Source of the DNA: Camelus ferus | Taxonomy: Eukaryota | Reading direction: 5' to 3' | DNA length: 64,000 nucleotides | Assembly (NCBI RefSeq): GCF_009834535.1 | Contig: NC_045712.1 | Coordinates: 26,474,001-26,538,000, forward strand | Shown here: piece after piece, positions 1-64,000 of the stretch | Position numbering within the stretch: the first letter of the stretch is position 1 | Layout: each line of letters begins with the position of its first letter | Translations under genes and position numbers: made by a program | Notes under the pieces: generated by a model | Databases searched by the model: none | Seen by the model: the letters and a program-made list of their open reading frames with translations, nothing else | What the model was told of the DNA's origin: nothing

Positions 1-2103
1 TTGACTAAACTAATCCTTGGGATTCATTCTCCTGATTAAACAGACCAGTGAGTAACCTGGATATGAAATGGGTCCCAATATTTTTAATCATATTTAGAAT
101 TCCCTTGCTCTTTTTTTGCCATCTTCTGCTGTCTGATATTTAGGGGTCTAAATACTGTTAAATATTCATTCCCCTCACACAACATTCAACTCATGTTACT
201 GCTTCAGAAGGACACTGAAGTCCTCAGGGCCAATTTGGATGAGAGCTGATGAGAAGGGAGAAGTTCAGAAATTCTGGTGAGGGAAACAGTACAGACCTGG
301 TGTAATGATGATGAAGGTGCTTACAAAGGATACTGATAGATAGTCTTTATCCAGAGACAGCCTGACACAGATACCTGAACTAACTCCTAAAGTCCTCTGG
401 AGAATCTGTAACCAAGTGAAGTTGTATTATTTAATAATCCATCCACTTGCCCGAGGGCAGAATACTCTTAACTGGCTTCTTTGTTGGCTGCCATCAGCAG
501 CTTACTCACAGAAAACAAAAGCCACAATTTTCAAACTATCTACAGTTTTCCTTCTTCCCTCTCTACTTTTTCTTTTACATAAATCCTGTTTTTGCCTTTT
601 CCAGAGTCAATCAATTGTTGTTTTTCTTTGTATATAAGTAGAAGTTTTAAAATTATTCTTTGACAAGGGGAGGATTGGTCTTTGGCCTTCTGTTTTCTCT
701 CTGCATTTTCTCCCACGGTTAACTCTTCACTGACACATTTCTAACTAACACCGCTTTGAAACTCCCAAGCCTATCCTTATTCAACCACTAACAAGCCCGT
801 TCTGCTCGACTACTATCATCCCAAACTCACTACATTCCAAACTGAATCATTTTCTTTTTGAAGCCAACCTCTTAACCAATTCCCAAAACACACAAGTTGA
901 AACCAAAGAGCTGTTTTCAACTCTGTTAGAAAGTAAATGCGTTTTTGGCCTGATCCCCTGGATCCACAAGGAAGGGTTTCCCCCAAACACTGCTGGCCTC
1001 TTGCCACACCTTTTCTCCCCTGGCTGAAGCTTCAGGGACAGAGAGTCAGGCAACTGTAACACAGCTCCTTCTTCCTCCCTTATTTTGGGAACCATTGTCT
1101 GGATTCTGCTGCTCTGTGTTGAAACTTTTACAGTAGGCTCTGCCCTTTGGCAGGGGTGGAGGGATGAGTTTTATTCAAGGGAATATTAGGATCCAATGAT
1201 TTGGCAGAGAACATTAAAAAAAAAAAAAAAAAAAAAAAGACCAGATAAGGAATGTGGGGATCACACATCACATGTTAAGTTCAGGCTATGATGGGACCAG
1301 TGTTTGAGTCATTTCAAATGCTTTTCAAGTTGGCCATGTTGAATCTAAGGTCAACACTGGCCTTGGCCTTTGCACAGACTCACAGCCTTCCCTTGTGGGG
1401 CATCTGTAGACCCTAAGCAGCAGAGGGGAGTCTCAGTGAGCAGGCCTTGTGGAGGCACAGATTTGACTGTAGACAAGTCTTTCCCTATACAGGACTTTTA
1501 TATATCAGGGGAAAAAAAACCCCACTTATTTGGCCCTTTACTATATTTTTTTAGCTAGTTCAACAGGCCAGGGGCTTTAAATTGCAATTAAGTTCCACAT
1601 ATACTAAGGAACCCGTGTGTAAGCTCCAAACTTTAAATTGCTAGTCCCAGCCTAGCAGGCAGCATGGAACGGTTGTCCCAAATTCTACCCCTTATGTTGT
1701 TGTGAGCTAGACACAAGGCCAAAGCACAAAATGGGAAGAACGCATGCATTTTTTTCTACATGGATTAAAGGTCACTCCCCACCTGCTGGTATATTTTTGA
1801 AAAACTCTGGCCAGGGTTTTATAGTTCTGAGATTTACACTTCAGCTTCAATTGTAAAAGGGTGGTAAGTTTTATTTATAACAAAAAAGAAACAGTGCCCT
1901 TGTTACAAATAAAATATGCCATCTTCTTAGACTGAAGTAGAAAGAACATTCAATGAAATGACCACAGCCATGAAAGCTGAGAAGATAATGAGAAAGCCTG
2001 TGCCTGGAATACTATCTCGAGGGATCACACATGTTTAGGAAGTCCAGGACGAAAAGCAGATTAGGAGCCATCAGATTAGAAGCCATCAGATTAGGAGCAG
2101 GAT

Positions 2104-2245
2104 GGGCAGGGTACAGCTCAGTAGTAGAGTGCCATGCCTAGCATGCACAAGGTCCTGGGTTCAATACCCAGTACCTCTGCTAAAAAAAATTAATTAATAA
2201 AACCTAATTATCTCTCTCTTCCCAAGGAAAGAAAAGAAAAGAAAA
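2104..2245 (+). mobile_element. tRNA-derived camelid SINE (Vic-1-like)
   Basis: A-box TAGCTCAGTAGTAGAG-like and B-box GGTTCAATAC, A-rich tail, flanked by AGATTAGGAGCAG direct repeats. Confidence 0.85.
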
Positions 2246-2283
2246 GATTAGGAGCAGTGCAAGAACAAAAACAAAGGAAGAGA

Positions 2284-2417
2284 GGGGTAAGGGTATACCT
2301 CAAGTGGTAGAACGCATGCTTAGCATGGACAAGGTCCTGGGTTCAATCCCCAGTACCTCCTCTAAAAATAAATAAACCTAATTACCTATCCCTTGCCAAA
2401 ATAAAAATAAATAAATT
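2284..2417 (+). mobile_element. tRNA-derived camelid SINE (Vic-1-like)
   Basis: GGGTATACCTCAAGTGGTAGAACGCATGCTTAGCATG...GGTTCAATCCCCAGTACCTCC, A-rich tail, 17-bp TSD AAAAACAAAGGAAGAGA. Confidence 0.88.
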
Positions 2418-4559
2418 AAAAACAAAGGAAGAGAGAGATTTTATTAAGAGAAAGCTGATATCCTGGAAAATAACTGAGACAAATCTCCAGGGCCTGGCCC
2501 TGGAGGCTCACTTTCTCCCCCACTTTCCACCAGCAGACGGCTGGCCCCACAGGTTTTCCTCCTGACAACAAAATGTTGGGAATTTGACACAGCATTGTAA
2601 AATGACTATAACTTAATTTAAAAATGTTTTAAAAAATTTAAAAAAGGTAGAAAACTAATTTCACTTGGCTAAAAAAAAATGTTGGAAACTCAACTCTTCT
2701 AGAAAGCTGTACAGGAACAGAAAAATGCCAAAAATGAAGTGTCTGGAAGAAATGATACTTCTCACCTGACACATCCAGAAGCTGAGTACAGTATCTTGAG
2801 GAACACATGGCAGAGGTCTTGATTCTCACTTGGTCCCTGGAAGAACAATCTTCAGAAGAACAGCAGCTTCAGGTGAAAAACCTGCAGAGAGTGATTCTCA
2901 ACTGAAATGTGCGGGGTCAAGGAACACCTCCCCTCCTCCTCACACCCCTTCAGTAGGCAGGTGTCCTGGACCTGAGCAACTCCTGGAACACTGAGAAGGC
3001 AGTGGCCCCTGAGGACTGCTCACAGTGGGCTAGGGAAGCTGTGACATTAGAGCCCACCCTCAATGCAGCCCTGACATGCCAGAAACACAGAACCCAAAGG
3101 GGAGAAGATATTAAGTAATTCAAATATGCTGGATGAAAAAGAAAGGCACCTCAAAGAAGACCTGGTTGGGGCTGCCACTACTGCTGTCAATTAACACTCC
3201 AAGATGGCAGCATCGTCTTAAATACCACTGTCTAGACACAAGACTGGACACAGGTAGATGCCCCTCAGGATAGAACAAACTTCAAGTCATAATTAACCTC
3301 TTAATGGGTGATTCTCCCAACTGAGTTCACAAGCTGGAGACAATAACTGGTATAGAATTACTTGAGTCCCAGCAAAATCAAATCAAGACCTTTTCAGCCT
3401 ATTCACCTTCCCTCAGACATCACTGACTGTCAGGGTCTTTTGACAGGTTTCTAGTGACAAAACTTTCCCTGGCATCTGCTAGGGGCTGGGGATTGGCCTG
3501 CTTTCTAAATTTTGAGGATGTAGGGCCAAGCTTTGAAAATTTTATATGTCCTGGTAACTATTTAGATTCTTTGTGTTGTTGCAATTGTTTAAAGTGCAGC
3601 TTAAAAGCAACCAGGCATTGAACCTGGATATCAGTTAGAAGGCAGGTGCATTAGGCTTTCACACTAAGATACATCATTCTCCAACAGCTTCATCAGCATT
3701 GATTAAACTGACATTCGGTCTCCACCTGCCTGCCATTTCTCTATTTCTGTTGGTTCCGAGTCTGAGTTTAGAAAAAGGGTGTTATTTATTGAGTCTCCCC
3801 CTAGATCACATCTGCCCTTACTTTCATTATATAGGCATATTGTTGAAGACAGTCAAAGCAACCATAAAATATAGAACCAAAGCCTTCCACAGTGTGCGTA
3901 AGACTGACAAAATGTGAACTAATGACCATGGCCTAAAAATCAGCAAAATCCCACAGCCCAAAGATATGTTAAAGAAGATAAAGGTAAGAAACAAAGTTGG
4001 ACTTTGTGCATTTGGAAAATAAGACTGAAACCAGATGTCTGGTCAGTGGCACATGGTAAGTTTACTCTCACCCTCTAAAGGCAGAAATGGACATGTACCT
4101 TCACTAGCCAGACAGGTAAGAAATGGACCTTTCTAAACACACCTTGTGGAAACAAGCTGCCAGAACCACACACCCTCCTTCTAACATTCCAGGAGTGCAA
4201 CACCTGTTTATGCAGGCACAAAGTCAGTTTAAAAATTTTTTTAAAATTTGTAACAGTTATAGTTTATTTTCACTCATCTCAGATTCAGTGATTCTCTCCA
4301 AGAAAAAAAATTTACCACTCTTACTCAACCTGAAACACTGTACCCTCTCCATACATCAGACGACACACCAGGAATCACCCCCAGTTCTCATCTGCTCACC
4401 CTGGACTGTTTTACTAGACTCCAAGGTAACCCCACCCCACATCCTACCCTAAATTCCTTAGCGACATGTTCAGGGGCCTTACTAGTTTCCCTCAGGCTTA
4501 TGTACACCTGCTTTCCAGCCAAGAATCCTCCCTCACCAATCCCATACGGCTGCCTCTAA

Positions 4560-5420
4560 CCTCGTGACCCAACGCACAAGATTTCTGCCCGCCGCGTCCT
4601 TCCGACAAATACTGGGCACCAACCATGTGCCAGGCACTACCCTAGACAAATAACAGAAAGGTCGAGTTGGGCAAGGTCCATTCCGGTGGCTGCGCTGGCG
4701 GGCACGCCCATTGCCAGGCTGCCACCCTGAAAAGTCCATCCTGTCCTCTCTGCGGCACCTCCCCGCGCAGGGCCGCCAGACCGGCCCTCCCTCCCGCCTG
4801 AGGGCGCCCGAGCTGGGCTCGGAGGGGCATCTCCCGCCCGAGCCGGCTTCATCTCCTCTGGTCTGGGGCAAGTGGTGGAGAGAGACAACCGACGGAGAGA
4901 GACAAGTGACACCGGCAAGCCGGCCCTCCTGCTACACGGCCTCCAGGACTGGTTGCAAACACCCTAATCCCGCGCTGACTGGCCCGTGACCTCACGGCAA
5001 GGACCCCGCGGCGGGCTGCCCGGCCGAACGCCTGAAAGACCCTGCTTGGGCCTCAAGGCTAGCTATCGCAGTGCCTGTCGGCCGGGCCCTGCGGCGGGAG
5101 GCCCAGGTGACTAGAACCCGAACTCCAGCTGGCCTGGGGCTCCGATTAGCCCAGAATCTGGGTGGTCTTAGGCCGCGGTACAAGGGGCCGGGGTCGTGGG
5201 GCTGCAGGCCTAGATCTATGGAGGGGCAGCAAGGCGACGGGTGGTGGCAAGAGCTGAGGCTGTGAACAGCGGGGACTAGGGAGCGGGGCCTCAGGTGTTG
5301 GCGGCCGGAAGCCGAGTTGAGGGGTTGCAGGTCCCAGACGCGCTTGGGAGGATGAGGGGGCGTGGCTGGTGTCCTCCAGGAAGCAGAGGAATGGGCACCT
5401 CTGTTGTTGGGGCACACGCC
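4560..5420 (+). promoter_or_regulatory. CpG island / probable NME6 promoter and non-coding first exon
   Basis: GC- and CpG-rich block about 2.1 kb upstream of the first coding exon. Contains a CCGGAAG ETS-type motif near 5306 and a candidate donor CAG|GTGACT at 5107. Exact exon 1 not determined. Confidence 0.7.
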
Positions 5421-5609
5421 TAGGCAACTTACAATATTGTAAAATTGTTAAATGGAGTGACTTCTAAGTTGAGTAAGTTTCTCGACGTGTCAACATTTGT
5501 TATAAACCAGGAGCCAAGACAGGCATAAGTTAGCTGCCAGGAAGAAAGGAACCAGGTTCTCCCCTGGAGAGCTCCTAGCAGCCTGGCCTTGGGATAGCTG
5601 GATCAGATT

Positions 5610-6280
5610 CATTCAACAAATACTGTTGAAAGCCATCTATGTGCTAGGCACTCTGCACGAATACAGAGATTACGATGGTGTGTAAAAGAGTTACCCGCTT
5701 TCATGGAGCTGACCTTCTAGTGGGAAAGAGATAGCTGAAGAAAACGTGTAAGGAGCCATGAGAACTTAAAACAGGGGAAGTGAGCTAAGATCTAGTGGGT
5801 GAGAAGGAGGTAACCAGAGGAAGTACATTTAGGACTGTGAAAACTTCTCATGCAAAGGCTGTCAGGTCAGAAAATCTTGGAGCTGTAAGGCCCACGAAGC
5901 TGGAGCAAAAGCAAGTTAAGCAGTGTGGAGTTCCAGAGGAGGCTAGAGAGGTACACAAGGATCAGATCATGCAAAGCCCAGTAGGACATGATAAGGATTT
6001 GAGGTTTTATCATAAGAGCAGGGTACATTTTAAAGGGTTGAGGAGGGAAATGATGTGATTAGATTTGCATTTTTAATTCACTGTGGCTGCTATGTGGAGA
6101 ACAGACTAGAGGGTGGCAAGAGTAGAAACTAGAAGACCATTGAAGAGGCTGTTGAAGTCCAGGGAGTGGGGTGGCAGTTGAGAGGGAGAGAATTGTATGG
6201 ATTTGAGATACATTGACTAGGTAAAATTGCCAGAACTTAAGTGATAGTGTGGATATGGAGGATGAGGAGGGGGAGGTGTC
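5610..6280. mobile_element. L2 LINE fragment
   Basis: CATTCAACAAATAC...CTATGTGCTAGGCACT and GATTTGCATTTTTAA...GGCTGCTATGTGGAGAACAGACT L2-like motifs. Confidence 0.55.
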
Positions 6281-7536
6281 AAAGATCTCTCTCCCCAGAT
6301 ATGTGGCAGATTCTGCTTGCTTTTAGGTTACTCACCACCTGGGATATTAGGGACAGTGGGTTGGCTGATCTTGTACTGGTTAGACTGGGCTTAGCTTTGT
6401 GGTTTGAGTGCAGCATCAAGCTGAATGCTGTCGAAAAGACATGAGTAGGAAAGACCTTGGCATAGTTTCTCTGGGCCAGACCCTAGCACCACCTTTAGTG
6501 TGGTAGCTACTTTAATTGTCAGGCTACTCTTGGGCTCAGAGAAATGAGACAGTTGCCCAGACTCTGTCCCTGTGTGTGTTATGGAAGCCTTCTCTGTATT
6601 TGTTGGCCAATTTAGGGGTTCCACCAGACAGTCTTTTTGAGACCTACTCCTTAGTCCTGCAGAGATGATCAATTTCTTACATGTAAATAAAATTTCAAAG
6701 TTGGAAGAGATCTCAAGTTCTCTTAGTCCAGTTTATAAAATTCTTTTGTTTTTTTACATCATTTCCACGATTATTTAAGCTCTTACATCATGATTAGACA
6801 CTAGAAATACAGAGATAAATAGAGTAAGACTATATAGGTTCACTTCATTAATAAAATTGATTAAGCACCTTTGCACCAGACAGTCTGAGCTGCTTCACAT
6901 ACAAAATGGTTACAACTTGTCCTTGACCTTGGAGTTACATGTCTGCCAGCCTTGCCATTGAGGACAGTTGAATGTATTAAAGGGTTTGATTTGGGCAGGG
7001 AAATCCTAGCCTGTTTGTAAGATTAGATAAGAGATGGTAGGTATCCAGGAGACTTTTTTGGAGGTATTCTGGCAACATCCCAATTCTGGTCCATCCCATC
7101 TTCCAGTTTCAGAATTGATGGGGAGCACTGTGGGATAGAGGGCCTTAGAAATGGAAACAGTTATTGGATCCTTTGTAGCCAGGCTGTTTAGGAATGTAAA
7201 TTGTAAATCCTCTGTAAAACACAAAAGAAAGTTAGGAAGGGGAGGGAATATTGACAGAGACAAGTTGTGTTTAAACTCGAACTTCTTCTGAATGGGTAAC
7301 TCCTTCCTAGGTTTAGAGTTGCATAAATCAGATTATGTGCTCTACTGGGCAACTTGAATGGCCCCTCCACCACTCTCTTCCCTCAATCCCATAAGCAATA
7401 AAATACAAAGTAACTTTCAAGTGCCAGTGTCAGGAGCGCTGGCTAGCTTTGCAAGGCAGCATGGCTCCAGAGTAGGAAGGGTGGGGAATGCAGCACTGAT
7501 GGGTCCCTAATCTGGCTCTCTGATGGCAGGAGGGAG

Positions 7537-10500
7537 ATGACCTCAATCTTGCGGAGTCCTCAGGCTCTCCAGCTCACTCTGGCCCTGATCAAGCCTGATG
7601 CAGTTGCTCACCCACTGATTCTGGAGGTAAGAACAAGAACTAAGCCTCTACAGTATGCCCTGGGCATTGCTTCTGTTTGAGGTGCCATGGGGCCATTTGT
7701 GAAGACTGACAACATAGTCCTGGGTTGTGTCACAGTCCTGTGACCGAAAAAGACTAAAAATCTGTTGGAGAATTGGGGCAGATATAAAATAGAAGAAAGG
7801 ATCCAATACAATAAGAACCAAACCTCAAGACAATGTATGTACATTAGTTCTCTATTGGTGCATAACAAATTACCACAAGCTTAGAAGCTTAAAACAACAC
7901 TCATTATCTCACAATTCTAGAATTTAGAGGTCCAGTAGACTTGGCTGGGTTCTCTCCTTAGGGTCTCACAAGGCCAAAGTCTATGGATCAGCTGATTAGG
8001 CCCTTATCTAAAAGGTTTGAGGAAGAATCCACTTCTAAACTCATTCTGGTTGGCAGAAGTTGGTTTCTGTGGTTATAGAACTGAGGTCCCCATGTCCTTG
8101 CTGGCCTTCTAGTGGGGATTACTCTCAGTTTTTAAGAGACCACTCACATTCCTTATCACCCAGCTCACTCCATCTTCAAGATAACAACAGTGCCATCTCA
8201 TGCTTTTAATCACTGACTTCTCCTTTAGCCCCCAGCTAGATAAAACTCTGCTTTTATACAGCTCATGTGATTACTTAGGCCCATCTGGATAATCTCCCTT
8301 TTGATTAAAGCATTTTCCTTTTTGTTTGTTTGTTTATTTTTGTTTTTGGAGGTGAGAGATAATTAGTGGGTTTTTTTTTTTTTTCAATGGAGGCGCTGGG
8401 GATTGAACCCAGGACCTCATGTATGCTAAGCAGGCACTCTACCACTGAGCTATACCCTCCCCCCTTGATTAAAGCAAAGTCAACTGATAGTAGTAACCTT
8501 AACTACACATCCCTTTTGCCATGTAATGTAACAATAAAATATTGCATCCCATTCAGAGTCCTGGAGATTAGGGTGTGGAATCTTGGTGGGGCTGGGGGAG
8601 GGTCCTTTTAGGATTCGTCCTAAGTACTAGCTGAGCAGCATGGTTAAGTAAGCTTACTGTGGTGCAGGGGGAGAAGGGAGCAGTCAGGAACAGTGGTCTG
8701 TGAGTGCTGGGACTTGACCAGGCCTCAGCGGAAGGGTGGACTTTGGTTACTACATAGGAGTAGGTGTTCCACAGAAGGGAGATGCTGTGTGTTGGGTCTC
8801 AGGGCCACAGGCAGGCTGGGTTGATGGGACCAGAGAACCGGAAGTGGTGGAGGGCAAGGAAAAGTGCAGCCTTGAGCATTGGCCTTAAGTGGTTGTGCAT
8901 CATTCCATTAAAAAGAGGAACCACTCAAAAGCTTCTGACCAGAGTATGAAATATAAATTATGGTGTTTTTAATCTATCAAGTGTGATGGTTTGGGGAGAG
9001 TGGGAGAAACTCAAGGCAAGACCACTATCAAGAGATTTTATGACAGTCTGAATGATGGATTCTGTCAGAACGGAGTGGCAGAGACAGCACTTCCTGCCCC
9101 TCCACCCGAGGCTCATGCTCTAGCTCTGGGACTGAAGGTCTTCACATCACTCCACCTTCTTTTTCTTCTGACCCACCAGTGGGACCCTCATGTCTTGGGC
9201 TCTGAAGGTCCTCATGGTCCTTTTGATCAGCCTGAGTCTTCCATCCACTCAAATGGTCCCTCTGACTGACTTTTCTCTTTGCGGTGGTGTTTATCCAGGC
9301 TGTTCATCAGCAGATTCTGAGCAACAAGTTCCTTATTGTACGAATGAGAGAACTTCTGTGGAGAAAAGAAGATTGTCAGAAGTTTTACCAAGAGCATGAA
9401 GGTATGACCAACAGTCCTCTGAAGGGGAGGCTTCTCTATCCTAAGGGAGACTTTACCTGGACACACAATGTCAGGCTCTCTGACTGACCAACCATAAAGC
9501 TGCAGCCAGTCTTCTGAAGTCTTGATTTATATACAAACCTTTCATGATTATCAATATTTTTAAAATGTTTTCTAGAAGGGTTCTGCCTCATGGTCCCAAA
9601 AAGAAACTTAAGTTTTATGTCCTGCTAGTACCACTAGTTAACAGTTTACTCTATCAGACATTGTTTGAAGGCCCATGATTTCATTTAGTTCCCCAGCAAC
9701 CCCATGAGGTAGAGATCCTTATGTCCCCAGCACACATATTAGGAAACTGAGTTGGGGAAGTTAATGACTTACCCGAAATCACACAGGTTGTTAAATTGTG
9801 GAGAGCCTGGATTCAGACCCAGGTATGTCAGACTCCCAAGGTCCTTGTTCTTTTCTCTAAAACAATTTTTATTATTCCAAGTAGGAAGGCAGAAGTATAA
9901 AAAGCTCTCTTGGACACCAGTGTCTTGATGAAGGTACTCTCTCTCTGCAGGGCGCTTTTTCTATCAGCGGCTGGTGGAGTTCATGGCCAGGTACTTATCA
10001 CTTTTGTTCCAACGTCTTCATCCACTGAGACTTATCTCCCCTGCCCCTAAACAGATTTGTTAATTTCATCTGCCGCTCTTTAAAGTTGTAACCAGTGTCA
10101 TGTATCTGAAGAAATATGGGCTTGGGCCAAAACTGACCAGGTGGCCACCTGTCCTGTGGTGGTTACTTGTCCAGGGCCTGTAGAAGAGTATTGTTGAATG
10201 CTGCCTAGCAACTCTGCTGACCTCCATGGCCTTTCTTGTTCATCACCTTCTATTTGAAGCAGCATTGGCACTTGGCTAGAAAAGCAGGATACTCAGGATG
10301 TCCAGTGTGCCTTTATTCCTGCTCTGCTCACAGCGTGCCCTCCTAGGCCCAATAGCCAGATTCCTGACATGTGCTCCATTTGTTCACAGTGGGCCAATCC
10401 GAGCCTACATCCTCGCCCACAAGGATGCCATCCAGCTCTGGAGGACGGTGATGGGACCCACCAGAGTGTTTCGAGCACGCCACGTGGCCCCAGATTCAAT

Positions 10501-10992
10501 TCGTGGGAGTTTTGGCCTCACTGATACCCGTAACACAACCCATGGCTCTGGTGTGTTTGCCTCCTGTGTCCACAGCACTAACGAGGGAAGTTGGTCTGTG
10601 GTTGGTGGGCAGGCCGTATGGCAGGGCTGAGAGCCAGGTTCCCCAGTGAGCTTTCTTCCCAGTTGTGTTTCTGGACCTTTGTGGCCATCTCAGCAGATGG
10701 GACCCCAGGACTATGGCAGGCAGGAGAAGTCAGGGTTCAGGTTTCTGAACCTGATTATGACTGCCTCTTGCCTCCATCCTGCACTCCCTATGAGAACCCC
10801 TTCTCTTTTTCACCTCTCCTTACAGACTCTGTGGTTTCAGCCAGTAGAGAGATTGCAGCCTTCTTCCCGGACTTCAGTGAACAGCGCTGGTATGAGGAAG
10901 AGGAGCCCCAGTTGCGCTGTGGCCCAGTGCACTACAGCCCAGAGGGAGGCATCCACTGTGCAGCTGGAAAAGGAGGCCCAGGGCCAGCCTGA
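7537..10992 (+). CDS. NME6: Nucleoside diphosphate kinase 6 (NME/NM23 family member 6); coding exons 7537-7626, 9299-9401, 9951-9990, 10390-10550, 10826-10992; 186 aa
   Basis: Manual splicing with GT-AG at every junction gives 90+103+40+161+167=561 nt = 186 aa + TGA. Sequence: MTSILRSPQALQLTLALIKPDAVAHPLILE/AVHQQILSNKFLIVRMRELLWRKEDCQKFYQEHEG/RFFYQRLVEFMAS/GPIRAYILAHKDAIQLWRTVMGPTRVFRARHVAPDSIRGSFGLTDTRNTTHGS/DSVVSASREIAAFFPDFSEQRWYEEEEPQLRCGPVHYSPEGGIHCAAGKGGPGPA. The NDK active-site motif N-x-x-H-G-S-D is intact. Confidence 0.97.
7835..8615. mobile_element. MaLR (MLT1-type) LTR, interrupted by SINE
   Basis: Characteristic ...ATAACAAATTACCACAAGCTTAGAAGCTTAAAACAACAC...TTATCTCACA start and MLT1-like body, by recall. 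Confidence 0.65.
8313..8464 (-). mobile_element. tRNA-derived camelid SINE in NME6 intron, nested in a MaLR LTR
   Basis: Minus strand GGGGGAGGGTATAGCTCAGTGGTAGAGTGCCTGCTTAGC...GGTTCAATCCCCAG; TSD TTGATTAAAGCA at 8301-8312 and 8465-8476. Confidence 0.88.
9670..9860. mobile_element. MIR SINE
   Basis: GGAAACTGAG...GGAAGTTAATGACTTACCCGAAATCACACAG core. Confidence 0.55.
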
Positions 10993-11327
10993 GGCAGGCC
11001 CATCGGTCCGTGAAGACTGGTGGCACTGCCCAGCCTGTTCTCCTAGACCTCTGCTCCAGAGCATTCTCCTAGGACCAGGGAGACCTGGGGCATGGTGCCA
11101 TCTCTGCGAGGCACAACTACCTGTGTAAGGGCCTAACTCCTCACTGCCACCTCTTCTAGAATCTAACTCTATCTACCTCTTGTCTGGAATGTTCATGAGT
11201 GGTTCAGAGGAATGATGGCTCCTCTTTTCTAAGAACTGTTCATCCTTTTTCCAGGAATAACTTGCCCAATTGACTTGCCTGAAAAGTGAAGTGACACTGT
11301 ATTAACAACATTTGGCCTATTTTCCTT

Positions 11328-11333
11328 AATAAA
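11328..11333 (+). terminator. Probable NME6 polyadenylation signal
   Basis: First AATAAA after the NME6 stop codon, about 335 nt downstream. Confidence 0.6.
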
Positions 11334-11699
11334 AGTCAGTGTTCTACTGAATCCTCAAGGTTGGGAGCACTACTCTAGGTGCTGTCTCTCCTTAACTGGA
11401 GTAATTAAACCTATCCTGAAGCCAAGTTTCTAGTCTGTGCTAAATGAAGAGAAAGTCGTGTAGAAACCTCCCCAGGATTCACACACATAGTGTGCAGCTT
11501 ATGTAGTGCATAAAAGTATCCAGTGCCGGAGCTGAATGTGGGCTCAAATCCATGCTGTGCACAGGGCTGCATCCTGAAAGAAGGGGCACCTTTTGTTTGG
11601 ACAAAGGTACGTCTGCCCAGGAGAGGCATGTTATGACTCTTTTTTTTCCTGATTTGCTCAAAACCACTAAAGGTAGCCACATCTCTGTTGTAACTGAGG

Positions 11700-12075
11700 A
11701 TGACCTGTTATCACTTCCAATCACCTCAAAATTTTGTGGCTTAAAACAATAATCATTTATTCTTATGTGTCTGTAGATTGCCTGGGTGGTTCTGCTGGGC
11801 TCACTTGGATTCATTCATGTGGCTGCATTCAGCAGTTGGGATCCAACGTGGTCTTCCATCCCGAGCTGCTTCACAGCATGGTTGTTTCAGGGTTCCGAGA
11901 GGGCAAGCCCCCATTCACAAGCTTATCAAGCTTCTGCTTGTGTCATGTTTGCTAATATCCCATGGGCAAAAGCAGGTCACATGGCCAAGCCCAGAGTCCA
12001 TGTGGGAAGTAACTGCACAGAGCATGATACTGGGGGGTGTGAATCATTGGGTGCCATTACCATTATAGTCTACAA
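11700..12075. mobile_element. MaLR (MLT1-type) LTR
   Basis: ...AATCACCTCAAAATTTTGTGGCTTAAAACAATAATCATTTATT...GGTCACATGGCCAAGCCC pattern. Confidence 0.55.
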
Positions 12076-15000
12076 ACTGAAAGTTGTGAGGAGCCTTGAA
12101 TTTATCTAGAACTTATGAAAACAAGTATTTGCACAAGCCAACAAAGGAGATGAAGAAACAGACAGAGAAGGAAGGAAAAAACCAGACATATGTGGATCAG
12201 GAAAGTAAAAGAGAAGACAGTGTTTCTGGAGAATGAAGCCATTCTGAATGCTGTTGGGAAGTCCAGAACAATGAAGCCTTTAACGTACCCTTGGCCGTGC
12301 TGTAAATGTGGCAGCATGGAGATCACTGTGACCTTGGCAAGAACAGTAGCTCTGGAGTGGTAGGGAGGTTACCCTATATGGAAGATAGTGGCTGAAGCAT
12401 TTATACTGTCCTACTACCTTTGGGTTTAGAGTGGGATATCTAACAGTCTTAGAGAATCTTCATGCATCTGAATCTATAAATGTATCTTCAGATGCTCCCA
12501 TCTTCTCCTGTCTTCCTGTTACAACACAGGGAGAGTCCTGCTTCCTGTCAAGCCAGTTGCTCTGAATCCTGTCTCCCTGCTCTTGGTTACCTGTCTCTAC
12601 TGCACTTTTACCTTGCTCCACTAAGTCTTTCCCCTTTGAATTCAAATATGTTTTGGTGTCTACCATTTTTCAAAATCTCTTTGACCTCACTTTCCCCTTT
12701 GGCTACCTCTGTTTCTTTGTCTCTGCACAGCAAAGCGCATGGCAGTTGTCTGCACTGACAGACTCATCCCCATTTTCTCAGCAGCCCACTCCCCACTCCA
12801 GAGGAGACTGCTTCCTTCATGCCTTTGTCGCTGCTGCCCAGCACAGTGCCAGACGTGTGTATCAGTGCTTTGTAAATATAATGGACTATCCATGCCCTGG
12901 TCTTCGACATTACTTAGAATTCCTCTGGCTCTAAATTCATGAAATCCTACTTTTAAATCGTAGTCTTCTACATTCCCCTCTCATGTCTTCCAAACCTAGA
13001 CCAGTCACTCGTCCACTCTTCTGGGTAACTTTTCCCTATATTCTTCCCTCTCTTCAAACCTCCAATACCTCTTCCTCCTTCCTCACTCTCCAGCTGTTAA
13101 CCCTGCTTCCTCTTTCAGGAAGATAACAGAAACCCCAGAACAGTCCTCACGCTCCCAAGACCACACTGAGGACCTACCTGCAGCTGTGCTCACCTACTTC
13201 CCCCCTGTTAAGGAGGAACAATGGACAGACCTTCCAAGCCCCTATGTAAAGCCACACCCATTCTGTGCAGGAGATCCTATCTTCTCCCCCTTACTCAAGG
13301 CACTGCCTCAGCAATTACTTTCTACTTTTCCTGCATCATCAGGAGAGGGAGCTTACAAACATGCTGTGGTTTCTCATATAAGAAATAAAAGCAAACCTTT
13401 CTCAACAGCACACGTCCTTCATGCCACTGTCCCATTTCTCTGCTCACCTTTACAGTGAAACTCTCAAATTAGCCTAGAATATTAGTGACCAGTGACTTTC
13501 AGTCTAGATAAAATGGTGTAGACCCATTTCTCTGCTCCCCACTGAGTACAACTATATACCTGGAAATAATGCAAGAGACAATCAGAAAAAACTCTGAAAG
13601 AGTCTCTGAAGGTAAACTGGTTTGAGACTCCAGGACTAGAGGAACACTCAGCAGCAGGGAACCCTAGGTATCCCCACACAACAGAACAAGGTGATCCAGA
13701 CTAGACAGTTCCCCAACCCTAACCCAGTAACAGAGGGCAGACCATCTGGCCTATTCCTCCCTGCAGCTGAACGGACTAGACAAAGTCCAGCTGAAAACAC
13801 CAGGCAAACTGACAAGGGAGACTGATCAGGAGCCCCCGCTCTCAGTAAGCAGCCAGGGGAAGCACTCTCCTCCCCTCCACTTCTCCTGTCTAATCCTCAA
13901 AACTGTGTACCTCTTAATGTTTCTAGCTCCATGTCCCCCTCAGTCCCTACCTACGTGGCCACTGTAGAGAAGACATCCTTATTGACTGAGAGAAACGACT
14001 AGAGACTTAAGTGCAGGGAATGGATGTGTCTGGCAAGACAGTGCAGAGTGGAAAGGGAAGAGGGAGAGCACTGGGACCGAGACAGTCCAGTATGTACTGG
14101 TGACTACACAAGTCGTAAAACAGTTGAGAGAGTGTCAGTCATGTATAAACCTCTGTGGTCCAAAGTTTTCTCCCAAATGGAGATAACAGTCTTCCTAATG
14201 AGCATCAAGAGCTACAGCCTTCTTATCTGGGGTCCTGGGAGAGAAGATGGCTCCTCTTGTCCCTCTTGGAGCATTCTGCATAAGCAGGTGGGCTGGGGGT
14301 TGGTCATCTAGTTAGTGGTTGAAGATTTGTAACTCACAGGTCTGGGAACTGTGGGCAGGGTAAGAATTTCACAGAATCTTTTTCCTCCTTCAGCTTTGCC
14401 TGTCACTACAGATGTAATGTTATGAAAGACTGGGTGGTAACTGGGTTACTGACAGGCCACAGGTGAGTGGCTTTTTAGTTTCTCCTGAAAAAGCATCTCT
14501 TCCCACATATTAAACATACTTTTCCTACATAGCCTCAATCATCTGGGGCATTTACGTCTTATCCATGGCTCTGACCCTACCCTCTACTGTTCCCCATCCT
14601 CAGATGCTCCCCAAACAATTCCAGTGCAAGGAGTTCTCATCTTGGATTTTCAGATAATCCTTTACATGAAAAATTGCAAGAAAATGGAGAACCTGGATTT
14701 GAGGAAATGGGGACAATGAATATAGTGTTTTCTTGTTTGTGACTTAAGGAAGAATATAGTAGGTTTAAGGGAAATTCAGAGGGACGTTCTGAAGGACTGG
14801 TGGAATATAAATTCACTTACAGGCTCTAGAGAGGGACAGGGTAAGGATACAGGAGAGTAAGAAAACAACTGAGGTCATGAGCTCCCAGAGAATGTAAATT
14901 TAAAAGGGAAGCCTCCCAATACAAGTGATCAGGTGAGGGATCTTCCTCTGGTTTAGCAGTTCTACGAGTCACAGACTTACGCTCCCCTCAGCTCTTGTGC

Positions 15001-16539
15001 CTATGCTCCAGTTCCCCTAAAAGCAGAGCAGGAAATAAGGGCTTATGAGCAGGTAGTTTATTTTGGGAATTGATCTCAGAAAACAAGAGTGGGGCAGTGG
15101 GAGAGTAAAACAGGACAGAGGAAGCCAACCCAAAAATAGGGTACTGAGGTGGTCAGCACCGTGAACAACTAGCTGCAATCTAGCTGGAGGGCCTCTCCCT
15201 CCCAAAGTAAGGCCTAGAAATAGGTTTTACTGAGGTCAGGGTATGAAGGGCCGTCTCAAGATGTGGAAAGTAAGGGCAATAACGGCAAGGGAGAGGAGGG
15301 AATGATGCTGGAAACAGCTGCAGAAAACCAGGACCCCGGGATGGAGTAGAGAGAGCACTCCCACAAAGCACCATGGGAAAGTGGCTCTAAACACAGACCT
15401 CTTGAGATGTTAAAACTGTGCAAAAGTGGAGTAGGGTAATGGGGGTGCCTCCACTGCTCAGGGAGGAGGAGGGGAGGGAACCAGTGACAGCAACTTGAGC
15501 TGACGTTAAAAGGTCCTATCCTCATCTCCATGGAAACTGGGTGGGGAGAACCTTCCAGGTGCTCCAGCCCTTACCCCCAACCAAGCTAACCCTGGAGACA
15601 ACCAGGTGAGAGGGATTGGACAAAGGCCTCTGGACCAACAACCCCTTTTATCTCTCCTCTTTTTTCCCCCTCCAGCACAAAACCAAGCCAGTTTTTTTTT
15701 GGAGGAGGGAGCAGGTGTTAAAGAAATCTCTCTCTCCTTCCTCTCTGTGGCAAATATCCTCTTAGCATATAAAGACACTGAGGCCTGAGTAGAGAGCCCT
15801 CCAGGGTACACCCACTGACATTCAGTGCCAGGGCCAAGAAGAGAGGGAGGCAAACTGTCAGGAATCTGGGCCATTTGGCCCCTGGAATGCAAGACAAGTG
15901 AGAGAGGGTTTGGTTCAAAGGGCCTTAGAACCATTTCATTATTGGAGGACTAAGGGGCACTGAGACTGAAGGGCTTAGGAGGGGCTATGTTTAAAAGCCC
16001 TGGAACCTGGTATTGGAAGGCTGATGGTGAGGCATTGCTAGTAACCTTATCCATGTCACTGGTGAGCCAAATAGTATGGTTCTGAGGCTTAAGTCCTGAG
16101 ACTGAAGAACTCTGGGGGTGTGGTTAAAGGGACATGAGTTTGGAACTGGAGGGTTAGGAGACATAGTTAAGGAGTCCCTCAGATTGGAAAGCTAGAGACT
16201 GAACCCTCAACAATATGCTAAGGCTGGGTAGAAGAGGACGCAGCAAAGGCTAGAGACACAGACAAATCCAGGACAGGAGAGTGTCATAGAAGCCAATGGA
16301 AGGACACAGCTGCAGAAGGAAGTAGTTAAAAGCAAAGACCGCTTCTCCAAGAGGACCATCACTTGGTACCTCTGTTATCAGAGGCTAGACCTCTGCCATG
16401 TTCATACTCACAGAGAGTGTAAGGGGTCAGAAGACTGTCCCTGAGGCCCTCACAAAGCTCGAGTGGGGTGGTGAAGGATGGTGGAGAGATTTGACTCCCA
16501 GTGTTTCTTAAGAGTTCACCTCCAGCTAACACCTTACTG

Positions 16540-17792
16540 CCACTCCCTGTATGTCAGGCTTCTCCCTCAGCATGTCCTCTGCTCTGTGATGAGGAGTGAC
16601 GTCCACCTAAAGCCTTGCCCACACTATTAAGGCTTCTCCCTTGAGTGTGCCCTCTGATGTGGCTGACAGCTAACTTGTTATTAAAATCACACCCTCACCT
16701 CTTGCACACCTAAGGTTTTTTCCTGAGTGTGTTTTCTGGTGTCTGATGAGGGCTGACTGAAGGCCAAAATCTCGCCCACATCCCCCGCATGCCTAAGGCT
16801 TTTCCCCTAAGTGTATCCTCTGATGTGCACTGAGAATTGACTTGTGACTGAAGTCTTGCCCACACACCACACACTCATAAGGCTTCTCCCCTGAATGTGT
16901 TCTCTGGTGTGTGATGAAGTATGATTTCACCCTAAAGCCTCGGCCACAGTTCCTGCACACATATGGCTTATCCCCTGTGTGAATCCTCTGGTGTTTACTG
17001 AGGTCTGACTTTTCACTAATGCCTCACCCACACACCATGCACACAAAGGGCTTCTCCCTTGTGTGTGTCCTCTGATGCCTGATGATGTGTGCCTTGCAGC
17101 TAAAAGCTTGCCCACACTCCCTGAACACATAGGGCTTCTCACCTGAGTGTGTACTCTGGTGGTTGTGGAGTGCTGACTCATCCATAAAGCCTTGCCCACA
17201 CTCCTCACATACATAAGGCTTTTCCCCTGTGTGTGTCCTCTCATGTCTGATGAGATGAGACTTTCTTCTAAAGCTTTCCCCACACTCCCTGCACACACAA
17301 GATTTTCCCCCATGATAGCCTTATGTCTGAAAAGGTTTGACTTCTGGCTAAAATCTAGTCCACACTCTCCAAACTAGACTGCTCCAAATCCTGAGATTTC
17401 TACCCTCTCAAGAATTTTGTCTGCTTCCCCAGAGCTTACCCTCTGTGCCAGACTGCTGTACCTTCAACACTTTGCTTCTTCCCCAAGAGCTTACTGGTGG
17501 TCCCTGGGGTAGACTAGAGAAAACCACTGAAGTCCCCTTCTCAGCTGTACTCTGAAGCAAAGGTGTAGAGACTCCCATTCCGTGGTCTTCTGCTTTGGCC
17601 CCCCCAGTGGTTTTTATCAGAATGTGTTGCTGCTGCTGCTGGTCATCTGGCCAAGGATCCCCTGGGTGGAGTTGGTTTTCTGCACAGAAATCTGGATAGG
17701 ATGACTGGGTAGCTTATGTTGGCTGAGAAACTGATGGCTGCCAAAGGCCAGAGGGCAGGAGGGCCAGAGATGAACTTCTGGTTTGGAATCTG
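16540..17792 (-). pseudogene. ZNF589: Disabled zinc-finger exon of ZNF589 (about 8-9 degenerate C2H2 fingers)
   Basis: Acceptor tttttcag|CA GAT TCC AAA at 17792. Repeated TGEKPY/SGEKPY linkers and CxxC...HxxxH units with in-frame stops and frameshifts. Confidence 0.88.
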
Positions 17793-20700
17793 CTGAAAAA
17801 GAAAGTTTTCAGTCACAACAGTCATAGGAAGGGCTGACAGGGCTTTTCTTCCCTGTCTTATGGTAAGATCTAGCCCATTAATCACTCACAACGATTAATG
17901 TCTGTCTCCCCAAGACATGCTTTACCAGATCTGTATTTCCACTCAACCTCTTTTGACTTTTTATATGAAAATTATTACAAACATACAGAAAAGCTGCAAG
18001 AATAAGAACAATACTAAGAATATTTGTGTACCCTTTACCCAAAATACCTATTGCTAACATTTATATATTGTATATGTATGTGTGTGTACATGTATATGTA
18101 TGTATATACTTTTCTTTGAGCCATTGAGAGTAAACTGCATATATCCTGGCCTTTACCCCTAAATACTTCAGTATGTGTCTCATAAAAGTAGGGATATTCT
18201 CTTTCATAACTATAATACAGTTATCAACTTTGGTAAATTTAACATTTACATAATACTTTTATCTATCATATATATTCTAATTTTGTCAATTAATCAAATA
18301 ATGTTCTTTATAGCATTTTTCCCTCCAGTACAGGATCCAGTCTACGATCAGTTATTATAATTAGTTATCATGTTCCTTTAATTTCCTTTAGTATCCTTCA
18401 TGAAACTGGCATTTTTGAAGGATACAGTTCTTTTTTTAAAGAACACTCCTTATGTTCTAGAATATGCATAGAACATTTCCCATGATTAGATTCAGATTAT
18501 GCACTACACTCAATTTTTACACACTATATCTTTTACATGAATCCAAAAAACCTGCAGCAAAACCTATTCTACATATTATCCCAATAAGGAATCTTCTAAG
18601 TAAGCATCAGAGGCATCTTTAGCTCCGCAAGTATCTGCAATTTTACTAAAATTATCTTCTAAGCCATAACCATTTATATTAACACACACAGCCACAGCCA
18701 TTTATTTCCAACAAGAGAACAATCTTTATGACTATATGGGAATGTCCTTTGTGACTTTTCCTATGAGAAGAAAGAATGGATTGATGTAAGAGTCATTCAG
18801 CCTGGATGTCTCAAACGCAGAAGTCAGTATAGAAGAGCTGCTAAACAGTGCATATGTGAAACCTTCATTTCAGTTTCCCCATTCATTACTAGGTGTTCAT
18901 TAGAGGACTATTATGCCATCAGGGTCTACCAGGAAGTGGAGATTCAGCAGTAGACAGGCACAACTAACTTAAACTTGGCTCTTAGTTCCCGAATCAGTCC
19001 CATATCTGCTCTTCTCTGTTTTCCACAAAGCGACATACACAGAAATTTTACTTTTTGGCTGTACTTACCTACCTAAGAAATATCAAAATTGAATCACAAC
19101 TGTTTCTAACCAGCTGAAGATGATAAACCATGAACTTTTTGTAATCTCAAGAAGCCAGACTATTGGCGCTAACTGAAGATTCTTTGCTGACTAATAAATA
19201 AGGGGACTGTTTTAACCAAACATATATGGATCCATGGATTCATTTCATCCAATGCAGAATGCTAGTTATAACACAGATGCCATAAAACTGCCTTCCTAAT
19301 ACTTAATCATCCCTGACATTTCTCTCCCTGTGAACCATTTAGTAAAAAATTCTTTTACTGGTTTATACCTTTATCTGACAATTAAATAAACTCAAATTTT
19401 TTTTCCCAGTAAGTTCTGCTGGCCTTTGTTTTATTACCTGACATTTGGGTTGTAAAAATTGTTATTATTATTATTATTACTTACCATAATAAATAATGTT
19501 TACTATGGACCCAGCATTTTGCTATACAGTGCTTTGGATAAAAATCAAATTTAATCCTGCTATTATCATTTCATAGATGAGGAAACTGAGGTTTGGAGGG
19601 GTTAAGTAACTTGTCCACAGTCACAAAGTAAGAAGAAACGAAACAGGGTTCAGGATGTGCTTTTAAACACAACACAAGCCACAGATAACTCTGAACTAAT
19701 TAGCACTCAAATGTTTATATTCTACTAAATCTGTCTTTAAATAAGAATAAAAAAAGCTTCTAAGCAAATGTGAGACTCTGGCTGCTTTGGAGAGAAGCAG
19801 CCAGTGAGAATTACGCCCTCTGACAGATCAATTTCTTTGGGAAAAAGTCAACCAAATTTGGCCTATAGACTAAATCTGGGGGTAGGGATGCTCTGGGCTT
19901 TGACCACAGTCTCAGGCTATAAAGCTGCCATCGACATCCCAGACACCCAGCCCAACTGCACTGATTCTCTCAGGACAGGATGAGAGGTGGCTAAGCCATG
20001 CTGCTCCAGAGGACCTGCTGACCCCAATCCTGCCAGGACCCTCATCCATCCAAAAGGAAGTATTTCCTGGAGCCAGGAGAGTTCTGCCCTGGGATCAGGA
20101 ATAGAAGAATGGGGTGGAAGCGGGTAACTAAAACCAATTTTAATCTCTTCCTTCTTTATTCTACATTTCTAATAAACATCTCTTCACCTTTTTTTTTTTT
20201 AAGTCTATAATATTCAGAGTAAAAGCCAAGCTCCCGACAGTGGCCCACAAGGTCCTACATTCTCTCGTGACTTACTGGCTCTCTGACTCCGTCTACTCTC
20301 CATCCTTTGTTCACTCCAGTCTGGGTCACACTGACCTCTCCTCCTGATGCCATGCACTGGCTGGTTCCTATGTCTGGAACACCCTTTTCCCAGATATACC
20401 ACTGGTATATTCCAAGAACCCAGAACTGGACTTAACATTTAATAGTTAATAAATATTTTTGAGAGAATGAGTGATAGGAGCAGAGTTAATTAAGAAAGAA
20501 CTAAAAAGTTAGGCAGAAAACAGACACATGTTCTCAACACTCTCAGAACCAAAGGCTCCTTTTTATAGTCTATGTTTTATAACATCTTTCCTGAAATGAA
20601 ATTCATATTTAATAAAATACCTATACACAGAATTTTTTTATAATAATGTTATGTCCTAAAACCAAAAATACAAAAGAGAAATAAAGGAAAGTAATTTACA

Positions 20701-22518
20701 GTAAAACATTATGCATTTCAATATGAATTTCTTGGAAGGACTACATTAGGAGACATAATGATGCAATCATATGCTTACAGCTATAGGCAGATCACTGTGG
20801 ACACGCCAGCTACAAATGTAGATAAACATGGATGGGCCTGATTGACGGCATGTGTATGTTCTGTTGGTCACAGACAAGGTATGCTGTATGGGTGGTAACT
20901 CAAACACTACAAGCAGCAATGCCATTGGTGATGTGATGTTTTCCATATTGGTGAAAGCACCTCTTGATAAAGATTCAGAACTATTTTCCTTGATTTACAA
21001 CCTACTATGCAAAAACTATCTTATGATATTATCTAAAATAGTTTTATATTCTAGATTCAGAGCATTTCAGCAGATCCATGGCCTGGAGGAAAAAACCAGG
21101 TGAGGGAAGAAGAATTGATACAGATCTAACAGACAGTTTAAAAAAATGGAATGTGTGGATCTTGTCTGGATCCTGATTCAAATTGGCAAAAAGACTTTTT
21201 TGAGATGGTCAGGTAAATCTGAACACGAACTAAGTGTTAGATGATATTGAAGCACTACTGATAATTTTGTGAGATATGATAATGATACTGTGGTTATATA
21301 TTTTTAAAAAGTCCTTACTTATTAGTTACACTGTGATATATTTAGGAGTGGTATGTCACATTATTTGGGATTTGGAAAAAAAGATATACAGAGAAAGGGA
21401 AGGATGAATGAAGTGTAGCAAAACAGTTTAAAGACTGAAATGGATCCAACAGATCCAAAGTTTCAGTGTAAAGATTAATATAATTTGAATCAGGTTATTT
21501 TAAGGCAATTTTAATATAGTCCTCAGAATCAATAAAATGCATGAGCATAGAGACAGAGAAGAAGACCAGATGAAACACGATAAAAATAAGACCAAATTAG
21601 ACTGGCCAGGTGAAAGCAAATTTAAGTGGGTGAATCTACACTGAAATAATTGGAGAAACTAGGCCAGAAGCCAAATGGATTGAAATGGGGCCAATTCAAA
21701 CTGATGAAAGCAGTGCAAAATAGATCCAAGCAGATAAAAACAGAACAAATCAGAACTACTTAATTCATAGCTATGCCAAATAGAGAAAAACTTTGAAAAA
21801 AATTTTTGACAGAAATTTATGTGCCACTCTGAAAATAGGACTTTTAAGAACTCAGGAAAATTCAGAATAATTTTGTATTTGCCAACCTAGACAAATAATC
21901 AGTTTTAAATAAATGAAAATATGGTTTATGATACCAAATAATCTGTGAAACATAAAACTAACAAATTTAATTACGCTTTAAGCTTTTTTAACTTCTAGGA
22001 CACAGAAGGCCTCACTCACTACTTTGCTCTCCTTGCTCTCTGCGCGCCCATCACGCTGGCCCCCTTGCTTTTCTTCAAAAAGGCTAGGCACACTCCTATC
22101 TCGGGGTCTCAGCACCGGTTGCTCCCCTGCCTGGAACAGTTCCCCACCACACCCGCATATCTAACTTCCGCACTTCCTTCAAGCCTTTGCTCAGACGTAT
22201 CTCCTCACAGATGCCAACCCTGGTCACTCATTCAGCCAGCTTCCTCTACACCCTGGCACTCTGGGTCCCCCTTATTCTGCTCTACTTGTATTTGTATACG
22301 TTATACATACTTCTTAACTCTGTAGAGCTTATTATCCTTTAACATACATAATTTACTTATATATGCTGCTTACTGTATATATCAGTGTCCCTATACTAGA
22401 ATGTAAGCTCTGTGATCAAAAAAATGCTTTATTATTTTATTCAATGGTCAATGAATATATGAATGGCTATATGGTCAATGAATATATGAATGGAAAAAGG
22501 AAGAGAACATGTTCTCAC

Positions 22519-22641
22519 CCAACATAACTAGATTCCTGAAACGCCAACATTTCTTCTTTGTATAGGCTCAGGCTCAAGGCTCAGTCTCTTCCACTCTGCC
22601 TCAGAGAAAATCACAGCCACATCCTTGAATTTCACTGGTCC
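22519..22641 (-). pseudogene. ZNF589: Frameshifted KRAB-A exon of ZNF589 pseudogene
   Basis: tttag|GGA CCA GTG AAA TTC AAG GAT GTG GCT GTG ATT TTC TCT GAG GCA GAG TGG AAG AGA ... TTG G|gtgag. Two apparent 2-nt deletions; remnants of LYKEEML and RNLV lie in shifted frames. Confidence 0.88.
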
Positions 22642-23654
22642 CTAAATCAACCAGTAAATTCATACTCATCAAGTCACCATCAACTTTCACAGGGAGAATG
22701 GAACCACCCCCAAACCACTGAAGATATCTCATGCCAGACATGACATGGTGCTTGAAGGCAGCCTTCCAGAACACTACCACAATAAGCCATCAGGAGAAAC
22801 CCTTGCCTTTTCCCAGATGAAGACCTTTCCTGATCCCACAGGGCCCCTAAGACTCTGTCCTCTGTATCCTCCTGCAGGGTCTCTAAGCTCTCCTGCAGAA
22901 TATCCTGGTTTAGTCAGGGGCAAAGGGAATTACTCCCCTGGGGTACCACCTCTTCCATTAGGTCTGGGTTATGGTGGGGGCTAGCAGGGGACTGTCACAC
23001 CAGGCCTAGCCTCAATGCTGCTTATGGCCTCAGGGACTTGGTAGTTGAAGACTTCATAGGAAAGACATCCACAAAACTCCAGTCTGCCAGACTCAGGTGG
23101 AACATCGGGGAGGACCTATGCCTCTCCCAGGGGAAGACACAGCACTTCTTCAGGTTTGACAGCTAGACTTCAGATGGAGTGCTGGTTCCACAAAAGAGTT
23201 TGGCATCACTGGAGTGTCAGAGCCAATCCTGTTTTCCCTACTGATACTTCACTGCCCGTCAGATCCTGACTGTAACTGAGAAGCCTGGAGACCTCCCTTT
23301 CAGGCAGTCACAAACTTGATCTGCAGCCACTGGTCTCCAGGGTGCCAGTGGTTTCTAAGACATGGGGAAGGGAGCATCTTTGGCAATAGAGGTCTGGTTG
23401 CTATAGGCCCTTTTGGTGATGAGGGATTCTTACTTCCCACGGGCATACTCCCCTCTGCTGAACGGTCTGGTGTCTTACTTCATTAATTTCTTAAGTCCAG
23501 GGGTTCAAGTCTGCCAACTACAAAACAGTGGTAAAGGCTGGCCCTGCTGAGAACTTGGCTGAAGCACAGTCTCCCAGCCAGGTGCTAGGCACTCAACGCT
23601 TCAGCTTCCAAATTTCTCTGGCACAGATACCAGAACTATATTACTTGGGTACCT

Positions 23655-24160
23655 GTATCAGGGGTCCCCAAGACCACTACTCCCTATTCAGTGACTCACT
23701 AGAAGGACTGACCGGACTCAGTATATAGCTGTACTCACAGTTAGGGTTTATAACAGCAAAAAAGATATGCAACAGGATCAGCGAGGGAAAATGACACAGG
23801 CAGAGTCTGGAGAAATCCATGTACTGGCTTCCTTATGCTCTCTCCCTCTGGTAAGTGGACATGGTGAGTTTCTCCAGCAGTGAAAATGCAATAACATGTG
23901 TGCAATGTTTCTACTCAGGGAAGGACACTAAAGCCTCTGGTGCCCAAGGTTTTTAAGGGGTTTGGTCACGTAGTACACTCTGCCTAGCAGCTATGAAAAT
24001 TCCAGGCTCCCAGAAGGAAAGCAAGTTGCTCAGCATGAAACACACTGTCAAGGTACAGTGAACTACACCTAAACTACAGTACTTGAGTACCAAGTTCCCA
24101 GATGCCAGCAAAGGGCCAACCTTGTAAGCAGGCCTTTCTAAATATAGCAGTCTCAGTGCT
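23655..24160. mobile_element. ERV LTR (MER21-like)
   Basis: TGTATCAGGGGTCCCCAAGACCAC...GACTCACTAGAAGGACT...GGACTCAG pattern, by recall. Confidence 0.5.
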
Positions 24161-25584
24161 ACTATGTTAAATCTTTCTGCACAGCCTCTTAGTTGTCCTG
24201 CCTGCTGGTCACAGCTCACTGACCCATCTGTTAGTCTATCAAGGGGGACTCTGAGCATGTACCATGCAGGCTGTACCCAAGGAGCCTAGAGGCTGCTGCT
24301 TTTGCTATAAGGGAGTAGGATGGGGCTAATCAGGCAGGGGGAGCCACCTTCTACTCCAATTCCACAGGCACCACTCCCTGCCCTCCCCCTGGAAAACACA
24401 AATGGGGATATCTTAATGGAGGATACCCAAATTCCCCCCCAAACTGGAGACTCTCAGCCCCACAATATACACACCTGCCTTGGTGTGAGTGCCAGAGAGG
24501 GCAAGGCCCTGACTGGAGCCACACAGCAGCCAGAGGCTCCCCTCTATCAGCAGCGCCCAGCTACAATGCCCCCTGAGCGCTACGTACCCCTGCCAGTTAC
24601 CTCACTCTGGACCATTTGGCACAACCTCCCTCCCTTTTTCCCATCACACTTTGGCCTTTGTCAGCCATCTTGAAGGAAGAGGAGAGAAGGGGAGGGGAGG
24701 GGGGAGATCAGGTCCAGTAGCCCAAGGTTTGGATGACCAAACAGCTCAGCAACTTTGGATACGCCTCATGGTTAGCATATTATTCTTTTAAGGCAGAGAC
24801 TTCAACAACCCCTACTACTTCCATGTCTCTCCAAGCCTTCACGGAAGGGGTAGGTAACGCCATGGCTGTAATGACACAGTGCCTGGGCTTCTATTCTCAA
24901 ACTCCGTGCAGGGCATGCAATGCCCAGCTTCTGACTCCACTGGTCTAGGTTCCAGCTGTAGTCAGTTCCCTGTGTTCCCAGGAGTTGCCACAATACTGAG
25001 TTTTGAACTGAGTCCCATCAGTTAGGAAGAGCCCCAGGCCCTACACTGACTTCTGGAAAGCTGTCTATCTTTCATTTTAGTATCTGTATGACACACGACC
25101 CTATCAGAAATGTGCATATCTGTCTCCCCACAAGCCTGAGTCAAAGACCTCCAGCGATTTGCCCCAGAGAAAGGCAAGCAGTGTTAGGGAATATGCCGGT
25201 TACAGATGCTGAAGCACTGCAGACAAGGATCCTTGACTAGAGTCTCAGTCTGCTGATGACTACTGCTCCCTTGTGACCACTCAAGTTTCTCCAGCTCCAG
25301 GAAACCTCCCTAACACATACTCCAACGCCACAGGCAGAGGTGTAACTCCCTCTTCTGTCCAATCTCTTCTCAGTCACACCACACTACATGTTTATATGTT
25401 TATCCATCTGTCTCCCTTCTAGATTGTGAGTTTATTCAAGCAGCTGGAGAGCATAATAGGATATGCAGGTAAATGAAGAGTCATACCATGCTTCTGGACA
25501 GGGTGAATTATACTGCACGTCAATCAATTCCTTCCAAATTAAATAAACTCAATGCAATGCTAATCAAGATAATTCTAAAATTAT

Positions 25585-25845
25585 TTTGGGGGCCGGGGGT
25601 GGGAAGGGACAGACTGGGACTTCAAAATTTGTAGATACTGACAGGCATATGTAAAATAGATAAACAAGATTATACTGTATAGCACAGGGAAATATAGACA
25701 AGATCTTGTGATAGCTCATAGAAAAAAACCTGACAATGAATATATGTATGTTCATGTATAATTGAAAAATTGTGCTCTACACTGGAATTTGACACAATAC
25801 TGTAAAATGACTATGACTCAATAAAAATTGTTAAAAAAAAGAAAA
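25585..25845 (+). mobile_element. L1 3'-end fragment (cetartiodactyl/camelid type)
   Basis: G-rich tract, ATAGATAAACAAGATTATACTGTATAGCACAGGGAAATAT..., TGTAAAATGACTAT...AATAAAA plus A tail. Confidence 0.7.
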
Positions 25846-27799
25846 AAAAACCAAAATTCTTTTAAAGAAAACACATAAGAACAGCCAAGAAAATTATGAA
25901 AATAAAGACTAAAAAGGAAGACTTGTCTTCTAAAATATGACAACACATTTTTAAGCCATAGTAAATAAAACTGCTTTAGTATTAGTGCAGCACTAGATAG
26001 AGTACTGGAACAGAAAAGCAAGAAGGGGATCCATACACTGAGCTCCTCTCGATATTTTTTAGGAGACAGGAAGTTAAACGGAAACTCTGACGCTGAGATT
26101 ATGCCAATTTGTCCTCATCAATCTATAAAGGCTGGAACAGAAAGAAGAAAGTTCCCAGACATAACTCCACGTCCTTACATGAAGGACTTAGAGTCTTTTC
26201 CTGACTTCTCAATCTCCTGTTTTCTCCAGGACTCCTCTAGCTACCTGTCCCTGCCAGTGCTTAGTACAATTCTTCAGGCATTTTTGTAATTCTAGCAATG
26301 AGGGTAAAGCAGGCCCTTGGAGCGGGCTGTGTTATTTCCAAATATTTGCTTCCCTTTTCTGCAAAACAGTTATACTTTCCCATCTGCTGACATCAGGCAA
26401 ATACATGTGACCCGCCTCAGGCAGTGAAATGTGAGTGGAAATGACATGTCTGTCTTCCAAACAGCAACTTTAAGAGCCACTGTGTGGTTTCATCTCTCTT
26501 GCTCTCCTCCCTCTGTCACAGCACTCTTTGCCCCACATAGGGTCTGCTCTTTCACCCTTGGTCATGGACTGAAAGGACATGAAGTAGAGCCAAAGCTAAC
26601 CCACTAAGAGTTAGACAGGATTCCGGTTAGGTTGCTGTTGTTAGATAGCCATTGAGATTTGAGGTCATTTGTAACTGCAGCATAACTGAGCCTACAAAGC
26701 TCTTCTCCTTCCAGAACTACTAGCAGCAGTAGCTAACACTGATTAAGCAGGTACCATGTACCAGGCACCATGCTAAGTCCACTGTTTCATTAAAGTTCAC
26801 GACAAAGCCATGATGTGAATACTGCCACTACCTCCATCTCATAAAAAAAGGGAACCGAGAACTGGGAGATTAGGTCATTGGCTCACAGGACTGTATCACT
26901 TCCAAGTGGCAGCACCAAGCCTCTGGCTTCAGAGCAGCTTCATCAACCTCTGCCTCAATAAATGCCTTTGGAGCCAATGGCTGAATGAAAAAGCAGAGTG
27001 ATCAGACATCTAGAATCCACATAGAAGAAGCCACCCTTTTCAGAGTGACATAGAGAAAAGGATCACTATCTGACTGATAAGCTGGATTATGCTCTGGTAA
27101 CAAATGACCTCCAAAAATCTAAGTAATTAAAAGCAATTAGGGCTCCCCCGCTCCCTCATAACAGGTCGATCACAGGTTGGTCATATCTACAATTCAGACT
27201 GCAGAGGAAGAAAAATGGAAGGATGAGTGAATGGATGGATAGATGTGTGGAAGGAAGGAAGGACAATTTAATCATAGTATGTGGCAAAGATGGCATCCCA
27301 AATCAGTGAGGAAACAATGCCTCTTTAATAACTGGTGGGAGCAAACTATGATCTACATGGCAGTTCAGTATCTATTAAAATTGCAAACATGGCTTCTAAA
27401 ACCATTAGAATCTCCTTCACCTTGGTTAAAAAAGAAAACATGAGTCTCGGCAGACTTCTCACTGTGAGAGATGCCTGCTCCTTCAATCTCCTCCCCTCAA
27501 ATCACCATATGTCCTCACCTTTCTCTTTCCAGCACAACCCACCCCAGGGAGGCTCGAGGTGGCTAGGGGAAAGAGGTTGAGAAAAAGCCATTCTGCAAGA
27601 AATTCCAACAGAAATATGCAATATAGTCGACAGAATTACAGACCCCTCAGTGAAGACAGAATAAGAATGCCTTCCAGACATAGCAGGCTCCTCCAGGAAG
27701 CATTCTCCAAGAGGCGCGGAAGGCTCTGCCAGATGCATACAGACCCCCTTCTCGCAGGGCGGTGCTATCCAAGAGCAATATAGTGAGAGCCACAGTGCC

Positions 27800-28230
27800 A
27801 AACACATACATAATTTAAAATTTCCTAGTAGCCAACTTAAATCGTTTTTTAAAAAGTGGAATTAATTGTATTAAAATTTAATCCAGCATATCTAAAATAT
27901 TATCCTTTCAACCCATACTCAATATGAAAAGGTTAGCGATAGTTTATATTCTTCTTTTATATTTTTCCAGCCATCTCTTCGAAATCAGGTATGTATTTGA
28001 CACTTACAGCACATCTCAAAAAGACGTTAAATTTTCAAGGGTTAAAGGGAAATGTCTCGGCAAAACAATAAACTTGTGTCTGATGGGAAAATGTTTTAGA
28101 CTTCATTATTTAGTTACAAATTAATTAAAAGTAAGTAAATTTAAGAATGTAGTTCCTCAGTAGCACTAGCAACAACCCAAGCGCTCAAATGTCACTTGTG
28201 GCCATCGGCTGCTGGAGTGGACAGCGCAGA
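27800..28230. mobile_element. hAT-Charlie MITE (MER3/MER33-like)
   Basis: TTTAAAATTTCCTAGTAGCCA... and TAGCACTAGCAAC...GTGGC...GGCTGC...TGGACAGCGCAG terminus pattern. Confidence 0.45.
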
Positions 28231-28750
28231 TGGGACCCCTCAGCGGGAGGCGGGGCGGGGAAACTTGGGGAGGCGGCTGTAAACCACATGGACAGCGTAC
28301 TGGACACCATGGGAGGAAACCCCGCCAGATCCACAGGGAAGGCGAGCAGTCGGGAGGGGTGCTCAGCGCCCCCACAACGCGCACCCTTCATTCCCACGCA
28401 ACCTGAGGGACCGGCCTCAAGCTCGGATACCTCCCACGCCAGCCCGGCGCTGGAGGTCGCAGCGCAGGGGAGGGGAGGCGTTCACCCTCTTCCCGCCCAG
28501 GCACTGCCCCACTCACCGTCCGCGGCCGAGCCCAGGAGCTGCTCCCGCGGGGCCCACCTTGCGCCTGGGTAGGTGAGGTAGCGGCGGTAACTGCAGCCGC
28601 GACAACGTCAGGTCTGTGTCTCTGCAGGAAGTGCGTCACTGGCGAGCGCGCAGCCTGCCGGGAAGCGTAGTCTGGAGACAGAATGCGAGTAGTGCCGGAA
28701 GGAGAGTCTGAGTACGGTCTCATTGACCTGCTCCTTTCTCCTCGGGCACG
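28230..28750 (-). promoter_or_regulatory. CpG island / promoter of ZNF589 pseudogene
   Basis: CpG-rich block over exon 1 (donor G|GTGAGT at 28517). Contains a ZNF143/SBS-like ACTACGCTTCCCGGCAGGC (minus, 28653-28671) and ETS-type GGAAGT/CCGGAAG motifs (about 28627 and 28695). Confidence 0.7.
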
Positions 28751-28824
28751 TTTTTTGTTTTTACCACGGGTACCCATAAGCAAAATATAGTGTTGGTTCC
28801 ATGCTTTTAAGCATTACATAAATA

Positions 28825-28919
28825 AGTGGGAGGGTATAGCTCAGTGGTAGAGCGCATGCGTATCATGCAAAGTGTCCTAGGCTCAATTCCCAGTCCCTCC
28901 ATCCAATAAATAAATAAAT
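28825..28919 (+). mobile_element. tRNA-derived camelid SINE
   Basis: GGGAGGGTATAGCTCAGTGGTAGAGCGCATG..., (AAAT)n tail; TSD ATTACATAAATA at 28813-28824 and 28920-28931. Confidence 0.85.
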
Positions 28920-29144
28920 ATTACATAAATAGCCTTATAACGTAGGTACTAGCTCATTTTGCACAGTTTCTATGATGATATGCAGTAATCCATCCACTTG
29001 TGTTCACCGCTGTATGGTATCTATTGTAGAAATAGACCAATATTTCAATTGGGTATTACCTTGTCTTCTTGCGCACCCGTAGAGTTTCTCTAGGGCAGCG
29101 GTTCACAAACTTCTTGTTGTAATAACCCTTGTACATTCTTAAAC

Positions 29145-30455
29145 GTTTATTTTTTTCCAGTGTCATTGAGATATAATTGACATACAGCACTGTTTAAGTG
29201 CTTTAGGTGTACAGCATAACTGTTTGACTTACGTATATTGTGAAATGATTAACACAATAACTTTAGTTAACATCTATCATCTCATACAGATACCAAAAGA
29301 AAAAAAAAGTGTTTTCCTTGTGATGAGAACACTTAGGATCTACTCTCTTAACAACTTTGAAATGTACCATACAGCACTGTTAACTGTAGCCATCATTCAT
29401 TATTTATCCTATAACTGAAAGTTTGTACCTTTTGAGCACCTTCGTCCAATCCCTGCCCCAACTGTGGGAACCGCATATCTGATCTCATTTTCTATGAGTT
29501 TGGCGAGGTTTTTTGTTTTTTGTTTTTCATATTCCACATACAAATGAAATCATACAGTATTTGTCTTTCTCTGTGACTTATTTCACTCAGCATAATTATA
29601 TATATATATAGTCTTCTTTATCCAGTCATCCATAGATGAACACATAGGTTATTTCCAGGTCTTGGTTACTGTAAATAACTCTGCTATGAATATGTGGGTG
29701 CAGATATCTCTTCTATANNNNNNNNNNNNNNNNNNNNNNNNNNNNNNNNNNNNNNNNNNNNNNNNNNNNNNNNNNNNNNNNNNNNNNNNNNNNNNNNNNN
29801 NNNNNNNNNNNNNNNNNNNNNNNNNNNNNNNNNNNNNNNNNNNNNNNTCACCAACAGTGCACAAAGGTTCCCTTTTCTCCACATCCTTGCCAGCTTTTGG
29901 TATCTCTTGTCCTTTTGAGGATAGCCATGCTAACAGACATGGGGTGATATCAGACTGTACTTTTGATTTGCACTTCTCTAATATTTAGAGATGTTGAGCA
30001 CCTTTCCATGTACCTGTTGGCCATTCATACATCTTCTTAGGAAAGAATGTCTATTGAGGTCCTATGTCCATTTTTTTAAATTGGATTATTGAGGGGGGGA
30101 GTGTTTGTTANNNNNNNNNNNNNNNNNNNNNNNNNNNNNNNNNNNNNNNNNNNNNNNNNNNNNNNNNNNNNNNNNNNNNNNNNNNNNNNNNNNNNNNNNN
30201 NNNNNNNNNNNNNNNNNNNNNNNNNNNNNNNNNNNNNNNNNNNNNNNNNNNNNNNNNNNNNNNNNNNNNNNNNNNNNNNNNNNNNNNNNNNNNNNAGGTG
30301 TCATATCCAAAATATCATTGCTGAAATGCATGTCAAGGAGCTTTTTTCCCCTATGTAGTCTTCTAGGAGTTTTATGGTTCTTGGGCTTACATTTAAGTCT
30401 TTAATTCATTTCAAGTTAATTTTTGCAACTAGTGTAACACAGAGGCTTAATTTCA
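29145..30455 (-). mobile_element. L1 3' portion (ORF2 end + 3'UTR), broken by two assembly gaps (29718-29847, 30111-30295)
   Basis: GAGATATAATTGACATACAGCACTG, TCACCAACAGTGCACAAAGGTTCCCTTTTCTCCACATCCTTGCCAGC and GATGTTGAGCACCTTTCCATGTACCTGTTGGCCATT L1 motifs. Confidence 0.75.
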
Positions 30456-32057
30456 CTTAAAATTATTGACAACCCCAAAGAGCTTTTTTTTAACGTGAAC
30501 TAAATTGATTTCTGTTTATTGTACTAGATATTTCAATGAAGAAATTTTTGATATTGATATATTAATTCACTTAAAAAATAACAAACTGATTACTTATAAA
30601 CATAAATTATATATTTTAATGAAAATATTTGTGTTTCCTTTAAAAAAACTAGTGACAAAAGAAGCATTGTTTTACATGTTTGCAAATTTATTTAATGTTT
30701 TACAAATTTGCAAATCTCTTTAATGGGAGAAGCTGAATTCCCTATCTGCTTCTGTATCTAATCTGTTGGGATATCTGTCAAGCACAAGACCAGAGGAGAG
30801 TTCTGATAGATTTCACAGATTAAATAACAATGAATCATTGTTTGATTCTGCCAGTTTATTAGTTATGTAGACAGAAAAAAGAAAAGTAGTGAAAGGTGCC
30901 AATCCCCAAGGCCCTTATACAATGTGACACCAGAATAAAAGGGACCAGATGATTCATCACAAATAATAGGGGACACACTTTTGCTGAGGAGCCAGTTCTA
31001 CACTTCAATTGAACAGTTTTATACTTTACAACTGTACCCTGAGGAGGCCAGAGCAGAAAGCCCTATACATCATCAAAATTCTCCTAAGAGATGCGAGATG
31101 AATGGGAGATGGCATTAGAGCAATTGCTTCTCACAAGCCTCCCAAGCTTTCAGGTTCCGAGATCACAAGACTCTGATTTGCTGCAGTTCAAGCCTTGCTT
31201 GCAGGGCTATATGCCTATATGCAAGGTCACGAGGGTAGAGCCATTGCCCTACAGGTCTACACCCCTACTTACATATATCCAACTAAGGATTCTTACTACA
31301 AACATAGCCACCCCATCAGACTTTAATTAATTGTGCTGATAGAGGTTTGGATCAAAACTGTCCTAAATGTTTTAGGCAACATCAGATGAGTGTGACCATG
31401 ACTATGAATCCCTGTAGAATGATCAGACCCATTTGGAATAGCAACGAGCAGGCTACCCATCTAGAACCAAATCAGTTAAGTTGGCAACTGCATATGCTCC
31501 ATCTCAAAAGCCAGCAGGAAGACTAGGGCAATGCCACTCTTTACCTCTTCATCTGTTAGTCAGCATTCACAGGCTGAGAACAGAGGGGACATAACCCCGC
31601 AGGCATCTCCTGGAAAGGCTGGGAAGGAGGTTGTGAAGGGGGCACCTGGGGGCCATCAGCATCCATGTCCCACACTGCAAACAGCTGGGGGACTGGGCAT
31701 CGCCCAGTGAGTAGGATCTGGGCAGGGCTCTCACAGCACCTACCCCGCCCAGGGACCAGCATCCCCCTGGGCACTTCAGAACCAATGGGGTCAAAACTGA
31801 ACTGTCACCTCCCCCCATGCTCATCTCATACCTACACTAGGATGCTGAGCAGCCCCTGACCCCACTCTCAGGAAGCCCCCCATTGTCCACCTGTCAGAGA
31901 ATCAACCTGCCTCATCCTCTCTGCACTGACTGCATCCCAGTCACCCCGACTCTGTCAGCCTCTGGGACAACCTTACTTCCATTGTATCTTCCCTTTGGCC
32001 ACTGCCCTGGGGGTAAGGGTCCTTGCTGAAGTCCCTCAAAATTCACTCCACCTGAAT

Positions 32058-32085
32058 ACACACACACACACACACACACACACAC
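32058..32085. repeat. (AC)14 microsatellite
   Basis: Read directly from the sequence. Confidence 0.9.
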
Positions 32086-34305
32086 TGAAGCCAAGGTGAT
32101 GGCTAAGATGGACAAGGATAGCCTCTCTCAGTACTAAAATCATCACTCCATCATTGGCTCCCTATTGGACTTCAGGACCTTGGTCTGTCTATCTCTCCAC
32201 TCCCACCATGACCCTACCCCACCCATGCCCATGTAAAGCACTGAGCAGAGTGTCATTCCCCACTCCTACCATGCCAGTTGCTGTGCTTGGCCTAAGCAAT
32301 TTTCACATCAAAACACCCTCCGTTCCCCCGTACTGGGCTCAGGTCCCCTCTATTACACATCCATCACACTGTGGGCGTCACTCCCCAGTAGAACTCACCA
32401 TCCAGAAGTTTACTGTCAAGGAGAATTGACAAGCCAGAGTGTGATGGCTCTTGCTCAGTGCCATTCATGAAAGGGCCTAATACTTGTTCGCTGAGGGGTA
32501 AGAGGTCTAACAGTCAAACAAAATATACTGTCACAGTCAGTCACTTTAGAAGGATCTGACAAGGTCCCCAGACATCCCAGCCAGGAAAAATTACAGCTCC
32601 CTGCTCACAGATTGAGACGGAAACAATGTAAATGTCCATTCCTTTAGACTATAACACACCATGTATGCACGTAGAAGACCTGGTCCATGGCAAGGGAATT
32701 CTGAATAACACCCAAGTAAATTATGAAAGCACAAAGCAGGGCTGAGGATAAGAAGGGTTGCCATGAAAGGAGGATAGGCAACCTTGGGAGGAAATGGAAA
32801 CAGATGAGATCAGCACAGCCCATATCATCCTGATGAGTGAGCCCTCTCTCAGGCTGGACAGTGATGGACCAGCTGTGATGAGCCTGACGTGGAGTATCTT
32901 CTGATTTCCATGTAGTAAATTCTTCCAACAAGGCTAATTCCAAGCAACTAAGAATTCAGTGACCAGCTCAGAAAATCCTGAAATTTTAACAAGTAGCTCT
33001 GAAAGGCTTCTATGCTGTGGCAGAGACACGACACAGTCCCTAGATTTCCTCTGTGAGGTTTCCTCCTTCAACCTGGGGTGACATAGAGTGAGACGCATGA
33101 ATTCATCTAACCTGCCTGAAATTAGCCCCACCTGCTCCCCAAGAACAGACAAGCCTGACAGATTACAGAGCAAAGTACTCTGCGCGGTCCTGCCTCCTGT
33201 CCTTCTCAGACACGGGGCTCTGTGTGTTGGTGCAGGTCGGCCCAGGAGCAGAGCTCAGGCCAGCATTCAAGAGGAAGCAGGTGCTCTGGGAGGCGATTCC
33301 TTCGAAGCACCAGCAGAAAAATAGAGAAGTGAGACCGGGCAGAATCGACATCAGAAGAGGACAAGTCAATAGACAGGTCACTGAAGCGGGGACAGGGGAT
33401 CCACCCAGCTGGGGACCTCAGGGAGGGGGGACACATCTGGGAGTGGGCCCCCCAAGGAGTGAGGAACAGAAGAGACGTTTCCACCAATGAGGGAAAAGTC
33501 CCAGCGATGGTTGGTTGAGGCTGCTCCCGGGAATGCCGCCTCCCCCGTGATTCCAGTCTGCCCCCCAGCAAAGGTCAGCCTACAGAGTGCGGAGTGGGCA
33601 GGACAGGGACAGTGTCTGAAACCCCCAGGCAAACAGACATGTGGCCTGTGTGTCACTGTGTGTGTCTCTCACTCAGGCAGAGCCCTTCACCCCGATGAGC
33701 AGGTGGCTTGCTTCTAATGGTGCCAATTGTGGTACCATTTGATTCTTGAACACAAGCCCACACCTGAAATCTGAGACCCCGCAGAAGAAAGACTGAATTG
33801 TCTCAATGCCCAGAGCAAAAGCCAGGAAGGGTGGGCTCTTGCAGAGTTCAGATTGTGAGGGAAGTCGAACAATCTGGACATTGTACCTGCAGGCTGACCC
33901 TAGAGCCCGCCAGCAGGAAACTGAGCTGTGTCTCCCTGACTGATTAACAAGTGGTCTGGTCCTCCTGGACTGTCACCTCCATACCAGCAGGAACAGCATC
34001 CTAAGCAGCCCTGCACACAGACAAGGTCTCCTTAAGACCCTACTGGATGGAGAAGGAGGAGGGCGGGGGAGTGTGAAGGGCATGGGGTTCCTGGGAATGT
34101 AGACCTGTCATGTCCCTTCCGGCCCTGCTGCCTCCCCCCGCCATCCTGGAAGGAACAGCTGCCACACCCATCTCTGCGTTCACGGAAGTGACCACATTCA
34201 CAGACACACACACGCAAACACACCCACACACAACCTCGGCCTCCCAGCGTTTAGGACCTGGTGACAGTAAGTGGGAGATACCGGAGGAAGTTGTTTTCAG
34301 AACAA

Positions 34306-34311
34306 TTTATT
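34306..34311 (-). terminator. Poly(A) signal, gene A
   Basis: AATAAA about 100 nt after the stop. Confidence 0.7.
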
Positions 34312-34413
34312 TCAGAATCTGAAACACTGAGCCAGAATAAAAAAGACCCTTAGGACTTCCGGGGGCTCACAATTCAGCAGAGTCCTCTGATGGGCAAGGT
34401 ATCAGCCAATCCT

Positions 34414-36279
34414 TCACCGTCGTCTTCTAACAAACGGCCGCGGAAATGGAAATGGTGGTATTGGCGGGATTGGTGGGAAAGGGGGAAATGGGAAGGGTCC
34501 AGGTGGGAATGGTGGTGGAAAAAATCCCCTTACACTCTGGAGCTGTGAACCAGGAAGAAACAGGCTTCTTGTCAGTACTGATCCAGAATCAAAATGATTC
34601 AGGTCCCTTTCTACACATCCTACTCCTGAGCCACTCCTGGAGGCTTGGGTCCCATTCACTCTGTGGCTATAACTTTGGAGCATGTGGTTGAATCCCTACT
34701 CCCATAGACAGATGAGAAAACCAGGACACAGAGATGCCAAGGCCTCCCCGGATCACTGGCCACCACAGCTGGACAGAAGCAGAAGCAGAAATCCCATTAC
34801 TGTAGTCAGTGCCTCTCAAACTTCAGCACAGTCAGAATCCCCAGGAAGGCTTCTTAAAATACAAATTTCTGGGACCCACCCCAACTTTGTCTCAGTAGGT
34901 CTGAATGTGGACTAAGAAGCTGCCTTTCCAATAGTTCCCAGGTGATAATGCCACTTAGAGAACAAACCACTGCTCTAAGGGATTGCAGAGCCCAGGCTGG
35001 AGACTTGGGCTCAGGTAAGGGGGGAGCCAGGGTAGGAAGCCCTGAATGAACAAGAACAAAACTGGTCCAAATGATGTTCCACACCTCTCCCCAGAGCAGC
35101 TCAAAACAAGAAGGGCCACTCACCTTATTACAACTGATGTCTATTTGGTCCTTGACCTGGTCCAGAGTGACTGTCCCCAAACACTGTTTCACCACCTGGA
35201 AGGGGAACCTCCAGTTCAGACTGGAATCCCTGAGCCATAAACACACAGCCTCACCCCAGGGGCTGCTAACCACCCTCCGAAGCCTCTTGTTCGGGTCCTT
35301 GGGAGGCATCCGCCAGCGTTCTCAGCTCCCAGCCTCACCCCTTTCTCCTTGAAGTCACACTGCTCCGGTGGCAGCTGTGTCCTCTTGGGACACACGGTCT
35401 CCTTCACCGTGAAGCTCACAGGCTTCGGGGCGTCTGGGTCCTCATCCTGCTCAAGGATCGAAGTGGGGAGACTGGCTCAGGCTCATGCTTCCTTGGGTGA
35501 CCTGTGTCCCTGCCCCGCAGCAGAACAGCCCTCTTGAAAGCCCATCCCATGTGCCTCGCCCTGGGCTGCGGGCTGGGTGTAGAGGGGAGGAGGACACAGC
35601 CTGGTCCTGGGCTCCCAGGCACACAGGGAGCAGGAGGGGACCTCAGACCCCATCTCATGAGAAGCACATCCCCCTTTGAGGGGCTGAGGGAAGTCAGGGG
35701 CACCTGCAGGGAAAGACCTTGTCACTGGAATCTCCAGGCTGAGCACACCCCTTCTCTGGTGGGGAGACAATGGCATGCACAGGGGATTGGAAGCAGGGAA
35801 TTCACATCCCAGAGCCAGTGACCCCAGCGTATCCCTGGAGCCCCCAGGAGTCCCTGGTGCCTGAGAGGGCTGTCAGGGCTCTGTTCCCACAGCAGAGATG
35901 CCAGGCAGAAGGCTCTCACAAGGGGAGGGGACCCAGCTCTGGGAGGATGTCTGTGAGAGGTGGGATCCCACCTAGAGGGAGAGGTGCCTTCCTGACAGGA
36001 GGTACAGCGCGAGCAAAGGGAGGGACAGTGTGGCCAAGCCTGGCGGGAGACGCCTCCCTCCCCAGCCCCTCCCCGACTCACAGCCTTGGGCGGCAGGTCC
36101 AGCTCCAGGAGGCGGTAGAGATTGGGGTCTGAGGACTGCTCATTGAGGCGATCCACAGCTCGAAGCACCGCCTCCCTAAAGCTCAGGGCCTGGGCGCTGG
36201 CCCAAGGCACCGCTAGTCCCAGCAGCAGTAGCCACAGTGACCAGCGGCGCGTGGAGAGGCTGGCCCTCTGGGTCTCCAT
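34414..36279 (-). CDS. Cathelicidin gene A (CAMP/CATHL family), 168-aa precursor with Pro/Phe-rich mature peptide; exons 36279-36082, 35446-35339, 35195-35124, 34542-34414
   Basis: Canonical cathelicidin layout (198/108/72 nt + peptide exon, GT-AG). Signal [29 protein letters not shown]. Cathelin domain with 4 Cys ([45 protein letters not shown]). Exon 4 LQSV|[38 protein letters not shown]. Confidence 0.95.
34807..34972. mobile_element. MER5A (hAT-Charlie) in intron 3 of cathelicidin A
   Basis: CAGTG.CTCTCAAACTT...CAGAATC...GGGACCCACCCC...CAGTAGGTCTG...TTCCCAGGTGAT...ACCACTG. Homologous copies at 43985-44146 (B), 52953-53117 (C) and 62103-62268 (D), so it predates the duplications. Confidence 0.75.
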
Positions 36280-36319
36280 GGTCCCCGAGTCTGCCTCCTC
36301 CCAGCCCACAGGACCCTCC

Positions 36320-36354
36320 TTTATGCTCAGCCTGGGCCTGATGCAATTGCTCAA
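36320..36354 (-). promoter_or_regulatory. Cathelicidin A proximal promoter: C/EBP site + C/EBP-ATF-like site + TATA-like CATAAA
   Basis: Minus strand TTGAGCAATTGCATCA...GAGCATAAAGG, with CATAAA about 40 nt upstream of the ATG. The same module precedes all four genes. Confidence 0.65.
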
Positions 36355-36912
36355 GCAGGAGCCTTCCCCACCTGCCCCATCCCTGCCCCCGGCCAGGGTG
36401 TGAGCTGGACTTGCCTCAGGCCCCGCTCTTGCCTCAGGGGATTGCTGGGCAGTGGGTGAGGTTGCCTCCTGTGGAAGGTGAAGAAATGGTTTCTCCATCT
36501 CCCTCACAGCATCTCGGCCTCTCCTGGGCCCCATGGGGCAGTTTCATGAGCAGGGTTGCTCCAGAGGGTTGAGTCCTCCAGGAGACGGAGGGACCAGGCT
36601 GTGTCCTAAACCCTCTCGGCCTCCTCACTGTGACCTCCTGAGAATCAAGCTGAAGGAGTGTATTCACCACACAACCTCCATCTCTACACACCGCCTGGCA
36701 CCCAGTAGGCATCTAGTTAAAGTTCGATGAATGGATGACAGCACCACCTCCAACCAAAGCCTGATGCAGTCAGCCAGCACCTGGGCAGACAGTCAAGAAC
36801 CCTCCATCCTGCTCTCTAGACTCAGCCCTCAGCCAGTGAGGGGCTGCGCTCCATCTGTCACCTCTCCTGGATTCTTCTCCACTGCCTTTCTCAACCTAAA
36901 AATGTCTTGTCC

Positions 36913-37798
36913 TGAAGACTTAAACAGATATTTCCCCAATGAAGACATACAGATGGCCAATAGTCACGTGCAAAGATTCTCAATATGGCTAATTATCAGA
37001 TAAATGCAAATCAAAGCTACAGCAAGGTATCAACTCATACTGGTCAGAATGGCCATTATTAAAATGCTGGAGAGGGTCTAGGGAAAAGGGAACCCTCCTA
37101 CATTGTTGATGGGAGTGTAATTTTGTGAAACTGTGATTGAAAACAGTGGAGACCTTTAAAAACTAAAGATAGACTCACTGTATAATCCAGCAACCCTGGG
37201 CATATATCCAGAGGAAACTCTAATTCGAAAAGATACCTGCACCCCAATGTTCATAGCAGCACTGTTTACAATAGCCACGACATGGAAACAGCCTAAATGT
37301 CCATCGACTGGATAAAGAGGCTGTCGTATTTATATACAGTGGAATACTACTCAGCCATAAGAAAGAATAAAATAATGCCTTTTGCAGCGACATGGATGGA
37401 CCCAGACATTATCATACTAAGTGAATAAGCCAGGAAGAGAAAGACAAAAACTACATGATATCACTCATATGTGGACTTTTTAAACGACACAAATGAACTT
37501 ATTTACAAAACAGAAACACACTCACAGACATAGACAACAAACTTATGGCTACCAGGAGTGGGAAAGGGGTGGGGAGGGATAAACTGGGAGTTCAGGATTA
37601 GCAGATGCTACTATATGTAAAATAGACACACAAGGTCCTACTGTATAGCACAGAGAACTATATTGACTATCCTGTAAAAACCTGTACTGAAGAAGAATAT
37701 GAAAAGAAATACATACATGTATAACTGAATCACTATGCTGTATGCCAGAAACTAACACAACGCTGTAACTCAACAATACTTCAATAAAAAAAATGAAT
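36913..37798 (+). mobile_element. 5'-truncated L1 (cetartiodactyl-type 3' end) with target-site duplication
   Basis: ORF2 3' remnant (gaagacttaaacagatatttcc...), L1 3'UTR with G-rich tract and A-rich tail. 15-bp TSD AAAAATGTC(T/G)TGTCC at 36898-36912 and 37799-37813. Confidence 0.9.
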
Positions 37799-40599
37799 AA
37801 AAATGTCGTGTCCCCAGACCCCACTATCTTGTCCTGCTGTCCTGCCTCCCAAAACCAAGCCCGAGATTCCCCACAACCAAGCCTGAGATCGGATCACCCG
37901 CATCGTGACCCCAATGTGTTTTCTCTCACACTCAAGGCCCTATAAGCTGGCCAGCCGTCGCTGGATCCAAAACCCATGCTGACGCGCTGTCTTTATTTAC
38001 ACAGGCTCTGGGCTTCCCTCTGTCCTCCCGCAACCGCCTCCTGCCCCATTCTCTGCTGGTGTCGCTCTCCTGAGTCCCCTCCTGCCACCTTGTTTCCTCT
38101 TTTTTCTCCGTCTCCTCCCAGGACCCTCTTCGTAATACACAGGGCTTGCACAGGTGCACCCAGATGGCTTCTCCTCGCAGTCCTCACACATTCCTGGGCA
38201 CATCCCTTCCTCAGATACCAGTTACCAGGGACACACATCACTGGTCTGTGTCTCTGAGTCAAGACTCCTGTGAACACCCCTGGCTGTCCGCACAGGGCTG
38301 TCTGGGGCTGTCGGCTGGGAGCCCCCACGGGAGCCCTGAGCTGGCAGCCTGGGAGCCCCCACTGGCTCCTTCTTCCTCTGAGGGCCCTCCCTGTCCCCCC
38401 GTCACCCCTGCCCTGTCCTGCCACCACCCCCTCTCCTCTGAAGTGTAGTGACAACCTCCAGACTCCACCGTCTCTGGTTCCAGGCTCTTCTAGAAATCAA
38501 TTCTCCTTCCACATTGTGTCTGGGGGCTCCATCAAATTGCCGATTTGGCCATTTTACCCCCTGCCTTCAGCAGCTCACACACCTCCTCCCGGCATCAGGG
38601 TCTGAACCTTGATGCTTCCCACGGTCCTCACTCGCTGCCCCGCATGCTCAGGTCAGGCTGCCACGTGCACCCCGACCTCTCAGGCCTGTCTCGAGCTCTT
38701 TCCCTTCCTCCCGACTCTGCACCTGATCCCTCTGCTTGCTGTGACCTTCCACCATGTGAAGCCTTGTCTGACCTTCAACCAGAGAAACAGCAACTCCTAT
38801 CTTGGCTCCCACAGCCTCAGGAAGTCTGTTCTGACTTGTCCCCAAGTGACCCCTTCTCCAGGGCTCTGAGGTGGCCAGTGTGGGAGGACAAGGGAGCTCA
38901 GCTGGGAGAATGAATGAGCCAATGTGTTACAGTGGCCCAGAGACCATGACACAAGTTCTAATCCAGTCTCCCATGGAATGACTGGGGTACCAATTGGCCT
39001 CAGGTGACCTGTGGGATTCTCGGTGTTTGGCTGGGGCAAGTCAGAAGGCGATAGTCTGGACAGATGGCCCTGGTTGCACTCTCAGCCATGGAGAAGGAAG
39101 GAGAGAGGGGCTTCTGTGCAACCTGGTAACACAGTCCAGGTGTTGCCCCAGTGGCCTCTTGGTCAAGCTGTATCATTTTCCCAAGTCAGAGTTGGAAAAG
39201 GAGGTGATTACAGGAGAAAATAACTAGCAATAGCCACGGTGACCAGGTATCAGGTCCCCCTGAAATCCTCCCTGTGCTTTCCTGCCTCTGCACCTTTGTG
39301 TTTCCTAAACCTTAGGACTGAGGTCCCCTTCCCCATCCTTCCATGGGGACAGGTGGCTGATCAAGGATGAGGTCTGATAGAGGAGTCAACCCACGGAAAG
39401 AAGTTGGGACCAAAGAGACCAGGATTGATGGTCCAGAAACAGCATCTCTTATTATCAACAGGGCAGAAAGCGGCCCCCGAGGGCTCGATGGGTCCTTAGA
39501 CTCTGGAGTCCAGCAGACATGTGTCTGATCATTGGTTGGCCTCTTATCAGCTGTGACTTCTTTGGGAAAACTCTGCCCTGGTGGGAACTCGCAGCAGCAA
39601 TGAGTGGGAGCCCAGCTCTCATTGTCTCAGACACAACTGAGAAGCCCACACGGGGAGCGGGAGGGTGAGCTGTAGACAGGCGCATCTGGGCACTGCCTCC
39701 ATTTCCTGCATTCCCTGGCTGAGTTCTTGCTTAGACAGCGAGAGGAGCAGGGTGAGAGGGAAGGGGGTCTAAGGAGCCGGGTCAGGACTGGGAGGGTCTC
39801 CAAGGTCACAGTAGCTGTGCCTCGAGATGGTCAGGCTAGGCCTTGGGTTCTCTCCTAACGTTCCCCCCAACCCAACAGAGGACACCCCAGCCAAGAGGTG
39901 GGAGCAGACGGTCCTGCTGGAGCTGGTAAGGGTGTGTTTCCACCGCCTGGCACCCTACGTGGGTTCCCTCCTTTCCCATCCCCCTCTATTTCCCATCCCA
40001 GTCTGGTTGAGGCAGACATCCCATCCTGCAGTTAAAACCCCCAACTGGAAAAAGCACAGTCTCACCTGTGTTTAGACACTTCCTTATCCCAGCCCCAAGC
40101 CCTGGACTTCAAAATGGTACAAGAGAAGGAGCCAGGGTCAGGGCTGAGCGACCTGTCCTCTGGTCCTGCCTTCTGCCCAACCTGGGGAGCACATACGTGA
40201 CCTTAAACCAGACCTTCACCAACTGCACCTCTTTCTCCTGGTTTGTAAAATGGGAGATTTCTTACACATGCATGGGAGGCCCTCTTCTCCTCCATAGAGA
40301 AACTCCTCCCATACGAACTTGGACATGAGGATCAGAGTCCCAGTCTCTACAGAGCCTTCCAGACTCCTGGGGGAAAGAGGGACAGCAGCCATCCACTCCA
40401 TAGCCACCCCCAGGACATGCTCACATGGAGAGCCTGCCACAGCACAGGCCATTGTCGGCGTCCCCCTGAAGTCCCACTTGTCGGGAGCCTCACTCACGTG
40501 CATGGGGAGGAAGAAACCATGGTGCTTCCTTGTATCTTTGTTGGGCCGAGTTGGGGAACTAGAAACCCTTGAGACACGTATTGGTGCGAATGCTATGTC

Positions 40600-41340
40600 C
40601 ACCATATGGACTACAGTGCAGCCGTTTCAAAAAATGAGCTGGCAACTACCCAAATATCCTTCACAAGTAAAAGAATAAGCGTATTCTGGTATATTTATAC
40701 AGCGGACTACAACTTAGCAACAAAATATGAACGAAGATAATTACACACAATAACACGGAGGATTCTCACAAACATGTTGCATGAAGAAATTACCTGAAAA
40801 GCGTATATACGGTATGGTTCTATTTTCTACACATTTCAAAATCTGGCATCACTGATCTGTGGCGTTCAAAGTCGGGGTCATGGTTAAGGGTAGAAGGGGG
40901 AGGAGACTTCTGGGTGCTGATTACACTTTGGCGTTCACATAGCAAGCACTCAGCAAGCTGTCCATTTATCAGTGGTGTGTTTTTCTTATGTAGTTGTAAT
41001 ATTTCAATTGAAGGTTTTAAAACTAGAAAGTTGCCAGATGTATCTTTAAGGGGAAAAGGCCAATTGCAAAATAAACGTACTAACTGATTCCATTTATGTA
41101 AACATCAGTCACCATAAAGCAAGACACGGTATCTTTATGTGCCTATATGTATATACATGTCTAGAAAAAACATCAGAACAGACACTCACACGATTGATGA
41201 ATGGAGGTTGTTTCTAATGTGGAGATTGTGATGCGTGAGGCAGGAAAGCAAGTTGTCAAAAGGAGTGTATTTGTACTAGGATTGCTTGAATATTTTATAA
41301 GGAGGATATGTCCCTTAACAACGCTTACAATTAAAAAGAA
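40600..41340 (+). mobile_element. Old L1 (L1M-type) 3' fragment; mirrored at about 55750-56490
   Basis: Degenerate L1M 3'UTR motifs (TATATACGGTATGGTTCTATTTT...AAAATCTGGC...ACTGATCTGTGG). Confidence 0.5.
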
Positions 41341-43536
41341 GTGGGTGAGGAGGGAGGAGGAGCAGGAGGAGGAGGCACGATGGGTGTAGGACTCCGTGGG
41401 CCCAGGTGCTCTTCACAGTGTTGTCACTATGACAACCCCAGAAGCAGGTTTTGCCTTGGCGATGGGAAGGGTCCCAGAGCTGCTCTGAGAGCAGTTACCA
41501 AACTCAGTGAGATGGGGCTGGAGAGAGGAGGGCATCTCCCCTCCTCTCCATAGAAAATCTCTCCCCAGTGGACGTGACCTCCAAGCAGGGGATGCCTTGC
41601 TCAGCAGGGACAGTCACCGTTCATTTACCTATTTCAGGGCCAGTGAGGGCGAATGTCCACAACTGTGGCCCCAGTTAGAACCACTAGGGAGGCACAGACA
41701 GAGTGAACAAGATAAATTTTGGGGGCTGTCTTCCGGGGCAAGCATCACAGCCCACAACCCTGCCCACTGAGCACAGGGACCTTCTTCATGCACAGGTGTA
41801 AACGGATGTCTTGGAGGCTGAACAGCTGCAGCGGCCAAACCCACACAACAACCTTGAACTTAGCTCATTCTGAGAATGGGCTCAGACCTGGGCCCCGCCT
41901 CTGCCCCAGCACTCTGCCCTCCCACAGCTCCCAGGGGCCAGCGGGCCAGGCAGAGTGAGGAGTTCCGCTCCTCCCTCCGCAGCAACCTAATAACGGGGGT
42001 TATGACAGACCGATTCCTTCGCACACACTCCCAGTTTCAGCCCTTACCGCGCTCCAGCCCTCTCAGGCGGTCCCCACACTGCCAATCCCAGACCACTCCT
42101 AGGGTCTGCCCTCGGAAGCCTGAGCCTCAGCACCCATCCCCAACAGGGCCCCCAGCCCCCACAGCACCTGCAGGCTCCTGTCTGGGGCTGGGGGGCTCAG
42201 TGACGTGGTTCAGATCCTCCCCCGGTCTCTGTTCTGCCTGTCGCAATGAAGTACCCAGCGGCAGACAGAAGGAATTCCCTTAGTTTCCTCTGTAGAACCT
42301 CACTCAACCTGGGGTGACGTAGAGTGAGAAGCATGGGTTCCTCTAACCTGCCTGAAATCAGCCCCAACTGCTCCCCAAGAACAGACGAGCCTGACAGATT
42401 ACAGAGCACGTGCTCTGCGCGGTCCCGCCCGCTGTCCCTCTGACACACGGGGCTCTGTGTGTTGGTGCAGGTTGGCCCAGGAGCAGAGCTCAGGCCAGCA
42501 TTCAAGAGGAAGCAGGTGCTCTGGGAGGCGATTCCTTTGAAGCACCAGCAGAAAAATAGAGAAGTGAGACCGGGCAGAATCGACATCAGAAGAGGACAAG
42601 TCAATAGACAGGTCACTGAAGTGGGGACAGGGGCTCCACCCAGCTGGGGACCTCAGGGAGGGGGGACACATCTGGGAGTGGGCCCCCCAAGGAGTGAGGA
42701 ACAGAAGAGACGTTTCCACCAATGAGGGAAAAGTCCCAGCGATGGTTGGTTGAGGCTGCTCCCGGGACTGCCGCCTCCCCCGTGATTCCAGTCTGCCCCC
42801 CAACAAAGGTCAGCTACAGAGTGGGGAGTGGGCAGGACAGGGACAGTGTCTGAAACCCCCAGGCAAACAGACATGTGGCCTGTGTGTCACTGTGTGTGTC
42901 TCTCACTCAGGCAGAGCCCTTCACCCCGATGAGCAGGAGGCTTGCTTCTAATGGTGCCAATTGTGGTACCATTGCATCCCTAAACACAAGCCCACACCTG
43001 AAATCTGAGACCCCGCAGAAGAAAGACTGATGTGTCTCAATGCCCAGAGCAAAGCCCAGGAGCGGGGTGCGTGGGCTCTTACAGAGTTCAGATTGTGAGG
43101 GAAGTGGAACCATCTGGGCACTGTACTTACAGGCTGAACCTAGAGCCCGACAGCAGGAGACTGAGCTGTGTCTCCCCAAGTGATTAACAAGCCACCTGGT
43201 CCTCCTGGACTGTCACCTCCATACCAGCAGGAACAGCATCCCCAGCATCACTGCACACAGACTAGGTCTCCTTAAGCCCCTACTTGGTGGAGGAGGAGGA
43301 GGGCAGGGGAATGTGAAGGGCATGGGGTTCCTGGGAATGGAGCCCTATCCTGTCCCTCCCGGCCCTGCTGCCTCCCCCCGCCATCCTGGAAGGAACAGCT
43401 GCCACACCCATCTCTGTGTTCACGGAAGTGACCACACACGCACACACACACACACACACACACAAGAGGGCAATGGGGGATAATGACCCCAGGTAAGAGT
43501 AGGACAAGAGACAGGTGAATTTGAAATTCATAAGAA

Positions 43537-43542
43537 TTTATT
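43537..43542 (-). terminator. Poly(A) signal, gene B
   Basis: AATAAA about 50 nt after the stop. Confidence 0.7.
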
Positions 43543-43589
43543 TTTCAGAGTTTGAACAACTGAGCCAGAGTTAGGTGATCATTAGGACT

Positions 43590-45476
43590 CTACCCTGGGC
43601 GAATTTTATCACCAATGTATCCGATTACTTTGCCAACCTTATCTCGAACCCAGTTCACACCGTCATGGAAGAAATCACGAATCCGGCCAAATAACCCGAC
43701 ACTCTGGAGCTGTGCAGCAGAAAGAAACAGGATTCTCATGAGGATTGACTTAGGGAAAAGACCAGATCCCTCCCCACCTGAAAATCTTCCATCTTGGAAC
43801 ACCGAAGGAGAGTTAAGGCACCATTTGACCTCCTTGTCTGTGTCACTTGGAGCACGTGGTTGAATCATCTCTCCCACAGACAGATGAGGACCAAGGTCCA
43901 GAGATGACAGGGGGCTTCCCAGGGGCACAAACCCATCTCAGAAAAGCTGGACGGGAGCAGGGGCAGAAAGGTCCTGTCTGTAGTCAGTGCCTCTCAAGCT
44001 TCAGCACACTCAGAAATCCTCAGAAGGGCTCTTAAAATAGAAATTATTGGGATCCACCACACAATGATTCCGTATTTCTGAGTCAGGCCTGAGAATCAGC
44101 CTTTTTCTCTAGTTGCCAAGAGGGGAGCCCACTGAGAGAACCACTGCTCTAAGGGACTGCAGAGCCCGGCCTGGAGACCTGGGGCTCCGGTGAGGGAGAC
44201 CCAGGGAAGGAGGGCTCTCCTGCCACTACAGGGATGGCACAGAGGGGAATTGGTCCAAAGGCTGTTCCACACACCACCTCCATCAGTAGCCCCTGCAGCC
44301 CAGAAGGGATCACTCACCTCATTACATGTTATATCGAAGTTGTCCCTGAGCTGGTACAGGTTGACTGTCCCCACACACTGTTTCACCACCTGGAAGGGGA
44401 GACTCCAGGTCACACTGGAACCCCTGAGCCATAAACACCCCTCCTCACCCCAGGGGCTGCTAACCACCACCCGCCCCAAGCCTTCTGTTCGGGTCTTGGG
44501 AGCGACCCACCAGGGCCCTAAGCCCCCAGCCTCACCCCATTCTCCTTGAAGTCACACTGCTCCGGTGGCAGCAGTGTCTCCTGGGGACACACGGTCTCCT
44601 TCACCGTGAAGCTCACAGGCTTTGGGGCATCTAGGTCCTCGTCCTGCTGAAGGATCAAAGTGGGGAGACTGGCTCAGGCTCATGCTTCTATGTGTGACCT
44701 GTGTCCCTGCCCCCAGCAGGACAAGCCCCTTTGAGAGCCTGTCCCATGTGCCTGGCCCCGGGTTGGGAGCTGGGCGCAGAGGGGAGGAGGACACAGCCTG
44801 GTCCTGGGCTCCCAGGCACACAGGGAGCAGGAGGGGACCTCAGACCCGCTCTCCTGAGGGGCAGCTCCCCTTGGAGGGGCTGAGGGCAGTCATGGGACAC
44901 CTGCAAGAAAAGACCTTGTCACCGGAACCCCAGGGCTGAGCACAGCCCTTCTCTGGTGGGGACACAATGGAGTGCACAGGGTACTGGAAGCAAGTAAGTC
45001 ACATCCCAGAGCCAGTGACCCCGGCATATCCCCTAGAACCCCCAGGAGTCCCTGGAGCCTGAGAGGGCTGTCAGGGCTCTGTTCCCACAGCAGAGATGCC
45101 AGGCAGAAGGCTCTCACAACGGGAGGGGACCCAGCTCTGGGAGGATTTCTGTAGAGGTGGGATCCCACTTAGAGGGAGTGGTGCCTTCCTGACAGGAGGT
45201 ACAGCGCGAGCAAAGGGAGGGACAGTGTGGCCAAGCCTGGCGGGAGACACCTCCCTCCCCAGCCCCTCCCCGACTCACAGCCTTGGGCGGCAGGTCCAGC
45301 TCCAGGAGGCGGTAGAGATTGGGGTCTGAGGACTGCTCATTGAGGCGATCCACAGCTCGAAGCACCGCCTCCCTATAGCTCAGGGCCTGGGCGCTGGCCC
45401 AAGTCACCGTTAGTCCCAGCAGCAGTAGCCACAGTGACGAGCGGCCCAGGGAGAGGCTGGCCCTCTGGGTCTCCAT
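43590..45476 (-). CDS. Cathelicidin gene B (CAMP/CATHL family), 165-aa precursor with alpha-helical PMAP-37/BMAP-34-like peptide; exons 45476-45279, 44643-44536, 44389-44318, 43709-43590
   Basis: 198/108/72/120-nt exons, all GT-AG, open frame, four cathelin Cys. Exon 4 LQSV|[35 protein letters not shown] has a terminal Gly (amidation donor). Confidence 0.95.
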
Positions 45477-45516
45477 GGTCCCCGAGTCTGCCTCCTCCCA
45501 GCCCACAGGACCCTCC

Positions 45517-45551
45517 TTTATGCTCAGCCTGGGCCTGATGCAATTGCTCAA
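45517..45551 (-). promoter_or_regulatory. Cathelicidin B proximal promoter module (C/EBP + TATA-like)
   Basis: Identical TTGAGCAATTGCATCA...CATAAA module. Confidence 0.65.
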
Positions 45552-48500
45552 GCAGGAGCCTTCCCCACCTGCCCCATCCCTGCCCCCGGCCAGGGTGTGA
45601 GCTGGACTTGCCTCAGGACCTGCTCTTGCCTCAGGGGATTGCTGGGCAGTGGGTGAGGTCTGCCTCCTGTGCAAGGTGAAGAAATGGTTTCTCCATCTCC
45701 CTCACAACATTTTGGCCTCTTCTGGGCCCCGTGGGGAGTTTCATGGGCAGGGTTGCTCCAGAAGGATGAGTCCTCCAGGAGACGGAGGGACCAGGCTGTG
45801 TCCTACACCCTCTCGGCCTCCTCACTGTGACCTCCTCTGAATCAGGCTGAAAGAGTGTATTCACCACACAACCTCCAGCTCCTGGTTCTCCTGGTCCCCA
45901 ACAGGCACTCAGTTAACATATGATAAATAGATGGCAGGACCACCCCCATCTAGTGCCTTTCACACCCATCCACTCCCTAGGCAGACATCAGGGCCACACC
46001 GTCCTATTCTACGGACCCAGGCCTCAGCCAGTCAGGGCATCTCCTCTACTGTCCCCTCTTCTGGATTCTTCTCCTTTGCCTTCTTCACTCTAAAAATGTC
46101 CTGTCCCAGCCCCTTCCAGATGCACACTGTTCCCCTTACCCAGACAGCCAGTAAGAGAAGGCTCATCTACACTCTGACCCCACTATTTGTCCTCTTTCAA
46201 CTCAAGGTCCATGCCTGCTTAACAGCTTTCGAATGATACAACGGCCATGCTGAAGCCTTGTCCTTGCCTTCACAGGTGCCAGGGACCCCTCTGTCTACTG
46301 AAACTGCCCCCTCCCCCATTCTCCCCTGGGACCACCTTCCTGGGTCCACTTCCTGGCCTCCCGGGTGCCTCCTGCTCTGTCTAATCTAAGTACTCAACTT
46401 TTAATAAAACTTTTACTGCAGGGCTTGCACACGTGATCTGTACAGCTTCTCAAAGCAGTTCTCATGCATTCTGGGCACATCCCTTCCTCAGATACTAGTT
46501 ATCAGGGACACACATCACTGGTCTGTGGGTCCGAGGCAACACTCCTGTGAACACCCCTGGTTGTCAGCACAGGGCTGTCTGGGGCTGTTGGCTAGGAGCC
46601 CTCACGGGAGCCCTGAGCTGAGAGCCTGGGAACCCCCACCTGCTCCTTCTCTGAGGGCCCTCCCTGTCCCCACTGTCACCCCTGCCCTGTCCTACCACCA
46701 TCTCCTCTCCTCTGAAGTGTAGCCACAACCTCCAGACTCCACCTTTTCTGGTTCCAGGCTCTTCCCACACCACAGCCCAGTGTTCCCTGCCATTGTCCAG
46801 GGGTCCATCAAACCTCCCGCCTTGAGTCAGGGGCTCAGGGTCTGGATCAGGTTGTCCTCAGGTGCTCACCTGCAAAACCCTGTGTCAGGCCGCCAAGTCC
46901 ACCCCAACCTCTCAGGCCCCTCGGAGCCTCTGCTCTTCTCATATCGCTACACCTGATCCCTCTGACTGCCGTGACTTTTCAGTTTTGTGAAGCCTTATCT
47001 GACCTTCAACCAGAGAAAACAGCAACTCCCCATCTTAGCTCCCACAGCCTCACAAAGTCTCTTCTGACTTGTCCCCAAGGTACTCCCTCTCCAGGGCTCA
47101 GGTTGAGACACCAGGATGGAGTGGCCAGAGAGGGAGGAGGAGGGGGTCCAGCTGGGAAAGTGAATGAGCCGATGTGTTAGAGGATCCCAGAGACCAGATG
47201 CCAATTCTAATCCAGTGTCCCATGGAATGGCCCTGAGACTGAAGGCCTGGGATAGGCCATGGCCACCTGTGACCTGGGGACTCTGGGCAACGGAATGGGG
47301 CACCTCAGAAGGTAACAGCCTGGTCGGATGTGCTGGTTTCGCACTCACCCTTCGAAAAGGAAGGAGAGAGGGGCTTCTGTGCAACCTGGTGTCACAGTCC
47401 GGGTGTTGCCCCAGTGGCCTCTTGGTCAAGCTGTATCCTTTTCCCAAGAAGGAGGAAGAAAAGGAGGTGATTGCAGTAGAAAATAACTAGCAAAACCCAC
47501 GGTGACCGGGTATCAGATCCCCTTGAAATCCTCTCTGTGCTTTCCTGCCTCTGCACCTTTGCGTTTGCTCAGACTTTGGACCGCAGTCTGGGTCCTTGGA
47601 ATGTTGCCTGTCAGGTCCTCAGACTACAACTGCCTGGATGGGGGTGTGCTGTCCCTGCCTCTAGCATCTGGCTTTCCTGGTTTGTCCTCATAGCCTGTCA
47701 GAGCAGACGTGTTCTCAGGAAAGGCTCCTCTGCCCTTGTCCCCAGGTTGGTTGGCCCCTGACTCCACATCTGATCCTTGAGAAACCCTCATGCACCCGTC
47801 GTGCCAACAACCTCAGGGAATGAGCCCTGATCTGCACGGCCCGCCTGCTTTTCTCCTCCCAACCATCCTTCCTGTCTGTGAGACTCCAGAGGCTCCAGAG
47901 CAATGGAACTGGACCAGAACCCCAAACTGTGCCCCTAACCTTGGAAATATCCACCAGCTCTGACTGCCCATTTGATGAGGAAAATGAGACCCATGGGCTA
48001 CGTCATTCCATCAAGGACCTCCTACTCAAAAAATGACAGACTGGGGACATGGAGTCATGCCCCTCAATGACCCACCACCTGTCCTTTTCACAGGGACAAG
48101 GGGAAGGTTTCAGGCCCTGCCCCCTGCCCCCTGCCCTCTGCAGGGACCTGCGATGGCAGCCATGGTGCTGTGAAGGCAGGGATTTGGGTCGAGGGTGAGG
48201 GTCAGGACCCTCCTCTCAGGGTCAGCTTCCTCTTTCCCATGGACCAATTCAGCTGAAACTAGAAGCTGAAAGAGAACTACGAGGTTAAGTCATCCTGGAA
48301 AAGACAGCAGAAGGCATTTAGTGTCTGCAGGCGTGTCTGGGCGCCTACAGGATCGTCACCTGCCAGGACCCACTTATCGGTCAGCACACTAGGCAGCGGT
48401 CCTAGCCCCTGAGACATCTAGGGATCCACAGAAAGTTTTACTTTAATTGTTTAAAATCACAGATGAAAACACTGACATATTGATGAATACATAAGATGAA

Positions 48501-49107
48501 AAGCAGCTTAGGTTATATTCATGTTTTATATGAATGCAGTTGTATAATACAAGTTTTAAGAGTATTTTGTGAATGAAGAGGCCCAGGAAGATAGAAGTTC
48601 CAGGGCCTGAAAAGTCCCAGTGTACCCCTGTCTCCCTTGTCAGCATCCTTCCCTGCTCTGGTGGGTAGGCACAGGGGCAGAGTGACACCAGGAGAACAGG
48701 GGGTGCGAATGGGGCACAAGGAACCCCCACTCTCGGGCGGAAGCTAGAGAGTCCATGGGGCTGGGGAACAGGACTCGGGATGTGACTGGCACGGGCATCC
48801 CTCAGTCGGAGCACAGCAAGCCTGGAGGCCCCCCAGTGTGTCAGCTGCTGACTAGTAAGGACCAGACGCTAAAGGCTCGTGCAGACGGGCCAGTTCTGCT
48901 CGCTCAGGACAGAATGACATGTATTTCCCTCCTGCTGTTCTGATGGGGATTCCAAGTGTCTCTCTGGGTCCCTGCTCCGACACACGAGCCAGATCTGTGC
49001 CGTGAGATGGACCCAGACTAACTATGGTCTCCTAGACTCCATCAGCCTCCGCCTCAGATTCAGCCCCTATGTGGTACTCGACCTTGTTTTTCGAGCTAAG
49101 CCATTGA

Positions 49108-49207
49108 NNNNNNNNNNNNNNNNNNNNNNNNNNNNNNNNNNNNNNNNNNNNNNNNNNNNNNNNNNNNNNNNNNNNNNNNNNNNNNNNNNNNNNNNNNNNN
49201 NNNNNNN
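49108..49207. other. 100-N assembly gap near the centre of the inverted duplication
   Basis: Exactly 100 Ns, the usual convention for a gap of unknown size. Confidence 0.95.
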
Positions 49208-51552
49208 ACAGTTTTGTTCTGGTCCAGTTCCATTGCTCTGGAGCCTCTGGAGTCTCACAGACAGGAAGGATGGTTGGGAGGAGAAAAGGAGCCGGGACGT
49301 CCAGATCATGGCTAATTTCCTGAGTTGTTGGCACGACGGGTGCATGAGGGTTTCTCAGGATCAGATGTGGAGTCAGGGGCCAACCAACCTGGGGCAAGGC
49401 AGAGGGGCCTTTCCTGAGAAACACGTCTGCTCTGACAGGCTGTGAGGACAACCAGGAAAGTCAGATGCTAAGCAGGGACAGCAACACCCCCATCCAGGCA
49501 GTTGTAGTCTGAGGACCTGACAGGCGACCTTCCAAGGACCCAGACTGCGGTCCAAAGTCTGAGCAAACGCAAAGGTGCAGAGGCAGGAAGCACGAGAGGA
49601 TTTCAAGGGGATCTGATACCCGTCACCGTGGGTTTTTGCTAGTTATTTTCTACTGCAATCACCTCCTTTTCTTCCTCCTTCTTGGGAAAAGATACAGCTT
49701 GACCAAGAGGCCACTGGGGCAACACCCGGACTGTGACACCAGGTTGCACAGAAGCCCCTCTCCTTCCTTTTCGAAGGGTGAGTGCGAAACCAGCACATCC
49801 GACCAGGCTGTTACCTTCTGAGGTGCCCCATTCCGTTGCCCAGAGTCCCCAGGTCACAGGTGGCCATGGCCTATCCCAGGCCTTCAGTCTCAGGGCCATT
49901 CCATGGACACTGGATTAGAATTGGCATCTGGTCTCTGGGATCCTCTAACACATCGGCTCATTCACTTTCCCAGCTGGACCCCCTCCCTCCTCCCTCTCGG
50001 CCACTCCATCCTGGTGTCTCAACCTGAGCCCTGGAGAGGGAGTACCTTGGGGACAAGTCAGAAGAGACTTTGTGAGGCTGTGGGAGCTAGATGGGGAGTT
50101 GCTGTTTCTCTGGTTGAAGGTCAGATAAGGCTTCACAAAACGAAAAGTCACGGCAGTCCGAGGGATCAGGTGTAGCGATATGGAAGAGCAGAGGCTCCGA
50201 GGGGCCTGAGAGGTTGGGGTGGACGTGGCGGCCTGACACAGGGTTTGCAGTGAGCACCTGAGGACAACCTGATCCAGACCCTGAGCCCTGACTCAAGGCG
50301 GGAGGTTGATGGACCCTGGACAATGGCAGGGAACACTGGGCTGTGTGTGGGAAGAGCCTGGAACCAGAAAAGGTGGAGTCTGGAGGTTTGGCTACACTTC
50401 AGAGGAGAGGAGATGGTGGTAGGACAGGGCAGGGTGACAGTGGGGACAAGGGCCCTCAGAGAAGAAGGAGCAGGTGGGGTTCCCAGGCTCTCAGCTCAGG
50501 GCTCCCGTGAGGGCTCCTAGCCAACAGCCCCAGACAGCCCTGTGCTGACAACCAGGAGTGTTCACAGAGTGTTGCCTCGGACCACAGACCAGTGATGTGT
50601 GTCCCTGATAACTAGTATCTGAGGAAGGGATGTGCCCAGAATGCATGAGAACTGCTTTGAGAAGCTGTACAGATCACGTGTGCAAGCCCTGCAGTAAAAG
50701 TTTTATTTAAAGTTGAGTACTTAGATTAGACAGAGCAGGAGGCACCCAGGAGGCCAGGAAGTTGGACCCAGGAAGGTGTCCCAGGGGAGAATGGGGGAGG
50801 GCAGTTTCAGTAGACAGAGGGGTCCCTGGCACCTGTGAAGGCAAGGACAAGGCTTCAGCATGGCCGTTGTATCATTCGAAAGCTGTTAACAGGCATGGAC
50901 CTTGAGTTGAAAGAGGACAATAGTGGGGTCAGAGTGTAGATGAGCCTTCTCTTACTGGCTGTCTGGGTAAGGGGAACAGTGTGCATCTGGAAGGGCTGGG
51001 ACAGGACATTTTTAGAGTGAAGAAGGCAAAGGAGAAGAATCCAGAAGAGGGGACAGTGGAGGAGATGCCCTGACTGGCTGAGGGCTGGGTCCGCAGAATA
51101 GGACGGTGTGGCCCTGATGTCTGCCTAGGGAGTGGATGGGTGTGAAAGGCACTAGATGGGGGTGGTCCTGCCATCTATTCATGATATGTTAACTGAGTGC
51201 CTACTGGGGGCCAGGAGGCCCAGGAGCTGGAGGTTGTGTGGTGAATACACTCTTTCAGCCTGATTCTGAGGAGATCACAGTGAGGAGGCCGAGAGGGTGT
51301 AGGACACAGCCATTCCCTCTGTATCCTGGAGGACTCAACCCTCTGGAGCAACCCTGCCCATGAAACTCCCCATGGGGCCCAGGAGAGGCCGAGATGCTGT
51401 CAGGGAGATGGAGAAACCTTTTCTTCACCTTCCACAGGAGGCAGACCTCACCCACTGCCCAGCAATCCCCTGAGGCAAGAGCGGGGCCTGAGGCAAGTCC
51501 AGCTCACACCCTGGCCGGGGGCAGGGATGGGGCAGGTGGGGAAGGCTCCTGC

Positions 51553-51587
51553 TTGAGCAATTGCATCAGGCCCAGGCTGAGCATAAA
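51553..51587 (+). promoter_or_regulatory. Cathelicidin C proximal promoter module (C/EBP + TATA-like)
   Basis: TTGAGCAATTGCATCA...CATAAA intact. Confidence 0.65.
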
Positions 51588-51626
51588 GGAGGGTCCTGTG
51601 GCTGGGAGGAGGCAGATTCGCGGACC

Positions 51627-53476
51627 ATGGAGACCCAGAGGCAAGCCTCTCCCTGGGCCACTGCCACTGTGGCTACTGCTGCTGGGACTAGCGGTGCTTG
51701 GGCCAGCGCCCAGGCCCTGAGCTATAGGGAGGCGGTGCTTCGAGCTGTGGATCGCCTCAATGAGCAGTCCTCAGACCCCAATCTCTACCGCCTCCTGGAG
51801 CTGGACCTGCCGCCCAAGGCTGTGAGTCGGGAGGGCTGGGAGGGAGGCGTCTCCCGCCAGGCTTGGCCACACTGTCCCTCCCTTTGCTCGCGCTGTACCT
51901 CCTGTCAGGATGGCACCTCTCCCTCTAGGTGGGATCCCACCTCTAACAGAAATCTTCCCAGAGCTGGGTCCCTTCCCGTCGTGAGAACCTTCTGAGTGGC
52001 ATCTATGCTGTGGGAACAGAGCCCTGACAGCCCGCTCAGGCTCCAGGGACTCCTTGGGGCTCCAGGGATACGCCGGGGTCACTGGCTCTGGGATGTGACT
52101 TCCCTGCTTCCAGTCCCCTGTGCACCCCATTGTCTTCCCACCAGGGAAGGGCTGTGCTCAGCCCGGGTGTTCCAGTTTCAAGGTCTTTCCCTGCAGGTGT
52201 CCCCTGACTTCCCTCAGCCTCTCCAAGTAGAGTTGCCCCTCAGGAGAGCGGGTATGAGTTCCATTCCTGCTCCCTGTGTGGTGGGAGCTCAAGACTAGGC
52301 TGTGTCCTCCTCTCCTCTGCACCCAGCTCCCAGCCCAGGGCCAGGCACATGGGACGGGCTGTCAAGGGGGCTGTCCTGCTGGGGGCAGGGACACAGGTCA
52401 CACAAAGAAGCATGAGCCTGAGCCAGTCTCCCTACTTTGATCCTTGAGCAGGACGAGGACCCAGATGCCCCGAAGCCTGTGAGCTTCACGGTGAAGGAGG
52501 ACCGTGTGTCCCAAGAGGACACAGCTGCCTCCGGAGCAGTGTGACTTCAAGGAGAATGGGGTGAGGCTGGGGGCTTCGGGCGCTGGTGGGTGCCTCCCAA
52601 GACCCAAACAGGAGCCTTGGGGCAGGTGGTGGTTAGGAGCCCCTGTGGTGAGTCTGGGTGTTTATGGCTCAGGGGTTCCAGTGTGACTTGGAGTCTCCCC
52701 TTCCAGGTGGTGAAACAGTGTTTGGGGACAGTCAACCTGTACCAGCTCAGGGACAACAACTTCGATATAACATGTAATGAGGTGAGTGACCCCTTATGGG
52801 CTGCAGGGGCTACTGATGGAGGTGGTGTGTGAAACAGCCTTTGGACCAATTCCCCGCTGTGCCATCCCTGTAGTGGCAGGAGGGACCTCCTCCCCTGGCT
52901 CCCCCTTACCTGAGCCCCAGGTCTCCAGGCCGGGCTCTGCAGTCCCTTAGAGCAGTGGTTCTCTCAGTGGGCTCCTCTCTTGGGAACTAGAGAAAAAGGC
53001 TGATTCTCACGCATGACTCAGACCTACAGAATCATTGTGTGATGTGGAGCCCAGTAATTTCTATTTTAAGAGCCCTTCTGAAGGATTTCTGAGTGTGCTG
53101 AAGCTTGAGAGGCAGTGACTAGAGACAGGACCTTTCTGCCCCTGCTCCCGTCCTGCTTTTCTGAGATGGGTTTGTGCCCCTGGGAAGCCCCCTGTCATCT
53201 CTGGACCTTGGTCCTCATCTGTCTGTGGGAGTGATGATTCAACCACGTGCTCCAAGTGACACAGACAAGGAGGTCTAATGGTGCCTCAAGTCTCCTTCGG
53301 TGTTCCAAGATAGAAGATTTTCAGATGGGGAGGGATCTGGTCTTGTCCCTAAGTCAGTCCTCACAAGAATCCTGTTTCCTTCTGCTTCACAGCTCCAAAG
53401 TGTCGGGTTATTTGGCCCGATTCTTGGTATCGTCCGTGCCGGTGTGAAATTGGTTCTAGATAAGTTTGGCAAATAA
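51627..53476 (+). pseudogene. Cathelicidin gene C (pseudogene as assembled, possibly intact gene with sequencing indels); exons 51627-51821, 52452-52560, 52707-52781, 53393-53476
   Basis: Exon 1 is 195 nt: three single-base deletions scramble the signal peptide ([29 protein letters not shown]) and then restore frame. Exon 2 is 109 nt: a +1 G near 52500 leads to TGA at 52542-52544. Exon 3 is 75 nt (extra AAC). Exon 4 LQSV|GLFGPILGIVRAGVKLVLDKFGK*. Splice sites, promoter module and AATAAA (53558) are intact. Confidence 0.75.
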
Positions 53477-53557
53477 TCGGATAGATTGGTGATAAAATTC
53501 GCCCAGGGTAGAGTCCTAATGATCACCTAACTCTGGCTCAGTTGTTCAAACTCTGGA

Positions 53558-53563
53558 AATAAA
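53558..53563 (+). terminator. Poly(A) signal, gene C
   Basis: AATAAA at the position homologous to gene B. Confidence 0.65.
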
Positions 53564-56500
53564 TTCTTATGAATTTCAAATTCACCTGTCTCTTGTCCTA
53601 CTCTTACCAGGGGTCCTTAACCCCCATTGCCCTCTTGAGTGTGTGTGTGTGTGTGCGCGTGTGTGGTCACTACCGTGAACACAGAGATGGGTGTGGCAGC
53701 TGTTCCTTCCAGGAGGGCAGGGGGAGGCAGCAGGGCCGGGAGGGACAGGACAGGGCTCCATTCTCAGGAACCCCATGCCCTTCACACTCCCCCGCCCTCC
53801 TCCTCCTCCACCAAGTAGGGGCTTAAAGAGACCTAGTCTGTGTGCAGTGCTGCTGGGGATGCTGTTCCTCCTGGTATGGAGGTGACAGTCCAGGAGGACC
53901 AGGTCGCTTGTTAATCACTCGGGGAGACACAGCTCTGTCTCCTGCTGGTGGGCTCTAAGGTCAGCCTGCAGGTACAATGTCCAGATTGTTCCACTTCCCT
54001 CACAATCTGAACACTGAAAGAGCCCACCCTTCTTGGCTTTTGCTCTGGGCATTGAGACACATCAGTCTTTCTCCTGCGGGGTCTCAGATTTCAGATGTGG
54101 GCTTGTGTTCAGGGATCCAATGGTACCACAATTGGCACCATTAGAAGCAAGCCTCCTGCTCATCGGGGTGAAGGGCTCTGCCTGAGTGAGAGACACACAC
54201 AGTGACACACAGGCCACATGTCTGTTTGCCTGGGGGTTTCAGACACTGTCCCTGTCCTGCCCACTCCCCACTCTGTAGCTGACCTTTGCTGGGGGGCAGA
54301 CTGGAATCACGGGGGAGGCGGCAGTCCCGGGAGCAGCCTCAACCAACCATCGCTGGGACTTTTCCCTCATTGGTGGAAACGTCTCTTCTGTTCCTCACTC
54401 CTTGGGGGGCCCACTCCCAGATGTGTCCCCCCTCCCTGAGGTCCCCAGCTGGGTGGAGCCCCTGTCCCCGCTTCAGTGACCTGTCTATTGACTTGTCCTC
54501 TTCTGATGTCGATTCTGCCCGGTCTCACTTCTCTATTTTTCTGCTGGTGCTTCAAAGGAATCGCCTCCCAGAGCACCTGCTTCCTCTTGAATGCTGGCCT
54601 GAGCTCTGCTCCTGGGCCAACCTGCACCAACACACAGAGCCCCGTGTGTCAGAGGGACAGCGGGCGGGACCGCGCAGAGCACGTGCTCTGTAATCTGTCA
54701 GGCTCGTCTGTTCTTGGGGAGCAGTTGGGGCTGATTTCAGGCAGGTTAGAGGAACCCATGCTTCTCACTCTACGTCACCCCAGGTTGAGTGAGGTTCTAC
54801 AGAGGAAACTAAGGGAATTCCTTCTGTCTGCCGCTGGGTACTTCATTGCGACAGGCAGAACAGAGACCGGGGGAGGATCTGAACCACGTCACTGAGCCCC
54901 CCAGCCCCAGACAGGAGCCTGCAGGTGCTGTGGGGGCTGGGGGCCCTGTTGGGGATGGGTGCTGAGGCTCAGGCTTCCGAGGGCAGACCCTAGGAGTGGT
55001 CTGGGATTGGCAGTGTGGGGACCGCCTGAGAGGGCTGGAGCGCGGTAAGGGCTGAAACTGGGAGTGTGTGCGAAGGAATCGGTCTGTCATAACCCCCGTT
55101 ATTAGGTTGCTGCGGAGGGAGGAGCGGAACTCCTCACTCTGCCTGGCCCGCTGGCCCCTGGGAGCTGTGGGAGGGCAGAGTGCTGGGGCAGAGGCGGGGC
55201 CCAGGTCTGAGCCCATTCTCAGAATGAGCTAAGTTCAAGGTTGTTGTGTGGGTTTGGCCGCTGCAGCTGTTCAGCCTCCAAGACATCCATTTACACCTGT
55301 GCATGAACAAGGTCCCTGTGCTCAGTGGGCAGGGTTGTGGGCTGTGATGCTTGCCCCGGAAGACAGCCCCCAAAATTTATCTTGTTCACTCTGTCTGTGC
55401 CTCCCTAGTGGTTCTAACTGGGGCCACAGTTGTGGACATTCGCCCTCACTGGCCCTGAAATAGGTAAATGAACGGTGACTGTCCCTGCTGAGCAAGGCAT
55501 CCCCTGCTTGGAGGTCACGTCCACTGGGGAGAGATTTTCTATGGAGAGGAGGGGAGATGCCCTCCTCTCTCCAGCCCCATCTCACTGAGTTTGGTAACTG
55601 CTCTCAGAGCAGCTCTGGGACCCTTCCCATCGCCAAGGCAAAACCTGCTTCTGGGGTTGTCATAGTGACAACACTGTGAAGAGCACCTGGGCCCACGGAG
55701 TCCTACACCCATCGTGCCTCCTCCTCCTGCTCCTCCTCCCTCCTCACCCACTTCTTTTTAATTGTAAGCATTGTTAAGGGACATATCCTCCTTATAAAAT
55801 ATTCAAGCAATCCTAGTACAAATACACTCCTTTTGACAACTTGCTTTCCTGCCTCACGCATCACAATCTCCACATTAGAAACAACCTCCATTCATCAATC
55901 GTGTGAGTGTCTGTTCTGATGTTTTTTCTAGACATGTATATACATATAGGCACATAAAGATACCGTGTCTTGCTTTATGGTGACTGATGTTTACATAAAT
56001 GGAATCAGTTAGTACGTTTATTTTGCAATTGGCCTTTTCCCCTTAAAGATACATCTGGCAACTTTCTAGTTTTAAAACCTTCAATTGAAATATTACAACT
56101 ACATAAGAAAAACACACCACTGATAAATGGACAGCTTGCTGAGTGCTTGCTATGTGAACGCCAAAGTGTAATCAGCACCCAGAAGTCTCCTCCCCCTTCT
56201 ACCCTTAACCATGACCCCGACTTTGAACGCCACAGATCAGTGATGCCAGATTTTGAAATGTGTAGAAAATAGAACCATACCGTATATACGCTTTTCAGGT
56301 AATTTCTTCATGCAACATGTTTGTGAGAATCCTCCGTGTTATTGTGTGTAATTATCTTCGTTCATATTTTGTTGCTAAGTTGTAGTCCCGCTGTATAAAT
56401 ATACCAGAATACGCTTATTCTTTTACTTGTGAAGGATATTTGGGTAGTTGCCAGCTCATTTTTGAAACGGCTGCACTGTAGTCCATATGGTGGACATAGC

Positions 56501-59294
56501 ATTCGCACCAATACGTGTCTCAAGGGTTTCTAGTTCCCCAACTCGGCCCAACAAAGATACAAGGAAGCACCATGGTTTCTTCCTCTCCCATGCACGTGAG
56601 TGAGGCTCCCGACAAGTGGGACTTCAGGGGGACGCCGACAATGGCCTGTGCTGTGGCAGGCTCTCCATGTGAGCATGTCCTGGGGGTGGCTATGGAGTGG
56701 ATGGCTGCTGTCCCTCTTTCCCCCAGGAGTCTGGAAGGCTCTGTAGAGACTGGGACTCTGATCCTCATGTCCAAGTTCGTATGGGAGGAGTTTCTCTATG
56801 GAGGAGAAGAGGGCCTCCCATGCATGTGTAAGAAATCTCCCATTTTACAAACCAGGAGAAAGAGGTGCAGTTGGTGAAGGTCTGGTTTAAGGTCACGTAT
56901 GTGCTCCCCAGGTTGGGCAGAAGGCAGGACCAGAGGACAGGTCGCTCAGCCCTGACCCTGGCTCCTTCTCTTGTACCATTTTGAAGTCCAGGGCTTGGGG
57001 CTGGGATAAGGAAGTGTCTAAACACAGGTGAGACTGTGCTTTTTCCAGTTGGGGGTTTTAACTGCAGGATGGGATGTCTGCCTCAACCAGACTGGGATGG
57101 GAAATAGAGGGGGATGGGAAAGGAGGGAACCCACGTAGGGTGCCAGGCGGTGGAAACACACTCTTACCAGCTCCAGCAGGACCGTCTGCTCCCACCTCTT
57201 GGCTGGGGTGTCCTCTGTTGGGTTGGGGGGAACGTTAGGAGAGAACCCAAGGCCTAGCCTGACCATCTCGAGGCACAGCTACTGTGACCTTGGAGACCCT
57301 CCCAGTCCTGACCCGGCTCCTTAGACCCCCTTCCCTCTCACCCTGCTCCTCTCGCTGTCTAAGCAAGAACTCAGCCAGGGAATGCAGGAAATGGAGGCAG
57401 TGCCCAGATGCGCCTGTCTACAGCTCACCCTCCCGCTCCCCGTGTGGGCTTCTCAGTTGTGTCTGAGACAATGAGAGCTGGGCTCCCACTCATTGCTGCT
57501 GCGAGTTCCCACCAGGGCAGAGTTTTCCCAAAGAAGTCACAGCTGATAAGAGGCCAACCAATGATCAGACACATGTCTGCTGGACTCCAGAGTCTAAGGA
57601 CCCATCGAGCCCTCGGGGGCCGCTTTCTGCCCTGTTGATAATAAGAGATGCTGTTTCTGGACCATCAATCCTGGTCTCTTTGGTCCCAACTTCTTTCCGT
57701 GGGTTGACTCCTCTATCAGACCTCATCCTTGATCAGCCACCTGTCCCCATGGAAGGATGGGGAAGGGGACCTCAGTCCTAAGGTTTAGGAAACACAAAGG
57801 TGCAGAGGCAGGAAAGCACAGGGAGGATTTCAGGGGGACCTGATACCTGGTCACCGTGGCTATTGCTAGTTATTTTCTCCTGTAATCACCTCCTTTTCCA
57901 ACTCTGACTTGGGAAAATGATACAGCTTGACCAAGAGGCCACTGGGGCAACACCTGGACTGTGTTACCAGGTTGCACAGAAGCCCCTCTCTCCTTCCTTC
58001 TCCATGGCTGAGAGTGCAACCAGGGCCATCTGTCCAGACTATCGCCTTCTGACTTGCCCCAGCCAAACACCGAGAATCCCACAGGTCACCTGAGGCCAAT
58101 TGGTACCCCAGTCATTCCATGGGAGACTGGATTAGAACTTGTGTCATGGTCTCTGGGCCACTGTAACACATTGGCTCATTCATTCTCCCAGCTGAGCTCC
58201 CTTGTCCTCCCACACTGGCCACCTCAGAGCCCTGGAGAAGGGGTCACTTGGGGACAAGTCAGAACAGACTTCCTGAGGCTGTGGGAGCCAAGATAGGAGT
58301 TGCTGTTTCTCTGGTTGAAGGTCAGACAAGGCTTCACATGGTGGAAGGTCACAGCAAGCAGAGGGATCAGGTGCAGAGTCGGGAGGAAGGGAAAGAGCTC
58401 GAGACAGGCCTGAGAGGTCGGGGTGCACGTGGCAGCCTGACCTGAGCATGCGGGGCAGCGAGTGAGGACCGTGGGAAGCATCAAGGTTCAGACCCTGATG
58501 CCGGGAGGAGGTGTGTGAGCTGCTGAAGGCAGGGGGTGAAATGGCCAAATCGGCAATTTGATGGAGCCCCCAGACACAATGTGGAAGGAGAATTGATTTC
58601 TAGAAGAGCCTGGAACCAGAGACGGTGGAGTCTGGAGGTTGTCACTACACTTCAGAGGAGAGGGGGTGGTGGCAGGACAGGGCAGGGGTTACGGGGGGAC
58701 AGGGAGGGCCCTCAGAGGAAGAAGGAGCCAGTGGGGGCTCCCAGGCTGCCAGCTCAGGGCTCCCGTGGGGGCTCCCAGCCGACAGCCCCAGACAGCCCTG
58801 TGCGGACAGCCAGGGTTGTTCACAGGAGTCTTGACTCAGAGACACAGACCAGTGATGTGTGTCCCTGGTAACTGGTATCTGAGGAAGGGATGTGCCCAGG
58901 AATGTGTGAGGACTGCGAGGAGAAGCCATCTGGGTGCACCTGTGCAAGCCCTGTGTATTACGAAGAGGGTCCTGGGAGGAGACGGAGAAAAAAGAGGAAA
59001 CAAGGTGGCAGGAGGGGACTCAGGAGAGCGACACCAGCAGAGAATGGGGCAGGAGGCGGTTGCGGGAGGACAGAGGGAAGCCCAGAGCCTGTGTAAATAA
59101 AGACAGCGCGTCAGCATGGGTTTTGGATCCAGCGACGGCTGGCCAGCTTATAGGGCCTTGAGTGTGAGAGAAAACACATTGGGGTCACGATGCGGGTGAT
59201 CCGATCTCAGGCTTGGTTGTGGGAAATCTCGGGCTTGGTTTTGGGAGGCAGGACAGCAGGACAAGATAGTGGGGTCTGGGGACACGACATTTTT

Positions 59295-60180
59295 ATTCAT
59301 TTTTTTTATTGAAGTATTGTTGAGTTACAGCGTTGTGTTAGTTTCTGGCATACAGCATAGTGATTCAGTTATACGTGTATGTATTTCTTTTCATATTCTT
59401 CTTCAGTACAGGTTTTTACAGGATAGTCAATATAGTTCTCTGTGCTATACAGTAGGACCTTGTGTGTCTATTTTACATATAGTAGCATCTGCTAATCCTG
59501 AACTCCCAGTTTATCCCTCCCCACCCCTTTCCCACTCCTGGTAGCCATAAGTTTGTTGTCTATGTCTGTGAGTGTGTTTCTGTTTTGTAAATAAGTTCAT
59601 TTGTGTCGTTTAAAAAGTCCACATATGAGTGATATCATGTAGTTTTTGTCTTTCTCTTCCTGGCTTATTCACTTAGTATGATAATGTCTGGGTCCATCCA
59701 TGTCGCTGCAAAAGGCATTATTTTATTCTTTCTTATGGCTGAGTAGTATTCCACTGTATATAAATACGACAGCCTCTTTATCCAGTCGATGGACATTTAG
59801 GCTGTTTCCATGTCGTGGCTATTGTAAACAGTGCTGCTATGAACATTGGGGTGCAGGTATCTTTTCGAATTAGAGTTTCCTCTGGATATATGCCCAGGGT
59901 TGCTGGATTATACAGTGAGTCTATCTTTAGTTTTTAAAGGTCTCCACTGTTTTCAATCACAGTTTCACAAAATTACACTCCCATCAACAATGTAGGAGGG
60001 TTCCCTTTTCCCTAGACCCTCTCCAGCATTTTAATAATGGCCATTCTGACCAGTATGAGTTGATACCTTGCTGTAGCTTTGATTTGCATTTATCTGATAA
60101 TTAGCCATATTGAGAATCTTTGCACGTGACTATTGGCCATCTGTATGTCTTCATTGGGGAAATATCTGTTTAAGTCTTCA
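59295..60180 (-). mobile_element. Mirror copy of the truncated L1 upstream of gene D
   Basis: Reverse complement of 36913-37798 with the same flanking TSD. Confidence 0.9.
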
Positions 60181-60738
60181 GGACAAGACATTTTAGGTTG
60201 AGAAAGGCAGTGGAGAAGAATCCAGGAGAGGTGACAGATGGAGCGCAGCCCCTCACTGGCTGAGGGCTGAGTCTAGAGAGCAGGATGGAGGGTTCTTGAC
60301 TGTCTGCCCAGGTGCTGGCTGACTGCATCAGGCTTTGGTTGGAGGTGGTGCTGTCATCCATTCATCGAACTTTAACTAGATGCCTACTGGGTGCCAGGCG
60401 GTGTGTAGAGATGGAGGTTGTGTGGTGAATACACTCCTTCAGCTTGATTCTCAGGAGGTCACAGTGAGGAGGCCGAGAGGGTTTAGGACACAGCCTGGTC
60501 CCTCCGTCTCCTGGAGGACTCAACCCTCTGGAGCAACCCTGCTCATGAAACTGCCCCATGGGGCCCAGGAGAGGCCGAGATGCTGTGAGGGAGATGGAGA
60601 AACCATTTCTTCACCTTGCACAGGAGGCAGACCTCACCCACTGCCCAGCAATCCCCTGAGGCAAGAGCGGGGCCTGAGGCAAGTCCAGCTCACACCCTGG
60701 CCGGGGGCAGGGATGGGGCAGGTGGGGAAGGCTCCTGC

Positions 60739-60773
60739 TTGAGCTATTGCATCAGGCCCAGACTGAGCATAAA
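60739..60773 (+). promoter_or_regulatory. Cathelicidin D proximal promoter module (variant C/EBP site + TATA-like)
   Basis: TTGAGCTATTGCATCA...CATAAA; one substitution at 60745 relative to the other three copies. Confidence 0.6.
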
Positions 60774-60813
60774 GGAGGGTCCTGTGGGCTGGGAGGAGGC
60801 AGACTCGGGGACC

Positions 60814-62661
60814 ATGGAGACCCAGAGGGCCAGCCTCTCCCTGGGCCGCTGGTCACTGTGGCTACTGCTGCTGGGACTAGCGGTGCCTTGGGCCAGCGCC
60901 CAGGCCCTGAGCTATAGGGAGGCGGTGCTTCGAGCTGTGGATCGCCTCAATGAGCAGTCCTCAGACCCCAATCTCTACCGCCTCCTGGAGCTGGACCTGC
61001 CGCCCAAGGCTGTGAGTCGGGGAGGGGCTGGGGAGGGAGGCGTCTCCCGCTAGGCTTGGCCACACTGTCCCTCCCTTTGCTCGCGCTGTACCTCTCCCTC
61101 TAGGTGGGATCCCACCTCTCACAGACATCCTCCCAGAGCTGGGTCCCCTCCCCTTGTGAGAGCCTTCTGCCTGGCATCTCTGCTGTGGGAACAGAGCCCT
61201 GACAGCCCTCTCAGGCACCAGGGACTCCTGGGGGCTCCAGGGATACGCTGGGGTCACTGGCTCTGGGATGTGAATTCCCTGCTTCCAATCCCCTGTGCAT
61301 GCCATTGTCTCCCCACCAGAGAAGGGGTGTGCTCAGCCTGGAGCTTCCAGTGACAAGGTCTTTCCCTGCAGGTGCCCCTGACTTCCCTCAGCCCCTCAAA
61401 GGGGGATGTGCTTCTCATGAGATGGGGTCTGAGGTCCCCTCCTGCTCCCTGTGTGCCTGGGAGCCCAGGACCAGGCTGTGTCCTCCTCCCCTCTACACCC
61501 AGCCCGCAGCCCAGGGCGAGGCACATGGGATGGGCTTTCAAGAGGGCTGTTCTGCTGCGGGGCAGGGACACAGGTCACCCAAGGAAGCATGAGCCTGAGC
61601 CAGTCTCCCCACTTCGATCCTTGAGCAGGATGAGGACCCAGATGCCCCGAAGCCTGTGAGCTTCACGGTGAAGGAGACCGTGTGTCCCAGGAGGACACAG
61701 CTGCCACCGGAGCAGTGTGACTTCAAGGAGAAAGGGGTGAGGCTGGGAGCTGAGAACGCTGGCGGATGCCTCCCAAGGACCCGAACAAGAGGCTTCGGAG
61801 GGTGGTTAGCAGCCCCTGGGGTGAGGCTGTGTGTTTATGGCTCAGGGATTCCAGTCTGAACTGGAGGTTCCCCTTCCAGGTGGTGAAACAGTGTTTGGGG
61901 ACAGTCACTCTGGACCAGGTCAAGGACCAAATAGACATCAGTTGTAATAAGGTGAGTGGCCCTTCTTGTTTTGAGCTGCTCTGGGGAGAGGTGTGGAACA
62001 TCATTTGGACCAGTTTTGTTCTTGTTCATTCAGGGCTTCCTACCCTGGCTCCCCCCTTACCTGAGCCCAAGTCTCCAGCCTGGGCTCTGCAATCCCTTAG
62101 AGCAGTGGTTTGTTCTCTAAGTGGCATTATCACCTGGGAACTATTGGAAAGGCAGCTTCTTAGTCCACATTCAGACCTACTGAGACAAAGTTGGGGTGGG
62201 TCCCAGAAATTTGTATTTTAAGAAGCCTTCCTGGGGATTCTGACTGTGCTGAAGTTTGAGAGGCACTGACTACAGTAATGGGATTTCTGCTTCTGCTTCT
62301 GTCCAGCTGTGGTGGCCAGTGATCCGGGGAGGCCTTGGCATCTCTGTGTCCTGGTTTTCTCATCTGTCTATGGGAGTAGGGATTCAACCACATGCTCCAA
62401 AGTTATAGCCACAGAGTGAATGGGACCCAAGCCTCCAGGAGTGGCTCAGGAGTAGGATGTGTAGAAAGGGACCTGAATCATTTTGATTCTGGATCAGTAC
62501 TGACAAGAAGCCTGTTTCTTCCTGGTTCACAGCTCCAGAGTGTAAGGGGATTTTTTCCACCACCATTCCCACCTGGACCCTTCCCATTTCCCCCTTTCCC
62601 ACCAATCCCGCCAATACCACCATTTCCATTTCCGCGGCCGTTTGTTAGAAGACGACGGTGA
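60814..62661 (+). CDS. Cathelicidin gene D (inverted copy of gene A), 168-aa precursor with the same Pro/Phe-rich peptide; exons 60814-61011, 61629-61736, 61880-61951, 62533-62661
   Basis: 198/108/72/129-nt exons, GT-AG, open frame. Signal [29 protein letters not shown]. Exon 4 translates identically to gene A. Confidence 0.93.
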
Positions 62662-62763
62662 AGGATTGGCTGATACCTTGCCCATCAGAGGACTCTGCTG
62701 AATTGTGAGCCCCCGGAAGTCCTAAGGGTCTTTTTTATTCTGGCTCAGTGTTTCAGATTCTGA

Positions 62764-62769
62764 AATAAA
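62764..62769 (+). terminator. Poly(A) signal, gene D
   Basis: AATAAA at the position homologous to gene A. Confidence 0.7.
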
Positions 62770-64000
62770 TTGTTCTGAAAACAACTTCCTCCGGTATCTC
62801 CCACTTACTGTCACCAGGTCCTAAACGCTGGGAGGCCGAGGTTGTGTGTGGGTGTGTTTGCGTGTGTGTGTCTGTGAATGTGGTCACTTCCGTGAACGCA
62901 GAGATGGGTGTGGCAGCTGTTCCTTCCAGGATGGCGGGGGGAGGCAGCAGGGCCGGAAGGGACAGGACAGGGCTCCATTCCCAGGAACCCCATGCCCTTC
63001 ACACTCCCCCGCCCTCCTCCTTCTCCATCCAGTAGGGTCTTAAGGAGACTTTGTCTGTGTGCAGGGCTGCTTAGGATGCTGTTCCTGCTGGTATGGAGGT
63101 GACAGTCCAGGAGGACCAGGCCACTTGTTAATCAGTCAGGGAGACACAGCTCAGTTTCCTGCTGGCGGGCTCTAGGGTCAGCCTGCAGGTACAATGTCCA
63201 GATTGTTCGACTTCCCTCACAATCTGAACTCTGCAAGAGCCCACCCTTCCTGGCTTTTGCTCTGGGCATTGAGACACATCAGTCTTTCTTCTGCGGGGTC
63301 TCAGATTTCAGGTGTGGGCTTGTGTTCAAGAATCAAATGGTACCACAATTGGCACCATTAGAAGCAAGCCTCCTGTTCATCGGGGTGAAGGGCTCTGCCT
63401 GAGTGAGAGACACACACAGTGACACACAGGCCACATGTCTGTTTGCCTGGGGGTTTCAGACACTGTCCCTGTCCTGCCCACTCCCCACTCTGTGGCTGAC
63501 CTTTGCTGGGGGGCAGACTGGAATCACGGGGGAGGCGGCAGTCCCGGGAGCAGCCTCAACCAACCATCGCTGGGACTTTTCCCTCATTGGTGGAAACGTC
63601 TCTTCTGTTCCTCACTCCTTGGGGGGCCCACTCCCAGATGTGTCCCCCCTCCCTGAGGTCCCCAGCTGGGTGGAGCCCCTGTCCCCACTTCACTGACCTG
63701 TCTATTGACTTGTCCTCTTCTGATGTCGATTCTGCCCGGTCTCACTTCCCTATTTTTCTGCTGGTGCTTCGAAGAAATCGCCTCCCAGAGCACCTGCTTC
63801 CTCTTGAATGCTGGCCTGAGCTCTGCTCCTGGGCCGACCTGCACCAACACACAGAGCCCCCTGTGTCAGAGGGACAGCGGGCGGGACCGCGCAGAGCATG
63901 GGCTCTGTAATCTGTCAGGCTCGTCTGTTCTTGGGGAGCAGGTGGGGCTGATTTCAGGCAGGTTAGAGGAACCCATGCTTCTCACTCTACGTCACCCCAG

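What the first reader, a model, noticed from the sequence alone, without database searches (positions are those of the whole stretch)
34414..34542. Pro/Phe-rich cathelicidin with reversed charge layout (C-terminal RRRR, no amidation Gly)
Seen in sequence: the predicted mature 38-mer [38 protein letters not shown] has 18 Pro, 9 Phe and 6 Arg, built from PPF/PPI triplets, and is identical in gene D (62533-62661). Established: ribosome-targeting Pro-rich cathelicidins (Bac7, PR-39, Bac5) carry their Arg cluster at the N-terminus, and PR-39/Bac5 end in G-K/R-R. Porcine prophenins are FPPP-rich and weakly cationic. Here five of six Arg are C-terminal and no Gly precedes them. Inference: either a polyproline-II peptide with a cationic tail and a different mechanism, or the tail is trimmed by carboxypeptidase to leave a roughly +2 prophenin-like peptide. 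As far as I recall it differs from the Arg-rich alpaca peptide VicBac.
Basis: partly seen in the sequence, partly recalled or inferred. Interest (0 to 1): 0.7.

Follow-up and report, generated by a model that had tools for sequence, protein, structure and literature searches.

The report
Known camel Pro/Phe-rich cathelicidin (Vp38-like)
This is the last exon of an intact, expressed camel antimicrobial-peptide (cathelicidin) gene whose odd proline/phenylalanine-rich 38-residue peptide was already listed in a 2022 genome-mining paper and in RefSeq, but has never been tested for function.

Summary
Window 34414-34542 (minus strand) and 62533-62661 (plus strand) both encode LQSV followed by the same 38-mer (18 Pro, 9 Phe, 6 Arg) ending VRRRR-stop. 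Both exons belong to intact four-exon cathelicidin genes (A and D, 168 aa, Pfam PF00666).

The peptide is not new. The window is Camelus ferus. Genes A and D are identical to the RefSeq proteins XP_032314497.1 and XP_032314496.1 ('protegrin-2-like'). Panteleev et al. 2022 (PMC9146984, Table S2) list it as the 'Vp38-like cathelicidin' of three Camelus species, the ortholog of alpaca VpCATH-38. I found no functional test of it.

New here:
- Spliced transcripts with the exact exon 3/exon 4 junction occur in runs from four studies.
- The RRRR tail differs from the alpaca RGRR amidation signal by one GGA/AGA transition.
- The core (residues 7-30) has 0 nonsynonymous and 4 synonymous changes against alpaca. 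The charged ends have 6 and 0.
- Exon 4 and its 3'UTR are colinear with hippo and pig PR-39-type genes, not with the camel prophenin-like gene.
- The inverted gene pair is also present in C. bactrianus and alpaca assemblies.

The mechanism remains inferred. The sequence is already known, the biochemistry is open, and interest is modest.

The parts
34414..34542 (-). Gene A exon 4, coding part (LQSV, 38-mer, stop)
   Evidence: Translation. Acceptor cag|CTC. RNA contigs match with zero differences.
34417..34530 (-). Gene A coding sequence of the predicted mature 38-mer, after the elastase-type site QSV|R
   Evidence: The cleavage site is inferred by analogy with Bac5, PR-39 and VicBac precursors (PMC9146984).
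34417..34428 (-). Four Arg codons AGA AGA CGA CGG. The second AGA corresponds to GGA (Gly) in alpaca.
35124..35195 (-). Gene A exon 3 (cathelin domain)
   Evidence: The junction 34542|35124 is seen in RNA contigs of X2, X6, X14 and X25.
35339..35446 (-). Gene A exon 2 (cathelin domain)
   Evidence: The exon 2/3 junction is seen in X2, X3 and X14.
36082..36279 (-). Gene A exon 1 (signal peptide and start of the cathelin domain)
   Evidence: The exon 1/2 junction appears as a loose end at 35446 in X29.
36318..36325 (-). TATA-like CATAAAGG box upstream of the gene A start codon
   Evidence: The alpaca gene has the same element marked as a TATA box in PMC9146984 Fig. S4.
34306..34311 (-). AATAAA polyadenylation signal of gene A. 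RNA contigs end at 34291-34295.
60814..61011 (+). Gene D exon 1
61629..61736 (+). Gene D exon 2
61880..61951 (+). Gene D exon 3
62533..62661 (+). Gene D exon 4 coding part, nucleotide-identical to that of gene A
62764..62769 (+). AATAAA polyadenylation signal of gene D

Best explanation
Identity (shown). Window 34414-34542 and 62533-62661 are the fourth exons of two inverted, intact, transcribed copies (A and D) of one Camelus ferus cathelicidin gene. The product is a 168-aa prepropeptide: a signal peptide of about 29 residues, a cathelin-like domain with four Cys, the elastase-type site QSV|R, and a 38-residue Pro/Phe-rich peptide. This is the Camelus 'Vp38-like' cathelicidin catalogued in 2022, the ortholog of alpaca VpCATH-38.

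Origin (shown and inferred). Exon 4 and its 3'UTR descend from the PR-39/Bac5-type lineage of Pro-rich cathelicidins, not from prophenins. With hippo as outgroup, the Camelus lineage lost two N-terminal Arg (positions 2 and 6). It also turned the Gly of the ancestral R-G-R-R amidation signal into Arg by a single GGA to AGA transition. This produced the 'reversed' charge layout. The hydrophobic (PPX)n core stayed under purifying selection.

How it works (inferred). The proform is stored in neutrophil granules and elastase releases the peptide, which adopts an extended polyproline-II shape. My estimate is about 60% that the basic carboxypeptidases which strip the G-K/R-R tails of its relatives also trim some or all of the four terminal Arg. 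That would leave a weakly cationic (about +2), non-amidated 34-37-mer. Such a peptide would act, like other low-charge Pro/Phe peptides, as a weak non-lytic agent on the Gram-negative envelope or as an immunomodulator. It would not be a Bac7-type ribosome blocker. The confidence of 0.85 applies to identity and origin; the mechanistic steps carry the lower odds given here.
For: - Gene models with GT-AG introns and open frames.
- Pfam PF00666, E = 3e-47.
- Gene A equals P0123 and gene D equals P0121, both RefSeq C. ferus proteins.
- Window 50814-64000 is identical to GCA_009834535.1 CM020784.1.
- Table S2 and the text of PMC9146984 list Vp38-like peptides of three Camelus species, described as 38 residues with a (PPX)4 motif.
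- In 5.8 billion proteins only the camel and alpaca clusters share the mature peptide.
- Spliced contigs carry the exact exon 3/4 junction and an error-free exon 4 in X2, X6, X14 and X25, from four studies.
- The camel codons GTT AGA AGA CGA CGG correspond to alpaca ATT AGA GGA CGA CGG.
- Core residues 7-30 show 0 nonsynonymous and 4 synonymous differences. The ends show 6 and 0. Fisher p = 0.005.
- C. dromedarius differs in exon 4 by one synonymous change only.
- The 3' part of gene D aligns in one piece through exon 4 and the 3'UTR with the hippo PR-39-like gene (68.8% over 1163 columns) and pig PR-39 (66% over 953 columns). Alignments to camel paralogs B, C, CamBac and prophenin-like break at the start of exon 4.
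- Codon-shuffle test of the coding part against hippo: z = 4.6.
- All other Pro-rich cathelicidins retrieved end G-K/R-R or G-R.
- The class I ribosome consensus (R/K)XX(R/Y)LPRPR is absent.
Against: - No protein-level data exist: the N-terminus, the C-terminus and any activity are predictions.
- Trimming of the tail is an inference from the processing of GRR and GKR tails. From my own recollection, the bovine dodecapeptide keeps a C-terminal Arg, and the 2022 authors treat the Arg-rich tail of LamBac as unmodified.
- The total Arg count is 6 in both camel and alpaca. If the tail is kept, net charge is preserved (about +6 against about +5), which would fit a compensatory relocation of charge rather than a loss.
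- Similarity of the coding part to pig PR-39 alone is not significant (z = 1.7). The lineage assignment therefore leans on hippo and on the flanking sequence.
- The Table S2 text available here is a machine-read PDF with a garbled middle (35 letters). The exact match rests on its ends, on the stated length of 38 and on RefSeq.
Confidence: 0.85

Rival explanations
1. The RRRR tail is kept in the mature peptide and acts as its cationic module for binding or uptake. The Arg lost at the N-terminus would then be compensated, giving a Pro-rich peptide of inverted polarity with its own mode of action.
For: The Arg count is 6 in both camel and alpaca but is moved from the N-terminal to the C-terminal end. 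All six camel/alpaca differences are nonsynonymous and four are Arg/Gly or Arg/Pro exchanges. The tail is identical in three Camelus species. A second camelid peptide, LamBac, also ends in an Arg run where its alpaca ortholog has a G-R signal. Rumicidins show that a mammalian Pro-rich peptide can carry its ribosome-binding part in the C-terminal half (PMC11484942).
Against: Without Gly there is no amidation, so a free C-terminal Arg run is the preferred substrate of basic carboxypeptidases. The same cells must have such an activity to process GRR and GKR tails (established knowledge, not tested here). No ribosome-binding consensus is present. The 29 residues before the only PRP motif are nearly uncharged.
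Confidence: 0.3
2. It is a class I (Bac7, PR-39 or oncocin-type) ribosome-targeting peptide taken up through SbmA, like its PR-39-lineage relatives.
For: Exon 4 is homologous to PR-39-type exons. The alpaca ortholog keeps an N-terminal RRFFPR and an amidation signal.
Against: The consensus (R/K)XX(R/Y)LPRPR is absent. Only one Arg lies in the first 30 residues. PMC9146984 singled out VicBac, not the Vp38 group, as the ribosome-inhibitor candidate.
Confidence: 0.1
3. The peptide part is decaying. With the Arg lost, the gene's remaining role lies in the cathelin domain or there is no role.
For: The cationic residues typical of the lineage were lost. No activity data exist.
Against: The core has 0 nonsynonymous against 4 synonymous differences from alpaca. 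There is one synonymous and no nonsynonymous change against dromedary. Both copies are intact and spliced mRNA is present in several studies.
Confidence: 0.08
4. The second copy (gene D) is an assembly artefact, a mis-scaffolded haplotype around the 100-N gap at 49108-49207.
For: The arms are 99-100% identical, and a gap lies about 600 bp from the centre of symmetry.
Against: A and D differ at four residues. Each has its own closest counterpart in an independent C. bactrianus assembly (99.88% and 99.49%, against 99.04% between A and D). The inverted pair is present in C. bactrianus and alpaca chromosomes. Inner genes B and C encode different peptides.
Confidence: 0.03

Closest known systems
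VpCATH-38 and the 'Vp38-like cathelicidins' (Panteleev et al. 2022, PMC9146984)
   Same: This is the same family, and for Camelus the same peptide. It has 38 residues and a central (PPX)4 motif. It shares 32 of 38 residues with alpaca P0125, and the gene structure is the same.
   Different: Camel has G2, P6, R31, F33, V34 and R36 where alpaca has R2, R6, G31, I33, I34 and G36. Alpaca therefore keeps an N-terminal Arg cluster and an R|GRR amidation signal, and camel has neither.
PR-39 (pig) and the hippo 'PR-39-like' peptide P0049 (PR-39/Bac5-type Pro-rich cathelicidins)
   Same: Intron 3, exon 4 and the 3'UTR are colinear at DNA level. They share the QSV|R start, an RRF-type beginning (in alpaca) and an ending on two basic residues before the stop.
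   Different: Those peptides carry Arg every 3-5 residues and end G-K/R-R. The camel peptide has an almost uncharged core and no Gly. The ribosome-binding consensus of PR-39 is absent.
Prophenin-1/-2 (pig) and camel prophenin-like cathelicidins (P0011)
   Same: Very high Pro and Phe content, low charge density, and a likely polyproline-II shape.
   Different: There are no FPPPNFPxxR-type decamer repeats. The peptide is much shorter. Exon 4 does not align with the camel prophenin-like exon. The likeness is compositional only.
LamBac (Lama Bac7-like cathelicidin, PMC9146984 Table S2)
   Same: It is a camelid Pro-rich cathelicidin whose tail is an Arg run where the alpaca ortholog has a Gly-Arg signal.
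   Different: It is a different gene (Bac7-like). It is Arg-rich throughout and carries the N-terminal ribosome-binding consensus.
Rumicidins (PMC11484942)
   Same: They are a precedent for a mammalian Pro-rich cathelicidin whose functional contacts lie in the C-terminal half, with the N-terminus serving uptake.
   Different: Rumicidins are 28-30 residues long, Arg-rich and mostly end in GKR, and their ribosome binding is defined by cryo-EM. No sequence relation to the camel peptide was found.

Membership tests
Cathelicidin | N-terminal signal peptide followed by a cathelin-like domain (Pfam PF00666) with four conserved Cys | tested here: met
   PF00666 covers residues 30-129 at E = 2.9e-47 (A) and 2.5e-48 (D). 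Four Cys are present in the translated exons 2-3.
Cathelicidin | Gene of four exons, with the variable peptide on exon 4 | tested here: met
   Exons of 198, 108, 72 and 129 nt, all with GT-AG introns. All three junctions are seen in RNA contigs.
Cathelicidin | Release of the peptide by elastase at a Val or Ala site at the start of exon 4 | not testable with these tools
   The QSV|R site is conserved, as in the Bac5, PR-39 and CamBac precursors. Cleavage itself needs protein data.
Vp38-like cathelicidins (Panteleev 2022) | 38-residue Pro-rich peptide with a central (PPX)4 motif, camelid | tested here: met
   38 residues, with [12 protein letters not shown] at positions 16-27. Listed for C. ferus, C. 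bactrianus and C. dromedarius. 32 of 38 residues are identical to alpaca.
Class I ribosome-targeting Pro-rich peptides (Bac7, PR-39, oncocin) | Consensus (R/K)XX(R/Y)LPRPR near an Arg-rich N-terminus | tested here: not met
   The pattern search found nothing. Only R1 lies in the first 30 residues.
Class I ribosome-targeting Pro-rich peptides (Bac7, PR-39, oncocin) | SbmA-dependent uptake and inhibition of translation | not testable with these tools
   This needs synthetic peptide and assays.
PR-39/Bac5-type lineage | Homologous exon 4 and 3'UTR | tested here: met
   A single alignment runs through exon 4 and the 3'UTR with hippo (68.8% over 1163 columns) and pig (66% over 953 columns). Hippo coding part: z = 4.6. 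Pig coding part alone: z = 1.7.
PR-39/Bac5-type lineage | C-terminal G-K/R-R amidation signal | tested here: not met
   Camel ends V-R-R-R-R-stop. Alpaca and hippo keep G-R-R.
Prophenin | Tandem FPPPN(F/V)PxPR-type decamer repeats and a homologous exon 4 | tested here: not met
   There are no such repeats. The alignment to the camel prophenin-like gene stops in intron 3, and the codon-shuffle z is 0.2.

The most novel reading that the evidence does not exclude
In Camelus the oligo-Arg tail survives processing. It would turn a PR-39-lineage peptide into a new functional type: a nearly uncharged polyproline-II rod with a C-terminal cationic anchor. Such a peptide would enter bacteria or bind its target with polarity opposite to Bac7-type peptides. 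The change would have arisen through only three point substitutions, one of which destroyed the amidation signal.
Probability: 0.12. Interest if true: 0.6.

Novelty: already known. Interest (0 to 1): 0.28.

Why it matters
The sequence is not a discovery: it is in RefSeq and in a published catalogue. What remains open is the biochemistry. Alpaca and camel orthologs share an identical conserved hydrophobic core and carry their charges at opposite ends, and one has an amidation signal while the other does not. That makes a natural matched pair for asking two questions: what the Arg cluster and the amidation do in Pro-rich host-defence peptides, and whether low-charge Pro/Phe peptides have an antibacterial role at all. 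The answer would help in the design of Pro-rich antimicrobials, but it would not overturn current views.

Tried and rejected
- The plus-strand reading at 34414-34542 is meaningless; the exon is on the minus strand.
The gaps were found by script instead.
- The first protein search failed because the coordinates were reversed and was repeated.
- A spliced protein cannot be given by reference. I therefore searched with exon 1 plus intron read-through and recovered the full-length database proteins that way.
- A search for functional work on VpCATH-38 or Vp38 found only the two papers that merely name it.
- The dromedary 2026 paper tested three other peptides, and its supplement holds no fragment of this one.
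- The prophenin relationship was rejected at DNA level.
- The assembly-artefact explanation of the duplicate was rejected.
- SH3-ligand patterns (PxxPxR/K and R/KxxPxxP) are absent.
- My first pig PR-39 extraction used the wrong end of a 19-kb gene record. It was corrected.
- I did not fetch a bovine Bac5 gene, so the relation to Bac5 proper is untested.
- No structure prediction was run, because it is not informative for a Pro-rich peptide.

Full report
OBSERVATION. The stretch 34414-34542 is coding on the minus strand. There it translates to LQSV, a 38-residue peptide and a stop. The plus-strand reading is meaningless. The second copy at 62533-62661 is on the plus strand and gives the same product. 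The two copies and their flanks are nucleotide-identical over more than 375 bp. The 38-mer has 18 Pro, 9 Phe, 6 Arg, 2 Gly, 2 Ile and 1 Val. [12 protein letters not shown] occupies residues 16-27 and Arg sits at positions 1, 31 and 35-38.

ANATOMY. Each exon is the last of four.
- Gene A (minus strand) has exons 36279-36082, 35446-35339, 35195-35124 and 34542-34414.
- Gene D (plus strand) has exons 60814-61011, 61629-61736, 61880-61951 and 62533-62661.
- All introns are GT-AG and both reading frames are open for 168 codons.
- The products match Pfam Cathelicidin over residues 30-129 at E about 1e-47.
- A TATA-like CATAAAGG box lies about 40 nt upstream of each ATG, and an AATAAA lies about 100 nt after each stop.
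- A and D differ at four residues (10, 11, 34, 87), all outside the mature peptide.
- Between A and D lie two more cathelicidin genes. B ends in a 35-residue helical-type peptide and C in a 23-residue one.
- Against gene B, the promoter through exon 2 is 84-100% identical and the downstream DNA is 85-99% identical. The coding part of exon 4 cannot be aligned. This is the usual cathelicidin pattern.

IDENTITY.
- Window 50814-64000 is identical to Camelus ferus assembly GCA_009834535.1, CM020784.1.
- Gene A is identical to P0123 (XP_032314497.1). Gene D is identical to P0121 (XP_032314496.1 of C. ferus and XP_064352647.1 of C. dromedarius). Both are named 'protegrin-2-like' by automatic annotation.
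- Panteleev et al. 2022 (PMC9146984) mined all camelid genomes. [quoted passage not shown]
- Their Table S2 lists 'Vp38-like cathelicidins' of C. dromedarius, C. ferus and C. bactrianus that begin RGFFPPP and end [10 protein letters not shown].
- The copy I could read is a machine-read PDF whose repetitive middle is garbled. It also spells the alpaca peptide three different ways. The exact match therefore rests on the two ends, the stated length and the RefSeq proteins of the same species.
- That paper did not test the peptide. The only other paper naming it (PMC12872550) tested three other camel peptides.
- A search of 5.8 billion proteins with the mature part alone found only the camel and alpaca clusters.

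EXPRESSION.
- Contigs of RNA-labelled runs X2, X6, X14 and X25, from four studies, join 34542 directly to 35124. This removes the predicted intron 3, whose ends read CT..AC on the plus strand.
- These contigs cover exon 4 and the 3'UTR without a single difference and end at 34291-34295, just past the AATAAA.
- The exon 2/3 junction and an exon 1/2 junction are also seen.
- A spliced junction cannot come from contaminating DNA, so the gene is transcribed and correctly spliced.
- At least ten RNA-labelled runs hold all sampled words of exon 4. Tissue and cell type are not given.

THE DUPLICATE. The region 33.2-64 kb is a large palindrome (A, B | C, D) centred near 48,550, with a 100-N gap at 49108-49207. 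It is not a scaffolding artefact, for three reasons.
- A and D each have their own closest counterpart in an independent C. bactrianus assembly: 99.88% and 99.49%, against 99.04% between A and D.
- The two copies are inverted on the C. bactrianus chromosome and on the alpaca chromosome.
- B and C encode different peptides.
The two copies are about 64 kb apart in C. bactrianus against 24.5 kb here, so the gap probably hides sequence. Within each lineage the copies are more alike than between lineages (alpaca pair 97.7%, camel to alpaca about 95%). This suggests either gene conversion or independent duplication.

EVOLUTION OF THE PEPTIDE.
- Camel and alpaca peptides share 32 of 38 residues.
- The tail codons are GTT AGA AGA CGA CGG TGA in camel and ATT AGA GGA CGA CGG TGA in alpaca. 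The RRRR run therefore differs from the alpaca R-G-R-R by one transition. The 2022 authors mark R|GRR as the alpaca processing site.
- All other Pro-rich cathelicidins retrieved here end G-K/R-R or G-R.
- Residues 7-30 show 4 synonymous and 0 nonsynonymous differences. The six N-terminal plus eight C-terminal residues show 0 and 6 (Fisher p = 0.005).
- C. dromedarius differs by one synonymous change only.
- The core is therefore constrained, while the charge-bearing ends changed by replacements only. Four of those replacements exchange Arg with Gly or Pro.
- The 3' part of gene D aligns in one piece through exon 4 and the 3'UTR with a hippo gene (P0049, 'PR-39-like'; 68.8% over 1163 columns) and with pig PR-39 (66% over 953 columns). 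Alignments to camel B, C, CamBac and the prophenin-like gene stop at or before the start of exon 4.
- A codon-shuffle test of the coding part gives z = 4.6 for hippo, 1.7 for pig, -0.5 for CamBac and 0.2 for prophenin-like.
- With hippo as outgroup, R2, an Arg at position 5 or 6, and the Gly of GRR are ancestral. Camelus lost them. R31 may be ancestral.
- The 'reversed' layout is thus a derived Camelus state of a PR-39/Bac5-type peptide. Its likeness to prophenin is compositional.

MECHANISM (inferred). By the established cathelicidin pathway the proform is stored in neutrophil granules and elastase cuts after the Val of QSV. With 47% Pro the peptide can only be extended, most likely polyproline-II. 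It lacks the class I ribosome-binding consensus and has one Arg in its first 30 residues, so I rate a Bac7-like action at about 0.1. Without Gly there is no amidation. The cells that process GRR and GKR tails must have a basic carboxypeptidase, and plasma and cell-surface enzymes of the same kind remove C-terminal Arg. I therefore put about 0.6 on partial or full loss of the tail, which would give a peptide of about +2. Against this, the Arg count is the same in camel and alpaca. If the tail is kept, net charge is preserved, which would fit a compensatory relocation. LamBac shows a second camelid Arg tail. I give the kept-tail reading 0.3 and a truly new mode of action about 0.12. None of this can be settled from sequence.

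VERDICT. The peptide is a known, catalogued and annotated member of the camelid Vp38-like cathelicidins, and it is expressed. Its novelty as a sequence is refuted, and its function is still untested. The modest new points are the one-transition origin of the tail, the constrained core with replacement-only ends, the PR-39-lineage homology, and the conserved inverted gene pair. A sister note of this scan (s1-149015) reached the same 'already listed in the 2022 paper and RefSeq' verdict for gene C on this window.

Noticed in passing
window 33175-64000: A large palindrome of four cathelicidin genes (A, B | C, D) centred near 48,550. The spacer arms 36899-40506 and 56587-60194 are 100% identical. 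The inverted Vp38 pair also exists in C. bactrianus (copies about 64 kb apart, against 24.5 kb here) and in alpaca (about 87 kb apart). The 100-N gap at 49108-49207 therefore probably hides tens of kb. Copies are more alike within a lineage than between lineages, which fits gene conversion or independent duplication.
   Followed up: partly
window 51620-51700 and about 52500: In this assembly gene C (23-residue peptide) has three single-base deletions in the signal-peptide part of exon 1 and a one-base insertion in exon 2. All four lie in short homopolymer runs. No gene is called at that position in the C. ferus record (L006), whereas the dromedary record (L005) has one there. This is either a pseudogene or assembly indel errors.
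   Followed up: partly
L008:3024-3152: The PR-39 exon 4 in the pig reference chromosome reads ...GFPPRFPRKR-stop. It is one PPRF unit shorter than the RefSeq PR-39 precursor P0023 and has Arg where P0023 has the amidation Gly. This is a second case of Gly replaced by Arg in the tail of this lineage.
   Followed up: no
window 35444-35449 (gene A) and 61626-61631 (gene D): There is a tandem acceptor (cag|cag-type) at the start of exon 2. RefSeq isoforms of 169 aa (P0122, and alpaca P0125 and P0126) carry an extra Gln there.
   Followed up: no
window 29718-29847, 30111-30295, 49108-49207: Three runs of N (130, 185 and 100 bases).
   Followed up: no
window 36192-36315 in run X5: One RNA-labelled run carries the gene A spelling of exon 1. 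X2, X3 and X6 carry the gene D spelling at 36179-36252. Both exon 1 spellings therefore occur in RNA-labelled runs. X5 also covers intron 1, so DNA or pre-mRNA cannot be excluded.
   Followed up: partly

What the first reader, a model, noticed from the sequence alone, without database searches (positions are those of the whole stretch)
53393..53511. Candidate new short amphipathic cathelicidin peptide GLFGPILGIVRAGVKLVLDKF(GK) in gene C
Seen in sequence: exon 4 of gene C reads LQSV|GLFGPILGIVRAGVKLVLDKFGK* (TAA at 53474-53476). That is 23 aa after the elastase-type Val cleavage site, net charge about +3. Hydrophobic residues (2/3, 6/7, 10, 14, 17, 21) and charged residues (11, 15, 19, 23) fall on opposite helical faces. 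It derives from the 35-aa gene B exon by a 1-nt deletion that puts the stop right after ...F-G-K. Established: a C-terminal Gly plus basic residues is the amidation signal of cathelicidins such as PR-39 and Bac5, so the product would be a 21-mer ending in Phe-amide. If the deletion is a sequencing error, a second new stop (TAC>TAG, 53482-53484) gives ...KFGKVIG*, which also ends in Gly. Inference: in style this peptide resembles frog-skin AMPs (maculatin/caerin/XT-7 type) more than the mammalian cathelicidins I know, and may be undescribed.
Basis: partly seen in the sequence, partly recalled or inferred. Interest (0 to 1): 0.85.

Follow-up and report, generated by a model that had tools for sequence, protein, structure and literature searches.

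The report
Known camel cathelicidin 23-mer peptide exon
This is the last exon of a camel antimicrobial-peptide (cathelicidin) gene.

Summary
Window 53393-53476 reads LQSV|GLFGPILGIVRAGVKLVLDKFGK*, with TAA at 53474-53476, a downstream TAG at 53482-53484 and AATAAA at 53558-53563.

It is exon 4 of one of four cathelicidin genes in the window, which is the Camelus ferus assembly GCA_009834535.1.

The peptide is not new. The exact 23-mer is listed in Table S2 of Panteleev et al. 2022 (PMC9146984) under "23-residue cathelicidins (MAP-like)" for C. dromedarius and C. bactrianus, with Lama orthologs. Four RefSeq proteins named "antibacterial peptide PMAP-23-like/PMAP-36-like" end in it. I found no paper that tested it.

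The dromedary and Bactrian orthologs are intact (153 and 154 aa, all introns gt..ag). Dromedary RNA contigs show exon 2-3-4 splicing and a poly(A) tail at 53580.

The window's copy carries three 1-nt deletions in the signal peptide and a 1-nt insertion in exon 2. Neither ortholog nor any paralog compared shares them, and no read contig supported them. I judge them more likely local assembly errors than a C. ferus-specific loss, but this is unresolved.

The 23-mer's nearest relative is the llama/alpaca Vp26-like peptide. That peptide already uses the TAG stop, so the 1-nt deletion came second.

The scan also noted this stretch in another reading (s1-149329).

The parts
51627..51821 (+). Gene C exon 1 (ATG, signal peptide, start of the cathelin domain). 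In this assembly three 1-nt deletions, after 51639, 51662 and 51696, scramble the hydrophobic core to [25 protein letters not shown] before the frame is restored.
   Evidence: Alignments. Translation. Pfam PF00666 E=1e-13 on residues 29-64. The orthologs L002 and L004 have an intact LWLLLLGL core.
52452..52560 (+). Gene C exon 2 (cathelin domain). An extra G at 52499 shifts the frame in this assembly only.
   Evidence: RNA contigs carrying the gene-C-specific T at 52530 lack the extra G (X25 records 11 and 12). The DNA contigs of X2 lack it too. The donor at 52560 is joined to 52707 in RNA.
52707..52781 (+). Gene C exon 3 ([25 protein letters not shown]). The 3-nt GAC/AAC insertion (DNN) is shared with C. 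bactrianus and absent in the dromedary.
   Evidence: Pfam PF00666 positions 75-97. Both flanking introns are spliced in X25 record 13.
53393..53476 (+). Gene C exon 4 coding part: LQSV, then the 23-residue peptide GLFGPILGIVRAGVKLVLDKFGK, then TAA.
   Evidence: Identical in L002 and L004. DNA contigs X2 record 7 and X3 record 28, and RNA contigs X25 record 13 and X26 record 14, show no differences here. Listed in PMC9146984 Table S2.
53477..53580 (+). 3' UTR holding the older, now out-of-frame TAG (53482-53484) and AATAAA (53558-53563). The poly(A) tail is added after 53580.
   Evidence: In one search an X25 contig has a loose end of 21 A behind 53580. One search shows the TAG is shared with alpaca Vp26.
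51437..51492 (+). Alternative upstream exon (U2). Its acceptor is at 51437, and a GC donor (GAG|GCAAGT) is spliced to exon 2 at 52452, skipping exon 1.
   Evidence: X25 record 10 joins 51490 to 52450 with 3 ambiguous letters.
51394..51626 (+). Upstream in-frame ATG and the 78-codon N-terminal extension used by the RefSeq 231-aa dromedary model. In the window the frame is lost at a deletion after 51599.
   Evidence: P0164..

Best explanation
The stretch is the fourth exon of the Camelus '23-residue MAP-like' cathelicidin gene. RefSeq names it 'antibacterial peptide PMAP-23-like'. It is a paralog in the PMAP-37/BMAP-34-like (Vp35/Vp26) alpha-helical lineage.

Shown: the gene has the standard four-exon cathelicidin layout and lies in the cathelicidin cluster. 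It is intact in the dromedary and the domestic Bactrian camel, with a 153/154-aa precursor made of signal peptide, cathelin domain and 23-mer. In the dromedary it is transcribed, spliced and polyadenylated.

Inferred from the family (Panteleev 2022; bovine and porcine cathelicidins): the pro-form is stored in neutrophil granules. An elastase-type cut after the Val of LQSV frees the peptide. The C-terminal Lys is trimmed and the Gly is converted to an amide, giving a 21-mer ending in Phe-amide. That product would act as a hydrophobic, weakly cationic membrane-active helix.

The peptide is a predicted, catalogued sequence, not a new one. The window is the C. ferus reference assembly. Its copy carries private frameshifting indels in exons 1 and 2 that are more likely local assembly errors than biology.
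For: Exact peptide: PMC9146984 Table S2 lists it for C. dromedarius (JWIN01033265.1, JDVD01079641.1) and C. bactrianus (JARL01035147.1). The Lama orthologs read GILGPILRIVAAGLDWLQHKRGK.

RefSeq proteins P0160, P0164, P0165 and P0169 end in the peptide.

Intact orthologs: translating L002 and L004 exon by exon gives 154 and 153 aa, with gt..ag at every intron. Pfam PF00666 scores E=4e-48 and 1e-46 over positions 1-100 of 101.

RNA: X25 record 13 joins exon 2, exon 3 and exon 4 and ends in poly(A). X26 record 14 crosses the exon 3-4 joint at word depth 293. Fourteen runs marked 'RNA?' hold 0.54-0.92 of the exon-4 words.

Window identity: L005 (C. ferus GCA_009834535.1) is 100% identical.

Private indels: they are absent from both orthologs and from paralogs B and D.
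- No contig with the extra G at 52499 was seen in any of the four runs.
- The same assembly holds a B/C mosaic gene 80 kb away.
- It has a 100-N gap 2.4 kb upstream.
- B and C start 6 kb apart here, against about 45 kb in the other two species.

Structure: AlphaFold puts a helix on peptide residues 4-21, at low confidence.
Against: - Nothing here shows the mature peptide, its cleavage, its amidation or its activity.
- The hydrophobic moment does not clearly exceed shuffles (p about 0.09), and the model has a mean pLDDT of 53.
- One dromedary RNA contig splices an upstream exon straight to exon 2 and skips the signal-peptide exon. Exon 1 inclusion could not be judged, because dromedary exon 1 is under 97% like the window.
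- X2 record 2 (51915-52035, no differences, single-copy depth) carries the window-private substitutions at 51995, 51996 and 52005. At least part of the odd 5' haplotype is therefore real and not an error.
Confidence: 0.85

Rival explanations
1. In the wild camel (C. ferus) this gene really is an unprocessed pseudogene. A diverged 5' tract with three deletions destroys the signal peptide and an insertion breaks exon 2. The exon-4 ORF is then a relic in this species, although the gene works in the dromedary and the Bactrian camel.
For: The indels are in the reference sequence. No gene is called at this place in the C. ferus annotation (L005), and no C. ferus protein with this C-terminus was found. 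Panteleev's Table S2 lists the 23-mer for the dromedary and the Bactrian camel but not for C. ferus. X2 record 2 independently carries the window-private substitutions at 51995, 51996 and 52005.
Against: About 14 private events fall within 400 bp, against about 6 in the other 1900 bp. That is far too many for a lineage less than about 1 My old (divergence time from my own knowledge), and no donor paralog matches them. Most of the indels (5 of 7) shorten or lengthen a short run of one base. No contig supports the extra G at 52499 in X2, although that run shares other window-private states. The assembly is visibly disturbed here, with a gap and a mosaic duplicate.
Confidence: 0.35
2. One reading: a previously undescribed cathelicidin peptide.
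For: No main-text hit for the peptide string or for its RefSeq accessions in the paper library. The 2026 dromedary AMP paper did not include it.
Against: The exact sequence is printed in Table S2 of PMC9146984, and four RefSeq records carry it.
Confidence: 0.03
3. The locus is transcribed mainly as isoforms that lack exon 1 (upstream non-coding exons joined to exon 2). Even in the dromedary, little or no secreted precursor would then be made.
For: X25 record 10 splices 51437-51492 to exon 2 through a GC-AG intron. A second loose end joins another upstream exon directly to 52451/2. Exons 2-4 have no in-frame ATG.
Against: These are low-depth contigs from one run. The lay at 97% likeness could not show dromedary exon 1 at all. 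The ORF is kept intact in two species, with 11 nonsynonymous and 0 synonymous changes against paralog B in the mature part, which is typical of a working, diversifying cathelicidin. RefSeq models include exon 1.
Confidence: 0.15

Closest known systems
Camelus '23-residue cathelicidin (MAP-like)' of Panteleev et al. 2022 (Membranes 12:515, Table S2). RefSeq 'antibacterial peptide PMAP-23-like' XP_064352646.1 (C. dromedarius) and XP_074201067.1 (C. bactrianus).
   Same: The mature peptide is identical at 23 of 23 residues. Same gene, same position upstream of the Vp38-like gene, 98.2-98.4% DNA identity over 2.3 kb.
   Different: The window's copy (C. ferus assembly) has four frameshifting indels in exons 1-2 and about 13 private substitutions. 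C. ferus is not listed for this subgroup in the paper.
Vp26-like cathelicidins of Lamini (alpaca RSFPRIYGIIRDGLNWVRDNFGRVIG, XP 'PMAP-23-like', P0004)
   Same: Exon 4 is about 90% identical in DNA. It shares the TAC>TAG stop, the Gly-Ile codons and the Phe before Gly. Same cathelin scaffold.
   Different: Gene C has one further 1-nt deletion that ends the peptide three residues earlier (…FGK against …FGRVIG). Its N-terminal half is much more hydrophobic. Vp26 has a higher hydrophobic moment, 0.585 against 0.35.
Vp35-like / PMAP-37 / BMAP-34 type cathelicidins (gene B of this window, [35 protein letters not shown])
   Same: Paralog in the same cluster, head to head with gene C. About 93% DNA identity over the gene. 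Same GLFG start and the same …DK.GK motif.
   Different: 35 residues against 23. There are 11 nonsynonymous and 0 synonymous differences in the shared mature part. B is more polar and more clearly amphipathic.
Frog-skin peptides of the maculatin/caerin type
   Same: Length about 21, GLFG start, Gly/Pro kink, low charge, probable C-terminal amide.
   Different: An unrelated precursor family: this one is a cathelin-domain protein. No significant sequence match to any PDB peptide chain at E<=10. The likeness is convergent style at most.

Membership tests
Cathelicidin (Pfam PF00666 precursor family) | Cathelin-like pro-domain with four conserved cysteines | tested here: met
   Orthologs P0165 and P0160: PF00666 E=4e-48 and 1e-46, profile positions 1-100 of 101. 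C85, C96, C107 and C124 are invariant in alignment A1. Window pieces: exon 1 E=1e-13, exon 3 E=2e-4. Exon 2 reads correctly only in two frames, because of the extra G.
Cathelicidin (Pfam PF00666 precursor family) | Four exons and three introns, with the variable mature peptide encoded by exon 4 | tested here: met
   gt..ag at all three introns in the window and in both orthologs. Introns 2 and 3 are removed in RNA contigs.
Cathelicidin (Pfam PF00666 precursor family) | N-terminal signal peptide | tested here: inconclusive
   Present in the dromedary and Bactrian orthologs (…LWLLLLGL…WASAQ). In the window it is scrambled by three 1-nt deletions. Whether those are real could not be settled.
Cathelicidin (Pfam PF00666 precursor family) | Location in the cathelicidin gene cluster | tested here: met
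   Four cathelicidin genes lie in the window, starting at about 36.3 kb (-), 45.5 kb (-), 51.6 kb (+) and 60.8 kb (+).
Cathelicidin (Pfam PF00666 precursor family) | Proteolytic release of the C-terminal peptide (elastase-type cut after Val) in neutrophils | not testable with these tools
   The LQSV site is conserved in alignment A1 (Q128 and S129 invariant, V130 in 90% or more). Cleavage itself is inferred from the family.
23-residue MAP-like subgroup (Panteleev 2022) | Mature sequence GLFGPILGIVRAGVKLVLDKFGK, or a close ortholog, ending in GK after 23 residues | tested here: met
   Exact match to the Table S2 entries.
C-terminally amidated AMPs | A C-terminal Gly, with or without basic residues, processed by carboxypeptidase and PAM | not testable with these tools
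   The sequence ends in F-G-K. Panteleev 2022 invokes the same logic for the GR ends of VicBac. No peptide-level data.
Amphipathic alpha-helical AMPs | A helix with separate polar and apolar faces | tested here: inconclusive
   Hydrophobic moment 0.35, reached by 9% of shuffles. AlphaFold puts a helix on precursor residues 134-151, but the mean pLDDT is 53.

The most novel reading that the evidence does not exclude
The wild camel has truly lost this cathelicidin within the last million years or so. A short, heavily diverged 5' tract wrecks the signal peptide and a frameshift breaks exon 2, while its domestic sister species and the dromedary keep an intact, expressed gene. That would be a very recent, lineage-specific loss of an innate-immunity effector.
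Probability: 0.3. Interest if true: 0.3.

Novelty: already known. Interest (0 to 1): 0.15.

Why it matters
There is little to gain on novelty, because the sequence is already public in a paper supplement and in RefSeq.

Three things remain open and mildly useful:
- I found no paper that synthesised or detected this peptide. It is an unusually hydrophobic, low-charge cathelicidin, so its activity and haemolysis are unknown.
- The C. ferus reference copy is either misassembled or a very recent pseudogene. This matters for anyone counting immune genes in that assembly.
- The exon shows a clean two-step shortening, from 35 to 26 to 23 residues, with only nonsynonymous change. It is a tidy example of how cathelicidin peptides diversify.

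Tried and rejected
- Protein search with the window's scrambled exon 1: no database protein carries that signal-peptide reading. The real gene-C proteins were hidden in the 90% cluster of P0012 and came out only through the listing of cluster members.
- The look-up of encoding contigs on P0003: not on record.
- Scan of metagenome contigs for the window's private exon-1 string: 0 hits, which is uninformative.
- PDB sequence search with the 23-mer at E<=10: nothing.
- Paper searches for the peptide string and for the five RefSeq accessions: 0 papers. The supplement of the 2026 dromedary paper does not hold the peptide.
- Search for a paralog that could have donated the window's odd 5' tract: none is closer than the orthologs among the seven loci and the window.
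- I set read laying to 97% likeness to keep paralogs out. This also kept out dromedary and Bactrian exon-1 contigs, so exon 1 inclusion in RNA and the exon-1 deletions stayed untested.
- The upstream exon seen as a loose end (…CCTTCTCGAAG) has no exact copy in the window.

Full report
**What is there.** The window holds four cathelicidin genes. A starts near 36.3 kb and B near 45.5 kb, both on the minus strand. C starts at 51.6 kb and D at 60.8 kb, both on the plus strand.

A and D are near-identical inverted copies of a Pro/Phe-rich gene, and B and C lie head to head. Gene C has four exons, all with gt..ag introns:
- exon 1 at 51627-51821
- exon 2 at 52452-52560
- exon 3 at 52707-52781
- exon 4 at 53393-53476, followed by a 3' UTR that runs to 53580

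It gives LQSV, then GLFGPILGIVRAGVKLVLDKFGK, then TAA at 53474-53476. A TAG follows at 53482-53484 and AATAAA at 53558-53563. Against paralog B there is a 1-nt deletion (GGCAAAGTAA to GGCAAA-TAA) and a TAC>TAG change.

**Is it new? No.** Panteleev et al. 2022 (PMC9146984) mined all living camelids. Their Table S2 has a subgroup called "23-residue cathelicidins (MAP-like)". It lists this exact sequence for C. dromedarius (JWIN01033265.1, JDVD01079641.1) and C. bactrianus (JARL01035147.1). It also lists GILGPILRIVAAGLDWLQHKRGK for Lama guanicoe and L. glama.

Four RefSeq proteins end in the peptide:
- XP_064352645.1 / XP_031326099.1 (dromedary, 231 aa, with an N-terminal extension)
- XP_064352646.1 (dromedary, 153 aa)
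- XP_045361925.1 (Bactrian, 283 aa)
- XP_074201067.1 (Bactrian, 154 aa)

They are named "antibacterial peptide PMAP-23-like" or "PMAP-36-like". I found no paper whose main text holds the peptide or these accessions. The 2026 dromedary study tested three other camel cathelicidins. The peptide therefore appears to be catalogued but untested.

**Is the gene real and used?** The window is the Camelus ferus assembly GCA_009834535.1, since L005 is 100% identical to it.

I fetched the orthologous loci from C. bactrianus GCA_048773025.1 (L002) and C. dromedarius GCA_036321535.1 (L004). They are 98.2% and 98.4% identical over gene C.

Translated exon by exon, they give intact precursors of 154 and 153 aa. 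Each has a normal signal peptide, a full cathelin domain (PF00666, E=1e-46 and 4e-48) and the same 23-mer.

Fourteen runs marked "RNA?" (kind guessed), from at least seven studies, hold 0.54-0.92 of the exon-4/3'UTR words. I laid four runs on the gene:
- In dromedary RNA, X25 record 13 joins exon 2, exon 3 and exon 4 and ends in a poly(A) run after 53580.
- X26 record 14 crosses the exon 3-4 joint at word depth 293.
- DNA contigs of X2 and X3 match exon 4 without a difference.

The truncating deletion is therefore real, is shared by at least three Camelus assemblies, and the exon is transcribed and spliced.

**The frameshifts in this window.** Compared with both orthologs and with paralogs B and D, the window's gene C has about 20 private changes, and 14 of them fall within 51599-52005.

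They include 1-nt deletions after 51639, 51662 and 51696. Together these keep the frame but turn the signal-peptide core into [19 protein letters not shown]. An extra G at 52499 breaks exon 2.

No gene is annotated here in C. ferus. Several points favour local assembly error:
- The density of private change is about ten times that of the rest of the gene.
- No paralog among the loci could have donated the tract.
- Six of the seven private indels are deletions, and most change the length of a short run of one base.
- No contig in any of the four runs carries the extra G, while contigs with gene-C-specific markers lack it.
- The assembly is disturbed here in three ways. A 100-N gap lies 2.4 kb upstream. 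B and C start 6 kb apart, against about 45 kb in the other two species. A second locus 80 kb away (L001) holds a mosaic gene. Its exons 1-3 are 99.3% like Bactrian gene C, and its exon 4 is B-like.

One point favours real change. X2 record 2 covers 51915-52035 at single-copy depth with no differences. It carries the window-private bases at 51995, 51996 and 52005, and X2 is a different haplotype elsewhere.

I put assembly error at roughly 60-65% and true C. ferus inactivation at roughly 35%. My single lay of reads used 97% likeness, which excluded the informative ortholog-type contigs over exon 1. This stays open.

**Where the 23-mer came from.** I aligned exon 4 of gene C, gene B, and alpaca Vp26 and Vp35 (L007). 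Vp26 shares gene C's TAG stop, its GGTATC codons and its TTT (Phe) codon.

The sequence of events is therefore a 35-mer (Vp35/PMAP-37 type), then a 26-mer ending in …FG[KR]VIG by TAC>TAG, then the 23-mer by the 1-nt deletion.

Lama species have a 23-mer that also ends in GK. This suggests the deletion predates the camel-llama split. That rests on the paper's table alone.

Between B and C, the mature part differs at 11 codons, all nonsynonymous, with none synonymous. The only silent change is in LQSV. This agrees with the scan's other note on this stretch.

**How it most likely works.** Shown: precursor architecture, conservation, transcription and splicing.

Inferred from the family: storage as a pro-form in neutrophil granules, an elastase-type cut after the Val of LQSV, removal of the C-terminal Lys, and conversion of Gly to an amide. 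That would leave a 21-mer ending in Phe-amide that inserts into membranes as a helix.

Support for the helix is weak. The hydrophobic moment is 0.35, and 9% of shuffles reach it. R11, K15 and D19 do line up at i, i+4 and i+8. AlphaFold places a helix on peptide residues 4-21, but the mean pLDDT is 53.

The peptide is more hydrophobic (mean Eisenberg hydrophobicity 0.34-0.42) and less clearly amphipathic than B or Vp26. The likeness to frog peptides is one of style, with no sequence match in PDB chains.

**Side observation on transcripts.** One low-depth dromedary contig splices an upstream exon (51437-51492) to exon 2 and skips exon 1. The acceptor is at CACAG|GA and the GC donor reads GAG|GCAAGT. 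Loose ends show a further upstream exon (…CCTTCTCGAAG) joined either to 51437 or directly to exon 2.

Copies of that element with 1-2 mismatches lie 1.9-2.8 kb upstream of B, A and D. Gene C's own copy would fall near the N gap, which I left alone.

**Verdict.** Novelty is "already known" and interest is low.

Noticed in passing
window 34300-36400 (-) and 60750-62850 (+): Genes A and D are near-identical inverted copies encoding [38 protein letters not shown]. This is the 'Vp38-like' subgroup of Panteleev 2022 Table S2 (RefSeq 'protegrin-2-like'), so it is also already catalogued. The whole cluster is a large inverted duplication, [A<-B][C->D].
   Followed up: partly
window 45476-51627, N run 49108-49207: B and C start 6.1 kb apart across a 100-N gap. 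In the dromedary and Bactrian chromosome assemblies the same two genes start about 45 kb apart. The C. ferus assembly probably lacks about 40 kb here. The gap was not filled.
   Followed up: partly
L001:9774-12084 (C. ferus CM020784.1, about 80 kb from the window): A mosaic gene. Its exon 1 is B-type, its intron 1 to exon 3 are gene-C-type (99.3% like Bactrian gene C, without the window's private changes), and its intron 3 and exon 4 are B-type. It is annotated as an aberrant 198-aa 'PMAP-23-like' (P0002). It is either an assembly chimera or haplotig, or a gene conversion.
   Followed up: partly
window 47350-47375 (-), 39087-39112 (-), 57981-58006 (+): Copies, with 1-2 mismatches, of a 26-nt element (AGCCCCTCTCTCCTTCCTTCTCGAAG). 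In dromedary RNA this element forms the end of an upstream exon spliced into gene C. The copies lie 1.9-2.8 kb upstream of B, A and D, which suggests a shared non-coding leader exon in these genes.
   Followed up: partly
window 51394-51626: An upstream in-frame ATG gives a 78-residue N-terminal extension (MLSGRWRN…). RefSeq annotates it as isoform X1 in several camel cathelicidins. Its biological meaning is unknown.
   Followed up: no
window 52753-52755: A 3-nt indel in exon 3 (RDNNFD in C. ferus and C. bactrianus, RDNFD in the dromedary) within the cathelin domain of gene C.
   Followed up: yes
window 16930-17373 (-): A long ORF with a repeated …C.GSVGKAL….H… pattern that looks like degenerate C2H2 zinc-finger repeats. 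Seen only in the ORF scan.
   Followed up: no
window 53629-53660: A (GT)n/(GC) microsatellite just 3' of gene C. Most of the 3' differences between the three Camelus assemblies cluster there.
   Followed up: no

What the first reader, a model, noticed from the sequence alone, without database searches (positions are those of the whole stretch)
53405..53484. All-nonsynonymous divergence between paralogous peptide exons B and C (positive-selection signature)
Seen in sequence, codon by codon, B to C over the first 23 peptide codons: CGG>CCG, CGT>CTT, GAT>GGT, TTC>ATC, TTC>GTC, CAT>CGT, GAC>GCC, AAC>AAA, TGG>TTG, CGA>CTA, GTT>TTT. That is 11 substitutions, none synonymous. Ten are at codon positions 1 or 2, and several swap charged residues for hydrophobic ones. 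The adjacent end of intron 3 differs at about 10 of 110 sites. Sequence after the new stop is almost unchanged. Inference: if about 75% of random changes are nonsynonymous, 11/11 has a chance of roughly 4%, which favours adaptive retuning over random error or neutral decay.
Basis: partly seen in the sequence, partly recalled or inferred. Interest (0 to 1): 0.7.

Follow-up and report, generated by a model that had tools for sequence, protein, structure and literature searches.

The report
Fast-evolving camel cathelicidin peptide exon
Two neighbouring camel antimicrobial-peptide (cathelicidin) genes differ in their peptide-coding exon only by amino-acid-changing substitutions; the difference is real and fits positive selection, but this is the usual behaviour of the family and both peptides are already published.

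Summary
Gene B (minus strand, exon 4 at 43590-43709) and gene C (plus strand, exon 4 at 53393-53476) differ at 11 of the first 23 mature-peptide codons. All 11 differences are nonsynonymous. A 1-bp deletion creates C's early stop.

The differences are not base-call errors. Contigs from five DNA runs of three organisms reproduce C's exon 4 exactly, and so does an independent Camelus bactrianus assembly.

The window is a Camelus cathelicidin cluster. Both peptides are already listed in Table S2 of PMC9146984: C as a '23-residue MAP-like' cathelicidin, B as 'Vp35-like'.

B and C are old paralogs, not a recent B-to-C conversion. About 4 changes are shared with alpaca Vp26, about 6.5 are specific to C, and about 1 lies on B.

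The pairwise test is marginal. Six camelid genes together give 33 nonsynonymous to 2 synonymous changes, with omega about 7 (P about 0.001).

Caveat: C as assembled in this window carries frame-breaking indels in exons 1 and 2. The C. bactrianus copy is intact (154 aa), and RNA runs contain C's exon 4.

This is a known phenomenon in a known family. The same scan also noted this stretch, the Pro-rich gene A and the palindrome on this same window.

The parts
53405..53473 (+). Gene C mature peptide, 23 codons: GLFGPILGIVRAGVKLVLDKFGK
   Evidence: Translation. Identical to the '23-residue MAP-like' cathelicidin of C. dromedarius and C. bactrianus in Table S2 of PMC9146984. Reproduced exactly by contigs from 5 DNA runs and by L003.
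53393..53476 (+). Gene C exon 4 coding part: LQSV pro-piece, peptide, and TAA stop at 53474-53476 made by a 1-bp deletion
   Evidence: Alignments. The synonymous CAG/CAA difference is at 53398.
53482..53484 (+). Relic TAG (TAC>TAG) shared with alpaca Vp26, where it is the in-frame stop. In C it is out of frame, behind the newer TAA.
   Evidence: Exon-4 alignment.
53558..53563 (+). Poly(A) signal AATAAA of gene C
   Evidence: Sequence. RNA-run contigs end at 53580.
51627..51821 (+). Gene C exon 1 as assembled: 195 nt with three 1-bp deletions that scramble the signal-peptide core
   Evidence: No contig at 98% likeness or better covers 51400-52015 in any run laid. The deletions are absent from the intact copy in L003.
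52452..52560 (+). Gene C exon 2 as assembled: 109 nt, with an extra G at 52499 that gives a stop inside exon 2
   Evidence: The extra G is present in contigs of X2, X3 and X11, and absent in X1, X6, X16 and L003.
52707..52781 (+). Gene C exon 3: 75 nt, with an in-frame extra codon (DNNFD)
   Evidence: The same codon is present in L003 and L001.
43590..43709 (-). Gene B exon 4: LQSV plus the 35-residue peptide [35 protein letters not shown] plus stop
   Evidence: It is the Vp35-like cathelicidin of Table S2 of PMC9146984. Exon 4 is identical in L002 and L004.
44318..45476 (-). Gene B exons 1-3 (45279-45476, 44536-44643, 44318-44389). The 165-aa reading frame is intact.
34414..36279 (-). Gene A, a Pro/Phe-rich Vp38-like cathelicidin, in the outer part of the left arm
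60814..62661 (+). Gene D, the near-identical inverted copy of A, in the outer part of the right arm
33073..47930 (.). Left arm of the inverted duplication. It is 99-100% identical to the right arm except for about 43000-46000, the gene B body.
49208..64000 (.). Right arm of the inverted duplication. It starts at the 100-N gap (49108-49207). The divergent island at about 51100-54100 is gene C.

Best explanation
B and C are two long-separated paralogs of one alpha-helical ('GLFG', MAP-like) cathelicidin subfamily of camelids. They sit head to head in the two arms of an inverted duplication in a Camelus genome.

Cathelicidin genes keep exons 1-3 (signal peptide and cathelin pro-domain) nearly constant, partly through gene conversion among paralogs. 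Exon 4 encodes the peptide released after the Val of LQSV. It escapes that homogenisation and accumulates amino-acid replacements under diversifying positive selection.

On the lineage leading to C, a 35-residue peptide was first shortened to 26 residues by TAC>TAG. That state is kept in alpaca and llama Vp26. A 1-bp deletion then shortened it to 23 residues. About ten replacements swapped Arg and Asp for Pro, Leu, Gly and Ala, and gained Arg and Lys elsewhere. The result is a much more hydrophobic peptide with the same net charge of +3.

Shown here: the substitutions are real, their N/S excess, their partition over branches, the intact 154-aa gene in C. bactrianus, and the presence of C's exon 4 in RNA-derived contigs.

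Inferred, not shown: that selection was pathogen-driven, that the peptide is made and processed (and possibly amidated after the C-terminal Gly-Lys), and that it is membrane-active.
For: - Identity and age of the two types. The C peptide is listed verbatim for C. dromedarius and C. bactrianus, a related 23-mer is listed in Lama, and B-type peptides occur in all camelids (PMC9146984 Table S2).
- Reality of the sequence. Contigs of X1, X2, X6, X3 and X11 match exactly over 53327-53514. L003 matches 80 of 80.
- Intact gene. The L003 copy has exons of 198, 108 and 75 nt plus exon 4, a 154-aa product, and is called as a gene there.
- Transcription. In RNA runs X15 and X17 exon 4 has depth 89-237, against 4-12 for intron 3. 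One contig starts at 53391 and contigs end 17 nt after AATAAA.
- Selection, pairwise. Nd = 11 and Sd = 0 on 52.3 and 16.7 sites. dN is 0.21 against 0.078 in introns (P = 0.002).
- Selection, family level. There are 33 N to 2 S changes on a six-gene tree (P = 0.004). A GY94 M0 model gives omega 6.5-7.4, 2dlnL 10.6-12.2, P = 0.0005-0.001.
- Contrast within the gene. bacB and bacC differ at 0 of 198 sites in exon 1, and Nd = 4, Sd = 2 in exons 2-3, while the introns differ by 7.35%.
- Concerted evolution outside exon 4. The intron tree groups paralogs by lineage, whereas exon 4 groups them by peptide type.
- Net charge of +3 is kept in B35, C23, Vp26 and the Lama 23-mer, while mean hydrophobicity rises from -0.01 to +0.34.
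- General precedent. Positive selection in mammalian cathelicidin mature peptides is published (PMC5564380).
Against: - The pairwise B-C test is weak. Over the 27 codons up to C's stop, i.e. with the synonymous change at 53398, it is 11 N to 1 S. P is about 0.18 by site counts and 0.05-0.09 by likelihood ratio test.
- The tests rest on 23-27 codons, on my own implementation of the codon model, and on a topology taken from exon 4 itself. Recombination was not modelled.
- Nine of the 11 changes are transversions, whereas the introns show 1:1. A transversion-biased process would lower the expected synonymous share (P rises to 0.059 at kappa 0.5).
- In this window C has three 1-bp deletions in exon 1 and a +1 in exon 2. 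The +1 is seen in three runs, so some C alleles may be null.
- None of the 14 camelid proteins retrieved and read (P0001-P0014), out of the 120 listed of 235 hits, carries the C peptide.
- No spliced exon 3-exon 4 contig specific to C was seen.
- No activity data exist for the 23-mer. No paper in the searched library holds its sequence in the main text.
Confidence: 0.7

Rival explanations
1. Neutral decay. C is a dead copy, and the replacements are what unconstrained drift happens to give in 69 nt.
For: As assembled, C has exon 1 of 195 nt, exon 2 of 109 nt with a stop, and a 1-bp deletion in exon 4. The exon 2 insertion is present in contigs of X2, X3 and X11. None of the 14 camelid proteins read from the exon-1 search carries the C peptide. 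The pairwise test loses significance when the neighbouring synonymous change is counted.
Against: An intact 154-aa gene with the same exon 4 exists in GCA_048773025.1. Exon 4 is identical in three organisms. A 23-residue reading frame ending in GK is also kept in Lama. Drift predicts N:S of about 3:1, not 33:2, and dN equal to intron divergence, not 2.7 times it. Net charge is conserved. RNA contigs hold exon 4 at high depth. The exon 1 lesions are private to this assembly and have no read support.
Confidence: 0.13
2. The cluster of substitutions was imported in one or a few steps by gene conversion from a more distant paralog, so the sites are not independent events and the N/S test is inflated.
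For: Conversion is active here. The C. ferus gene at the B position is a B/C mosaic, C-like from intron 1 to intron 2. Introns cluster by lineage. Exon 1 is identical between bacB and bacC. The B/C gene body is a 7%-divergent island inside otherwise identical arms. The changes are transversion-rich and dense.
Against: No donor was found. The Vp24-like gene encodes its similar IVR motif with different codons. No other match to the C peptide region exists in the window or in eight loci from four genomes. The changes are nested in time: some are shared with alpaca Vp26, some with the Lama 23-mer, and some are specific to Camelus C. That pattern fits stepwise accumulation.
Confidence: 0.1
3. Sequencing or assembly error, or B and C being two haplotypes of one locus joined head to head at the gap.
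For: A 100-N gap sits at the centre of the inverted duplication. This assembly has homopolymer-type lesions: seven 1-bp G/C deletions at 51599-51837, and a compensated +C/-G pair in B's exon 2. The C. ferus assembly shows only one arm next to a different gene.
Against: Exon 4 of C is reproduced exactly by five independent DNA runs. B and C occupy separate places about 45 kb apart, in opposite orientation, in the chromosome-level C. bactrianus assembly, with the same 'identical arms, divergent gene' pattern. RNA runs X16 and X17 hold words of both B and C.
Confidence: 0.03

Closest known systems
23-residue MAP-like cathelicidins of Camelus (Table S2 of PMC9146984, Membranes 2022)
   Same: The C peptide is identical over 23 of 23 residues. 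The genomic neighbour is also the same: the paper finds the 23-mer and the Vp38-like gene on one C. bactrianus contig, matching the C-D pair here.
   Different: The paper only lists the peptide. It gives no evolutionary analysis, no expression data and no comment on gene integrity. The copy in this window has frame-breaking indels in exons 1-2.
Vp35-like cathelicidins (VpCATH-35 of alpaca; CdPG-3 of dromedary, PMC12872550)
   Same: B is the Camelus member of this group. It differs from alpaca Vp35 at 3 of 35 residues. CdPG-3 corresponds to the third paralog type (E, L004 18023-20203), which that paper reports as antibacterial and alpha-helical.
   Different: C shares only 12 of 23 residues with B, is 12 residues shorter, and is far more hydrophobic.
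Vp26-like cathelicidins of Vicugna and Lama (same Table S2)
   Same: They share with C the derived TAC>TAG, GAT>GGT, TTC>ATC and GTT>TTT. This makes them the nearest relatives of the C type.
   Different: Vp26 stops at the TAG and so has 26 residues. C has an earlier stop from a 1-bp deletion, plus six further replacements.
Positive selection on mammalian cathelicidin mature peptides (for example CAP18/LL-37, PMC5564380), with the general rule of a conserved pro-region and a variable exon 4
   Same: The pattern is the same: the cathelin exons are constrained or homogenised, and the mature peptide has omega above 1.
   Different: That work compares orthologs of a single-copy gene. Here the contrast is among tandem or inverted paralogs, with gene conversion acting on the rest of the gene.

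Membership tests
Cathelicidin gene family (Pfam PF00666 cathelin-like domain) | Four exons and three introns, with exons 1-3 of about 198, 108 and 72 nt encoding the signal peptide and cathelin domain | tested here: met
   B, A and D are 198/108/72 with GT-AG introns. C in the window is 195/109/75 and so frame-broken, but its counterpart in L003 is 198/108/75 and intact.
Cathelicidin gene family (Pfam PF00666 cathelin-like domain) | Cathelin-like pro-domain with four conserved cysteines | tested here: met
   The four Cys are present in B and in bacC. An exon-1 search returns 235 proteins at E of 1e-10 or less; all 120 listed carry PF00666, and the best are Camelus cathelicidins.
Cathelicidin gene family (Pfam PF00666 cathelin-like domain) | N-terminal signal peptide | tested here: inconclusive
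   B and bacC have the hydrophobic core LWLLLLGL. In the window's C the core is scrambled by three 1-bp deletions, which have no read support. No signal-peptide predictor was run.
Cathelicidin gene family (Pfam PF00666 cathelin-like domain) | Variable exon 4 encoding a peptide released by cleavage after Val (elastase-type site) | not testable with these tools
   The LQSV motif precedes the peptide in all four genes. Cleavage is inferred from established knowledge of artiodactyl cathelicidins and is assumed in PMC9146984 and PMC12872550.
Cathelicidin gene family (Pfam PF00666 cathelin-like domain) | Antimicrobial or membrane activity of the released peptide | not testable with these tools
   Only computed properties are available: net charge +3, mean hydrophobicity 0.34, helical moment 0.35. 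No published assay of the 23-mer was found.
Genes under positive (diversifying) selection | dN/dS significantly above 1 in the region concerned | tested here: met
   For six genes and 23 codons, omega is 6.5-7.4 and P = 0.0005-0.001, with 33 N to 2 S changes. The B-C pair alone gives P about 0.01 by likelihood ratio test and 0.03-0.05 by site counts. It is not significant by site counts, and borderline by likelihood ratio test (P 0.05-0.09), when the four pro-piece codons are added.
Genes under positive (diversifying) selection | The signal is not produced by recombination, by alignment or by sequencing error | tested here: inconclusive
   Sequencing error is excluded. The alignment is gap-free in the 23 codons. 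Recombination was not formally screened, and gene conversion is evident elsewhere in these genes.

The most novel reading that the evidence does not exclude
The 2-3 kb B/C gene body is a selection-protected island. The two arms of a roughly 13.5-kb inverted repeat are kept identical over about 9.5 kb by arm-to-arm gene conversion. Conversions that would erase the difference between the two peptides are removed by selection. Recombination between the identical arm parts flips the interior, so B and C swap sides between haplotypes or assemblies. The C. ferus B/C mosaic would then be a partial conversion caught in the act.
Probability: 0.3. Interest if true: 0.55.

Novelty: new member of a known kind. 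Interest (0 to 1): 0.3.

Why it matters
This is a clean, small example of how an antimicrobial-peptide family diversifies. The secretion and pro-domain exons are held constant or homogenised, while the peptide exon is remodelled by replacement substitutions and by two successive truncations, from 35 to 26 to 23 residues, at constant net charge.

For camel immunology, it singles out the hydrophobic 23-mer as the most derived member of its subfamily and as untested. It also warns that some copies, including the one in this assembly, may be null alleles.

For genome work, it shows that this cathelicidin cluster contains identical inverted arms. Assemblies resolve them differently, so gene models here, such as the chimeric 198-aa C. 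ferus protein, need care.

Tried and rejected
1. Base-call or assembly error in exon 4. Rejected: five DNA runs and an independent assembly match exactly.
2. C as a plain pseudogene. My first reading, from the exon 1-2 frameshifts. Downgraded after finding the intact 154-aa gene in L003 and seeing that the exon 1 lesions are private to this assembly.
3. Micro-conversion from the Vp24-like paralog, whose peptide has a similar IVR..K motif. Rejected: its codons differ, ATA GTA AGA against ATC GTC CGT. No other donor was found.
4. B and C as alleles joined by mis-scaffolding. Rejected for the genes themselves, since they occupy two separate loci in GCA_048773025.1. The orientation of the interior in this window remains open.
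5. Alpaca as the source species. Rejected: B is 99.6% identical to C. bactrianus, 98.2% to dromedary, and 92-93% to the alpaca genes.
6. Look-up of P0003's gene failed because it is not on record.
7. The exon-1 protein search did not return a C-type protein among the 14 camelid proteins read.
9. The reads could not settle exon 1 of C. Only a high-depth paralog-consensus contig lies there at 96% likeness, and none at 98%.
Full report
**What is at the coordinates.** The window holds four cathelicidin genes and no others (tblastn).
- A: 36279-34414, minus strand.
- B: 45476-43590, minus strand.
- C: 51627-53476, plus strand.
- D: 60814-62661, plus strand.

A and D encode a Pro/Phe-rich 38-residue peptide. 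B encodes the 35-residue [36 protein letters not shown]'s exon 4 reads LQSV followed by the 23-residue GLFGPILGIVRAGVKLVLDKFGK and a stop. The finding's span, 53405-53484, is C's mature peptide, its stop and eight more bases.

**Check of the observation.**
- Nei-Gojobori counting gives 16.7 synonymous and 52.3 nonsynonymous sites, with Sd = 0 and Nd = 11.
- The chance of no synonymous change among 11 is 0.018-0.059, depending on the transition/transversion weighting.
- The last 110 nt of intron 3 differ at 10 sites.
- The stretch behind C's stop differs at one site, apart from the 1-bp deletion (AAAGTAATC to AAATAATC) that creates the TAA.

Two things were missed:
- A synonymous CAG/CAA difference lies 7 nt upstream in the same exon, at 53398. 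Over the 27 codons of exon 4 up to the stop the count is 11 to 1, which is not significant by site counts (P about 0.18).
- The density of 11 differences in 69 nt is matched or exceeded by 2% of intron windows, with a maximum of 13.

Against the intron divergence of 7.8% (108 of 1383 sites, transitions to transversions 54:54), 11 changes on 52 nonsynonymous sites is an excess (P = 0.002).

**Are the bases real?**
- Logan contigs of five DNA runs (X1, X2, X6, X3, X11) cover 53327-53514 or 53388-53514 with no difference. These runs come from three organisms and several studies.
- C-specific contigs with 0-2 differences tile 52016-53632.
- An independent chromosome-level C. bactrianus assembly (GCA_048773025.1, locus L003) carries the same 80 bases exactly.

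**Which genome, and is the peptide known?** B is 99.6% identical to a C. bactrianus gene, 98.2% to the dromedary gene, and 92-93% to the alpaca genes. The window's left flank matches C. bactrianus at 99.85%.

Table S2 of PMC9146984, a genome-mining survey of all living camelids, lists:
- C's peptide verbatim, as a '23-residue MAP-like' cathelicidin of C. dromedarius and C. bactrianus;
- a related 23-mer, GILGPILRIVAAGLDWLQHKRGK, in both Lama species;
- B's peptide among 'Vp35-like' cathelicidins;
- the A/D peptide among 'Vp38-like' ones.

A second paper tests a third type of the same subfamily, CdPG-3, and finds it helical and antibacterial (PMC12872550). No paper in the searched library holds the 23-mer in its main text. 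It appears catalogued but unstudied.

**History of the differences.** I fetched the orthologous regions of C. ferus (L001), C. dromedarius (L002), C. bactrianus (L003, L004) and alpaca (L005, L006). I then aligned exon 4 of six distinct genes: B, alpaca Vp35c, the third Camelus paralog E, alpaca Vp35b, C, and alpaca Vp26.
- Exon 4 groups the genes by peptide type across the camel/llama split: B with Vp35c, E with Vp35b, C with Vp26.
- C and Vp26 share TAC>TAG, GAT>GGT, TTC>ATC and GTT>TTT.
- In Vp26 the TAG is the stop, giving 26 residues. In C it survives as an out-of-frame relic at 53482-53484, behind the newer TAA.
- The order was therefore 35 residues, then 26, then 23. Lama has both a 26-mer and a 23-mer, so all of this predates the Camelini/Lamini split.
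- Parsimony on this tree puts 4 replacements on the stem shared with Vp26, 6.5 on C's own branch and 1.25 on B's. For example, His11 of B is derived, while Arg is found in C, E and all three alpaca genes.

'B to C' is thus a comparison of two old lineages, with most change on C's side.

**Selection.**
- Over the tree the 23 mature codons show 33 nonsynonymous and 2 synonymous changes, where sites predict about 3:1 (P = 0.004).
- My own GY94 one-ratio likelihood model gives omega 6.5-7.4. It rejects omega = 1 with 2dlnL of 10.6-12.2 (P = 0.0005-0.001) under three codon-frequency settings.
- With the four pro-piece codons added, omega is 3.2-3.9 (P = 0.004-0.015).
- The B-C pair alone gives P about 0.01 for 23 codons and 0.05-0.09 for 27 codons.
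- Within one assembly, bacB and bacC have no difference in the 198 nt of exon 1. Exons 2-3 show Nd = 4 and Sd = 2, while the introns differ by 7.35%.
- The intron tree clusters paralogs by lineage, the mark of concerted evolution, while exon 4 does not.

This is the classical cathelicidin pattern of a conserved pro-region and a hypervariable mature peptide, and positive selection on mammalian cathelicidin peptides is published (PMC5564380).

Caveats: the alignment is very short, the topology comes from exon 4 itself, recombination was not modelled, and 9 of the 11 changes are transversions.

**What the changes do (inferred).** C loses three Arg and two Asp to Pro, Leu, Gly and Ala. It gains Arg11 and Lys15, and loses the tail. 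Net charge stays at +3, as in Vp26 and the Lama 23-mer. Mean Eisenberg hydrophobicity rises from -0.01 to +0.34, and the helical moment stays moderate. This fits a shift toward a shorter, more hydrophobic membrane-active helix at constant cationicity. Nothing here tests activity.

**Is C a working gene?** In this window C is not readable as a normal precursor.
- Exon 1 has three separate 1-bp deletions. The frame is restored but the signal-peptide core is scrambled.
- Exon 2 has an extra G at 52499, which leads to a stop inside exon 2.
- Exon 3 has an in-frame extra codon.

The evidence on these lesions is mixed.
- The exon 1 lesions belong to a cluster of seven 1-bp G/C deletions and about 14 substitutions at 51544-52005 that are private to this assembly.
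- No contig at 98% likeness or better covers 51400-52015 in the four runs laid at 98%. At 96%, only a high-depth paralog-consensus contig lies there.
- B's exon 2 in this window also has a compensated +C/-G pair that is absent from other assemblies. This suggests homopolymer errors in this assembly.
- The extra G in exon 2, however, is present in contigs of X2, X3 and X11. It is absent in X1, X6 and X16.
- The C. bactrianus copy (L003 656-2840) is intact, with exons of 198, 108 and 75 nt plus exon 4. It is called there as a 154-aa product.
- RNA-type runs X15 and X17 hold C's exon 4 with no difference, at depth 89-237 against 4-12 for intron 3. One contig starts at 53391, and contigs end 17 nt after the AATAAA at 53558-53563. 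This points to a processed transcript, but no C-specific exon 3-exon 4 junction contig was seen.

My reading is that the gene lineage is functional, and that this copy is either partly mis-assembled or a null allele.

**Genomic setting.**
- Positions 33073-47930 and 64000-49208 form an inverted duplication around a 100-N gap.
- The arms are 99-100% identical except across the B/C gene body, where they differ by 5-9.5%.
- The same picture holds in GCA_048773025.1. The two arms there (L003, L004) have 0 mismatches over about 9.5 kb but 15-42 per 500 columns across the gene. C and B lie head to head about 45 kb apart.
- Relative to that assembly, the window has B and C on swapped arms. The exchange falls somewhere in the identical stretch. 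That is what recombination between inverted repeats would give, and equally what a scaffolding choice would give.
- In C. ferus (L001) the gene at the B position is a mosaic: B-like exon 1, C-like intron 1 to intron 2, B-like intron 3 and exon 4, with an extra C that breaks the frame. The annotated 198-aa protein P0001 reflects this.
- B and C are therefore true paralogs. RNA runs X16 and X17 hold words of both. The orientation of the interior in this window is uncertain.

**Rejected ideas.** A short conversion from the Vp24-like paralog, whose peptide has a similar IVR..K motif, is excluded by its different codons. No other donor for C's peptide region exists in the window or in the eight loci.

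**Verdict.** The phenomenon and both peptides are already known. Interest is modest.

Noticed in passing
window 33073-47930 and 49208-64000; gap 49108-49207: An inverted duplication of about 15 kb per arm. The arms are 99-100% identical except for a 2-3 kb island of 5-9.5% divergence that coincides with the B/C gene body. The same pattern is present in C. bactrianus GCA_048773025.1, where the two genes are about 45 kb apart. The 100-N gap here therefore probably hides tens of kb.
   Followed up: partly
window arms compared with L003 and L004: Relative to GCA_048773025.1, B and C sit on swapped arms. The window's left arm is L004-like in the gene and L003-like at its outer end, and the right arm is the reverse. 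This is either an inversion between identical inverted repeats or a mis-orientation in one assembly.
   Followed up: partly
L001 9857-12045 (C. ferus GCA_009834535.1): The gene at the B position is a B/C mosaic, C-like at about 10292-11089 (intron 1 to intron 2). It has an extra C in exon 4 (GGCCCGG) that breaks the frame. The annotated 198-aa 'PMAP-23-like' protein P0001 is a workaround model with an odd exon 4.
   Followed up: partly
window 51544-52005: A cluster of seven 1-bp G/C deletions and about 14 substitutions that is private to this assembly. It is absent from the C. bactrianus C gene and is not matched at 98% likeness or better by any contig of the runs laid at that threshold. It is probably a poorly polished stretch over a multi-copy exon.
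   Followed up: partly
window about 44575-44590 (B exon 2, minus strand): A compensated +C/-G pair turns CPRRTLL, as in the C. bactrianus and dromedary B genes, into CPQETLL. It looks like a pair of homopolymer-length errors rather than real replacements.
   Followed up: no
window 34414-36279 compared with 60814-62661: A and D differ by a few replacements ([16 protein letters not shown] against [16 protein letters not shown]) and by an 18-bp gap in D's intron 1 near 61089. The annotated C. bactrianus protein P0014 combines A-like exon 1 with D-like exon 2.
   Followed up: no
L004 18023-20203; L002 1662-3860 and 10001-11996: Further cluster members sit next to the arms. Downstream of D in C. 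bactrianus is a third GLFG paralog (E: [35 protein letters not shown]). In dromedary the order is PMAP-23-like gene, Bac7-like CamBac gene, then B, in tandem upstream of B.
   Followed up: partly
window 53477-53511, and alpaca Vp26 (L005, end of exon 4): The former coding tail ([12 protein letters not shown]) stays almost unchanged at the DNA level in C and in Vp26, although it is now 3'UTR there. The cause may be homogenisation by conversion or a constrained UTR.
   Followed up: no
window 53800-54100: The right arm has about 27 private mismatches per 500 columns that neither arm of GCA_048773025.1 shows. The 3' border of the divergent island therefore lies about 0.5 kb further out in this window. 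A (GT)n tract lies at about 53640-53665, near the border.
   Followed up: no
window 29718-29847 and 30111-30295: Two further N runs lie left of gene A. L003 spans this region without gaps.
   Followed up: no
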